Assembly: GCF_039654945.1 (NCBI RefSeq)
Contig: NW_027361989.1
Span: 2,790,001 to 2,854,000 of the forward strand
Source: Dendrobates tinctorius
Lineage: Eukaryota
Reading direction: 5' to 3'
DNA length: 64,000 nucleotides
Shown: piece by piece, positions 1 to 64,000 of the stretch
How the letters are laid out: every line of letters begins with the position of its first letter
Position numbering within the stretch: the stretch's first letter is position 1
The notes under the pieces: model-generated
Told to the model about the DNA's origin: nothing
Databases searched by the model: none
What the model saw: the letters and a program-made list of their open reading frames with translations, nothing else
Translations under genes and position numbers: made by a program

Positions 1-1900
1 GCAGATCATTAGAGACTTTAGTGAGGGCAGTTTCAGTGGAGTGTAAAGAGCGGAAACCGGATTGGAGAGGGTCGAGAACAGAGTTTTCTGAGAGATAGCG
101 GATAAGACGGGAGTGGACCAGGCGTTCCAGGAGTTTAGAGATGAAGGGAAGATTAGAGACAGGTCTATATTTAGCGGCACAGTTTTGGTCGAGGGATGGT
201 TTTTTAAGTAGTGGATGTATGATGGCATGCTTAAATGAGGAGGGAAAAATACCAAAAGAGAGAGAGAGGTTAAATATTTTAGTCAGGTGAGGGGTCACAG
301 CAGGGGAAAGGGACTGGAGGAGATGTGACAGAAATGGGTCACTGGTGCAAGTAGTTGGGCGAGAAGATGCAAGGAGCCTGCTTACTTCTTCTGTGACTGG
401 TTCAAAATCAGAGAGTGAGCTAGATGCAGTGGTGGAGGGAGGACAGTGCATGGTATGAGGGGATTGGGAGATAATTTCCTGTCGAATCTGGTCAATTTTT
501 TCTTTGAAGTAATTGGCCAGATCGTCAGCTCGGAACTCCGTGGTTGGGGCCTGTACTCTTGGATTGAGTAGAGAATGAAAAGTGTCAAAGAGACGTTTCG
601 GGTTATTGGACAGTGAGGTGATGAGGGTGTTGAAATAGGTTTGTTTGGAGAGGTGAAGGGCAGTGTTGTATGTTCTAAGCATAAACTTAAAATGGATGAA
701 ATCTTCATGTAAATTGGATTTTCTCCACAGACGTTCGGCGTACCTGGAGCACCGCTGCAGGAAACGTGTTTGCAGGGTGTGCCAGGGTTGTCGCCGTCTG
801 CATTGTGGTGTTCTATTTATAGGGGGTGCAAATTCATCCAGGGCACTTTGAAGTGTTTCATTGTAATGCTTCAATGCAGAATCAGGACATGAGAGGGAGG
901 AGATAGGGGCCAATGAAGACTGCAAGTTCTTCATAAGTTTCTGGGTGTTAATGGCCTGTATGTTTCTATAAGTCTGGACAGTGGGGGTGACCTGAGCAGC
1001 CTGGCAGTTCTTTATAGAGAATGAAAGAAGATTGTGGTCAGAGAGCGGGAGAGGGGAGTTTGCAAAATCATCCACAGCACAAAGCCGAGAGAAGACCAAG
1101 TCGAGGGAGTTTCCGTCTTCATGCGTTGGAGAATTAGTAAGCTGCGAAAGGCCAAACGAGGAGGTTAGAGATAAAAGGCGAGTAGCAGATGGTGAGAGGG
1201 GAAGAGCAATGGGGATGTTGAAATCTCCCATGATGAGGGTAGGGATGTCACAGGAGAGAAAATGTGGAAGCCAAGTGGCAAAATGATCCAGGAACTGATG
1301 GGAGGGGCCGGGAGGACGATACACCACCGCCACTCGCATGGAGAAGGGGGTGTAGAGTCTGACGGCATGGACCTCAAAAGAAGGGAAGACAAGTGAGGGT
1401 ACTTGAGGGATAACCTGAAAGGTACATTTTGGTGATAGGTGCAGACCAACGCCTCCACCAGCTCTACTGTCTGATCTTGGGGTATGAGAGAAGTGTAGCC
1501 CCCCGTATGAAAGAGCAGCAGCAGCGGTAGTGTGTGACTGCTGGATCCAGGTTTCAGTAAGAGCCAGGAGGTTAAGAGAATTAGAAAGGAAGAAGTCATG
1601 GATGAAGGAGAGTTTGTTACACACTGAGCGAGAATTCCAAAGTGCACAATTAAGAGAGACAGATGGCAGGCAGGGAATATTAATAAGATTAGAGGGGTTT
1701 CTAAGTGTAGCAGTCGGGGGGGGGCTTGACTTTCTATAAAATGGGGGACCAGGGTTGGGAGCAATGTCTCCTGCGACTAGGAGAAGGAGGATAGAAAGAG
1801 TGAGCAGATGGTTAAGTGATTTGTGAGAGCGTTTCTGATGTTGAATGGAGGGACTGACTGGATCTGTGCAATTTAACAACGTGAAAAGAGCGTGAGTGCT
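1..1900 (-). mobile_element. L2-clade LINE fragment (APE endonuclease to start of RT), degenerate, runs off the window edge
   Basis: Minus-strand frames give NCALWNSRSVCNK / LLALTETW (APE endonuclease) near 1550-1650 and [25 protein letters not shown] (pre-RT L2 motif) at 1-75; frameshifted. Right boundary approximate. Confidence 0.85.
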
Positions 1901-2400
1901 ATACATAGGAGAGGAAAGGAGCGAGGGGCCGATATGGATGGAGTGTAGAGAGTTAATGCCAGGGCGGTGGATGTGTGTGAATGCAGTGGCCAGGATTAAA
2001 ATTACACAAATGCATATGGTATATATTTGTTGCACTCCTAATGTACAGGGAGTAGATGTATATAAATGTCTTACCTGTCTACTGCCCTTTCTAACTGCCA
2101 TGTTATAACTGCCAGTAGTACTTTGATACATGTACTTCGATTACATGTGCATAAATGCCACCCCTGCATAAATGCTCCCCCTAGCTAGGTCTGAATATAT
2201 AGGAGTTAAGGCTAAGTTTTTTTGTTGGCTCTCTCTCTTCTCGTTAATCAATCACACTAAATTGAGACACCAGGACCCAATAAAATGTTGTGGTCAAATA
2301 AACACATGTCCAGCACTACATGGATCATAAAGCACTTTGAAAAGTTTCTTGACCTCACAACATAAGGGGACAAGCAGAGTAAGTTGAAAAAACTATATAC

Positions 2401-2748
2401 CAGATATAAGCTTGCAGAGTTGAAAACACAGAGATAGCATTCAGGATTAACTGCTTGCTGACATTGAATGGAGACACAGGAGTGGATTCAGAGCAGAGAT
2501 TGGAAAAGCTGGTTACCAGATATAAGCTTGCAGAGTTGAAAACACAGAGATAGCATTCAGGATTAACTGCTTGCTGACATTGAATGGAGACACAGGAGTG
2601 GATTCAGAGCAGAGATTGGAAAAGCTGGTTACTAGATATAAGCTTGCAGAGTTGAAAACACAGAGATAGCATTCAGGATTAACTGCTTGCTGACATTGAA
2701 TGGAGACACAGGAGTGGATTCAGAGCAGAGATTGGAAAAGCTGGTTAC
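2401..2748. repeat. Tandem repeat, 3 x 116 bp, near-identical
   Basis: Unit cagatataagcttgcagag...ggaaaagctggttac starts at 2401, 2517 and 2633. Confidence 0.95.
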
Positions 2749-2859
2749 CTGTATGAAGAGAATAGAGATGCGTGTCACATTCATCCATGTTATAACTGCC
2801 AGTAGTACTTTGATACATGTATTAAAAGGTAATATATTAAACACCTTCTCAAGCAAGTT

Positions 2860-3305
2860 CAGAAAAGAGCGACCAGAATGGTGACCGGTCTGCAAACCCT
2901 GTCTTATGAGGAAAGGTTGCAGGATTTGGGAATGTTTAGTTTGCAAAAGAGAAGACTGAGAGGAGACTTAATAGCTGTCTACAAATATCTAAAGGGCTGT
3001 CACATTGTAGAAGGATCAACTTTATTCTCATTTGCGCAAGGAAAGACTAGAAGCAATGGGATGAAACTGAATGGGAGGAGACACAGATTAGATATTAGAA
3101 AAAACTTTTTGACAGTTAGAGTGATCAATGAGTGGAACAGGCTGCCACGAGAAGTGGTGAGTTCTCCTTCAATGGAAGTCTTCAAACAGAGGCTGGACAG
3201 ACATCTGACTGGGATGATTTAGCGAATCCTGCTTTGAGCAGGGGGTTGGACCAGATGGCCCAGGAGGTCCCTTCCAACTCTACGATTCTATGATTCTATG
3301 ATTCT
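2860..3305 (+). mobile_element. CR1 LINE 3' fragment with (ATTCTATG)n tail
   Basis: ORF 2878-3222 (YEERL..LGMFSLQKRRLRGDLI..EWNRLP) is a CR1 ORF2 C-terminus; ends in attctatgattctatgattct, the typical CR1 8-bp tail. Confidence 0.9.
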
Positions 3306-6300
3306 CCACGGTATTCACGGTGGAAAATGAAATGCTAGGTGAAATGCAGAGAGACAAAGAAAACCCTATATTAAGTGTCACCAATCTAACCCAAGAAGAG
3401 GTGCGAAACCAGCTAAATAAGATTACAATAGATAAATCTCTGGGTCCAGATGGCATACACCCACGAGTACTAAGAGAACTAAGTAATGTAATACATAAAC
3501 CATTATTTCTTATATTTAAGGACTCTATAGCGACGGGGTCTGTTCCATAGGACTGGCGCATAGCAAATGTGGTACCAATATTCAGAAAGGGCTCTAAAAG
3601 TGCCTCTTGACCTACACTCATTCTCTGAATCTCTCCTCCCTCTCACAGATATAAGTTCCTTACACAATGCGGATGATGCTGCTGCTCTATATAACACCAC
3701 AATAGCTGTAGCTTTGGAATCTGCTGCCCCACTTACACATACCAAGGCTCGCAAAATCAACAGACAGCCCTGGCACACCAGCCTGACCAAAGAACTGAGG
3801 CGAGCTTCCAGGGCTGCTGAGCGCAGATGGAAAAGATCCCACTACAATGAGCACTTCATCGCATTCAAACAGTCCCTCACTACTTTCAAGACCACACTCG
3901 CCACAGCTAAACAAACCTACTTCCCATCTCTCATATCCTCCCTGTCTCACAACCCTAAACAGTTATTCAACACCTTCAATTCTCTCCTCCGTCCCCCAGC
4001 ACCTCCTCCCTCCCCACTCATCTCAGCTGAAGACTTTGCCTCATTTTTCAAGCAGAAGATTGATAACATCAGAGACAGTTTTGGTCAACAACCCCCAGAG
4101 CCCTTCCTCCCGACTTCCCAGCCCTCCACCTCCAAAACCAACTTCTCCACCATTACAGAAGATCGACTCTCCACTCTACTCTCAAGATCACATCTCACCA
4201 CCTGTGCACTTGACCCAATCCCATCCCACTTCATCCCAAACCTCACCACAGTCTTCATCCCAACCCTAACCCATCTCTTCAACCTATCACTAACAACTGG
4301 TGTTTTCCCCTCAAGTTTTAAACATGCCTATCCTCAGAAAGCCCTCTCTTGACCCATCCTCTGTATCCAGCTATCGCCCTAAATCCCTTCTCCCCTTTGC
4401 CTCCAAGCTACTGGAACAACACGTCTACCTTGAACTGTCCTCCCATCTCTCTTCTTGCTCCCTCTTCGACCGCTTACAATCTGGCTTCCGGTCACACCAC
4501 TCCACTGAAACTGCCCTTACTAAGGTCACCAATGACCTCTTAACCGCCAAGAGCAAGCGACACTACTCTGTCCTCCTCCTCCTGGACCTGTCGGCTGCCT
4601 TTGACACAGTGGATCATTCCCTATTATTACAGACCCTCTCATCCCTTGGCATCACAGACTTGGCCCTATCCTGGATCTCATCATACCTAACAGACCGGAC
4701 ATTCAGCGTCTCCCACTCACACACCACCTCCTCACCTCACCCACTATCTGTCGGAGTCCCACAAGGTTCAGTCCTAGGACCCCTGCTCTTCTCCATTTAC
4801 ACCTTTGGCCTGGAACAGCTCATAGAATCTCATGGCTTTCAGTATCACCTCTATGCTGATGACACACAGATCTACATCTCTGGACTAGATATCACCTCCC
4901 TACTAACCAGAATCCCTCAATGTCTGACTGCTATTTCATCCTTCTCCGCTAGATTTTTGAAACTTAACATGGACAAAACAGAATTCATAATCTTTCCCCC
5001 ATCTCACGTGACCCCCCCAACGAACCTATCCATTACAGTAAATGGCTGCCCACTCTCCCAAGTCCCACAAGCTCGCTGCCTCGGGGAAATCCTTGACGCT
5101 GATCTCTCCTTCAAACCACATATCCAAGCCCTTTCCACTTCCTGCCGACTTCAACTCAAAAATATTTCACAAATCCCTTCATTCCTCAACCAAAAATCTG
5201 CAAAAACCCTAGTCCATGCCATCATCATCTCTCTCATCTCTTGCCTTGACTACTGCAACCTCCTGCTCTGTGGCCTCCCCTCGAACACTCTCGCACCCCT
5301 CCAATCTATTCTAAACTCTGCTGCCCGACTAATCCACCTGACCCCCCGCTATTCCCCAGCTTCTCCCCTCTGTCAATCCCTTCACTGGCTCCCCATTGCC
5401 CAGAGACTCCAGTACAAAACCCTAACCATGACATACAAAGCCATCCACAACCTGTCTCCTCCATACATCTGTGACCTCGTCTCCCGGTACTTTCCTGCAC
5501 GCAACCTCCGATCCTCACAAGATCTCCTTCTCTACTCCCCTCTTATCTCCTCTTCCCACAATCGCATACAAGATTTCTCTCGCGCATCACCCCTACTCTG
5601 GAACTCTCTACCACAACATATCAGACTCTCACCTACCATCGAAACCTTCAAAAAGAGCCTGAAGACCCACCTCTTCCGACAAGCCTACAACCTGCAGTAA
5701 TCACCGATCGACCAAACCACTGCATGACCAGCTCTACCCTCGCCTACTGTATTCTCACCCATCCCTTGTAGATTGTGAGCCTTCGCGGGCAGGGTCCTCT
5801 CTCCTGTACCAGTTATGATTTGTATTGTTTAACATTATTGTACTTGTTTTTATTATGTATACCCCTCCTTACATGTAAAGCGCCATGGAATAAATGGCGC
5901 TATATCAATAAATAATAATAATAATAATAAAAGTGAACCTGTAAATTATAGGCCAGTAAGTCTAACCTCAATTGTTGGTAAAATATTTGAAGGGTTTCTG
6001 AGGGATGTTATTCTGGATCATCTCCATGAGAATAACTGTGTAACGCCATATCAGCAAGGGTTTATGAGGAACTGCTCCTTTCAAACCAATCTAATCAGTT
6101 TTTATGAAGAGGTAAGCTATAAACTGGGCCAAGGTGAGTCATTGGATGTGGCGTATCTTGATTTTTTCAAAGCGTTTGATCCCGTGCCACACAAGAGGTT
6201 GGTACACAAAATGAGAATGCTGGGTCTGGGGGAAAATGTGTGTAAATGGGTAAGTAACTGGCTGAGTGATAGAAAGCAGAGGGTGGTTATAAATGGTATA

Positions 6301-7341
6301 TTCTCTAACTGGGTCGCTGTGACCAGTGGGGTACCGCAGGGGTCGGTGTTGGGACCTCTTCTCTTCAACATATTTATTAACGATCTGGTAGAAGGTTTGC
6401 ACAGTAAAATATCGATATTTGCAGATAATACAAAACTATGTAAAGCAGTCAATACAAGAGAAGATAGTATTCTGCCACAGATGGATCTGGATAAGTTGGA
6501 AACTTGGGCCGAAAGTTGGCAGATGCGGTTTAACAATGATAAATGTAAGGTTATACACATGGGAAGAAGGAATCAATATCATCATTACATACTGAACGAT
6601 AAACCACTGGGTAAATCTGACATGGAGAAGGACTTGGGGATCCTAGTTAATGATAAACTTACCTGGAGCAGCCAGTGCCAGGCAGTGGCTGCCAAGGCAA
6701 ACAGGATCATGGGGTGCATTAAAGAGGTCTGGATACACATGATGAGAGCATTATACTGCCTCTGTACAAATCCCTGGTTACACCACACATGGAGGACTGT
6801 GTACAGTTTTGGGCACCGGTGCTCAGGAAGGATATAATGGAACTAGAGCGAGTACAAAGGAGGGCAACAAAATTAATAAATGGGATTGGGGAACTACAAT
6901 ACCCAGAGAGATTAGCAAAATTAGGATTATTTAGTCTACAAAAAAGACGACTGAGGGGCGATCTAATAACCATGTATAAATATATAAGGGGACAATACAA
7001 ATATCTTGCCCAGGATCTGTTTATACCAAGGAAGGTGACGGTCACAAAGGGGGCATTCTCTGCGTCTGGAGGAGAGAAGGTTTTTCCACCAACATAGAAG
7101 AGGATTCTTTACTGTTAGGGCAGTGAGAATCTGGAATTTCCTGCCTGAGGTGGTGATGGCGAAATCAGTCGAGGAGTTCAAGAAAGGCCTGGATGTCTTC
7201 CTGGAGCGTAACAATATTGTATCTTACAGTTATTAGGTTCTTTAGAAGGACGTAGATCTGGAGATTTATTCTGACAATTCTATAGGCTGAACTGGATGGA
7301 CTAATGTCTTTTTTCGGCCTTACTAACTATGTTACTATGTT
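3306..7341 (+). mobile_element. CR1 LINE (5'-truncated RT region and 3' end), split by an L2 insertion
   Basis: KSLGPDGIHPRVL..DWRIANVVPIFRKG stops at 3602 and resumes after 5935 as NYRPVSLTSIVGK; [14 protein letters not shown] (catalytic D mutated), KRRLRGDLI; tail actatgttactatgtt. Stops and frameshifts present. Confidence 0.92.
3603..5927 (+). mobile_element. L2 LINE, 5'-truncated, inserted into CR1
   Basis: ORFs 3567-4352 and 4300-5700: [36 protein letters not shown]; 3' stem-loop agcgccat-ggaataa-atggcgct and (AAT)n tail; taaaagtg duplicated at 3595-3602 and 5928-5935. Confidence 0.95.
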
Positions 7342-10300
7342 GCTCAGGTCGAGCAAATAGGAATACTTGGGTACTCGGTCAGAACAACGAGCCCAATGTA
7401 AGTCTATGGGAGACCCGAGCATTATTACCGCAATCCCCCCGGGGGTCCTTTTAAGGTCTATAAACATTGGGAAATGATGGAAACACTGCTAAAATGACAC
7501 GGGATCATCATGGGGATCGCCCCTGGAAGCATTCCTGACTCCTAGTTCACAGTTGTAAACAATGTTGTCAGAGTTTCATGCCACTTTTACCAGTGCACCA
7601 AGAAACATACCAAAATGAAACCAAAACGGATTTTGCTGGGAAATATGTTAAGGTGCATCCTTTCCAGGTTAATGACTTGTACATAATAATTAACCCCAGA
7701 CTAAAATCTTCCTCCACCACTTGGGCTATGTTCAGATTCAGCGTTTTTGAAGCGTTTTTCAACTTTAACATTGCTTTAAACCAATACAAATGCATTCACT
7801 GGGAAATGTCAATGTAACATTTACCAACCCTAGCTGCTATGTGGTGTGTGACACATAAGCAGACACATCTTGTTTCATTTATGAATGAGTGACTCAAAGT
7901 CACAGAGCCTATTTTTACCGGGACATCAGCCGGCATTAATCTTCTTAAAGGGCCATTATTAAACAGTGGGTCTCCTAAACTGTTATAGCATATGCAGTGA
8001 GTGGATGGGCTGAAAAGAATTACGACGCACCCCAATACCCCTTTCACGAGATGTCCAGGAGGGCTTCCACAAAAAATGTTGCATTGAATGCAAGGACTGC
8101 CCTACTACCAAGTCATATGCACCCCAATAAGCCTTTAAACCCAGGTACTGGATGTGCCCAGGAAAATCCACTTCACATTATTCATTTTGTACTGCCCTTC
8201 TGTTTTCTTATGCATTGACTGCAAGGCCTGCCCTGCTACCAAGTCATATGCACCTCAATAAGCCCAATCCCCCCCTTGGAAGAAACATGTAGGATGGCCT
8301 CTTAACAAAAAATTTCCCATTAAAAAGAGCGGGTCTCCTAGACTTGTAATTGCCATACACTAAGTGTATTGGGCTGACAAACATTTTCCCCTGTGGGGTA
8401 CATCTCAACCTTTTCCATAAGTATTTAACGCCCAGCAAAAAAAACCCACCCTTGTTAGGATTTCGACACTGGCTGTAGCAACACGGAAGCCTGATTAAAA
8501 CCTATGCCCAATTCAAAGGAGCGGGTCTCCTAGAGTTGGAATACCCATACACTAAGTGTACGGCCAGGCAAACATTTCCCCCTGGGGGGTACACCTCAAC
8601 CGTTTTCAGAACAAGTATTTTACGCACAGCATAACCACCCACCCTTGCTAATAATTCGACACTGGCTGTAGCTGCACGGAACACATAAACCCTTTTGATC
8701 TAGTGGCGGGGGATGATGAGATGTGGAGGAAGGCCTGATTTAAAACTATGCCCAATTTAAAGGAGTGGATCTCCTAGACTTGGAATGCCCATACACTAAG
8801 TGTATGGCCTGGAAAACATTGCCCCCTGGGGATAGATAACAACATAGTGTGTACATTTTTTTTAGGGGCATCATGAACACCTTGCAAAACTGTAACATGG
8901 TTTCCAACACAGTTGCTGCTGGGAAGGTGCATGTTTTTAGTAACAATATGGCGGACGAATCGTTGGATGAAGTGATCTGGAAAAGGGGCATGGTGATGAC
9001 AGGAATGGGAAAGTACATGATTAATAACAGCAGTGACTATGGGAGGTATGAGATCCAGGATACAGCCAACAATGATTAGTCATTTAGCCACCATCAATTA
9101 TCAGAATGGGTTTCATGCCCGTTTGAAGATCGGTGTAACAGATGCGTGTGGTGTGAGACTTGGTCTAAAAAATGCCCATCCAAAATATGCTGCCAAAGAT
9201 ACATGTGTGTGTATAAAGGGCAAAGTGCAACATGTTCGTGAGATTCTGAATTATATAAAGCAGATGAGTGTTGGAGGAAAACCAAACAAACAAATGGATG
9301 CTCGGGAAAAGTTTAACCCCTTTCTGACATCTGACGTACTATCCCGTCCACGGTACCCGGGCCCGTATGACCGGGGACGGGATGGTACGTCAGCACGATC
9401 AGCGGCCCTCCCGGAGGGGAGCGCCACTGATTGCGGCTGGGTGTCAGCTGATTATCACAGCTGACACCCGGCACTATGTGTCAGGGGTGGTCACGGACCA
9501 CCCCCGGCACATTAACCCCTGGCACACTGCGATCAAACATGATCGCGGTGTAGCAGGGGATTAGGGAAGAATTGCGCAGGGAGGGGGCTCCTTGCACGCT
9601 TCCCTGAGACCCTCAGAGCAGCGTGATGTGCTCGCGCTGCTTCGAGGGTCTCCTCCCTGCAGGCCCCCGGATCCAAGATGGCCGTGAGAGCCTGCAGGAA
9701 GGCAGCTTCCTCAGTGCTTGCTGAGAGCAGGCATTAAGAAAGCCTGTGCAGCGCCTGTCAGATCGCTAATCTGTCACAGGGCTCTTCAAAGTGTCAGATC
9801 AGCTATCTGACACTTTATTGTAATGTCCCACATTGGGACAATATAATAAAATGCAAAAAAAAAACAAGTGTAAAAACAAATTTATAAAATCCGAAATAAA
9901 TAATAAAAAAACCCTAATAAATTATTTTTTTGTAAATAAAAAAACAAAACAATAAAAATACACATATTTAGTATCGCCGCATCCGTAACGACCCGCCCTA
10001 TAGAATTGTCCCACTAGTTAACCCCTTTAGTGAACCCCTTCAAAAAAAAAACTAGGCAAAAAACAATGCTTTATCATCATACCGCCGAACAAGGTGCAAT
10101 ACCACACAATCAAAAAGACGTATATAAATAAACATGGTACCCAGGGCCATATTTAGAGTTTGTGCTGCCTTAGGCACTTTTTGTGCTGCCTCCCCCATTG
10201 GCGAGTATGACTAATGCAGACACTGTCGGCAGTGACTTAGGCTACTTTCACATCAGCGATTTTCGCCATTTCCTGCAGATCCTTCAGTTTTTCTGCATCT

Positions 10301-10445
10301 GTCACGTAACGGATCACTTATGGCAACGCTGCATTCGGCCTCATTCATTCCCTATGGGACATGTGCGGCACTTGCGGTTTTGCCGCGATCCCGCAAAATG
10401 CGGTACTTGCAGCAATGGAAAAAAACGCTGCTAGCTGTGTTTTAT
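7342..10445 (+). repeat. Left arm of a large inverted duplication (non-autonomous hAT-like end plus nested TE fragments)
   Basis: Reverse complement of about 26420-30192 along its length; paired ORF translations, e.g. 9367-9564(+) vs 27310-27507(-) and 8849-9079(+) vs 27632-28021(-). Confidence 0.92.
9313..10140 (+). mobile_element. TTAA-type (piggyBac/T2-MITE-like) non-autonomous element, one end only
   Basis: Begins ttaacccctttctgac; no second terminus seen; truncated where a caggg-starting element begins. Also present inverted in the right arm. Confidence 0.5.
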
Positions 10446-10690
10446 TTATCTCACCGCAAGTGCAAAACCGCAAGTGTGCGGCTGCATGAATTTCTACGTA
10501 GCTGAACGCTCCAGTCCCGAGTGATGGCAGCAGTGCCGTGTATTGAGGTGCGAGACTCATGTGAGTTTGTCGCAAGTGTGACCCCGGCCTAACGCAGATT
10601 TTATGTGTGTTTCTTTATTTAACTCTCTATGTACCTTTTATAAATATTACTAAACATCAGGCTTGGTATTATCTTGGTATTAGATATATA

Positions 10691-12275
10691 CAGTGCCTTG
10701 CAAAAGTATTCGCCCCCTGGAACTTTTCAACCTTTTCCCACATATCATGCTTCAAACATAAAGATACCAAATGTAAATTTTTGGTGAAGACTCTACAACA
10801 AGTGGGACACAATTGTGAAGTTGAACGGAATTTATTGGTTATTTTAAATTTTTGTGGAAATTCAAAAACTGAAAAGTGGGGCGTGCAATATTATTCGGCC
10901 CCTATAACTTAATACTTTGTTGTGCCACCTTTTGCTGCGATTATAGTATGTAATCTATCAGTTTTGTACATGGAGAGACTGAAATTCTCGCCCATTCTTC
11001 CTTGGCAAACAGCTCGAGCTCAGTGAGGTTGGATGGAGATCGTTTGTGAACAGCAGTTTTCAGCTCTTTCCACAGATTCTTGATTGGATTCAGGTCTGGA
11101 CTGTGACTTGGCCATTCTAACACCTGGATACGTTTATTTGTGAATCATTCCATTATAGATTTTGCTTTATGTTTGGGATCATTGTTTTGTTGTAAGACAA
11201 ATCTTTGTCCCAGTCTCAGGTCTTTTGCAGACTCTAACAGGTTTCCTTCAAGAATGGTCCTGTATTTGGCTCTATCCATCTTCCCATCAATTTTAACCAT
11301 CTTCCCTGTCCCTGCTGAAGTAAAGCAGGCTCAAATCATGATGCTGCCACCACCATGTTTGACAGTGGGGATGATGTTTTCAGGGTGATGAGCTGTGCTG
11401 CCTTTATGACAAACATATCGTTTGGCATTGTTGCCAAAAAGTTTGATTTTGGTTTCATCTGACCAGAGCACCTTCTTCCACATGTTTGGTGTGTCTCCCA
11501 GGTGACTTGTTGCAAACTTTAAATGACACTTTTTATGGATATCTTTGAGAAATGGCTTTCTTGCCACTCTTCCATAAAGGCCAGATTTGTGCAGTGTACG
11601 ACTGATTGTTGTCCTATGGACAGACTGTCCCACTTCAGCTGTAGATGTCTGCAGTTCATCCAGAGTGATCATGGGCCTCTTGGTTGCATCTCTTATCAGT
11701 CTTCTCCTTGTTTGAGATGAAAGTTTAGAGGGACGGCCGGGACTTGGTAGATTTGCAGTGGGATGATACTCCTTCCATTTCAATATGATCGCTTGCACAG
11801 TGCTCCTTGAGATGTCTAAAGTTTTGGAAATCATTTTGTATCCAAATCCGGCTTTAAACTTCTCCACAACAGTATCACGGACCTACCTGTTGTGTTCCTT
11901 GGTCTTCATGATGCTCTCTGTGCTTCATACAGAACCCTGAGACTATCACAGAGCAGGTGCATTTATATGAAGACTTGATTACACACAGGTGGATTATATT
12001 TACTATCATTAGTCATTTAGGACAACATTGGATCATCCAGAGATCCACAATGAACTTCTGGAGTGAGTTTGCTGCACTGAAAGTAAAGGGGCTGAATAAT
12101 ATTGCACGCCCCAAAAATTTAAAATAACCAATAAATTTCGTTCAACTTCACAATTGTGTCCCACTTGTTGTTGATTCTTCACCAAAAATTTACATTTGGT
12201 ATCTTTATGTTTGAAGCATGATATGTGGGAAAAGGTTGAAAAGTTCCAGGGGCCGATTACTTTCGCAACGCACTG
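10691..12275 (-). mobile_element. Tc1/mariner IR/DR-type DNA transposon, full length, inactive
   Basis: TA on both flanks; ~200-bp inverted repeats (cagtgccttgcaaaagtattcg.. / ..tactttcgcaacgcactg) with an inner direct repeat; transposase remnant on the minus strand. Confidence 0.95.
10909..11909 (-). pseudogene. Tc1 DD34E transposase pseudogene
   Basis: MKTKEH start followed by a stop; paired-like HTH, GRP, WSDETK, HGGGSIM, WPSHSPDLNPIKNLW (catalytic E to K); ends TKY*. Stops and frameshifts present. Confidence 0.92.
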
Positions 12276-13169
12276 TATTGATAGATCTATCATTTATCGA
12301 TATATCTATCATCTATCTGTGTGTGTAAACATTATTCTTCAATGGAGTAAGTAAATGAAGAGGTTGAACAAGAAATGACATCACAATTCTTTTTGGTAAA
12401 TAATAGATTGTTATTTAGCCTACAAAAATGCATACAAATCCGCATGAAAAAAACGCTTGAAAATCTGTATAAAAATGCACAGATTTTTACCTGCATTTTC
12501 TGCTAAGAGATGCAGATTTTGTGCATAAAATTCTGCAGACAAATCCGCACCGTGTGCACATACCCTAAGGCTATGTTTCCACGTTCAGGAAACACTGCAG
12601 AGAGGACGCAGCTCCGTCCAAAGCTTTGCCGGCTTTAGTACGTGCGGTGACGCCACACAGCACCGGCTCCAGGTTTTTGAGGGCCCCGGGCAAAATAGTC
12701 TCAGTGGGCCCCCCCCTTTAACACATACCACGATCATCACTAGCTAGGTCCTGGAGAATGATGGTTGAGACCGGGGTCTTGAGTTTGGAGACATTGGAGG
12801 TTGTTGGTGTTGCTTTGCTAGGTCTGTTAGGTGGTCACCAACCCTCCCCCCCAAAGCCAGAACTCACCTTTGTTGTGGGTTGAGAACTTGAGATGAGAAG
12901 CCAGGAGATGTGTGTCAGCGAGTGTCCGGTGCGGCGGTGCCTGCTGCTGCAGCAGGAGCCGCCGGAGCGAGGAGCCACAACAAGCGCCGGGGCCCGGGAG
13001 ATCAGCCGCCAGTAGAGTTGAGCGAAACGGGTCGAAAAAATTCAAAAGTCGCCGACTTTTGGCAAAGTCGGGTTTCATGAAACGAAACCCGACCCTAGGA
13101 TGAGGTCGGCCACGAGGTCGGCGACTTACGCGCCAAAGTCGCGTTTCAAAAGTTTGTTTTGCGCTCTTT

Positions 13170-13320
13170 TTCAGCCAATCAGGATCCACGGACACTGTGG
13201 GCAACGTGATGACATAGGCACGGGTCACCACCATCTTTCAGAAGGGCATGCAAGTGATTGGCTTGCTTTGGTGGTCGTCACAGGGGGTATAAAAGGGCGT
13301 GCACGCCGACCGCCATCTTA
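13170..13320 (+). promoter_or_regulatory. Candidate Pol II promoter of the hAT transposase
   Basis: agccaatcag (CCAAT, ~13173), inverted gattggc (~13256), TATAAAAG at 13288-13295 and YY1-type ccgccatctt at 13310-13319, about 22 bp after the TATA start. Confidence 0.6.
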
Positions 13321-13584
13321 CTTCTGCCGATCTTAGTATAGGGAGAGGTTGCTGCTGATTCTGTAGGGAGAGCGTTAGGCAGGGAAGAAGACAAAAAAAC
13401 TGCTTCTGCTGCTAGCGATTTGGCCTGCACAACACACAAGTCACTGTGTGTGCAGTGCAAGGGGAGGCTATATTGTGGTGTATCAGTGGTGTTGGTTGTT
13501 GGGCTGCCTTCTAAAGCTTCCTGACATGCTGGCATTGCTGTTTACCCACTGCTCCGCAAACTGCTTTTTTAAAAGCAATCCAAT

Positions 13585-14910
13585 CTCCCTTATCCTCTCG
13601 TCACTTTGGTCACAGGCAGCTGTGCCATCGAGCGTGTGACATAGCGCTCAGATATCAGTGGGCCGCACACAATCCACAAGTGTCCAGTGTCCAAAAGTGT
13701 ACGCAGAGATTCAAAATCTCCATTATCCTCTCGTCACTTTGGTCACAGGCAGCTGTGCCATCGAGCGTGTCACATAGCGCTCAGATATCAGTGGGCCGCA
13801 CACAATCCACAAGTGTCCAGTGTCCAAAAGTGTACGCAGAGATTCAAAATCTCCATTATCCTCTCGTCACTTGGGTCACAGGCAGCTGTGCCATCGAGCG
13901 TGTCACATAGCGCTCAGATATCAGTGGGCCGCACACAATCCACAAGTGTCCACTGTCCACAAGTGTACGCAGAGATTCAAAATCTCCATTATCCTCTCGT
14001 CACTTTGGTCACAGGCAGCTGTGCCATCGAGCGTGTCACATAGCGCTCAGATATCAGTGGGCCACACACAATCCACAAGTGTCCACTGTCCACAAGTGTA
14101 CGCAGAGATTCAAAATCTCCATTATCCTCTTGTCACTTTGGTCACAGGCAGCTGTGCCATCGAGCGTGTCACATAGCGCTCAGATATCAGTGGGCCGCAC
14201 ACAATCCACAAGTGTCCAGTGTCCACAAGTGTACGCAGAGATTCAAAATCTCCATTATCCTCTCGTCACTTTGGTCACAGGCAGCTGAGCCATCGAGCGT
14301 GTCACATAGCGCTCAGATATCAGTGGGCCGCACACAATCCACAAGTGTCCAGTGTCCAAAAGTGTACGCAGAGATTCAAAATCTCCATTATCCTCTCGTC
14401 ACTTTGGTCACAGGCAGCTGTGCCATCGAGCGTGTCACATAGCGCTCAGATATCAGTGGGCCGCACACAATCCACAAGTGTCCAGTGTCCAAAAGTGTAC
14501 GCAGAGATTCAAAATCTCCATTATCCTCTCGTCACTTTGGTCACAGGCAGCTGTGCCATCGAGCGTGTCACATAGCGCTCAGATATCAGTGGGCCGCACA
14601 CAATCCACAAGTGTCCACTGTCCACAAGTGTACGCAGAGATTCAAAATCTCCATTATCCTCTCGTCACTTTGGTCACAGGCAGCTGTGCCATCGAGCGTG
14701 TCACATAGCGCTCAGATATCAGTGGGCCGCACACAATCCACAAGTGTCCACTGTCCACAAGTGTACGCAGAGATTCAAAATCTCCATTATCCTCTCGTCA
14801 CTTTGGTCACAGGCAGCTGTGCCATCGAGCGTGTCACATAGCGCTCAGATATCAGTGGGCCGCACACAATCCACAAGTGTCCACTGTCCACAAGTGTGTG
14901 CAGAAATTCT
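13585..14910. repeat. Tandem array, about 10 x 133 bp, inside the hAT upstream of the transposase
   Basis: tatcctctcg recurs every 133 bp from 13591 to 14788; units differ at only a few positions. Confidence 0.97.
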
Positions 14911-14995
14911 AAAACTCCCCTGTCCTATAGACACCTTGTACTTTGTTTTACATTACTATATAGTTTGTTGGATTTTGTCTACATTTCTACCAAAA

Positions 14996-17900
14996 ATGAG
15001 GAAGGCTGGTGGAAGAGGCCGTGGAATTGGGCGGGGGTTGGCAGCTGGTAATGATGGTGTTGGTGGTGGATCTGATGGTAGTGGCAAGAGCAAAATAGGA
15101 CCAAATGCAGGAGGTGCTGACCCTGCGTCATCGTCTGTCTACATAAGGCCTCGAACGCTTAGTTTTCTAGGAGTTGGCAAACCGCTTTTAAAGGCAGAGC
15201 ATCAGGAAAAAGTTTTGTCTTACATTGCTGACTCAGCCTCCAGCTCTATCGCCTCCTCTTCTTCAGTTGTAAAAAGTAAAAGCACTGAGTCGTCATTGGA
15301 GGCTCATGTTCATGAACCACACCTTTCCTTGTGTCCTTCACCCCAACCAAGATTGAAGGATGACGCAGGCCATACTACTGATTACTCCATGGAGCTGTTT
15401 TCACATACCATGCCTGGATTATCAAGTCAAATGGTGAATTACCCAGGCCAAGATGAATCTGACATGGAGTGCACTGATGCACAGCCGCTGATGGATGATT
15501 CTGCTGGTACATTCACTCAGAGCACTACATTGTCCTCGCAGTGTACAGAGCCAGATTTTGACCCTGATGAGACTCAGGTGCCCCTTCCCGCACACTATAC
15601 CACCATACATGGTGACACAGAGAAAGGTGCACATGACATAGAAGAGGAGGTGATGGATGACCCAGTTGTTGACCCAGATTGGCATCCATTGGGGGAAGAG
15701 GGTGCTGCTTCCAATAGCTCAGATGAGGAGCATCCACAGCAGACATCGACATCGCAACAGCTGTTATCTGGCAGGCCCGGAGCACTCCAAAGACAGGTTC
15801 CAAACATCAAAAGAGTTGCTGGACAGCTTGTCCAGAGGGTCAAAAGATCACAGCGTGCTAGGCCGCAAAATGTCTGCCAAAGTAGGAAGAGTGCAGTGTG
15901 GCACTTTTTTGAACAAAATCCTCATGATCAGGCCAAGGTTATCTGTAAGAAGTGCGCAAAGACCTTTAGCCGAGGGAAAAATCTGAAAAATTTGAATACC
16001 AGTTGCATGCTTAGACATTTAACCAGCATGCACTTGCAAGCGTGGACACAACACCAAACCTCAAGTGCCACATGTGCAACTGATCACAACGAAGGTAGTC
16101 AGCAACGCTACATTGTTTCCACCACTGTAAGCACACCGGTTAGCACAGCAGCAAATGTTGAGGTGTCGTTGCAAGGCCACAGCAGTCAGGGAATCCCACT
16201 GTTATATCAACGAAAGACTGATTCTAGGCCATCAGAAAGAACACCAACTACATCACCATCATCAACCCTCTCTCAGTCCGCCCTGTCCACCGCTACTTCC
16301 ACCATATGCAGCTCTCAAGTCCAGCTCACCCTCCCAGACACTATGAGTAGGTCAAGAAAGTACTCAGTCTCTCATCCGCGTACACTGGGTTTGAACGCCC
16401 ACATTGCCAAACTAATCTCGTTTGAGATGATGCCCTTTCGGTTGGTGGAAAGCACAGCTTTCCGCGAACTCATGGCCTATGCAGTACCACGCTATGACCT
16501 ACCCAGTCGCCATTTCTTCTCTCGCAAAGCCATCCCAGCCCTCCACCATCATGTGAAAGACCGCATTGTCCATGCACTCAAGCAGTCAGTGAGTGGAAAG
16601 GTGCACCTCACAACTGATGCATGGTCCAGTCTGCATGGCCAGGGCCGTTACGTGTCCATCACTGCGCACTGGGTTAATGTGGTGGATGCAGGGTCCACAG
16701 GGGACAGCGGTGGTGGGACAGTGCTGCCTAGCCCACGGTCTAGGAAACAGTTGGCTGTAGGCGTTCGACCCTCCTCCTCCTCCTCCTCCTCCAGAAGCGA
16801 CAGCTCATCCACAGAGCGCAGTCGTACGAGCACTCCATCTGCAGCTGCCACTGTTGCACACGATGTGTCCCCCTATCGAGCAGCTAGTGGAAAGCGTCAG
16901 CAGGCTGTGTTGCAGATGATGTGTTTGGGCGACAGACACACCGCCGAGGTGCTGGCCGAGTACTTGAAGCGACAAACTGAGTCATGGCTGGGCAGTGTAC
17001 ATCTTGAGGCAGGCAAGGTAGTTAGTGATAACGGCCGTAATTTTGTGGCAGCCATAGCCCTTTCAAAACTCAGCCACATACCTTGCTTGGCTCACACCTT
17101 GAACCTGGTGGTGCAGTGCTTCCTCAAAAATTATCCGGAGTTAACAGCCCTGCTCCAGAAGGTGCGAAGACTGTGCGCGCACATCCGCCGGTCGCCTGTA
17201 CACTCCGTTCGTATGCAGAAGCTGCAGCGATTGCTCCACCTTCCCAACCACCGCCTCATTATCGACATTGCAACAAGGTGGAACTCCACCCTGCACATGG
17301 TGGAGCGGCTGTGCGAGCAGAGGCAGGCCATAATGCATTTGTGGGAGGATACACGGCCAGGCACTTTGAGAGCAGACATGGAGTTGACAGGCGTGCAGTG
17401 GTCGAAGCTGAAAGACCTTTGTAAAGTCCTTCAGTGTTTTGAGGAATGCACACGGCTGGTAAGCGCAGACGACGCCATCCTAAGCATGAGCATCCCACTT
17501 ATGCGTCTGCTCATGCAAACTTTGACGCACCTTAAGGAGCAGGCGTCTGCAGCCAATGTTGATGAGGAGGAAGAGGAGGAGGGAATCCTTGATGACATTC
17601 AGCCATTGTCTGCTCAGGGACCTCTCCTGGACGAGGTGGAGGAAGAAGAGGAGGAGGAGGAGGAGGATGATGGGGATGATTACTTAGGGGAGGAGGATGC
17701 ATCTCATGGGGCAAGTGAAAATGTTGGCGTGGCAAGGTCTGGTACAGGGTTTGTGCGTGACTGGAGGGATGTGGATTTGCCAGAAAGTGCTCCTCCACCC
17801 AGCACTCGCAGTGCATCATTGACACCGGGAACATTGGCCCACATGTCAGATTATGCCTTGCAGATCCTAAAAAGGGACCCCCGCATTGCCAAAATGATGA

Positions 17901-18541
17901 ACGATGACGACTACTGGTTGGCCAGCATCCTGGATCCACGCTATAAAGGCAAATTACAAAACATCATGCCACAGGAGAACCTTGACCTAATATTGGCTAA
18001 TAAACAAGCAACTCTGGTAAATCGGTTGCTTGAGGCATTCCCAGCACACAGCAGCGGTGATGGTTCTCACACGAGCCGTACGGGCCGGGGGCAGCTTGGC
18101 AGAGGTGTTGGTGGTGCACACAGCAGAAGTGGCGTTGGAGACAGGGGTTTCATGACAATGTTGTGGACTGATTTTTCAAATACCGCTCACACAACTGGTA
18201 ATACTGCATCGATGGAAAGTGACAGGAGACAGCAGTTGTCAACTATCGTTACAAACTACTTTTCCTCCCATATCGATGTTCTCCCACACAGGTCATTCCC
18301 CTTTGACTATTGGGCCGCTAAACTGGACACCTGGCCTGAATTGGCCCAATATGCCTTACAGGAGCTCGCTTGCCCAGCTGCAAGTGTGCTATCGGAAAGA
18401 GTCTTCAGTGCAGCTGGATCAATCCTGACAGAAAAAAGGACCCGTCTGTCAACCCAAAATGTGGATGATCTAACCTTCATTAAAATGAACCATGCATGGG
18501 TTTCCAAGGATTTTGTCCCACCTTCCCCTGATGACACATAG
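14996..18541 (+). CDS. hAT-superfamily transposase (BED zinc finger, DDE, C-terminal dimerisation domain), 1181 aa, uninterrupted
   Basis: First in-frame ATG after the array is at 14996 (MRKAGGRGRG). BED: SAVWHFF..CKKC..LRHLTSMH. Catalytic LTTDAWSS, VSDNG, CLAH (CxxH), TRWNST, CPAASVLSERVFS; LDPRYK and RTRLS motifs. Confidence 0.95.
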   Translation: MRKAGGRGRGIGRGLAAGNDGVGGGSDGSGKSKIGPNAGGADPASSSVYIRPRTLSFLGVGKPLLKAEHQEKVLSYIADSASSSIASSSSVVKSKSTESSLEAHVHEPHLSLCPSPQPRLKDDAGHTTDYSMELFSHTMPGLSSQMVNYPGQDESDMECTDAQPLMDDSAGTFTQSTTLSSQCTEPDFDPDETQVPLPAHYTTIHGDTEKGAHDIEEEVMDDPVVDPDWHPLGEEGAASNSSDEEHPQQTSTSQQLLSGRPGALQRQVPNIKRVAGQLVQRVKRSQRARPQNVCQSRKSAVWHFFEQNPHDQAKVICKKCAKTFSRGKNLKNLNTSCMLRHLTSMHLQAWTQHQTSSATCATDHNEGSQQRYIVSTTVSTPVSTAANVEVSLQGHSSQGIPLLYQRKTDSRPSERTPTTSPSSTLSQSALSTATSTICSSQVQLTLPDTMSRSRKYSVSHPRTLGLNAHIAKLISFEMMPFRLVESTAFRELMAYAVPRYDLPSRHFFSRKAIPALHHHVKDRIVHALKQSVSGKVHLTTDAWSSLHGQGRYVSITAHWVNVVDAGSTGDSGGGTVLPSPRSRKQLAVGVRPSSSSSSSRSDSSSTERSRTSTPSAAATVAHDVSPYRAASGKRQQAVLQMMCLGDRHTAEVLAEYLKRQTESWLGSVHLEAGKVVSDNGRNFVAAIALSKLSHIPCLAHTLNLVVQCFLKNYPELTALLQKVRRLCAHIRRSPVHSVRMQKLQRLLHLPNHRLIIDIATRWNSTLHMVERLCEQRQAIMHLWEDTRPGTLRADMELTGVQWSKLKDLCKVLQCFEECTRLVSADDAILSMSIPLMRLLMQTLTHLKEQASAANVDEEEEEEGILDDIQPLSAQGPLLDEVEEEEEEEEEDDGDDYLGEEDASHGASENVGVARSGTGFVRDWRDVDLPESAPPPSTRSASLTPGTLAHMSDYALQILKRDPRIAKMMNDDDYWLASILDPRYKGKLQNIMPQENLDLILANKQATLVNRLLEAFPAHSSGDGSHTSRTGRGQLGRGVGGAHSRSGVGDRGFMTMLWTDFSNTAHTTGNTASMESDRRQQLSTIVTNYFSSHIDVLPHRSFPFDYWAAKLDTWPELAQYALQELACPAASVLSERVFSAAGSILTEKRTRLSTQNVDDLTFIKMNHAWVSKDFVPPSPDDT

Positions 18542-18960
18542 GGTTACAGAAAAATGGCTTGCTTTGGTCCACCTCTTCCTGGTACTTCACCTATTTCGCC
18601 TTTTGCATCAGTTGAATGTCCAACATCAACATATGCCACTTTCTAAAACTCCCTAACTGTGCTGCCTCCCCGCCCCATGGCAGGGGTCACCACCTAGCGC
18701 ACGACACCGTGCGAGTGCCGTTGCCCTGGACAGGTGGGTAGGCCGACTCTTGGGCGCGGGCACTGGCACAGGGTCCCTCATAGTGCAATCAAGTGTCTCT
18801 GATGGTGGTGGTGCACACCCGCCGTCAGACACACCGCTGTACTATGAGGGGCCCAGTGCCAGTACCGACACCCACGAGTGGGCCCCCCTTGCTTGGCCAG
18901 GGCCCCAGCATTTGCAATCTTTACCTCTCCCTGCTCCTCCGCTGTGTAATCTGGGCCGTC

Positions 18961-21900
18961 AAATCCATACTGTGCCTGACACCGTCTGAGCCTGCCTCCT
19001 GATGTATAGACATATATTTTGAATGTGTACGCTATCCATACATGTTATCCGGGGATACGTTACCCCTTCTAAACTTTGTGCAATGATGTGCAATCCATAC
19101 TGGGCCTAACACCGTCTGAGCCTGCCTCATGCTGTATAGACATATATTTTGAATGTGTACGCTATCCATACATGTTATCCGGGGATACGGTACCCCTTCT
19201 AACCTTTGTGCAATGACGTGCAATCCATACTGGGCCTAACACCGTCTGAGCCTGCCTCATGCTGTATAGACATATATTTTGAATGTGTACGCTATCCATA
19301 CATGTTATCCGGGGATACGGTACCCCTTCTAACCTTTGTGCAATGACGTGCAATCCATACTGGGCCTAACACCGTCTGAGCCTGCCTCATGCTGTATAGA
19401 CATATATTTTGAATGTGTACGCTATCCATACATGTTATCCGGGGATACGGTACCCCTTCTAACCTTTGTGCAATGACGTGCAATCCATACTGGTCCTAAC
19501 ACCGTCTGAGCCTGCCTCATGCTGTATAGACATATATTTTGAATGTGTACGCTATCCATACATGTTATCCAGGGATACGGTACCCCTTCTAACCTTTGTG
19601 CAATGACGTGCAATCCATACTGGGCCTAACACCGTCTGAGCCTGCCTCATGCTGTATAGACATATATTTTGAATGTGTACGCTATCCATACATGTTATCC
19701 GGGGATACGGTACCCTTTCTAACCTTTGTGCAATGACGTGCAATCCATACTGGGCCTAACACCGTCTGAGCCTGCCTCATGCTGTATAGACATATATTTT
19801 GAATGTGTACGCTATCCATACATGTTATCCGGGGATACGGTACCCCTTCTAACCTTTGTGCAATGACGTGCAATCCATACTGGGCCTAACACCGTCTGAG
19901 CCTGCCTCATGCTGTATAGACATATATTTTGAATGTGTAAGCTATCCATACATGTTATCCAGGGATACGGTACCCTTTCTAACCTTTGTGCAATGACGTG
20001 CAATCCATACTGGGCCTAACACCGTCTGAGCCTGCCTCATGCTGTATAGACATATATTTTGAATGTGTACGCTATCCATACATGTTATCCAGGGATACGG
20101 TACCCTTTCTAACCTTTGTGCAATGACGTGCAATCCATACTGGGCCTAACACCGTCTGAGCCTGCCTCATGCTGTATAGACATATATTTTGAATGTGTAC
20201 GCTATCCATACATGTTATCCGGGGATACGGTACCCCTTCTAACCTTTGTGCAATGACGTGCAATCCATACTGGGCCTAACACCGTCTGAGCCTGCCTCAT
20301 GCTGTATAGACATATATTTTGAATGTGTACGCTATCCATACATGTTATCCGGGGATACGGTACCCCTTCTAACCTTTGTGCAATGACGTGCAATCCATAC
20401 TGGGCCTAACACCGTCTGAGCCTGCCTCATGCTGTATAGACATATATTTTGAATGTGTACGCTATCCATACATGTTATCCGGGGATACGGTACCCCTTCT
20501 AACCTTTGTGCAATGACGTGCAATCCATACTGGGCCTAACACCGTCTGAGCCTGCCTCATGCTGTATAGACATATTTTTTGAATGTGTACGCTATCCATA
20601 CATGTTATCCGGGGATACGGTACCCCTTCTAACCTTTGTGCAATGACGTGCAATCCATACTGGGCCTAACACCATCTGAGCCTGCCTCATGCTGTATAGA
20701 CATATATTTTGAATGTGTACGCTATCCATACATGTTATCCGGGGATACGGTACCCCTTCTAACCTTTGTGCAATGACGTGCAATCCATACTGGGCCTAAC
20801 ACCGTCTAAGCCTGCCTCATGCTGTATAGACATATATTTTGAATGTGTACGCTATCCATACATGTTATCCGGGGATACGGTACCCTTTCTAACCTTTGTG
20901 CAATGACGTGCAATCCATACTGGGCCTAACACCGTCTGAGCCTGCCTCATGCTGTATAGACATATATTTTGAATGTGTACGCTATCCATACATGTTATCC
21001 GGGGATACGGTACCCCTTCTAACCTTTGTGCAATGACGTGCAATCCATACTGGGCCTAACACCGTCTGAGCCTGCCTCATGCTGTATAGACATATATTTT
21101 GAATGTGTACGCTATCCATACATGTTATCCAGGGATACGATACCCCTTCTAACCTTTGTGCAATGACGTGCAATCCATACTGGGCCTAACACCGTCTGAG
21201 CCTGCCTCATGCTGTATAGACATATATTTTGAATGTGTACGCTATCCATACATGTTATACGGGGATACGGTACCCTTTCTAACCTTTGTGCAATGACGTG
21301 CAATCCATACTGGGCCTAACACGGTCTGAGCTTGCCTCATGCTGTATAGACATATATTTTGAATGTGTACACTATCCATACATGTTATCCGGGGATATGG
21401 TACCCCTTCTAACCTTTGTGCAATGACGTGCAATCCATACTGGGCCTAACACCGTCTGAGCCTGCCTCATGCTGTATAGACATATATTTTGAATGTGTAC
21501 GCTATCCATACATGTTATCCAGGGATACGGTACCCTTTCTAACCTTTGTGCAATGACGTGCAATCCATACTGCGCCTAACACCGTCTGAGCCTGCCTCAT
21601 GCTGTATAGACATATATTTTGAATGTGTACGCTATCCATACATGTTATCCGGGGATACGGTACCCCTTCTAACCTTTGTGCAATGACGTGCAATCCATAC
21701 TGGGCCTAACACTGTCTGAGCCTGCCTCATGCTGTATAGACATATATTTTGAATGTGTACGCTATCCATACATGTTATCCGGGGATACGGTACCCCTTCT
21801 AACCTTTGTGCAATGACGTGCAATCCATACTGGGCCTAACACCGTCTGAGCCTGCCTCATGCTGTATAGACATATATTTTGAATGTGTACGCTATCCATA

Positions 21901-23525
21901 CATGTTATCCAGGGATACGGTACCCTTTCTAACCTTTGTGCAATCACGTGCAATCCATACTGGGCCTAACACCGTCTGAGCCTGCCTCATGCTGTATAGA
22001 CATATATTTTGAATGTGTACGCTATCCATACATGTTATCCGGGGATACGGTACCCCTTCTAACCTTTGTGCAATGACGTGCAATCCATACTGGGCCTAAC
22101 ACCGTCTGAGCCTGCCTCATGCTGTATAGACATATATTTTGAATGTGTACGCTATCCATACATGTTATCCGGGGATACGGTACCCCTTCTAACCTTTGTG
22201 CAATGACGTGCAATCCATACTGGGCCTAACACCGTCTGAGCCTGCCTCATGCTGTATAGACATATATTTTGAATGTGTACGCTATCCATACATGTTATCC
22301 GGGGATACGGTACCCCTTCTAACCTTTGTGCAATGACGTGCAATCCATACTGGGCCTAACACCGTCTGAGCCTGCCTCATGCTGTATAGACATATATTTT
22401 AAATGTGTACGCTATCCATACATGTTATCCGGGGATACGGTACCCCTTCTAACCTTTGTGCAATGACGTGCAATCCATACTGGGCCTAACACCGTCTGAG
22501 CCTGCCTCATGCTGTATAGACATATATTTTGAATGTGTACGCTATCCATACATGTTATCCGGGGATACGGTACCCCTTCTAACCTTTGTGCAATGACGTG
22601 CAATCCATACTGGGCCTAACACCGTCTGAGCCTGCCTCATGCTGTATAGACATATATTTTGAATGTGTACGCTATCCATACATGTTATCCGGGGATACGG
22701 TACCCCTTCTAACCTTTGTGCAATGACGTGCAATTCATACTGGGCCTAACACCGTCTGAGCCTGCCTCATGCTGTATAGACATATATTTTGAATGTGTAC
22801 GCTATCCATACATGTTATCCGGGGATACGGTACCCCTTTTAACCTTTGTGCAATGACGTGCAATCCATACTGGGCCTAACACCGTCTGAGCCTGCCTCAT
22901 GCTGTATAGACATATATTTTGAATGTGTACGCTATCCATACATGTTATCCAGGGATACGGTACCCTTTCTAACCTTTGTGCAATGACGTGCAATCCATAC
23001 TGGGCCTAACACCGTCTGAGCCTGCCTCATGCTGTATAGACATATATTTTGAATGTGTACGCTATCCATACATGTTATCCAGGGATACGGTACCCTTTCT
23101 AACCTTTGTGCAATGACGTGCAATCCATACTGGGCCTAACACCGTCTGAGCCTGCCTCATGCTGTATAGACATATATTTTAAATGTGTACGCTATCCATA
23201 CATGTTATCCGGGGATACGGTACCCCTTCTAACCTTTGTGCAATGACGTGCAATCCATACTGGGCCTAACACCGTCTGAGCCTGCCTCATGCTGTATAGA
23301 CATATATTTTGAATGTGTACGCTATCCATACATGTTATCCGGGGATACGGTACCCCTTCTAACCTTTGTGCAATGACGTGCAATCCATACTGGGCCTAAC
23401 ACCGTCTGAGCCTGCCTCATGCTGTATAGACATATATTTTGAATGTGTACGCTATCCATACATGTTATCCAGGGATACGGTACCCTTTCTAACCTTTGTG
23501 CAATCACGTGCAATCCATACTGGGC
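18961..23525. repeat. Tandem array, 35 x 130 bp, inside the hAT downstream of the transposase
   Basis: aatccatac recurs every 130 bp from 18962 to 23512 with no indels; most units carry a KpnI site (ggtacc). Confidence 0.98.
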
Positions 23526-25428
23526 GTGAGAACGGCTGGCGAGCTGTTAAGCAAGCTACAGCACCTGTCCAGACAAGTACAGGGATTCCCTAGCGAGGAG
23601 ACTTATTTGATTGTTTTCTATGTTGGGACAGCAATTTTTGGGGAGCACTATACTCTGGAGAATGATAGATGGGGCCCACCATACACTGGAACATTCCAAA
23701 GGTGGACATCAGACACTGGAGCAGCATTTACAGGGCCCATTATACACTAGAGCATTAGAAATGGGGCCCATTATGTTTGGAGCATTATTTGGGCCCATAA
23801 GACAGTGGAGCTTCATCCATGGGGACCAACATATACTGTATCATTATGTGGAGCTCATCATATACTGTTTCAAACATTATATGGGACCAATGATTTTGTA
23901 TGGAGAAATAGATGGGCCTCGTCATGAGATGCAAAAAGTGAGGTATTTTTCATTGTACTATACCGCTATTTCTCTGCCGTATCGGAGCATGATGAGTTGT
24001 GGTATGTGTTAAAGGGGCGCTCTTTCGCCCAGGGCACATGAAAACCTGCAGCCAGCCCTCCCCCCCCACAAATTTAGCCAAATAACCCCCATTTTTCAGT
24101 GCGTAACTTGTATTATGAAGTTAATTAAGGTTGACAAGCTTAAGTAAGAAGAATTGATGCTTTTGGCATTCAAATGGGCACTGTAGGTGTGTTTCCTGTC
24201 CTCCTCTCACTGCCGACTTTTATTCCCCATTGACTTACATTGGGTTTCGTGTTTCGGGACGACCCCGACTTTTCCCTATAATCGGACGATCTTGCTCGAC
24301 CCGACTTTTGGAAAAGTCGGGTTTCACGAAACGAAACGCGACCCTAAAAAAGCAAAAGTCGCTCAACTCTAGCCGCCAGTGTCTGGTGCAGCTGTGGAAG
24401 CTGCTGCAGCAGTAGCCGCCAGAGCGAGGTGCCTCACTGAGCGCTGGGTGCCACTGCCAGCTGGAGCTGCCGCAGCAGGAGCCGCCACACCACTCACTGT
24501 CTTGCAGTGAGGAGCCTCACTCAGCGAGCGCCAGCCACTCACTAGGTGTCAGGAGATGTGTCGCTCGTCGCCGGTGTCTGGTCGCCGCCCGGTCCCTCCG
24601 TTTCCAGAGAGAGGCACGCAGCGCGCTTCACAAAGCTGCGTCCTCCGCCCCGTCACTTACTCCCTGCAGCACACGTGACAAGAGGCAGGGGAGGGGTGCT
24701 CTCCACCAATCAAAGGAAGACACTCCTGGGCTGCTGGACTGTGATTGGCTAACAGCATGTGTCTCCTGCCGGCGCCACCGAATCAGATTCAAGGTCGCAT
24801 TCCCCAGCAGCCAGACAGTGTGTAGGCCCTTCTGTCGTGCCAGGGCCCCGTCACTTGCCCGGGTACGCCCGGTGCTGACGCCGGGCCTGATCTCCGCATG
24901 TTATCATTGAACCGTGTGGAATCTCCGCATCCTATTCATAGAACTGGGTTATTTATCTTGTGTAGACTGAGCGTCTCCGTGAGATAAACAGACATGCTGC
25001 GGTCTAGAGAGATGCGCCACATGTGCGCATACGCGGCTCTGCCACCTGCGTGTTTGAACACATAGTGGAGACGGGATATGATAAAATCCCCTCCACTGTG
25101 CCGTAACATCTGGATGTATTGGATGTATGAATGAGGCCTTAGTCAGAGACTGGGAAGTAATAGAAGAATAAAATCCATCTAGTAATCCTCCAATGTCTGC
25201 TGGACATGGGGTGGGGAGAGTTTATTGCTCAGTTAGTACAGACACCTGACTTCTTGCTGTTAACCAGTTACTGCTCTCTGGTCCACCACACTGCAGTGTC
25301 CAAAGAGGAAGACAGTGAGACAGGCAGCGACATCGCATCAGAGAGCTCGTGACCTCAGAAGATCCCCAGATCCTGGTATTGTGACATAATATTAAGAACA
25401 ATATTCATTCATTGATATTGCACTATTA

Positions 25429-25737
25429 GGGCCAGGTTCAGATTGCGTTTTGCAGCCCGTTCAGCGCATAGCTAATAGTTAACGGTATAGCATAACGCGA
25501 TCAATACTATAATGATTCATCTGCACTAGCGGTGACGGAGCCTCAGACGCTGTAGGCCGCGTCCGAGGCTCCGTCACAGAATGACGGCACTTCGTGAGCG
25601 CATGCCGCTTTACGGCATGTGTCGCGATGCGCCACATAATGGGGGTCAATGGCAGCGTTAACTGCTTTACACTGCGCTATACCGTGGTGTAACGCAGTCC
25701 GTCTAACGGACTGCCTAAACGCAATGTGACCCCAGCC
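25429..25737. mobile_element. PIF/Harbinger-like MITE
   Basis: Imperfect TIRs (gggccaggttcagattgcgttt / aaacgcaatgtgacccagcc) flanked by tta and taa. Confidence 0.6.
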
Positions 25738-25744
25738 TAACCCC

Positions 25745-26027
25745 GTAGCACTTTACATACATCATCAACACTGTCCCCATTGGGGCTCACAATCTAAACA
25801 TCCTATTAGTAGGTCTTTTGAGTGTGGTAGGAAACCCACACAAACACTGGGAGAACATAGAAACTCTTTTCAGAGGTCATCCTTGTTGGGATTTGAACCC
25901 CAGACTCCACTGCTACAAAGCTGTTGCGCTGACTACTGAGCCAATATATACAGTACTGAGCCACGGCGCACAGTGCTAACCACTGAGCCACCATGTACAG
26001 TACTAACCACTGAGCCACTGTGCTGCC
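25745..26027 (-). mobile_element. tRNA-derived SINE (V-SINE-like) with L2-like tail
   Basis: Minus strand: A box tggctcagtggttag (reiterated), B box ggttcaaatccc, central gttctcccagtgtttgtgtgggtttcc, tail tagattgtgagcc..tgtaaagtgc resembling the L2 3' UTR at 5769-5885. Confidence 0.7.
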
Positions 26028-26419
26028 ATAATAGCTATGCAAGAATATTTTTGCTGGCAGCATTGTATATCTTCATTTCACCCCTTCAAACTTTTTATAT
26101 GTTTCCAAGACAAACTCCATAAATACCTTTATATGGTCAGTCCTTTTCTCCCATATTCAGAAATCAGCATTTCAATTGATAAATAAATAATGCCTAAAGA
26201 CTATGGTGGATCTTATCCCTCTGTCACTCCAGCTCTATTTCCCACACAGTGCCACCTCCTTCACTGATAGCATCTATGATGTGTTTCCTTCTGGAAAAAA
26301 GAGCTGTAGTCAATCAGTAAGAGGTGGCACCGAGCGGGTACAGAGCTGGAGCAACAGATCTGCTCCCTCATTTGAATATGTATGCAAACCGATTTCAGAT
26401 GAATGGACTGAACATGTAA

Positions 26420-29400
26420 AAATAAACACAGCTAGCAGCGTTTTTTTCCATTGCTGCAAGTACCGCATTTTGCTGGATCGCGGCAAAACCGCAAGTGCCG
26501 CACATGTCCGCAAGTCCCATAGTGAATGAATGAGGCCGAATGCAGCATTGCCATAAGTGATTCGTTACGTGACAGATGCGGAAAAACTGACGGATCTGCC
26601 GCGAATGGCGAAAATCGCTGATGTGAAAGTAGCCTAAGTCATTACCGACAGTGTCTGCATTAGTCATACTCACCAATGGGGGGGCAGCAAGAAAAGTGCC
26701 TAGGGCAGCATAAACTCTAAATACGGCCCTGGGTACCATGTTTATTTATATTAGTCTTTTTGATTGTGTGGTATTGCACCTTGTTCGGCAGCATGATGAT
26801 AAAGCATTGTTTTTTGTCTAGTTTTTTTTTTAAGGGGTTCACTAAAGGGGTTAACTAGTGGGACAGTTTCATAGGGCGGGTCGTTACGGATGTGGCGATA
26901 CTAAATATGTGTATTTTTATTGTTTTTGTTTTTTTATTTACAAGAAAAGAATTTATTAGGGATTTTTTTTATTTATTTAGGATTTTTTTTTATAAATTAC
27001 TTTTACACTTTTTTTTTTTGCATTTTATTATATTGTCCCAATGTGGGACATTACAATAAAGTGTCAGATAGCTGATCTGACACTTTGCAGTGCGCTGTGT
27101 CAGATTAGCGATCTGACAGGCACTGCACAGGCTTTCTTAATGCCTGCTCTCAGCAGGCACTGAGGAAGCTGCCTTCCTGCAGGCCCCCGTGGCCATCTTG
27201 GATCCGGGGGCCTGCTGGGAGGAGACCCTCGAAGCAGCGCGAGCACATCGCGCTGCTCTGAGGGTCTCAGGGAAGCGTGCAGGGAGCCCCCTCCCTGCGC
27301 AATTCTTCCCTAATCCCCTGCTACACCGCGATCATGTTTGATCGCAGTGTGCCAGGGGTTAATGTGCCGGGGGCGGTCCGTGACCACCCCTGACACATAG
27401 TGCCGGGTGTCAGCTGTGATAATCAGCTGACACCCGACCGCGATCAGCGGCGCTCCCCTCCGGGAGGGCCGCTGATCGTGCTGACTTACCATCCCGTCCC
27501 CGGTCATAAGGGCCCGGGTACCGTGGACGGGATGGTACGTCAGATGTCAGAAGGGGTTAAACTTTTCACGAGCATCCATTTGTATGTTTGGTTTTCCTCC
27601 AACACTCATCTGCTTTATATAATTCAGCATCTCACGAACATGTTGCACTTTGCCCTTTATACACACACATGCGTCTTTGGCAGCATATTTTGGACAGGCA
27701 TTTCTTAGGCCAAGTCTCACACGCACATCTATTACACCGATCTTCAAACGGGCATGAAACCCATTCTGGTAATTGATGGTGGCTAAACAACGAATCATTG
27801 TTGGCTGTATCCTGGATCTCATACCTCCCATAGCCACTGCTGTTATTAATCATGTACGTTCCCATGCCTGTCATCACCATGCCCCTTTTCCAGATCACTT
27901 CATCCAACGATTCATCCGCCATATTGTTACTAAAAACATGCACCTTCCCAGCAGCAACTGTGTAGGAAACCACGTTACAGTTTTGCAAGGTGTTCATGAT
28001 GCCCCTAAAAAAAATGTGCACACTATGTTGTTATCTATCCCCAGGGGGAAATGTTTTCCAGGCCATACACTTAGTGTATGGGCATTCCAAGTCTAGGAGA
28101 CCCACTCCTTTAATTTGGGCATAGTTTTAAATCAGGCCTTCCTCCACGTCTCATCATCCGCCACCACTAGATCACCAGCGTTAACGTGTTCCGTGCAGTT
28201 ACAGCCAGTGTCAAATTCCGAACAAGGGTGAGTAGTTTTGCTCGGCATAAAATACTTGTTATGGAAAAGGTGGAGGTGTATCCCCATGGGGGAATTGTTT
28301 GTCAGCCCAATACACTTAGTGTATGGTAATTACAAGTCTAGAAGACCAGCTCCTTTTTAATGGGACATTTTTTGTTAAGAGGCCCTCCTGTTATGAATGG
28401 GTCACCGAGGATGAAAAAATAAACAACAAGCTAAGTCTCAGAAAACCAGAGAAGTTGGTAACTATACAGATTGCAGATCCCTGAACTTAACCGCACAACT
28501 AGCAGCAGTCGTGGAGCGTTCCTACGATGGTCCTAGACGCCTCGTCACAACCAAAGAGCTACATAAGCCTAAAGCAGGAAAAGAGGAAAACTAACTTCCC
28601 CAGAGCAGACCCCAAAGGAAAGACAGCCCTCCACATGTATTGACGGTGAAACAGAAATTACAAACAAAGGCAGGAAAATAGGCTGAGCAAACGATGGGGC
28701 CCGACTAACTAGAAAGGACAGGAAAGACACTGTCTGCAATCTGCCAAAAAAACCTACAAAAATATTGTCCAACACTTCTGATAACAAAATTAACCCTGAA
28801 GTCACTAGACTTCTACACCTATATCAGCACTCTGAAATATTCTGAGACAGAGCAAAAAGAGGCCAATCTAATAAGGGACAAAAAGCAGCTTATCAAATAT
28901 TGATACATAGGAGTGGAAATTCAGCGTAGCCCAGCAGGGGCAGGCTGACCACACAAGAAACTGAACTGAAGAACAAGCGCAAGTGTGAACAATAGCAAAA
29001 AACAAACTTAACTTGAGAAGACTGGAAGAGAGCTGAAGTCCAGGACCTGAGAAGCAGACTGAATCACCAGCACTAGGATAGGGCGTCGGCTGTCTTATAT
29101 CCAGTCTGATACTCCAGAGATCCAATTGTTATCTTCTTTATCAGGTGGCAGATCACTACCACTTAAACCAACCGCACTACCTCCTGTCACCACCAGAGGG
29201 AGAACGGGAGGGGTGGAGCCGAAAATGAGTTCATAAAACCCTCCTACGTTTTTTCCAAGGGGGGATTGGGCTTATTGCGGTGCATATGACTTGGTAGCAG
29301 GGCAGGCCTTGCAGTCAATGCATAAGAAAACAGAAGGGCAGTACAAAATGAATGTGAAGTGGATTTTCCTGTTCCCTTCCAGTATGTGGGTTCAAAGGCT

Positions 29401-30230
29401 TATTGGGGTGCATATGACTTGGCAGCAGGGCAGGCCTTGCAGTCAATGCAACATTTTTTGTGGAAGCCCTCCTGGACATCTCGTGAAAAGGGTATTGGGG
29501 TGCGTTGTAATTCTTTTCAGCCCATCCACTCATTGCATAGGCTATAGCAGTTTAGGAGACCCACTGTTTAATAATGGCCCTTTAAGAAGATGAATGCCGC
29601 CTGATGTCCCGGTACAGATAGGCTCCATGACTTTGAGTCCCTCATTCATACATGACACAAGATATGTCTGCTTATGTGTCACACACCACAAAGCAGCTAG
29701 GGTTGGTAAATGTTACATTGACATTTCCCAGTGAATGCATTTGTATTGGTTTAAAGCAATGTTAAAGTTGAAAAACGCTTCAAAAGCGCTGTATCTGCAC
29801 ATTGTTCCTCCACTACTTGGGCTATTTGGTCTGGGGTTAATTATTTTGCCTTATATACAAGTCATTAACCTGGAAAGGATGTACCGTAACATATTTCCCA
29901 GCAAAATCCGTTTTGGTTTCGTTTTGGTATGTTTTTTGGTGCATCGGTAAAAATGTCATGAAACTCTGACATTGTTTAAAGCTGTGACCTAGGAGTCAGG
30001 AATGCTTCCAGGGGCGATCCCCATGATGGTCCTGTGCCATTTGAGCAGTGTTTCCATCATTTCCCGATGTTTTTAGACCTTAAAAGGACCCCCGGGGGGA
30101 TCATGGTAAAAATGCTCGGGTCTCCCATAGACTTACATTGGGCTCGTTGTTCTGTCCGAGTACCCGAGTATTCCAATTTGCTTGACCTAAGCACTGAGCA
30201 CTTGAGCATTTTAGTGCTCGCTCATCACTA
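26420..30230 (-). repeat. Right arm of the inverted duplication, ending in an hAT-type terminus (tagtgatgagcga on the minus strand)
   Basis: Reverse complement of 7342-10445 plus ~38 bp of extra terminal sequence; interrupted by a solo LTR at 28389-29238. Confidence 0.92.
28389..29238. mobile_element. Solo LTR (850 bp)
   Basis: tgttatgaa...ttcataaaa termini; ccctcc duplicated at 28383-28388 and 29239-29244; absent from the left arm; similar to 57708-58538. Confidence 0.85.
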
Positions 30231-30754
30231 ATTGTAACCAGAACCTTTGAAATTTCGGGATATTACAGACCCACTTTTTAGTTTGACATGTTAAATCTAC
30301 CGATCTCAAAGAACAACTGCCCATAATAATATATGTTATTCACCATAAATACTGGACGTGAGGCACCATGTATCTTATCAATGGTATCTAGTGGAGCAGA
30401 AGCTATCCTCCAGGAACACAGATATAGTATATCATTAATCTGCAGATAGCTTATCACTATAGTCGGATGGTAGATATATATCTAGATGGGAAAAGATGAC
30501 TAGGGGGAAAGGGTGAGGATGGAAGTAAGATGGGGAATTGTGGCCGGGGAGAGAGCACAGTAGGTGCTCATCCGCGCCGATTCTACCGGCAAGAATCTTC
30601 TTATGGGAGAGAAAGAAGGGGGAACAAAAATATATTTGATCATATATATTATATTTATACCTAATTTATAACCCACTTGTTGATTGCCTCTCTTAGGCCA
30701 GACACATCACATAATCACAGGGAGTGAGTGTGAGGACAAAATAGTATTGTGACC

Positions 30755-31040
30755 CGGTCACTGCTTCACACAGAGTCTTCATTGCTAGTGCATAAATCCA
30801 GAAGCAGGAGAACGTGGCGAGCCCCACAATGTCCACATACCAAAGAGGCACACACAGACAGGACAGATCTATAGGGAGGATTCCATTACCCAGAGGCGCT
30901 CTTTTAAGCACGTTTCGCTTGTAATGCTTCCTCAGAAAGGGGTTTCTACAAGAGAAACGCGGGTAATGTGCAGTTTGCCCCGTTCTGCTGCTTCTGGATT
31001 TATGCACCAGCAATGAAGACTCCATGTGAAGCCGTGACCG
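30755..31040. repeat. ~290-bp imperfect palindrome with a hammerhead-like core (second copy at 49478-49762)
   Basis: cggtcactgcttcaca..gtcttcattgctagtgcataaatccagaagcag pairs with ctgcttctggatttatgcaccagcaatgaagac..tgtgaagccgtgaccg; inner arms gtttcgcttgta / tacaag(a/c)gaaac. Confidence 0.85.
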
Positions 31041-34000
31041 TGTCATGCCCATAATGCCACACATGCCCTATGGAATCGGCTTTATAACAGTCATTGTTTG
31101 TACTATTTTATGAGTGTTTCCATGAGCACTGTCACTTTATGAGTCTACAATGTAATATTTATTCCTGTGTGGATTGTAAACCTGTTCTATATATTCTTTG
31201 TATCTGGGTTTATTGTGAATTGCTATTGACCATTCGGCGGAGACCTTACACCTGAGATATGTAATGATATAGGGTGATAAGCGATATAATTGTTATACTT
31301 CTTCCATATGGACTTTCCACTTACAATTATATATATATGTAAAGGATTTTTCTAAACTATACTCTGGGACAGATTAGATACGTTTTATATACATACCTGA
31401 TGATTTTTCTCTGCATAATCTCTTCTTTTTACATTTTTTACGTGTTTTGTTGAAATACAGATATATTTCATACTGAAATGTTGTTTATGGGAGTAACGTT
31501 TGTAGGCTGTGTTGTTGACTTCTACTTCTGAATATGTGGAGGACCTCATTTGGGCTTTTTATCTATATATGGTTAGACAAACGAACTACGAAGAGCGGCA
31601 AAAGGTGTATACATGATAACCTCATACTGCAGGGAGAGACATGTATTCTAGAATACTAAAGAAAGTGATAATACAAAATGACAATATTTAGGAGTATTTC
31701 ACCAAACTCCATTACAATCCATAAATCCCCATGTCCCTTTTATCTATTGTCATTACTCACATAACTCTTCACATATTGACAACTGTATTGTCCTCATCAC
31801 AGACACTGCTTACTACCATATGACACCATTACTTACTCTCACAATGCCCTGCAGCTACTCCTATTAACCCTTGTGTATGCCAACCATACCTGCTAATGGC
31901 TCTGATGTCATTTTATGTCTCCATTCTGGCTAGAGCTCCCATAAAGTCATCTCATTAGCTGCAAAGTTAGTTAGCGAAAGTTTTTCCAAGATGGGAGCTC
32001 AGTCTGACATGGCTGTTCAATATATTTAGTACTGATCATTCTCGTACAATGAGTGCTTTTATTTTAACATGGCCAAACATGAGAAATGACAAGGGGTTGT
32101 CCTAGTAGTGGTCAACACCTTTAAGAACATACAATTTTGAGTTAAAATATTTCCAACATTTTGAACATGAAAAAAGCTTCTCCCCGTATGACTTCCCTGA
32201 TGTTTATTAAGAGTTGATTTTGGTAGAAAACATTTCCCACAATAAGAATATGATACAGGATTCTCCCCTGTGTGAGTTTTTTGGTGACTAATAAGAGATG
32301 ATTTCTTCACAAAACATTTCCCACATTCTGAACAGTTAAAAAGCTTCTCCCCTATGTGAGTTCTTTGGTGCTTAAACAAATATGATTTACAGTTAAAACA
32401 TTTCCCACATTCTGAGCAGGAAAATGGCTTCTCCCCTGTGTGAGTTCTATGGTGATGAACCAAATCTGATTTCCAGTTAAAACATTTCCCACATTCTGAA
32501 CAAGAAAATGGCTTCTCCCCTGTGTGAGTTCTATGGTGATTAACCAAATCTGATTTCTGGTTAAAACATTTCCCACATTCTGAACAGGTAAAAAGCTTCT
32601 CCCCTGTGTGAGTTCTCTGGTGATTAACAAGATGACATTTCTGGTTAAAGCATTTCCCACATTCTGAACAGGGATAAGGCTTCTCCCCTGTGTGAGTTCT
32701 TTTGTGGGTAACAAATTGTGATATCTGTGCAAAACATTTCCCACATTCTGAACAGGGAAATGGCTTCTCCCCTGTGTGAGTTCTCTGGTGCTTAAGACAG
32801 TCTGATTTATTGCTAAAATATTTCCCACATTCTGAACATGAAAAAGGCTTCTCCCCTGTGTGCGTTCTCTGGTGGGAAACAAAATGTGATTTCCGTGCAA
32901 AATATTTCCCACATTCTGAACATGAAAATGACTTCTTTGCTTTAGAAGCAAGTTGTTTTTTAATGCCTCTTTTGTGACTTTGATTTTCCTTTTTAATCGG
33001 TAATGAATCAGAAGATGGGACCTGTTTCATAGGATCAGATGACAGATCTTTGCTGTGAATGGATGATGATATATCTGGAGTAATAGCAATCACTTCAGTT
33101 GTATTTTGTAGCATCTCAAGATCATCAGATTTAAAAACTGAAGACGTCAGCTGTCCCTCTGATCTCCTGGTACAGTCATCTGCTAAGATAAAAGAAAATT
33201 TTAATAAAATATCCTTAAGTTTTATATTTTTGAACATTTCTACTTAAACTGTCCATAAAAATGGCAAGCTATGTTAAAAACTTAAATTATTTACCAAGAC
33301 AATGACAGTTCACAGTCTAATAGAAAACCTTGTTGGATGAACCAGTAGTGTGAGGTGTTCAACTGTTTGTTCATTCTGCCTCCCAAATATCGAATAAAAA
33401 GAAACTAATCAATGTTCTATAGGCAAAAAAAATACCAATTCCCATCTCACCAAAACAAGTCCCCACTCAGGTCCATCATCTGTCAATGGAAAAACAGAGG
33501 TTCCCACACTATTAGTGGCTCAAAGGCTGTTGAAAAGCAACAAGGTTTCTATAAACCAATCCAGCAAAATCCGCTCTCACTTCGGAGTCTTGCAGTGTGC
33601 GCAAACAACATTCAGGATCCCTGTATTTAGCAATATTATAGTGAGAAGAACCCACTTAATTTGCGGTGTGTGTCTCCTGGAGCACAATCTGGGCACTATG
33701 TGCTGGGTAATAAAATGGCAAATGTGTAATTTTCACTCTCCAACATCCACTGCATGTTAATTCCCAGAAAGTGGCTGTGGAGTCAAAATATTCACTCCTC
33801 CTAAGGATTATAACCCTCAGTGAATTAATAACATGGAATCACTTTATGGGGATTTCGACTATTCTGGTTTTCTGTCATTTAGTTATATTAGGGCTTCTGC
33901 ATATGGTGTGTCCAATCTCATCTGGGATCTGTTCCTGCTGTCCAGCTGGAGTAATCTGCTCCCTACTTCAGCCAATTGGAAAGTACCACACCCTACTAAA

Positions 34001-34810
34001 GCGCAAAGCACATGGCCGGAATCTGCCAGATACAGCGTTGTTCTCCTCTGGTTCAGTCCTCTGTGCTCAGCTTGTGGCTTGTGTATTTGTTTCCTGCTGT
34101 GACCGTGGCCCGTTTACTGACTACTCTTGTGTCTTCTGATTCTGTTCTTCTGGTTCTGACCCAGCTACCTGACTATTCTTCTTGCCATCTAACACCACAG
34201 AGTAGCAGGTAACACCATGGTCCAAGCCTAGGGGTCCCTGTGTAAGTCCAGATTCCATGTGAGGTTGTTAAAGGGCGATGAGCAAGGCAATCCTTGGGAT
34301 ATGGAAAGCAGAGAAGATAGAGCCAAGCATGTTCATGGTGGACATCTTTTGAGCTGCCAGGTGACCATGAACAGTGCTCCCAATACATTGTGTCTGCAAA
34401 CTATTCCAGCTAGATCTGCATTCATATAGCTAAATGGCGCTCCTTCCTTTCTGAACTCTGCCATGTGCCCAGACAGTAGAGTACAATCGTATGTAGGGTA
34501 TAGTGCGAAGCTGGAAAATAATTTGTAAGATCCATTTGTTTTCTATTATCCTTTGTGCAGAATTCCAAAGTTACCATCAAATAAAGTGACACACGTCAGA
34601 TATTAATAATGGGGCCTGATTAGGAACTACTGAAATGATCAAACTCCAGTCTCCATCAGTAATAAATGAGTAACTAGTGGTGAAACCTCTCTGGTGTAAT
34701 TAGCATGTGGGTCTCGGAGACTTCACAATCTATACTATCCTAAGCTCCAATATTTTCTGTAAGATGAGTTTTAAGAAGAAATATTAGGCATTTAAAGAGA
34801 ACTGTGTATA

Positions 34811-36175
34811 AGGCCGGTTTCACACGTCCTGATATTTCCGGTACCGGAGATGTCCATGTGTGTAATACTCGTGGCACACGTGACAACCGTGTGCCGCCTG
34901 TGTGCAGCATCAGTACCACATGGACGGCTGGCAGGGATGAAGCGCTACATTAATCGCTGTTCCCCGGTGGTAGGTGCTGAAGATGCTCTCATCATTCTCC
35001 CCTGCTCTGCCGGTGGGGAGAATAATGAGAGTTATATTAAAGTCAGAATGATGACAGCAGGTGGCGGCTTTTGGGACTATTACTCCCATCAACCTACACC
35101 TGCTGCTAAGAACAGTGACAGCAGGAGCGGATGATGGGAGTATTCCTCACCTGACACCTGTGCTATAACTAAGTAAATGAATGAAAAAACTGGCGAGGAT
35201 TCCCCTGTATTTCCTATAACCAGTCTGGAAAACTCACAACTGGGGGCTGCAACCCTCATCTGTCAGCTTCAGCAAGGATGGTTATCAAGAATAGAGGGGT
35301 CCCAACACTGTTTTTTAAATTATTTAAATAAATAGTTTAAAAAACTGCATGGGGTCCCCCCCATTTTTGACAACAAACCTTGCTAAAGCTGACAACTGGG
35401 GGCTGGTATTCTCAGGCTTGTAAGGGGCCAGCCTAAAAATAACAGCCCGCAGCTGCCCAGAAAAGGCACATCTATTAGATGCGCCAATTCTGGTGCTTTG
35501 CCCGGCTCTTCCCACTTGCCCTATAGTGATGGCAAGTGGAGTTCATATTTGTGGGGTTGATGTCACCCTTGTATTGTCAGGTGACATCAAGCCCATGGCT
35601 TAGTAATGGAGAGGTGTCTATAGACATCTCTCCATTACTAATCCTATAGTTATATGGTAAATAAAGACACTGCCAGAATAAAGTCTTTTATTAGAAATAA
35701 AACAAAACACAGTTTTCATTTTTTATTTAACAATAACACAGAGAATTCTCACGGTGATCTGCTGTGACGGCTTGAACTGTGCTGACCTCATCACTGGCTA
35801 ATTCCCACGGTCCTGAGGTCACTGCAGTTCAGCCTGGCTGGAAACCTCGATGATGTCACTGCTGGTCAATGATGCTGCGCTTGCAGCAGCTCATTCACCA
35901 GTGGTTCTCAGCCTGGACGGTCGCATCTTGGCACTGTCCAGGGTGAAAACTAATTATCCCCCAGACATGGATTACGGCGTGGGACAGAGCGACAGACAGG
36001 TATGGTATAGTGTTGTTTTTCTATTTTATTTTTATTACAGGAGAGCGAGGTCTTCGGTGGAAATAGGCGTTAGGTGAGTATAACTGTGTTTGTTATTTTT
36101 AAATAGAAAAGGAAAACTGTGTTTAGTTTTATTTCTAATAAAAGGCTTTATTCTGGCTGTGTCTTTATTTTCCAT
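34811..36175. mobile_element. Partly palindromic non-autonomous DNA element in the ZNF-A intron
   Basis: Starts aggccggtttcacacgt after a TA; internal inverted repeat about 35658-35740 vs 36085-36172; right part interrupted by a cagggccggactggg-starting element at 36181. Confidence 0.55.
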
Positions 36176-37879
36176 GTAGCCAGGGCCGGACTGGGAGTGA
36201 AATTCAGCCCTGGCATTTTTAAGACCACAGGCCCACGTCTTGTACCCTCTGTAATCTTGCTCTCTAGATAGTCTAATACAGGTCCGCGGCCTACAATCAC
36301 AACGTTTAGTGTCGTGGACCTGCAGGGCTGACAGCCACTGAATTATGGCCACTTTAGATGGGCCAATAATCATGAAATGTGGGATTGTAAGAGCGCGGCT
36401 TCCTGATTATCGGCTCATTTCAATAGCTCAGTAATCACCTGATGGAAGGAAAAATGATTATTAGTCACGGCTTAAAACTCAAGGTTCTTGGTGGCACATT
36501 GCTCGGGGTAAACAGGACATGCGCTCCTGAGAACAGGACAGTCTACGTGCACAGAACATATTACCAGTCGCTGTGTGCACAGAGAAGTGCGTCCTCCTGT
36601 GTGAACAGGCCGTAGAGGACACTGACTGACGTGTATATGGCTGGTCGGTGGTCGTGGACATGCTAGAGCACAGGAATGACAGGAAAGTCTCAGTCAGACG
36701 GCCGTTTCTCACGTCCATGTTCTCTCTGTGGTTTTCATTAGTTCTCTTCCATTATAGTCTATGGTGCTGCTCACAGGCTCATGTGTTTGCAGACTGTGTC
36801 TCCCCAATAAAAATCAGAGACATTTTCGTTTTTTATCGTTGTCACAGACACATTCCCCTCCACAAGTCTCTGAACCTGCGCCGATCACAGGCCCCACATA
36901 GATCGCCCCAGTGCACACTCTGCGCGGATTAACACTGTAATGTATAGGAGAAGATTTTCATTCATTTAGTTTTTTTCAAACGTGAAAATCACTAAAGTTC
37001 CAGTCTGGGGGCAGCACCCATCACCGGCCCATGTGTAGTGACTCATTAACCAGTTTATCGCTGCCTTGCCTTCCTTATAGAAGCAGCAGAGACTGGACAG
37101 ATGGTTTTCATGCTGGGATGCCTGTATTTTGTGGCTTCAGAACCAAGGTAAGGGGATGTGCACACATCTTTGTCAGGCGGATTGAAGAAGCGCCACAAAC
37201 CTGCCGCTAAACATGAACTTAGTGCACGGCAATGGAAAACCACATTGCTGTACCCGCTCCGTCTGTTACGTCTTTTATCTGCTTCAGTGCTTGGAAACTG
37301 AGGCCATTAATACAAGTAGCACATTCTGTCACCTGCAACTATAATAGAAACTATCGAGAAAAGACGCCGGTGGGACAAAAGACATGGCGCCTTCAGGTAA
37401 AAGACCGGAGACACTTTCCTGAAGCAGCTCTGCCCCGGAAATAAAACTGTGTGCACATACCCTAGATACAAACACAAGGCTACAGCACCCTGCAAACGCT
37501 GAGTACAAGAATCATTCTAAGGCCGGGGTCACACTAGCGTGTATGATGCGAGAAACAACACCCGGCACTGCCACCGGCACTCGGACCGGAGCGTGCGGCT
37601 ACATGGATTTCTAAGGGCCAATGCAGACGGCCATATATATTCTCTGATCTGAGAGAATCGGCCAATTATACTGTAAAGCTGACACTTGGATCAGGATCTG
37701 ACCCGAGTGTCAGCACAGTGTGGTCCGATTGTCTAGGATGAAAGATTCAGAGAACACTGAGGAAAAGATGGAGAACAAACGCTTCTCCATTATGTCATTG
37801 GAGTGCAGTCCAATGTTTTCCATGTACTCATTGTATTGCATTACTGAGCGTGATCGGAATATCATACGTTAACAATATA

Positions 37880-39060
37880 TAACAGATATAACATATAACG
37901 TATGTTCCAACTCTATGGATGGAGACAAACACCTTGGTCGCCTCAGAAAGACCTTTTTGAGTCAGGGCTACCATCCAAGAACAATAGAAAACCAAATTAC
38001 AAGAGCCACCAGAATGTCAAGGAATCACCTGCCACATTACAAAGCTAAAGAAGAGAATAACCGGGAGCCTCTAGTGGTCACCTACAACCCAAATCTGGAG
38101 GTGCTAAGGGGAGCGGCACGGAAATTACAACCTTTACTACAAAAAGATGCCCGATTACAATCCATGTTTCCAGACCCCCCACTGCTGTGTTTTAGGCAGC
38201 CCCCAAATCTAAGAAGCATCATTGTCAGAAGCTCCCTGTCCTCTCCAACAGCTGCAGGAACCTTTCCTTGCAACCAGAAAAAATGTAAAACCTGTCCATT
38301 TATAATGACCACGGACAAGATAAATATCCCCACCTCACATCAGGACTACAAGATCCCAGGTACTCTCAGCTGCATCACATCTAATGGGGTGTACTTAATT
38401 ATTTGTACTAAATGTCCATCTGGGGGTCTGTATGTGGGGAGACTGGGCAAACACTGAGAACAAGGATGAATTCTCATTGCCACACAATAAGAGAAAAAAG
38501 AAGGGATCTACCTGTGGCAAACATTTTTGTATCCCCGGTCATAGCATGATGGACAATAAATTACTTGTATTAAAAGGTAACTTCAACTCTCAGAGAGACA
38601 GGAGGGTCTGGGAGTATAAATTTATGACAACTTTTGACACACTCAGTGCAGAAATGAATGTGTCACATGGATTTATGTCTTTTTACATCAATTAAGGAAT
38701 TTGCTCTTCAGACCTTCTGGGGTCTTCACACAACACAGAACCAGACCCCAATCAGAGGGCAATAAAACCTTCACACTCCTAATCTACAAACTGTTCCAAT
38801 ATTTATGACAATTCTGCTAAATGTTACTTGTCTTATCTGTTGCGTTATTTTTGTGCTGTTTTGTGTATAAATATGTGATTTTTCAGATGTTGCATTAGTC
38901 TAGCCTGATGAAGAGACCTGAGGAGTCTCGAAAGCTTGCAATGTGCTACCATCTTTTCAGTTAGCCATTAAAAGGTATCAACTACTGAGGACTCTCAATT
39001 CTAAATATTCTTTTATCTACTGGCTAACACGGTACAAAGATATATATCTTTCCTGTATCA
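37880..39060 (+). mobile_element. Penelope-like element 3' fragment (RT thumb, GIY-YIG endonuclease, pLTR region)
   Basis: ORF 37915-38457: GYHP, PLVVTYNP, QPPNLRSIIV, CNQKKCKTC, NGVYLIICTKC..LYVG; frameshift continues TGQTLRTRMNSH; ORF 38432-38695 gives the C-terminus. Confidence 0.9.
38890..38950 (+). ncRNA. Minimal type I hammerhead ribozyme motif (Penelope pLTR)
   Basis: CTGATGA 38905-38911, stem II gagac/gtctc, GAAA 38930-38933, short palindromic stem III aagctt. Confidence 0.7.
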
Positions 39061-40872
39061 AAGTCATTTGAACAGTTTTGGGTGGAGCAGAATGTTGTGG
39101 TCTAGAGGCAAAATGGTGATCATGGTAATACGGCCGGACTACACCACCGATAAAGCAGCCACAGCCGGTGACTGAGAGGAATCTGTGACTTCTCTGCATT
39201 CAGTGGTTACTACTCACCTGGGTAGTCACATGTGGGAATCTCCTCTTTACACCACTCATCACCCCTCACATATGTCTCTGTAGTATTAATATGGGTCAGA
39301 TCTTCACCCTGAAACAAATATTGTAAAAGTCACCGACAGATGGAGAAGTCCCATCTATGATCAGCTCTAATCCTGCCATCTCCACCGCTCTCATTACACA
39401 AGTATAAAACATATAATACTGGTGGATAAAACAAGACTGAGCACAAGACCTTCACAGCCGTCTACACATCATAGGGGAGATCTCCTGACACCTTCTCTCC
39501 ATCTACCTGATGATCCTGAGGAGCACTGGGATCTTCTTGGTTACAGTCCTGTGGAAGAAGAGGACGGGGACATCTCTCTGGTGTTGTCCTCTTACTGGAT
39601 AGATCTGGAGGAAACACATACAGGGACTGAATTCATTCTCTACATGCAGATAATTATAGGCCGTGTGTATTTAGTCCTGTCTATTACCTGGAGATGTGAT
39701 GGGGCTGGGGAACCTCCATTATGACGTTCTTGTACAGATCTCTGTGTCCTTCTAAATACTCCCACTCCTCCATGGAGAAATAGACGGCGACATCCTGACA
39801 CCTTATAGGAACCTGACACATACAATGATACCGTCATCCCCCCGATCCCTTCATAGTGTTACTGTATAATGTCCCAGCAGTGTCACCTCTCCAGTCAGCA
39901 GCTCAGTCATCTTGTAGGTGAGTTCTACGATCTTCTGGTCATTGATGTCCTCATGGATCAGGGGGTGAGGTGGAGGCCCCGTGATTGGGCTCAGGGGTCT
40001 TCCCCATCCCTCAGACACAGGGTCCTGACAGCGATCACTAGAGGTCTTCTTCACCACTGTGTAATCCTGGTTATGGAGAGACACATTAATAAATCTCACT
40101 ACAGACATTTCCAGAGTCCTCACCTCTCCAGTTCTGTCCATCTGTTATTCCCATAGATAAGAATGATGTAATGTGACGTCATCAGAATCTCTCACCTCTC
40201 CAGTGAGACGGAAGAGGATCTCTAGGGTGAGGTGTAACATCCTGTCCGCCATCTTGTCTCTGTCCATATCCATCCTTGATGGGTAAATCAGGAAAATTCT
40301 CTTCTGTAGAAGATCTTCACTGAGAGGATCCGATATTGTAGAGACCTGAACGAGAAGAAGATGATCCGATGTAACATCATAAGAATCCTGTGTAATAATA
40401 CAATTACTGGGGATAATAAGGGAAACATATGAGGAGATTTATTATCTTACAGGGTTTAGTTTTCTCCCCTGACATCTACTAATAAAACCTATATATTTAG
40501 GCCACAGACAACAAGCAGTTTCCTCCTCGGAGTCGGCAGCTGAACACGTTCCTCATAGACTCATCAACGTCACCATCAATTCCCATCAGAGTGAAGGAAC
40601 ATCGCTCCTCTATTCAGCTCTATGGATCCAGGATGAAATCCACTGCGGCCCCTGCAAGAAAAGAGCGAAGTCTGGTGAGACCCCCGAGGCCGGAGATTTC
40701 TACAGCTGCTCTGTGTGCACAGGACCTGTGATGAGGTCACAGGAGGGGAGGAGTCAGGAGTCACATGATCAGGGGCCTCAGTGTGTGCAGGACTCTGCTG
40801 TGCTGGCTGTCATGGTGCTGGATGAGGGGAAGTTTCTGTGTGGGGTCAGGAGGGGTTTACAGGGTGGATGTA

Positions 40873-41751
40873 GCAGAGCCGTGTGTGTACGCGGTGTACT
40901 GAGCGGAGCCGTGTGTGTACAAGGTGTACGGAGCGGAGCCGTGTGTGTACGAGGTGTACGGAGCAGAGCCGTGTGTGTACGAGGTGTACGGAGCAGAGCC
41001 GTGTGTGTACGAGGTGTACGGAGCGGAACCGTGTGTACGAGGTGTACGGAGCGGAGCCGTGTGTGTACGAGGTGTACGGAGCGGAGCCATGTGTGTACGA
41101 GGTGTACGGAGCGGAGCCGTGTGTGTACGAGGTGTACGGAGCGGAGCCATGTGTGTACGAGGTGTACGGAGCGGAGCCGTGTGTGTACGAGGTGTACGGA
41201 GCGGAGCCGTGTGTGTACGAGGTGTACGGAGCGGAGCCGTGTGTGTACGAGGTGTACGGAGCGGAGCCGTGTGTGTACAAGGTGTACGGAGCGGAGCCCT
41301 GTGTGTACGAGGTGTACGGAGCGAAGCCGCGTGTGTACGAGGTGTACGGAGCGGAGCCGTGTGTGTACAAGGTGTACGGAGCGGAGCCCTGTGTGTACGA
41401 GGTGTACGGAGCGAAGCCGCGTGTGTACGAGGTGTACGGAGCGGAGCCGTGTGTGTACAAGGTGTACGGAGCGGAGCCGTGTGTGTACGAGGTGTACGGA
41501 GCGGAGCCGTGTATGTACGAGGTGTACGGAGCAGAGCCGCGTGTGTACGAGGTGTACGGAGCGGAGCCGTGTGTGTACAAGGTGTACGGAGCGGAGCCCT
41601 GTGTGTACGAGGTGTACGGAGCGAAGCCGCGTGTGTACGAGGTGTACGGAGCGGAGCCGTGTGTGTACAAGGTGTACGGAGCGGAGCCCTGTGTGTACGA
41701 GGTGTACGGAGCGAAGCCACGTGTGTACGAGGTGTACGGAGCAAAGCCGTG
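40873..41751. repeat. 30-bp minisatellite, about 29 copies
   Basis: Unit gtgtgtgtacgaggtgtacggagcggagcc; partial three-unit (90-bp) variant pattern. Confidence 0.97.
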
Positions 41752-41754
41752 CTT

Positions 41755-42905
41755 GTGTGGACCCCTCTGTGTACTCTGTATACCCCCATCTTCAGTCACA
41801 GACCCCTCTGTGTATGTTGTATACACCCGAATACCCCCATCTTCGGTCGCAGACGCCTCTTTGTACGCTGTATACACCCGTATACCCCCAGGTTCGGTCG
41901 CAGACGCCTCTGTGTACACTGTATACACCCGTATAGCCCAAGCTTCAGTCACAGACCCTGCGTCTCACACTGTATACACCTGTATACCCCCAGCTTCAGT
42001 CTCAGAACCCTGTGTGTATGCTGTATACACCCGTATACCCCCAGCTTCGGTCACAGATCCCTCTCTTTACACTGTATACACCCGTATACCTCCAGCTTCG
42101 GTCGCAGACCCCTGTGTGTACGCTGTATACACTCGTATACCCCCAGCTTCGGTCACAGACCCCTGTGTGTACGCTGTATACACCCATATACCCCCAGCTT
42201 CAGTCGCAGACCCCTGTGTATACTGTATACCCCCAGCTTCAGTCTCAGAACACTGTGTATGCTGTATACACCCGTATACCCCCAGCTTCGGTCACAGACC
42301 CCTCTCTGTATGCTGTATACACCTGTATATCCCCAGCTTCGGTAACAGACCCCTCTGTGTACGCTGTATACACCGTATACCCCCAGATTCGGTCACAGCC
42401 CCCTGTGTTCACTGTATACACCCGTATATGCCCAGTTTTGGTCACAGACACCTGTGTATGCTGTATACACCCGTATACCCCCAGCTTCGGTCACAGACCC
42501 CTCTCTGTATGCTGTATACACCTGTATATCCCCAGCTTCGGTAACAGACCCCTCTGTGTACGCTGTATACACCGTATACCCCCAGATTCGGTCACAGCCC
42601 CCTGTGTTCACTGTATACACCCGTATATGCCCAGTTTTGGTCACAGACACCTGTGTATGCTGTATACACCCGTATACCCCCAGCTTTGGTCACAGACCCC
42701 TCTGTGTATGCTGTATACACCCGTATACCCCCAGCTTCAGTCATAGACCCCTCTGTGTATGCTGTATACACCCGTATACCCCCAGCTTCAGTCACAGACC
42801 CCTGTGTACTCTGTATACACCCATATACCCCCAGCTTCGGTCACAGACCCCTCTGTGTATGCTGTATACACCCGTATACCCCAAGCTTCGGTCACAGACC
42901 CTGCA
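41755..42905. repeat. ~50-bp minisatellite, about 22 copies
   Basis: Unit approximately ctgtatacacccgtatacccccagcttcggtcacagacccctctgtgtatg; includes an exact ~199-bp higher-order duplication near 42250-42700. Confidence 0.93.
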
Positions 42906-43064
42906 TATCTCACACTGTAGAACTGACGCCGGACGCACACGGTAAAACTGCGGTCGTCGGTCTCTCATCTCTCGCACTTATACTGATAACATAAGATGGA
43001 GTCAGACGAACCCTCCTACAGAACATGAGAACAAAGTCATTACTACAGGACTGTGTGAGAAAGG

Positions 43065-43615
43065 GATTTATTCTACAAGAAACGCTGGGGCCACAAATGA
43101 GAATAACATAATGTCGCTCATCTTCTCTTTCACCATAGATATTGACAGTGAGGGCGACTTCCACTTTGCCGCAATGTGGATTTTAGTGGCCATACATAAG
43201 TAGTTTACTAGCTTCTGAAATCTTTCTGGAAGCCGGGAAGGCCTGGTTCCCAGTAAAAGGGTAGAAGGTTCCAGATCAACCGGTCCACCATACATCTGTG
43301 CTATCAGACGCTTCACCTTCTCCCAAAGCCCAGAAACCACCATACAAGACCACCAAATATGTCTCATGTCACCAGATATTCCACAGCCCCTAAAACAGTC
43401 TCCCGAGATTTTAGGAAAAATGCTGTGAATATTTTCCGGTACATAATAGACTCCACAAGGGAAGTCTGGTGACTACCTCTTGATATGGTGTCACAGCTAC
43501 GATACCATTCATCAAATGACTGTTCAAACCCCAGATCCTCCTCCCACTGTAACATACTGTATGCTTCAATTTTTTATCATTTTGTGGAGAATTTATAGCA
43601 TAGTAGATCAATGAG
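43065..43615 (-). mobile_element. L1-clade ORF2 C-terminal fragment
   Basis: Minus frames: QWEEDLG..EW..SC, HIWWSC..LWEKV, KIHIAAKWK, matching the L1 ORF2 C-terminal zinc-knuckle region. Confidence 0.7.
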
Positions 43616-45971
43616 CAGAGGCGTAGCTAGGGTTTTGGGTCGGGGGGAAAACTCAGTGGGCCCCCAACCAGGTAACCTTGATTACAACTCGGTGACCCAC
43701 AGAAATAGTGGAGGAGAACCTCAGCAGAGGACCGCGCTGTTGCTGAATATAATTTTCTAAATAAAGACCAATATTGATATTACTGCCATATAGTGAGTGG
43801 TAGATACCTGTCCTACACAACATACCGTATAAGAGATCACAGCACAGTTACAGATGGTGACTTACAGCTGACGTTCTTTCTGATGGAATCGTTCACTTTT
43901 CCATCTGGCCCAGACCAACATGACAACTTCTTCCAGCCAGGACTCGTCTGCAGAGATTACAACAAAGATTCATTTCATGTCTCATATTTTCAGCACTGTC
44001 ACCAATGGGACTACTCCCTACCTGCACAAACTCCTTACCCTGCTGACACCCCAATGCTGAGCTGCTGCTGCTGTATGTGTCCCTTTAACTGTACCTGCTG
44101 TGTGGTTCTCTGTGCCCTCTAAATTCTAAAGCAACTCTTGAAAACAGTGCCCATATTTTGTCCCCTAGAAAGTAATAGCGCCATTTGTGCCCCTTTGACA
44201 GTCAGGCTAAGTGCACACGTACCGGAACTCTTGCGGAAATTACAGCGAGAATTCCGGAATTCCATTCCGCTCCGCGGGAAAATCGCATTTTAAATTCCCG
44301 CGGAAAAACTAGCATTTTGCAAGCGTATTTAGCCGCAGCATTAGCACAGCATTGCGGAATCTCATAGGAATGCATGGGATGCTTAGTTTTCACGGCAAAA
44401 TCGCGCGGTTAAAACCGCCGCGGAAACGTGAAAAAAACGCCACGTGTGAACTCAGCCTCAGAGTTACCTGAGCTCCCTATAACAATAAGTGCCCGCAGAG
44501 CAGGGAGATCGATTCTGTCTGATCTGCCGCAGAATGTAACACTATCGGCGTGCTGTGGGCGGGTCCCCTCAGAGCGCTGGTCCCGGGGTGACCTCCCTCC
44601 CCCCTGTAGCTCACCACATTGTAGGATTAACTTTAAGTCACCTGCATTACTGATACTAATATATCACACTAGTAACACGTCCATGCCGCTAACAATCGCT
44701 GTACAGAAACACTATTCCACAGCTATTTGTCACCAAGCACTAACTGCTGCTGTGGCACTACAAGTGCCATACTTCACTTCCCAGTAGGAGCAGCAAACAC
44801 TAGTTAGGGTGTGTGCACACGTTGCGGATTCTGCTGCGGATCTGCAGTGGATTTGGTCCTGCGGATCAGCAGCAGTTTCTGCTGCATTGTACAGTACAGT
44901 CTATGAGAAATGAAGAACACAGTGCACACGCTGAGGATTTCCTGCGGATTTAAATCTGCAGCATGTCAATTCTTTGTGCGGAATCCGCAGCGTTTTGTCA
45001 CCTGCTCCATTATAGGAATCCGCAGGTGTAAAAACGCAGGGGAAATCCGCACAAAATCTGCACTATATCCGCAGGTAAAACGCCGGTCATTTAACCTGCA
45101 GATTTACCTGTGGATTTGGCCAAATCCGTGCGGAAAAATCCGCAGAGTAATCCACAACGTGTGCACATCCCCTAATCCTCCAGGACTCGCTGTCAGCCTG
45201 GTAACGGGTAGGTTAATAATTACACGCCAGCACAAACAGCGAGATAAGGTGATACAATGGTTTAACCCTCCCTCTGCCTGTCAGGGAGGATGCGCCACTC
45301 TCTCTGCACAGCTCAATGACTGCAGCCAGCAGTGCGATCTCTAGTTTGCACTTTTCCTGGTTTTCTCTCAGTCCCAAAGTGCAGTAAATTCCCAGGCCAA
45401 GACAAAGCATCGCCATATAGCGCATCAGTGACCGCTGCAAAGTGCCTGAAAACTATGTAACACGTAAGGAGAGCATCATGTAATGAATATTACACCCCAA
45501 TAGCAGTAAGTTGTATGTATATATCCAAAGCAACAGATTAGACACTTCAAATAGCAATTAACATAGATACTCATCAATCCCCATGCTGTGTGCAGTGTCC
45601 ACTGGTCCTGGAGCAGCACGCTCCTCAGCTGTCAGGCTCCTCTCAGTCAGAAGCAATCAAGTGCAGAGCAGACAGTGAACTCGGCTCACAGGCAGAGGCA
45701 GAGCCCCCTGCGTCCAGGCTGCTGCTGGAGCTGATGACTTCTCTGCAGCAGGGAGCTTTCAAGGAGAGCGCGCTCAGCCAGGATTGGGTGAGTGACCTCC
45801 CCTCTCCTCTGCAGAAGAGCGGTCACATGACTCACTCCCTGCTGCAGCATGGAATTGTATCGGCGCGATCTGCACGCCGATATAGTTACATAGCATAGCT
45901 CGGGTGGGCCCCATCAGAGTGCGGGGCCCAGGGCCACCGCCCCCTCTGCCCCCCCGGTAGCTAAGCTACTG
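43616..45971. mobile_element. Non-autonomous CAG..CTG DNA element with nested MITEs
   Basis: Ends cagaggcgtagctaggg / cccggtagctaagctactg are imperfect inverted repeats with gggcccc subterminal motifs; no TSD; internal MITEs at about 44203-44460 and 44806-45172. Confidence 0.55.
44806..45172. mobile_element. PIF/Harbinger-like MITE
   Basis: TIRs agggtgtgtgcacacgttgcggatt / aatccacaacgtgtgcacatccct flanked by tta/taa; many internal gcgga/tccgc motifs. Confidence 0.75.
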
Positions 45972-45974
45972 CAG

Positions 45975-46850
45975 TACACAGATCACTAAATGCTCTCCTT
46001 TTCTTTGTGACTTCTATGGAATAATCGTTGAATAATAAACCTTTGTAGCCTCTAATAGTGATCTGAGTCGACTTTTTCTGTAATGTTGTAGAAGGGGAGA
46101 TTTATCCACAAAGTCCAGATATTTCACAATTACCGGTCTTGGTCTACTAGAAGGAGAGGGAGAATTGTGCTGCTGCGGCAGAGGTGGACCCACTCTGGGG
46201 GCTCTTTCTACTTTCATACTGTTTTCTATCCCCAACGATCTGGGAAGTTCCTCCATACAAATCTTCATTAAATGTGTAGGGGGGATAGATTCTGGGAGAC
46301 GTATTATCCTTAGATTGTTTCTCCTCGATCTGTTTTCTAGATTCTGGGAGACGTATTATCCTTAGATTGTTTCTCCTCGATCTGTTTTCTAGATCATTTA
46401 CTTTTTCAGACAATTGCAGGCTCAATTTTGTTGCTTTCCTCAGCTTTAGTTGTATATTCTGAAGTTCATCCTCTGCTGCACTCAATCTGTGCTCAGCTAT
46501 ATCAAGCCTTTCAGACCGCTGGGTAATGGAAGCCTGCAGCTGCTCAAGAGTTTTTTATGTCTGGTGCCAATATTTTAGCCACCTCTGCAGCCAGAGCTTT
46601 ATATGGTATATTAAGTCCTGCTGGTAGTTCCCCGTCTTCCTCCCCCGTCTGTATCGTATGCGGTGCTGTGCCCAAGGACTTACTAGATTTCTTTGCTTTT
46701 GGAGTGTCGGGCGCCATCTTGTTGCACGCTTCTAGTGGTGTGTGGGGATTTAAACTTTTCCGGGACCCGCTTCTGTTAAGAAATCTCTCCATACGCCGAT
46801 GGAGATGTCTGGAGAGTCTCACTGACAGGCAATTAGCCAGTCGCAAGGTT
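45975..46850 (-). mobile_element. L1-clade ORF1 remnant
   Basis: Minus frames: MERFL.., coiled-coil region, KVNDLENRSRRNNLRII, VERA.RVG..PRPVIVKYLDF (L1 ORF1 RRM motifs); internal tandem duplication near 46290-46395. Confidence 0.85.
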
Positions 46851-47196
46851 GAATAGGTCCCAGGAATCTCACTGAGAGAAGCTGGTTTACGGAGCTCTTG
46901 TCACACCAGAAGTTCCTGATATGTGTTTTAGCGCATTTATAAATATTTATATCCATGTTCATTTTAGTTAACATTTAATAAAATTCAGCAAAAATACCTA
47001 TTTGAATAAAAAGCATAGTGAGCTCTTACTTCACTGCCTGCAGAGCAGGTAACGAGAACGGAGAAAAAGAAGGAGCCGATCGCCATATTAGATGGAAGCT
47101 CTGGGATGGAATTCCCCATAGTGCCGAGCTCAAAGAGTAAAATCAACTCAATTCAATAATGTGGGAATTCATTCTGCTCACAACAGCATGAACAGT

Positions 47197-48416
47197 AAAC
47201 CAGAGAGGTAATATACCAGGGTCGTGGACAGGAAACCAGAGAGGTAACATACCAGTGTCATGGACAGGAATCCAGAGAGGTGGGATATCAGGATCATGGA
47301 CAGGAAACAAGAAAGGTAATATACCAGGGTCACGGACAGGAAACCAGTGAGGTAAGATACCAGGGTCATGGACAGCAAACCAGAGAGGTAAGATACCATG
47401 TTCATGGACAGAAAACCAGAGGTAATATACCAGGGTCGTGGACAGTAAACCAGAGAGGTAATATACCAGGGTCATAGACAGGAAACCAGAGAGGTAATAT
47501 ACCAGGGTCATAGACAGGAAACCAGAAACGTAATATACCAGGGTCATGGACAAGAAACCAGAGAGGAAATATACCAGGGTCATGGACAGAAAACCAGAGA
47601 GGTAATATACCAGGGTAATAGACAGGAAATCAGAAATGTAATATACCAGGGTCATGGACAGAAAACCAGAGAGGTAAGATATCAGGGTCATGGACAGAAA
47701 ACCAGAAAGGTAATATACCAGGGTCATGGACAGAAAACCAGAAATGTAATATACCAGGGTCATGGACAGAAAACCAGAGAGGTAATATACCAGGGTCATG
47801 GACAGAAAACCAGAAAGGTAATATACCAGGGTCATGGACAGGAAACCAGAAATGTAATATACCAGGGTCATGGACAGAAAACCAGAGAGGTAATATACCA
47901 GGGTCATGGACAGAAAACCAGAAAGGTAATATACCAGGGTCATGGACAGGAAACCAGAAATGTAATATACCAGGGTCATGGACAGAAAACCAGAGAGGTA
48001 ATATACCAGGGTCATGGACAGGAAACCAGAAATGTAATATACCAGGGTCATGGACAGAAAACCAGAGAGGTAATATACTAGGGTCATGGACAGGAAACCA
48101 GAGAGGTAAGATACCAGGATCATGGACAGAAAACCAGAGAGGTAATATACCAGGGTCATGGACAGAAAACCAGAGAGGTAATATACCAGGGTCATGGAGG
48201 GTCATGGACAGGAGCCTAGAAACGTAATATATCAGGGTCATGAACAGAAAACCAGAGAGGTAATATACTAAGGTCATGGACAGGAAACCAGAGAGGTAAG
48301 ATACCAGGGTCATGGACAGGAAACCAGATAGGTAAGATACCAGGATCATGGACAGGAAACCAGAAATGTAATATACCAGGGTCATGGACAGAAAACCAGA
48401 GAGGTAAGATACCAGG
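47197..48416. repeat. 36-bp minisatellite, about 34 copies
   Basis: Unit ccagagaggtaatataccagggtcatggacagaaaa. Confidence 0.97.
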
Positions 48417-50787
48417 CTAAAAGTTATGAGGTCCAGAATAAATGCCTGAATCATTTCTTATGTACTGATGAGTATTTTTGTGGCTATTTAAATGTATAAA
48501 TATTTTAACCATGTTAATTTTATGTAGATTTTATTTTAATTGTTTAAATGAAAATAATTATAAGCTCAAACTTCACAGCGTGAGGAGCAGGCACAGAGGG
48601 CAGTAAATCAGCAGAATGAGCCGAACGCTGCATCACTTCAGAAATTGAGGTGAACGAAGTCCAATATTTTGGGATTCCGTTCTGCTCACTAATAGCAGTA
48701 TGGGCCGGAGACCAGAAGCACAGTGTACTAGGACACAGAGAGAAACATGGGTTCCAGGACATATGGGCCCCCGATGTCCTGTTAAAAAACTAGAAATCAG
48801 GAACATCAAGGAATTTATGGAAAAAAGAAGAAAAGAGAAAATTTTGATGGGTAAGTTTTTCGTATTAGGCTCAATATATACCTGGCTTGGTTTTAATAAG
48901 GTGGAAATATAATTTTCCCACCAGGTTCAGGAATTGTCAAGGAAGTTATCGATTGTAACAATAACCTTTGACATTTCGGGATATTACAGACCCGCTTTTT
49001 AGTTTGACATATGTTAAATCTACCGATCTGAAAGAACAGCTGCCCATAATAATATATGCTATTCACAATACTGGACGTGAGGCACCATGTATCTTATCAA
49101 TGGTATCTAGTGGAGCAGAAGCTATCCTCCAGGAACAACAGACCGATATAGTATATCATTAATCTGCAGATAGCTTATCACTATAGTCGGATGGTAGATA
49201 TATATCTAGATGGGAAAAGATGGCTGGGGGGGAAAGGGTGAGGATGGAAGTAAGATGGGGAATTGTGGCCAGGGAGAGAGCACAGTAGGAGCTCATCCGC
49301 GCTGATTCTACCGGCAAGAATCTTCTTATGGGAGACAAAGAGGGGGAAATACAATATATTTGATCATATATATTATATTTATACCTAATTTATAACCCAC
49401 TTGCTGATTGTCTCTCTTAGGCCAGACACATCCACAATCACAGGGAGTGAGTGTGAAGACAAAATAGTATTGTGACCCGGTCACTGCTTCACATAGAGTC
49501 TTCATTGCTAGTGTACAAATCCAGAAGCAGGAGAACGTGGCGAACCCCACAATGTCCACATACCAAAGAGGCATACACAGACAAGACCGATCTATAGAGA
49601 TGATTACATTACCCAGAGGCGCTCTTTTAAGCAGTTTCGCTTGTAATGCTTCCTCAGAAAGGGGTTTCTACAAGCGAAACGCGTGTAATGTGCAGTTTGC
49701 CCCGTTCTGCTGCTTCTGGATTTATGCACCAGCAATGAAGACTCTATGTGAAGCCGTGACCGTGTCATGCCCATAATGCCACACATGCCCTATGGAATCG
49801 GCTTTATAACAGTCATTGTTTGTACTATTTTATGAGTGTTTCCATGAGCACTGTCACTTTATGAGTCTACAATGTAATATTTATTCCTGTGTGGATTGTA
49901 AACCTGTTCTATATATTCTTTGTATCTGGGTTTATTGTGAATTGCTATTGACCATTCGGCGGAGACCTTACACCTGAGATATGTAATGATATAGGGTGAT
50001 AAGCGATATAATTGTTATACTTCTTCCATACGGGCTTTCCACTTACAATTATATATATATGTAAAGGATTTTTCTAAACTATACTCTGGGACAGATTAGA
50101 TACGTTTTATATACATACCTGATGATTTTTCTCTGCATAATCTCTTCTTTTTACATTTTTTATGTGTTTTGTTGAAATACAGATATATTCCATACTGAAA
50201 TGTTGTTTATGGGAGTAACGTTTGTAGGCTATGTTGTTGATTTCTACTACTGAATATATGGAGGACCTCGTTTGGGCTTTTTATATATATATGGTTAGAC
50301 AAACGAACTACATAGAGCGGCTAAAGGTGTATACATGATAACCTCATACTGCAGGGAAAGACATGTATTTTAGAATACTGAAGAAAGTGATAACACAAAA
50401 TGACAATATTTAGGAGTATTTCACCAAACTCCATTACAATCCATAAATCCCCATGTCCCTTTTAACTAATGTCATTACTCACATAACTCTTCACATATTG
50501 ACTACTGTATTGTCCTCATCACAGACACTACTTACTACCATATGACACCATTACTTACTCTCACAATGCCCTGCAGCTACTCCTATTAACCCTTGTGTAT
50601 GCCAACCATACCTGCTAATGGCTCTGATGTCTATGTCTCCATTCTGGCTAGAGCTCCCATAAGGTCATCTCATTAGCTGCAAAGTTAGTTAGCGAAAGAT
50701 TTTCCATGATGGCAGCTGAGTCTGACATGGCTGTTCAATATATTTAGTACTGATCATTCTCGTACAATGAGTGTTTTTATTGTAACA

Positions 50788-51613
50788 CTAGCTGAAGAGC
50801 CCGGCGCTGCCCGGGCATAGTAACTAACTGTGTTTAGTTATAGCAAATTATAATTATCCTCCATCCCATAGTCCCGTGCCCATATACCCATCATACATAT
50901 CCACGATCCCATAGGCCCGTGCCCATATATCCATCATACATATCCACGATCCCATAGGTCCGTGCCCATATATCCATCATACATATCCTCCATCCCATAG
51001 TCGAGTGCCCATATACCCATCATACATCCTCCATCCCATAGTCCCATGCCCATATACCCATCACACATCCTTCCTCTCATAGTCCCATGCCCATACATAT
51101 CCTCCATCTCATAGTCCCGTGCCCATATACCCATCATACATATCCTCCATCCCATAGTCCCATGCCCATATACCCACCATACATATCCGCCATCCCATAG
51201 TCCCGTGCCCATATTCCCGTCATACATATCCTCCATCCAATAGTCCAGTGCCCATATACCCATCACACATCCTCCATCCCATAGTCAACCATTATGACAT
51301 TATAATGAGCGTCGGGGCTTGCAACCTATAATGACATCAGCGTCGCCATGGCAACCATTGTGACATCATAATGAGGGGCGGGGCTTGATACGCACACACT
51401 TTTTCCCCATTATGTAGATAGGGGCAAAATTGGTGAATTGGAACGCGCAGGGTTAAAATTTCGCCTCACAACATAGCTTAGGACGCTCTCAGGGTCCAGA
51501 CGTGTGACTGTGCCAAATTTTGTGGCTGTAGCTGCGACGGTGCGGATGCCTATCCTGGACATACATACATACACACATACATACATACACACATTTGAGC
51601 TTTTTATATTAGA
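50788..51613 (-). mobile_element. Non-autonomous Helitron (826 bp)
   Basis: Minus strand starts TC and ends CTAG, with GC hairpin gcccggcgctgcccgggc (50799-50816) 11 nt from the end; inserted between A and T with no TSD; empty site aaca|tggcc at 32069/32070; internal ~45-bp minisatellite and (CATA)n. Confidence 0.92.
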
Positions 51614-51781
51614 TGGCCAAACATGAGGAATGACAAGGGGTTGTCCTAGAAGTGGTCAACACTTTAAGAAGATACAATTTTGAGTTAAAATATTTCCAAC
51701 ATTTTGAACATAAAAAAAACTCCCCGTATGACTTCCCTGATGTTTATTAAGAGTTGATTTTGGTAGAAAACATTTCCCACA

Positions 51782-54700
51782 TTAAGAACATGAAAAAGGT
51801 TTCTCCCCTGTGTGAGTTTTTTGGTGACTAAGAAGAGAAGATTTCTTCACAAAACATTTCCCACATTCTGAACAGTTAAAAGGCTTCTCCCCCATGTGAG
51901 TTCTTTGGTGCTTAAACAAATATGATTTACAGTTAAAACATTTCCCACATTCTGAGCAGGAAAAAGGCTTCTCCCCTGTGTGAGTTCTTTGATGATTAAC
52001 CAAATCTGATTTCCAGTTAAAACATTTCCCACATTCTGAACAGCAAAAAGGCTTCTCCCCTGTGTGAATTCTTTGGTGACTAACCAAATGTGATTTCTTT
52101 GTAAAACATTTCCCACATTCTGAACAGGAAAAAGGTTTCTCCCCTGTGTGAGTTATACGGTGCATAATCAAATCTGATTTCCTTGTAAAACATTTCCCAC
52201 ATTCTGAACAGGAAAAAGGCTTCTCACCTGTGTGAGTTCTATGGTGATTAACCAAATGTGATTTCTGGATAAAACATTTCCCACATTCTGAACATGAAAA
52301 AGGCTTCTCCCCTGTGTGAGTTCTCTGGTGCTTGACACAAACTGATTTCTTTGTAAAACATTTCCCACATTCTAAACAGCAAAAAGGCTTCTCCCCCGTG
52401 TGAGTTCTTTGGTGCTTAACCAAATCTGATTTCTTTGTAAAACATTTCCCACATTCTGAACAGCAAAAAGTCTTGTCCCCTGTGTGAGTTCTATGGTGAC
52501 TAACCAAATCTGATTTCTGGTTAAAACATTTCCCACATTCTGAACAGGAAAAAGGTTTCTCGCCTGTGTGAGTTTTATGGTGAGTAACAAAATGTGATTT
52601 ATGTGCAAAACATTTCCCACATTCTGAACAGGAAAAAGGCTTCTCCCCCGTGTGAGTTCTTTGGTGATTAAACAAATCTGATTTCTGGATAAAACATTTC
52701 CCACATTCTGAACAGGAAAAAGGCTTCTCCCCTGTGTGAGTTCTTTGGTGCTTAACCAAATCTGATTTCTGGCTAAAACATTTCCAACATTCTGAACAGG
52801 AAAAAGGCTTCTCCCCTGTGTGAGTTTTCTGGTGTGTAACAAAATTAGATTTCTTGTTAAACATTTCCCACATTCTGAACATGAAAAAGACTTCTCCCCT
52901 GTGTGAGTTTTCTGGTGTGTAACAAAATTAGATTTCTTGTTAAAACATTTCCCACATTCTGAACATGAAAAAGACTTCTCCCCTGTGTGAGTTTTCTGGT
53001 GTGTAACAAAATAAGATTTCTGGTTAAAACATTTCCCACATTCTGAGCATGAAAAAGGTTTCTCCCCTGTGTGAGTTTTTTGGTGACTAAGAAGAGATGA
53101 TTTCCTCACAAAACATTTCCCACATTCTAAACAGGAAAAAGGTTTCTCCCCTGTGTGAGTTCTATGGTGCTTAACCAAATCTGATTTCTTTGTACATTTC
53201 CCACATTGAGAACAGGAAAATCTATTGTCTGTTATGTGTATTTTTTCATGTTTAAGAAAAGTCTTTTCAAGAAAATTATTTCCATATTCTGAATCTGAAA
53301 ATGGCTCCTTTCTTTTAGAAGCAATTAATTTTTTAATGCTTATATTGTGACTTTGATTTTCCTTAGTAGTTGGTAATGAACCAAAAGATGGGACCTGTTT
53401 CATAGGATCAGATGACAGATCTTTGCTATGAAGGGATGATGGTATATCTGGAGTAATAGCATTCACTTCAGTTGTATCCTGTGTGATCTCAAGATCATCA
53501 GATTTAAAAATTGAAGATGTCAGCGTTCCTAAAAATAAAACCAGTTAATAATTTTGAATAAAATATCTTCAAATTTTATACTTTTGAACATTTCTACTTA
53601 AGCTGTCCATAAAAGATACAAGCTTTTTAAAACCATTGAATTATTCACCAAGACAATGAGAGTTCACAGTCTAATCGAAAGCCTCATAGCATGAACCAGT
53701 GCATCATGGTGTTCAATGGTTTGTTCATTCTGCCTCCCAAACATGGAATAAAAAGCCAACAAACAATGTTATATAGGTGAAAATTATACCAATAAAACTT
53801 CTACTCATCTCACGGAAACACAAGGCACCACTAAGGTCCATCATCTGTCAGAAGAAAACCAGAAGGTTTCCACAATATTTGTGGCTCAAAAGCTCTTGAA
53901 AAGCAACATGGCTTCCATAAACCAATCCAGCAATATCCGCTCTCCCAAAGTCAAATATCCACTCTCTTCTGAGCCTTGTAGTGCGCCCAAACCATATTTA
54001 GCATCCATATATTGGGCATTACTATAGTGAGAAGAACCCACTTAATTTACGGTGTGTGTTTCCTGGAGCACAATCTGGGCATTATGTGCTGGGTAATAAA
54101 ATGGCAAATGTGCAATTTTCATGTTGCAACATCCAGTGAGAGCTAATTTCCGTAAAGTGTCACTACTCCCATAGGATAATTCACTGAGGGTTATAATTTC
54201 CATAATGGAGCCACTTTATGGGGATTTCTACTGCTTTAGTTTCCTGTAATTGTGTTATATTAGGGCATCTGCAGATGGTGTGTCCCCTCTCCACTGGAAT
54301 CTGCTCCTGCGATGTTTGAATCCATCACCAAGCAGCGCCTTATTTATTGTGCAGGCGTTGCTGGTAATAGAAGAGACGTCGAAACCAGAAGCTCTGGGTG
54401 GCGCTGGCTCTGTCCAACCACTAAGATTAGGGTGCCTGAGACCAGTAGTTTCATCCAGCCTGGCAGTATGGGTTTGTGTGCTGTCCAGCAATCTGGTAGC
54501 AATCTGCTACCTGCTTAAGCCAATTAGAAAGCACCAAACCCTCCTAAAGCTTGAAGCCTATTCCCGGAATCTGCCAGATACAGCCTTGTTCTCCTCTGGT
54601 TCAGTCCTCTGTGCTCAGCTGGTGAATTTTTTTCTTGGTGTAATACCACCCCGCTTAATGACTAAACTCGTGTTTTCTGATTTTGTACTTTCTCTGCCCT

Positions 54701-57349
54701 CCTGGTTATGACCAACTACCTGACTATTCTTCTTGCCATCTCACTCCACAGAATAGCGGGTAACACCATGGCCCAAGCCTTGGGGTCTCTGTGTAAGTCC
54801 AGATCCATGAAGAGGGGTTAAGGGATGATGAGCAAGGCAATCACTGGGATCTGGAAAATAGAGTAGATAGAGCCAAGCCTTCTCATGGTGGCCATCTTTT
54901 GATCTGCCAGGTGACCACTAACAGTGCTCCCAGTACATCGTGTCTGCAAACTATTCCATCAAGATCTGTGTATGAATAGCTAAATGGCGCTCCTTCCTTT
55001 CTTAACTCTACCATGTGCCCAGACAGTAGTGTACAACCATATATAGGGGATTGTTGGACTCAAGAGACATTGGGAAATAATTTGTAAGGTCCATTTGTTT
55101 CCTATGATTCTGGTGAAAACTCTCTGGGTAATTAAGAGTATGGGGCTCGGTGGCTCTTGGCAATCTAAACTATCGTAAGGGCCAATATTTTCTGTCAAAT
55201 GAGTTTCAAGAAGAAATATTAGATATTCATAGAGAACTTTTTATAATAGTGCAGAGCTGATGTGTCTTAAATTTAGATCTCAGGCATTTGGCAGAGGTAA
55301 TGGAGACCTTATTTTAAAGGCTACCAGGTAGTTGCAGACTCACATAAGTGAGGCAGGCCGATCCCACCATCATCAGACTACCATACAAAATGAACCTGTA
55401 CAAAAAGAACTAGAATAAAAAAACATGTTACCGTATTTTTTGGATAATAAGACGCTCAGGATTATAAGACGCACCCCAAATTTTGAGGAGAAAAATAGGA
55501 ATTTTTTTTTAACAACACGGTGGTGCTTCTTATAATCCATGCGTCTTATTGCTGTGGTGAAGCGGGGTCCCAGGGTCGCTGCTGGAGGAGGCAGGAGTGG
55601 GGTGATGCTGCAGACCGCAGGGTGGGATGAGGGGGTGTCCGATGTGCAGTGCACCGCTGCGAGTGTTTGGATCTGCTAGGGTGCCTGGCACTGCTGCCCG
55701 GGGTGTCCGCTGCTGCCCAAGGTGGCCGCCTCCGCTGCTGCTGCCGCAGCTCGGGGTGTCCACCGCTGCTGCTGCCTGAAGTGTCCGCTGCTGCGGGGGG
55801 GACTCTGCCAACTTTTCGTGATAGGCCAGAGCCCCTCGCATGTCCGTGGTTTCCTCCTGTGCGGTGGACTCAGTGAACATGGCTGCTCGGGGCGGCGCAT
55901 ACGCAGATGGAGATCTCAGTATCAAGATCTCAGGATATGAGATTTCAGCCCTGAAATTAGATCTCAGGATTCTAGGAAGCCAACAGCATCATTACACTCC
56001 GCTTTCTCTTACAGGCCCAGTATAATATTTTTCATCAAGTGATTTTCTAACTAGCCAGCACATTCTACGTACGCTGTCATTTGGCTTTATAGTTTACAGA
56101 TCTGGGCAGGTAACGGTCAGCGTCTCCTAATCCCAGGGAGTAGGTGGATCTACCAGGTTGTAAGTTCTATAGAAAAGGGCTTTCAATGCCCAAAGTCATT
56201 TGAACAGTTTTGGGTGGAGGAGAATGTTGTGGTCTAGAGGCAAAATGGTGATCATGGTAATACGGCCGGACTACACCACCGATAAAGCAGCCACAGCCGG
56301 TGACTGAGAGGAATCTGTGACTTCTCTGCATTCAGTGAGTATGTCTCTGTAGTATTAATATGGGTCAGATCTTCACCCTGAAACAAATATTGTAAAAGTC
56401 ACAGACAGATGGAGAAGTCCCATCTATGATCAGCTCTAATCCTGCCATCTCCACCGTTCTCATTACACAAGTATAAAACATATAATACTGGGGGATAAAA
56501 CAAGACTGAGCACAAGACCTTCACAGCCGTCTACACATCATAGGGGAGATCTCCTGACACCTTCTCTCCATCTACCTGATGATCCTGAGGAGCACTGGGA
56601 TCTTCTTGGTTACAGTCCTGTGGAAGAAGAGGACGGGGACATCTCTCTGGTGTTGTCCTCTTACTGGATAGATCTGGAGGAAACACATACAGGGACTGAA
56701 TTCATTCTCTACATACAGATAATTATAGGCCGTGTGTATTTAGTCCTGTCTATTACCTGGAGATGTGAGGGGCTGGGGAACCTCCATTATGACGTTCTTG
56801 CACAAATCTCTGTGTCCTTCTAAATACTCCCACTCCTCCATGGAGAAATAGACAGCGACATCCTGACACCTTATAGGAACCTGACACATACAATCATACC
56901 GTCATCCCCAGATCCCTTCATAGTGTTACTGTATAATGTCCCAGCATTCCCAGCAGTGTCACCTCTCCAGTCAGCAGCTCAATCATCTTGTAGATGAGTT
57001 CTAGGATCTTCTGCTCATTGATGTCCTCATGGCTCAGGGGGTGAGGTGGAGGCCCCGTGATTGGGCTCAGGGGTCTTCCCCATCCCTCAGACACAGGGTC
57101 CTGACAGCGATCACTAGAGGTCTTCTTCACCACTGTGTAATCCTGGTTATGGAGAGACACATTAATAAATCTCACTACAGACATTTCCAGAGTCCTCACC
57201 TCTCCAGTTCTGTCCATCTGTTATTCCCATAGATAAGAATGATGTAATGTGACGTCATCAGAATCTCTCACCTCTCCAGTGAGACGCAAGAGGATCTCTA
57301 GGGTGAGGTGTAATATCCTCTCCGCCATCTTGTCTCTGTCCATATCCAT
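51782..57349 (-). pseudogene. KRAB-like C2H2 zinc-finger gene B (paralog of A), about 17 fingers, disrupted
   Basis: Exons 57349-57272, 57142-56963, 56880-56757, 56673-56576 and 56377-~56340 (3' half and splice donor deleted); finger exon ~53528-51782 with a 1-nt deletion near 52860 (splitting ORFs 52372-53466 and 51782-52882) and a stop in the last finger. Confidence 0.85.
55429..55560 (+). mobile_element. Tc1/pogo-type terminal fragment
   Basis: ta-ccgtattttttggataataagacgc..ttataagacgcacccc terminal and subterminal motif; other end not found. Confidence 0.5.
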
Positions 57350-57707
57350 CCTTGATGGGTAAAACAGGAAATTTCTCTTTTGTAGAAGATCTTCACTGAG
57401 AGGATCCGATATTGTAGAGACCTGAATGAGAAGATGATCTGATGTAACATCATAAGAATCCTGTGTAATAATACAATTACTGGGGATAATAAGGGAAACA
57501 TATGAGGAGATTTATTATCTTACAGGGTTTAGTTTTCTTCCCTGACATCTACTAATAAAACCTATATATTTAGGCCACAGACAACAAGCAGTTTCCTCCT
57601 CGGAGTTGGCAGCAGAACACGTTCCTCATAGACTCATCTTCCATAACGCTAATTCTCATCTCATTACCGACACTGGAATCGGCATTAGCAATACTGCAGG
57701 AGATATT

Positions 57708-58538
57708 TGTTATGAATGAGTCACCGGAGGAGGAGAAAACAAAAATACAAGCTAAGTCCAGAAAAACCGGAGAGGTTGGTAGCTATCGGATTGCAGACCC
57801 CTGATCCTATTCACCACAACTAACAGTAGCCGTGGGGGGTTCCTACGGTGTTCCTAGACCCCTCGTCACAGCCGGAGAGCTAAATAAGCCTAAAGAAAGA
57901 AAGGGGAAATCTAAACTGCCCCAGAGCAGACCCCAAAGCAATAGACAGCCCCCAACATGTATTGACGGTGAAAAACAGATGAAAGCACAAACACAGACAG
58001 AAAGACAGGCTGAGCAAACAATGGGGCCCAACTAACTAGATAGGACAGGACAGAAAAGATGCTGGCTGCAATCCGCAAAAACCCTGCCCAAAATGTCCCA
58101 ACCGTCTGATAGGAAAAAAGGCCCTGAAGTCGCTAGACTTCAAAATCACTATATCAGCACTCAGGTATATTCTGAAAAAAGAGCAAAGAGATCAACTGAT
58201 CAGAGACAAAAATGGAATTCAGCCAGTCCCAGCAAGAGCTGGCTGAACACAAACACTAAGTAAACCAGACAAAATCTCATGGAATAATAGCAGGGCAAAA
58301 ACTTAGCTTTAGAAAACAGGAACTAGACTGGAGGCCAGAGCTCAGAGCAGAGAGGATCACCATCAACCTTGCAGGGCGTCGGCTGCCTTATATCCACTCA
58401 GAGATTCCAGATGTCCAATCACCCTCCGCCTGCTCTGATGACAGGTTCTTCCCATCTAAATCAATTTCACTACCTCCCTTCACCAGCAGAGGGAGTTCAT
58501 CAGACATCAATGCTGAAGGGGAAAATGAACTCACAACA
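57708..58538. mobile_element. Solo LTR (831 bp), same family as 28389-29238
   Basis: tgttatga...tcacaaca termini (TG..CA); gatatt duplicated at 57702-57707 and 58539-58544. Confidence 0.9.
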
Positions 58539-59259
58539 GATATTCATTACAGGCGACATGAGAAATAACTCCTTCTTGGTGAGGACAACATCTTCATCTT
58601 CTATTACGGCTCTAGAAACAGATTTGGCCAGAGTCGGTCACTGACTCCATCCCCACCGGCCGTCTATATGAAGGTTTCCCGTCTTCCCCGCACTGGAATC
58701 TTCTATCCCGTTAGATCTCAGCTCTGAGTCACACACAGAAGTTTGAGGCTTTAAAAAAGATCTTTTGCTTCCACAATCAACGTGGACAGAAATGATCTGA
58801 TCCCTAAGTCTCCATGTACAGTGATTTATGGGGATTATTTCTGGCCTTAGGCTTTCCTATATTACAAGAAAAACTCCAGAAAAAGGTGATATTAAAATGT
58901 TTCTAAAGAAAATTGGCTCCAACAATTCTTGTAAGAAGAAAAAATCAGAAGACACATTTTATAATTTATCACATGTTAAACATTTATTAAAAAGAAATGA
59001 ATCTTTTTGTGCCCCAGGACATAGATGTACACCACAGGGATGGCACAGAGGAGGCTTTAACAAAAACCCTGAAAAGCAAACATGGCATCTAAGAAGGTGT
59101 GACAGAGTTTGGCTGAATGCCCCCCGCCTCCAAGTACTCGATAGTATGGGGCGGCCTAGTTACTCTGATACTTACATGCCTAATAATGGTGTCTGGGCTG
59201 CAATGTATGAAGGTCTATTAGGCCGGGCCAGAGGCAGCGTCCAATAAGTTACCTTATAA

Positions 59260-59567
59260 CGCCCCCATACACATTAGACTAAAATTCTACGAAAGCACTG
59301 ATTTTGGGCGGTTTGGCCGACCATGTAATGTATTTTGGGGCCTCCCGACAGATGATGCCAGGGCAGAGAAGGATCTGACATCCTGAATTTCAGAGGATAA
59401 TCCGTTTGTTCTTCCTGTAGATAATCCTCCTCTAGAGGAGTCTGGAGGCGACTCTCTCATACAGACCACAGGAAAGCTGGAATATTTGTGTGTATGGGGG
59501 AGTCGGGAGAGATCGCCGTCTGACAAATGTCCGCTCAGCCAACTCTGATCTCATGTGTATGGGGCCG
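59260..59567. mobile_element. MITE (Harbinger-like)
   Basis: TIRs cgcccccatacacattaga / tctcatgtgtatggggccg flanked by taa/tta. Confidence 0.65.
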
Positions 59568-59895
59568 TTAGTATTACACTGACAGGCAGTGATGATACAC
59601 GGCACTACAGTAGTACAGGGCATCACCGGAGCCATCAGGGGCTTGTATGTTGTATGATCGCACTGATCAGAGGGGTTTAAAGTGGAAAAAAAGATCACAT
59701 TTTCAGCAACAAGAAATATCCATCACTTTATGGAAAGCAGAGTCACTGCACAGTGTTAGTTACGTCACGTCCATAACTACTTTATTACACTCTATTATCC
59801 TGTACACAGTGGAGTAGATAGAAATCACAGATCCCACAGCAATAGCTGGAATTGGATCCTCCAACCTAAAGAAAAAAAAATATCTCTATCTATAT

Positions 59896-60718
59896 ACACT
59901 GTTCAAAAAAATAAAGGGAACACTTAAACAACAGAATATAACTCCAAGTAAATCAAACTTCTGTGAAATCAAACTGTCCACTTAGGAAGCAACACTGACT
60001 GACAATCAGTTTCACATGCTGTTGTGCAAATGGAATAGACAACAGATGGAAATTATTGGCAATTATCAAGACACCCTCAATAAAGGAGTAGTTCTGCAGG
60101 TGGGGACCACAGACCACATCTCAGTATCAATGCTTTCTGGCTGATGTTTTGGTCACTTTTGAATGTCGGTTGTGCTTTCACACTCGTGGTAGCATGAGAC
60201 GGACTCTACAACCAACACAAGTGGCTCAGGTAGTGCAGCTCATCCAGGATGGCACATCAATGTGAGCTGTGGCAAGAACGTTTGCTGTGTCTGTCAGCAT
60301 AGTGTCCAGAGGCTGGAGGCACTACCAGGAGACAGGCCAGTACACCAGGAGACGTGGAGGGGGCTGTATGCAGGCAACAACCCAGCAGCATGACCACTAC
60401 CTCCACCTTTGTGCAAGGAGGAACAGGAGGAGCACTGCCAGAGCCCTGCAAAATGATCTTCAGCAGGCCACAAATGTTCATGTGTCTGCACAAATGGTTA
60501 GAAACTGACTCCATGAGGATGGTCTGAGAGCCAGACATCCACAGATGGGGGTTGTGCTCACAGCCCAACACCGTACAGGACGCTTGGCATTTGCCACAGA
60601 ACACCAGGATTGGCAAATTCAACACTGGCGCCCTGTGCTCTTCACAGATGAAAGCAGGTTCACACTGAGCACATGTGACAGACATGACAGAGTCTGGAGA
60701 CGCTGTGGAGAGCGATCT
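59896..60718 (+). mobile_element. Tc1 transposon left end and N-terminal transposase, truncated by Gypsy LTR
   Basis: ta-cactgttcaaaaaaataaagggaacac terminus; [17 protein letters not shown]; WRPVLFTDESRF (first catalytic D); internal stops. Confidence 0.85.
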
Positions 60719-63700
60719 TGTCATGCCTGCGCCACCAGTACGGCGCCTCCTGTCAGGTCGGGGCCGGCGTCACCTATCTCACCGGGTCCTGCTCTTCCTG
60801 CTGCTGCTGCTGCTCCCAGGGTTCCCCCTCGGATCCTCGCTTACCGCTCTGGCCGCCGCACGACACCCTCAGCCTCCCATCCTGCAGCCCGGGGGATTCA
60901 GCAAGAGGGTTCCTCTTCCTGTTCTGCTCCAGGTATGCACCTTAGGCCCGGGCGCGCTCCCTTCTCCTCACTTAACCCCTTCTGCACCACCCCATGTGGA
61001 GCGATCACCAATCAAGCTCCAGCAAAGGGTATGTCAGGCGGCTCCTCCCTCATGGAGGCGCCTGATTATCGTGTGCCTTCCGTACGGTATTCTGGCCCTG
61101 TCTGGTCACTCCTGTCTCCAGTCGCTCCTGACTCCTGTCGCTCCTGACTCCGGTTACTCCTGACTCCGGTTACTCCTGACTCCTGTCGCTCCTGACTCCT
61201 GTCGCTCCTTACTCCAGTCGCTCCAGCTCCTGTCACTCCTGACTCCTGTCACTCCTGACTCTGGTTACTCCTGATTCCTGTTGCTCCTGACCCCTGTTGC
61301 TCCTGGCTCCGGTCACTCCTGACTCCGGTCACTCCTGACTCCAGTCGCTCTGCCTTGTCTGTCTCACCCGCACCTGAGCCGCCCCTCTTGGTATCAGCTG
61401 TCACGGTATTCGGCTCCTTCGGGCCTGCTCCTGACAGTCCCTGTATAGGGGTCGGCACCACCTGGCCAGCTCACCCCTGGACTTTGTAACGCCCCAGCGG
61501 TCTTCCAAGAATTTGTTAATGACGTTTTCTGGGATCTTCTATACTACTCGTGCCTCGTGGTGTATTTAGATGACATCCTCATCTTTTCATCAGACCTGCC
61601 CTCTCACAGGAGGAGTGTTCGCCTGGTCTTGCAACGCTTGCAGGAGAATCAACTTTATGCCAAGTTGGAGAAATGCCTGTTCGAGCAGACCTCCCTACCC
61701 TTCTTGGGGTATATCATCACGGACTTGGGGTTGTGAATGAACCCAGAGAAATTGTCCGCGGTGCTCAAATGGCCACCACCTGCCGGAGTGAAGGCCATTC
61801 AATGCAAATTACTGCAGGCAATTCATCCCGCACTTCTCTGCTTTAACCAAGCCTATTGTTGCCCTTACCCGGAAGGTTGCAAGACCGAACATCTGGCCCT
61901 CGGAAGCTGAAGATGCATTTTTCGCCCTGAAGCGGGCCTTTGCTACGGCTCCGGTTTTGCATTGGCCAGAGGTCGGCAAGCCCTTCGTCTTCGAGGTAGA
62001 CGCATCTTCTACTGGGGCTGGGGCGATTCTTTCCCAAAAGGGCGCTTGGCTACGTGCAGGTTCTTCTCCAAGTCATTTTCACCCGCAGAGTGTAACTACA
62101 TGATTGGGGATCGGGAGTTGCTGGCCATAAAGATGGCGCTGGAGGAGTGGCGTTGTCTCCTGAAGGGGGCGGTCCATCCCTTCACCATATTCACTGACCA
62201 CAAAAACTTGGCCTACCTCCAGTCGGCTCAAAGACTTAACTCCAGACAAGCCAGGTGGTCATTGTTTTTCTCTCACTTCGACTTTGAGCTCCACTTCCTA
62301 CCCGGTGACAAAAATACCAAAGCAGATGCTCTCTCCCGGTCCCTGCAGTCACCTGAAGTGGAGGAGGCTCCGTTGCATGTTATCAATCCTGCCCGAGTTA
62401 TCACGGTAGCTCCTGTGAATCTTGATTCCGTGCCGCCTGGCAAGACCCTCATCCCGTAAGACAAAAGGGTAGAAGTACTACGCTGGGGCCACTCCTCCAA
62501 GATCGCTGGACATGTCGGCATCAAGAGGACCCTTGTGCTGGTTTCCCGTTATTACTGGTGGCCTTCTCTACGCCAAGATGTGTCAGACTTCGTGGCCTCC
62601 TGCTCAATTTGCGCCAGGAACAAGGTACCTAGAAGCTTGTCCTCCAGCCTTCTTCTGCCGTTGCCTGTTCCCGAAGCTCCTTGGCAACACATCACCATGG
62701 ATTTTGTTACCGACTTACCCCGCTCTTCTGGATGCACGACTGTTCTGGTGGTAGTCGATCGGTTTTCCAAGATGGCCCATTTTGTCCCGTTACCCGGCTT
62801 GCCCACAGCTTCTGAATTGGCTAAAATCTTCATTCATCAGATTTTCAGATAACACGGACTTCCTCAGCGAATCGTGTCTGACCGCGGGGTACAGTTTACC
62901 TCCCGCTTCTGGAGAGCACTCTGTAAACTCTTGGGCATATCTCTGGATTTCACTTCCGCTTATCATCCACAGACCAACGGGCAAGTCGAACGGGTCAACC
63001 AAGTCTGGACCTCCTACCTGCGGAACTTCTCTAACGCTCATCATGACAATTGGGTCGATCTTCTTCCATGGGCAGAGTTTGCCCATAACAATCACTCCAA
63101 TGAATCCACCACCAGGTATCCGTTTTTGTGGTCTCCGGTCAGAATCCAGGCGTGCATCTTCCATTATCTTCATCCTCCGGCATACCCGGTGCCGATGCCC
63201 TCTCCCAAGAGTTTTCCCAGGTCTGGAGGAAGACCAAAGAGGCTCTTATACAAGCCGTGGCCGGGATGAAAAAACATGCCGACAAGAGGCGGAGGGATCT
63301 CCCACCATACCATCCAGGAGACAAGGTCTGGCTGTCGACCAAGCACATCCGCTTGAAAATCCCTTCGTATAAATTGGGCCTCCGGTACATCAGTCCCTTT
63401 GAGGTTCTTGGACGCATCAACAACACGGCCTACAGATTGAGGCTGCCTGCTTCACTCCAGGTCCATAACGTCTTCCATATCTTGCTCCTGAAATCGGTCA
63501 TCCTCAATCAGTTCTGTCCTGCGCCTCCCGTTGTTCCTCAGCCAGTAGGGGACGATGACGTCTTCGAAGTGAGGGATATTTTGGCCATGAAAAAGGTTAG
63601 GGGAAAGACCTTTTTTCTCATCGATTGGAGAGGGTTCGGGCCTCTTGGGAATCGCGAGAGAATGTTGATGCTCCTCGCATCATGGACAGATTCTTGGCCA

Positions 63701-63755
63701 ATCTCAGAAGGAGGAGACGTAAAGGGGGGGTACTGTCATGACTGTGCCGCCATTG
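60719..63755 (+). mobile_element. Gypsy/Ty3 chromovirus-type LTR retrotransposon, internally deleted
   Basis: 5' LTR starts tgtcatg and contains a 16-bp ctcctgactccggtta minisatellite; joins RT abruptly near 61480 ([19 protein letters not shown]); RNase H ([19 protein letters not shown]); integrase (H..H..CSIC, MDF, SDRG, GQVER); chromodomain FEVRDIL..LIDWRGFGP; PPT aaaggggggg, then tgtcatg at 63734. Confidence 0.93.
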
Positions 63756-63858
63756 CCTATGACTGCTCTGTGCACACAGGACCTGTGATGAGGTTACAGG
63801 AGGGGAGGAGTCAGAGGTCACATGATCAGGGGCCTCAGAGTGTTCAGGACTCAGTGTG

Positions 63859-63960
63859 CTGGAGCGCTCCCGATAATCAGCTGAGTGTGTAGCGCTGTGT
63901 GATACTCACAGCACCTGCATGGAGAGCGACACATGCAGCTGATTATCGGGAGCGCTCCAG
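63859..63960. repeat. Hairpin with perfect 25-bp arms
   Basis: ctggagcgctcccgataatcagctg (63859-63883) / cagctgattatcgggagcgctccag (63936-63960). Confidence 0.9.
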
Positions 63961-64000
63961 GGATCCGGGGTCCCGATATTAGCCAATAACAACTTCTCTG

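What the first reader, a model, noticed from the sequence alone, without database searches (positions are those of the whole stretch)
13013..24371. Intact hAT transposon carrying two different homogenised satellite arrays around its transposase
Seen: perfect TIRs, a perfect 8-bp TSD and an unbroken 1181-aa ORF with all hAT catalytic motifs, in a window where the other coding TEs are truncated or decayed. About 5.9 kb of its 11.36 kb is tandem repeat: ~10 x 133 bp upstream and 35 x 130 bp downstream, unrelated in sequence but almost equal in period. Established: hAT elements give 8-bp TSDs, and TEs can seed satellites. Inference: this is a young, possibly active cut-and-paste vehicle that moves satellite arrays. 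The arrays might be functional parts (nucleosome phasing, transposase or host-factor binding, self-silencing) rather than post-insertion noise.
Basis: partly seen in the sequence, partly recalled or inferred. Interest (0 to 1): 0.85.

Follow-up and report, generated by a model that had tools for sequence, protein, structure and literature searches.

The report
Frog hAT transposon with repeat arrays
This is an intact cut-and-paste (hAT) jumping gene of the dyeing poison frog; its two internal repeat arrays are inherited parts of the whole transposon family, and the upstream one appears to be a long, start-codon-free leader of the transposase message.

Summary
Window 13013-24371 is an 11,359-bp hAT element. 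It has perfect 13-bp TIRs, a perfect 8-bp TSD (GCCGCCAG) and an open 1181-aa BED + DDE + hAT-dimerisation transposase. It carries 10 x 133 bp upstream and 35 x 130 bp downstream of the ORF, and the two units are unrelated.

The arrays are not noise private to this copy.
- Two other D. tinctorius copies carry the same unit families, with different counts and unit lengths: A 14 x 133 and about 32 x 119; B 4 x 135.
- Every Ranitomeya relative fetched has arrays in the same two slots. Their units are 111-175 bp, up to at least 72 copies, and have no detectable homology to the D. tinctorius units.

New here: a conserved CCAAT/TATA promoter lies upstream of array A. Sense-strand ATG is almost absent from all upstream arrays and leaders (observed/expected 0-0.17). 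The antisense strand, the downstream tails and unrelated frog hAT upstream regions are normal. So array A is most likely a transcribed 5' leader purged of upstream AUGs.

Array B shows no constraint. The subterminal AAGTCG motifs are absent from both arrays.

The scan had already noted satellite-bearing hATs elsewhere in this genome. Verdict: a new variant of a known kind; activity and any array function are untested.

The parts
13005..13012 (.). left target-site duplication GCCGCCAG
   Evidence: identical to 24372-24379
13013..13025 (+). 5' terminal inverted repeat TAGAGTTGAGCGA
   Evidence: perfect reverse complement of 24359-24371; the same TIR occurs in L003 copies, and TAGGGTTGAGCG in Ranitomeya
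13026..13145 (+). 5' subterminal region with AAGTCG/CGACTT short repeats (putative transposase-binding sites)
   Evidence: all 10 AAGTCG hexamers of the element lie in the first 130 or last 160 bp; the binding role is inferred from Ac and Hermes subterminal repeats
13170..13330 (+). conserved putative promoter: CCAAT box, inverted CCAAT (ATTGG), TATAAAAG, invariant GCCGACCGCCATCTTAC
   Evidence: invariant across D. tinctorius and Ranitomeya copies in alignment A1; promoter function is inferred from the motifs
13310..14995 (+). long 5' leader, almost free of sense ATG (one at 13526)
   Evidence: 1 ATG against 30 expected; 13526 to 14996 is the longest ATG-free stretch of the whole window
13582..14918 (+). 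array A, 133 bp x 10.05, inside the leader
   Evidence: TRF 98% matches; per-unit table; homologous arrays in L003 copies
14996..18541 (+). transposase ORF, 1181 aa, with BED finger, DDE/RNase-H-like core and hAT dimerisation domain
   Evidence: dN/dS 0.34-0.53 against Ranitomeya copies
18738..18887 (+). conserved 150-nt hairpin about 200 nt after the stop codon
   Evidence: -49 kcal/mol, z -6.9; conserved in six copies of three species, 54 pairs of which 3 show compensatory changes; sub-threshold mir-306 hit
18962..23525 (+). array B, 130 bp x 35.1, in the 3' non-coding tail
   Evidence: TRF 98% matches; per-unit table with shared and recombinant variants; 135-bp x 4.1 homologue starting at the same point in L003 copy 1
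23526..24210 (+). 3' internal region, including a degenerate roughly 30-bp minisatellite (about 23640-23900)
   Evidence: 95.7% identical to L003 37534-37995; sequence read
24211..24358 (+). 3' subterminal region with AAGTCG/CGACTT repeats
24359..24371 (-). 3' terminal inverted repeat
24372..24379 (.). right target-site duplication GCCGCCAG

Best explanation
The locus is a structurally intact, recently inserted copy of an autonomous hAT (Ac-clade, 'ZBED4/6-like') DNA transposon family of dendrobatid poison frogs. Both arrays are inherited, family-typical components. They fill the element's only two internal non-coding compartments.

Array A lies between a conserved CCAAT/TATA promoter and the start codon. 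It forms most of a very long 5' leader that is kept free of sense-strand AUGs, so scanning ribosomes can still reach the transposase start codon.

Array B lies in the 3' tail, after a conserved hairpin. It behaves as an unconstrained hypervariable region.

The arrays move with the element. They change unit number and unit length between copies by concerted evolution. The likely processes are slippage, unequal sister-chromatid exchange, and possibly repeat-length change during gap repair after excision. The arrays diverge faster than the unique sequence, so within one genus-level split the units become unrecognisable while the two-array layout persists.

Shown here: the anatomy, the presence of arrays in all related copies, the ATG depletion, and the absence of the subterminal motif from the arrays.
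Inferred: that the leader is transcribed, how the arrays change, and that the element is currently active.
For: Anatomy and catalytic motifs.

Other D. tinctorius copies (L003, assembly GCA_039654945.1):
- Copy 1 has its own TSD (TTTATTAC), about 32 x 119-bp units homologous to A (z 10-19) and 4.1 x 135-bp B units that begin at the same nucleotide.
- Copy 2 is 98.2-98.4% identical in unique sequence and has 14.2 x 133-bp A units.

Ranitomeya variabilis and R. imitator copies (L001, L002, L007-L010; ORF 76-82% nt identity; perfect TIR and TSD in L002 and L008):
- All have arrays in both slots. Upstream units are 139-175 bp with 4.6 to at least 72 copies. Downstream units are 111-128 bp with 3.5-38.6 copies.
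- No unit homology to D. tinctorius was detected.

The promoter motifs are invariant across genera.

Sense ATG in leaders:
- Window: 1 observed against 30 expected.
- L003 copy 2: 0 against 45.
- L002: 2 against 78.
- L008: 2 against 40.
- L009: 6 against 180.
- ATG is the most or second-most depleted trinucleotide in every leader. CAT and the five other A/T/G permutations are ordinary, and the tails have observed/expected 0.5-1.1.
- The depletion holds on non-redundant sequence in each lineage (P from 0.003 to 5e-7).
- Decayed copies have regained some ATGs.
- Upstream regions of distant frog hATs are normal.
- The longest ATG-free run of the 64-kb window ends exactly at the start codon.

Concerted evolution: indels that change the period (130 against 135, 133 against 119) are fixed across whole arrays. 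The edge unit of B keeps the ancestral states shared with L003 copy 1.
Against: - No transcript data were available. The TSS, retention of array A in the mature mRNA, and the poly(A) site are all inferred. There is no AATAAA or ATTAAA anywhere after the stop codon in this copy.
- A leader of 1.7 kb to at least 10 kb is unusually long for a scanned 5' UTR.
- Repeat units are copies of one another, so the independent evidence for ATG avoidance rests on about three unrelated unit families plus the unique leader segments.
- Only two other D. tinctorius copies could be fetched. One is decayed and one is cut by the locus end. Whether the 35-unit length of array B arose before or after this insertion is therefore unknown.
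- Because the transposase acts in trans, selection on any single copy's leader should be weak.
Confidence: 0.75

Rival explanations
1. The arrays are local expansions that arose after insertion in this one copy (noise). The element originally carried single units.
For: Units are 98-99% alike within each array. B has 35 units here against 4.1 in L003 copy 1. Block-like sharing of variants suggests growth in place.
Against: Independent copies at other sites carry multi-unit arrays of the same families. B starts at the same nucleotide in both copies. All Ranitomeya copies also have arrays in both slots. A weaker form, that part of the 35-unit length arose after insertion, remains open.
Confidence: 0.1
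2. The arrays are cis-acting parts of the transposition machinery: extra transposase or host-factor binding sites, or spacers that phase nucleosomes, needed for mobility.
For: Arrays occur in both compartments in every copy examined, with unit lengths in a band of 111-175 bp. Known precedent: the tandem repeats in the long TIRs of Galileo bind its THAP domain (PMC3688188).
Against: The subterminal AAGTCG motif is absent from both arrays. Unit sequences are not conserved between genera, or between A and B. A 502-bp derivative with the same TIRs and a 7/8 TSD has no arrays. Unit number varies from about 4 to at least 72.
Confidence: 0.07
3. Array A is a stack of promoter monomers, as in the mouse L1 5' UTR. 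Each unit would carry a start site or enhancer, and monomer number would tune transposase transcription.
For: Tandem monomers lie directly upstream of the ORF in all copies, and their sequence turns over between lineages as L1 monomer types do (own knowledge). ATG avoidance is expected if transcripts start inside the array. Arrays of 10 kb or more are hard to read as a single scanned leader.
Against: A conserved CCAAT/TATA promoter already lies upstream of the array. No shared promoter motif of 6 nt or longer was found among the unit families. No expression data were available.
Confidence: 0.2
4. The arrays are assembly artefacts: over-expansion or mis-joining of repeats.
For: Near-identical tandem units are hard to assemble, and no raw reads are available here.
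Against: Units carry a structured pattern of variants with no indels. The same unit families occur at two other loci of a public D. tinctorius assembly. Equivalent arrays occur in two other species' assemblies.
Confidence: 0.03

Closest known systems
Autonomous hAT elements of the Ac clade (maize Ac, Hermes; vertebrate ZBED1/4/6 are domesticated relatives)
   Same: 8-bp TSD, short TIR beginning TAG, short subterminal repeats, BED finger, DDE core with inserted helical domain and conserved W, and a C-terminal dimerisation domain. In five of six TSD pairs (four perfect, one differing at position 2) a copy fits nTnnnnAn, and all six have A at position 7.
   Different: About half of the element is tandem repeat, in two arrays that flank the ORF. 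The leader is 1.7 kb and ATG-free. The protein is 1181 aa with a roughly 300-aa low-complexity N-terminus.
Frog non-autonomous transposons that carry or seed tandem repeats (FEDoR in Rana temporaria, PMC12054243; the Xenopus MITE-driven satellite of Scalvenzi and Pollet 2014, cited there; earlier scan notes in this genome)
   Same: TIR/TSD-bounded frog DNA elements with internal tandem-repeat motifs whose unit number varies between copies.
   Different: Those elements are non-coding. Here an autonomous element with an intact transposase keeps arrays in two fixed compartments across genera, and one array lies in the coding transcript's leader.
Hypervariable tandem-repeat region in the 3' UTR of plant Ty3 (Ogre-type) LTR retrotransposons (Macas et al. 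2009, listed in PMC12628747; content from own knowledge)
   Same: A fixed non-coding slot of an autonomous element holds tandem repeats. Their position is conserved while their sequence differs between lineages. Such a slot is a possible source of satellites.
   Different: That is a retrotransposon and this is a cut-and-paste DNA transposon. Here there is also a second, upstream array with a translational constraint.
Mouse L1 5' UTR monomer arrays (own knowledge)
   Same: Tandem monomers of 100-200 bp lie directly upstream of the element's ORF, vary in number between copies and are replaced in sequence over time.
   Different: Promoter activity of the units is not shown here. A separate conserved TATA promoter lies upstream. 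The element class is different.
Galileo / Foldback elements with tandem repeats in long TIRs (PMC3688188, PMC4168063)
   Same: A DNA transposon with internal tandem repeats of variable number.
   Different: In Galileo the repeats are part of the TIRs and bind the transposase. Here the arrays lie inside the short termini and lack the subterminal motif.

Membership tests
hAT superfamily | 8-bp target-site duplication | tested here: met
   GCCGCCAG on both sides. Other copies: TTTATTAC, CTAGGGAC, CTCAAGAT.
hAT superfamily | short terminal inverted repeats (about 10-25 bp) | tested here: met
   13-bp perfect TIR TAGAGTTGAGCGA.
hAT superfamily | transposase with DDE RNase-H-like core (D, D, E, plus CxxH and RW motifs) and C-terminal hAT dimerisation domain | tested here: met
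   PF05699 E 6e-11. A profile of 16 relatives hits Hermes at E 2e-42. It aligns TTDAW, SDNG, CLAHTLNL, TRWNS and SERVFS with the Hermes catalytic motifs.
hAT superfamily | N-terminal BED zinc finger | tested here: met
   PF02892 E 1.8e-11 at residues 299-346.
hAT, Ac family | TSD consensus nTnnnnAn | tested here: inconclusive
   All six TSD pairs have A at position 7. T at position 2 is present in four perfect pairs and in one copy (GTTATGAC) of a fifth pair whose other copy reads GCTATGAC. This copy's own TSD has C at position 2.
active autonomous transposon | demonstrated excision or insertion polymorphism | not testable with these tools
   Indirect evidence only: intact ORF, TIRs and TSD; a 98% identical paralogue; several copies with different TSDs.
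satellite DNA | the same monomer in long free-standing arrays at many loci, independent of the element | not tested
   No D. tinctorius genome search tool was available. There is no other copy of either unit in the 64-kb window. In every case seen, the arrays (1.3 and 4.6 kb here) lie inside the element, so 'internal minisatellite-like arrays' is the safer name.
domesticated ZBED host gene | single-copy, syntenic, without TIRs or TSD | tested here: not met
   TIRs and TSD are present. There are several copies at unrelated sites in three species.
L1-like monomeric promoter array | tandem monomers immediately upstream of the ORF, variable in number, replaced in sequence between lineages | tested here: met
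L1-like monomeric promoter array | each monomer has promoter activity | not testable with these tools
   No expression or reporter data. No shared motif of 6 nt or longer among the unit families.

The most novel reading that the evidence does not exclude
This dendrobatid hAT lineage keeps, by selection, a tandem-monomer, AUG-free 5' leader or promoter array that tunes transposase output. The unit sequence turns over rapidly while the array organisation persists. This would be a DNA-transposon counterpart of the mouse L1 monomer promoter. The element would also act as a vehicle that seeds new 110-175-bp satellites across giant frog genomes.
Probability: 0.2. Interest if true: 0.7.

Novelty: new variant of a known kind. 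Interest (0 to 1): 0.5.

Why it matters
Transposons that carry tandem repeats are one accepted source of satellite DNA, and frogs already supply non-coding examples. This case adds two things.

First, an autonomous, apparently functional hAT keeps arrays in two fixed compartments across at least two genera, while the repeat sequence itself is replaced.

Second, the upstream array carries a clear, strand-specific signature of selection, the absence of upstream AUGs. This makes it part of the expressed gene and not junk.

That gives a concrete, testable link between repeat-array dynamics and transposase expression. It also provides a candidate active element for work on genome gigantism in poison frogs, where hATs make up 3.9% of the assembly (PMC11152451).

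For annotation, it warns that about half of such elements will be masked as 'satellite' or 'unknown'.

Tried and rejected
- An exact-protein look-up of the 1181-aa ORF found no record.
- No other copy of the element or of either unit lies in the window.
- The search of earlier findings by sequence was blank. The operators state that such a blank means nothing.
- Homology between the A and B units, and between D. tinctorius and Ranitomeya units, was tested with rotation-insensitive local alignment against shuffles. It was not detected (z below 4). Only an excess of shared 5-mers was seen among the upstream families (8 against 2.3 expected, P 0.0035), with no shared 6-mer.
- My impression of a common ACTGGGCC-like motif did not survive this unbiased test.
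- Arrays as extra subterminal binding sites: rejected, because there is no AAGTCG in either array.
- Unit B has no secondary structure beyond shuffles (z +0.9). Unit A has moderate dyad symmetry (z -3.9).
- Rfam gave only one sub-threshold miRNA-like hit, on the post-ORF hairpin.
- Poly(A) signals are too few to interpret.
- Distant frog hAT relatives do not all share the layout. L004 has no arrays. L005 is unclear. L006 has short-period arrays upstream.
- A third protein search with the N-terminal half found no further D. tinctorius gene models.
- I did not use structure prediction, complex prediction or the metagenome scans. They would not bear on the question.
Full report
**1. Observation**

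The element spans window 13013-24371 (11,359 bp). The ends read GCCGCCAG|TAGAGTTGAGCGA ... TCGCTCAACTCTA|GCCGCCAG. This is a perfect 13-bp TIR and a perfect 8-bp TSD.

One long ORF runs from ATG 14996 to the stop at 18541, 1181 aa.

Tandem Repeats Finder gives 133 bp x 10.1 at 13582-14918 and 130 bp x 35.1 at 18962-23525. Both have 98% matches and no indels. A per-unit table shows 1-5 mismatches per full unit in A and 0-7 in B against the consensus. The edge units are the most divergent. The two arrays total 5,901 bp. The two unit consensuses share no similarity beyond shuffles. The window contains no N.

**2. The protein**

Pfam finds zf-BED (residues 299-346) and the hAT dimerisation domain (1095-1164). 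PDB sequence search hits Hermes.

A profile of the protein with 15 relatives hits Hermes at E 2e-42. It aligns TTD541AW, VSD678NG, C697LAH700, TRW762NS and SE1134RVFS with the Hermes motifs TIDLW, TDRG, CSSH, TRWNS and SERTFS. From the literature on Hermes, these hold D180, D248, W319 and E572.

**3. Whose genome, and which relatives**

Earlier scan notes name the genome as the dyeing poison frog, Dendrobates tinctorius. This fits what I found: a public D. tinctorius assembly holds a 98% identical copy (see section 4).

The best protein matches are auto-named 'ZBED4/6-like' models of Ranitomeya variabilis and R. imitator (71-75% identity). Other frog hAT-like proteins follow at about 40%, and true vertebrate ZBED4 at about 27%. 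The exact protein is not on record.

**4. Other copies in D. tinctorius**

A 330-aa D. tinctorius gene model, 90% identical to the C-terminus, led to locus L003 (GCA_039654945.1). L003 holds two more copies, 4.1 kb apart and in the same orientation.

Copy 1 (27516-38200):
- It has the same TIR, its own TSD (TTTATTAC) and a decayed ORF.
- Upstream it has about 32 units of 119 bp, homologous to A (78% identity without gaps, z 10-19).
- Downstream it has 4.1 units of 135 bp of the B family (93%). This array begins at the same nucleotide as array B of the window.

Copy 2 (from 42314, cut by the locus end):
- Its 5' 569 bp are 98.4% identical and its first 285 codons 98.2% identical to the window copy.
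- It has 14.2 A units of 133 bp.

That criterion is not met. The arrays are inherited and mobile with the element, and their unit number differs between copies.

Indels that change the period (130 against 135; 133 against 119) are fixed through whole arrays. The first unit of array B keeps states shared with copy 1. This is the usual picture of concerted evolution with less homogenised edges.

The A consensus differs by 6% plus two indels between the window and copy 2, whereas the unique flanks differ by under 2%. Array A therefore evolves faster than its surroundings.

**5. Ranitomeya copies**

Six loci were fetched: L001, L002, L009 and L010 from R. variabilis, and L007 and L008 from R. imitator. 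They hold copies with 76-82% ORF nucleotide identity.

Ends:
- L002 (4979-19365) has perfect TIRs (TAGGGTTGAGCG) and the perfect TSD CTAGGGAC.
- L008 (5730-16735) has the same TIRs and the perfect TSD CTCAAGAT.

Every copy has arrays in both slots.

| Slot | Arrays (unit length in bp x copies) |
|---|---|
| Upstream | 139 x 5.6 (twice), 153 x 27, 139 x 4.6, 140 x 10.5, 175 x 7.5; and 139-bp units filling all 10 kb of available flank (at least 72 units) in L009 |
| Downstream | 115 x 14, 124 x 25, 119 x 3.5 and 124 x 9.5, 119 x 8.8 and 128 x 11.8, 115 x 38.6, 122 x 13.4 |

Units are related among the Ranitomeya copies. B115 against B124 gives z 27, and the L002, L007, L008 and L010 upstream units form one family. 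They show no detectable homology to the D. tinctorius units.

The sequence before the arrays is well conserved between genera. This covers the 5' 400 bp, the start-codon context and a 150-nt hairpin after the stop. The layout is therefore conserved while the repeat sequence is replaced.

Because array A evolves several times faster than unique sequence, I cannot tell continuous descent from repeated birth.

dN/dS between the window ORF and the Ranitomeya ORFs is 0.34-0.53. This is a history of purifying selection diluted by the decay of individual copies.

**6. Where the arrays sit in the gene**

Alignment of five 5' ends shows several invariant motifs at window positions about 13170-13330, upstream of array A:
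- a CCAAT box;
- an inverted CCAAT;
- GGGGnTATAAA(A/G)GGGC;
- the block GCCGACCGCCATCTTAC.

By established knowledge of RNA polymerase II core promoters, this is the likely transposase promoter. That is an inference. Array A then lies between the promoter and the ATG.

I asked whether the leader avoids upstream start codons. It does, strikingly.

| Leader | Sense ATG observed | Expected (first-order Markov) |
|---|---|---|
| Window | 1 | 30 |
| L003 copy 2 | 0 | 45 |
| L002 | 2 | 78 |
| L008 | 2 | 40 |
| L001 | 3 (all in a duplicated copy of the ORF start) | 36 |
| L009 (10-kb array) | 6 | 180 |

Further points:
- ATG is the most or second-most depleted of all trinucleotides in every leader.
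- The antisense CAT and the other five permutations of A, T and G are unremarkable.
- The 3' tails have observed/expected of 0.5-1.1.
- Units are copies of one another, so I repeated the test on non-redundant sequence: the unique leader plus one repeat period. This gave P = 0.003 (window), 4e-4 (L001), 4e-6 (L002) and 5e-7 (L008), with CAT as expected.
- Decayed copies (L003 copy 1, L007) have regained ATGs.
- Upstream regions of three distant frog hAT relatives show no depletion.
- In the whole 64-kb window, the longest ATG-free run on the + strand (1,470 bp) ends exactly at the transposase start codon. The next longest is 531 bp.

The simplest reading is that array A is present in the mature transposase mRNA as a 5' leader, and that lineages that stayed autonomous were filtered for units without AUG. 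This shows constraint. It does not show a positive function.

**7. What the arrays are probably not**

- The hexamer AAGTCG/CGACTT occurs ten times in the element. All ten lie within the first 130 or last 160 bp, and none in the arrays. By analogy with Ac and Hermes subterminal repeats, these are the likely transposase-binding sites. The arrays do not multiply them.
- A 502-bp element in R. imitator (L008 2850-3351) has the same TIRs, the first 102 bp and a 7/8 TSD, but no arrays.
- Array B has ordinary ATG content, no folding signal (z +0.9) and no conserved sequence.
- Unit A has moderate dyad symmetry (z -3.9).
- Unit lengths (111-175 bp) spread too widely to argue for nucleosome phasing, which I could not test.

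**8. Mechanism of array change (inferred)**

Array B holds scattered subtype variants (90A with 105T) and apparent recombinants that carry only one of the two. It also shows period-changing indels fixed across arrays and conserved edge units. Together these point to unequal exchange, gene conversion and slippage.

For a cut-and-paste element there is an added opportunity. Excision is followed by gap repair copied from the sister chromatid. In yeast such repair is known to expand and contract tandem repeats (own knowledge). This was not tested here.

**9. Literature**

- Frog transposons with internal tandem repeats are known: FEDoR in Rana temporaria (PMC12054243), which also cites the Xenopus MITE-driven satellite of Scalvenzi and Pollet 2014.
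- TE-derived minisatellites are known in Xenopus subtelomeres (PMC10794172).
- A review of TE-derived satellites (PMC12628747) lists Macas et al. 2009 on hypervariable 3' UTR repeats of plant LTR retrotransposons. This is the closest conceptual parallel for array B.
- Galileo has tandem repeats in its TIRs that bind its transposase (PMC3688188).
- The D. tinctorius genome paper reports hATs at 3.91% of the assembly. The words 'tandem' and 'satellite' do not occur in it (PMC11152451).
- A full-text search for hAT with 'internal tandem repeats', 'transposase' and 'autonomous' returned five papers; going by their titles and abstracts, none described this layout.
- The scan itself had already noted satellite-bearing hATs on other pieces of this genome (s1-376861, s1-386052).

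**10. Verdict**

The element is an intact hAT that carries its arrays along. The proposed functions of the arrays are unsupported, with one exception: the upstream array is evidently a constrained part of the transcript leader.

The kind of thing, a transposon with internal tandem repeats, is known. Three findings are new to me and directly testable:
- an autonomous hAT with two arrays in fixed slots;
- turnover of the repeat sequence across genera while the layout is kept;
- an AUG-free repetitive leader.

Noticed in passing
window 18738-18887: A 150-nt near-perfect hairpin about 200 nt after the transposase stop (-49 kcal/mol, z -6.9). It is conserved in six copies of three species, with 54 predicted pairs of which 3 show compensatory changes. 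It gives a sub-threshold mir-306-like Rfam hit (35.5 bits against a gathering score of 52). A second copy lies near the 3' end in the other copies. Its function is unknown.
   Followed up: partly
L003 37203-37488; L001 15752-16150; L002 18609-19009; L007 29971-30372; L008 15978-16379: All copies except the window copy carry, between the downstream array and the 3' terminus, a roughly 170-bp fragment of the transposase's own N-terminal coding region (aa 158-214). A second copy of the hairpin follows it. The window copy lacks this roughly 630-bp segment.
   Followed up: partly
L009 1-9999: In one R. variabilis copy the upstream 139-bp array fills the whole 10 kb of fetched flank (at least 72 units), directly abutting the start codon. 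Its only six ATGs all lie more than 7.8 kb upstream of the start codon.
   Followed up: partly
L008 2850-3351: A 502-bp MITE-like element with the family's TIRs (TAGGGTTGAGCG), the first 102 bp of the autonomous element and the TSD ACGGACAC/ACGGACAT. It has no arrays.
   Followed up: partly
L003 27516-38200 and 42314 onward: Two copies of the family lie 4.1 kb apart in the same orientation in D. tinctorius. This would be expected if this hAT, like Ac, tends to transpose to linked sites.
   Followed up: no
window 40872-41751 and L009 27428-27805: The same 30-bp minisatellite consensus (AGCGGAGCCGTGTGTGTACGAGGTGTACGG) forms arrays in this window (29 copies) and in an R. variabilis locus (13 copies). 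It is a repeat shared across the two genera.
   Followed up: no
window 23640-23900 and L003 19991-20234: A degenerate minisatellite of about 28-30 bp (GGGCCCATTATA...GAGCATTA-like) lies inside the element's 3' region. It resembles, in reverse orientation, a free-standing 28-bp array elsewhere in D. tinctorius.
   Followed up: no
window 12918-12991 and 24375-24448: The insertion target is a GC-rich stretch with a period of about 90 bp (80% identity between the two flanks once the element is removed).
   Followed up: partly
window 13526: The single upstream ATG of the leader opens a roughly 38-codon uORF. The 98% identical copy L003 copy 2 has no ATG there. It is either a recent change in this copy or lies upstream of the real start site.
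   Followed up: partly
upstream unit consensuses (window array A; L001, L002): The three unrelated upstream unit families share more 5-mers than shuffles do (8 against 2.3, P 0.0035). Each contains a short GAGAT...ATCTC-type inverted repeat. This could be residual homology or a small common hairpin.
   Followed up: partly
window 32062-33237 (-), 51785-53466 (-), 4300-6834 (+), 11334-11867 (-), 63128-63889 (+): The surroundings hold two C2H2 zinc-finger arrays, split reverse-transcriptase ORFs, a Tc1/Sleeping-Beauty-type HTH fragment and a Ty3-type integrase SH3 fragment.
   Followed up: partly
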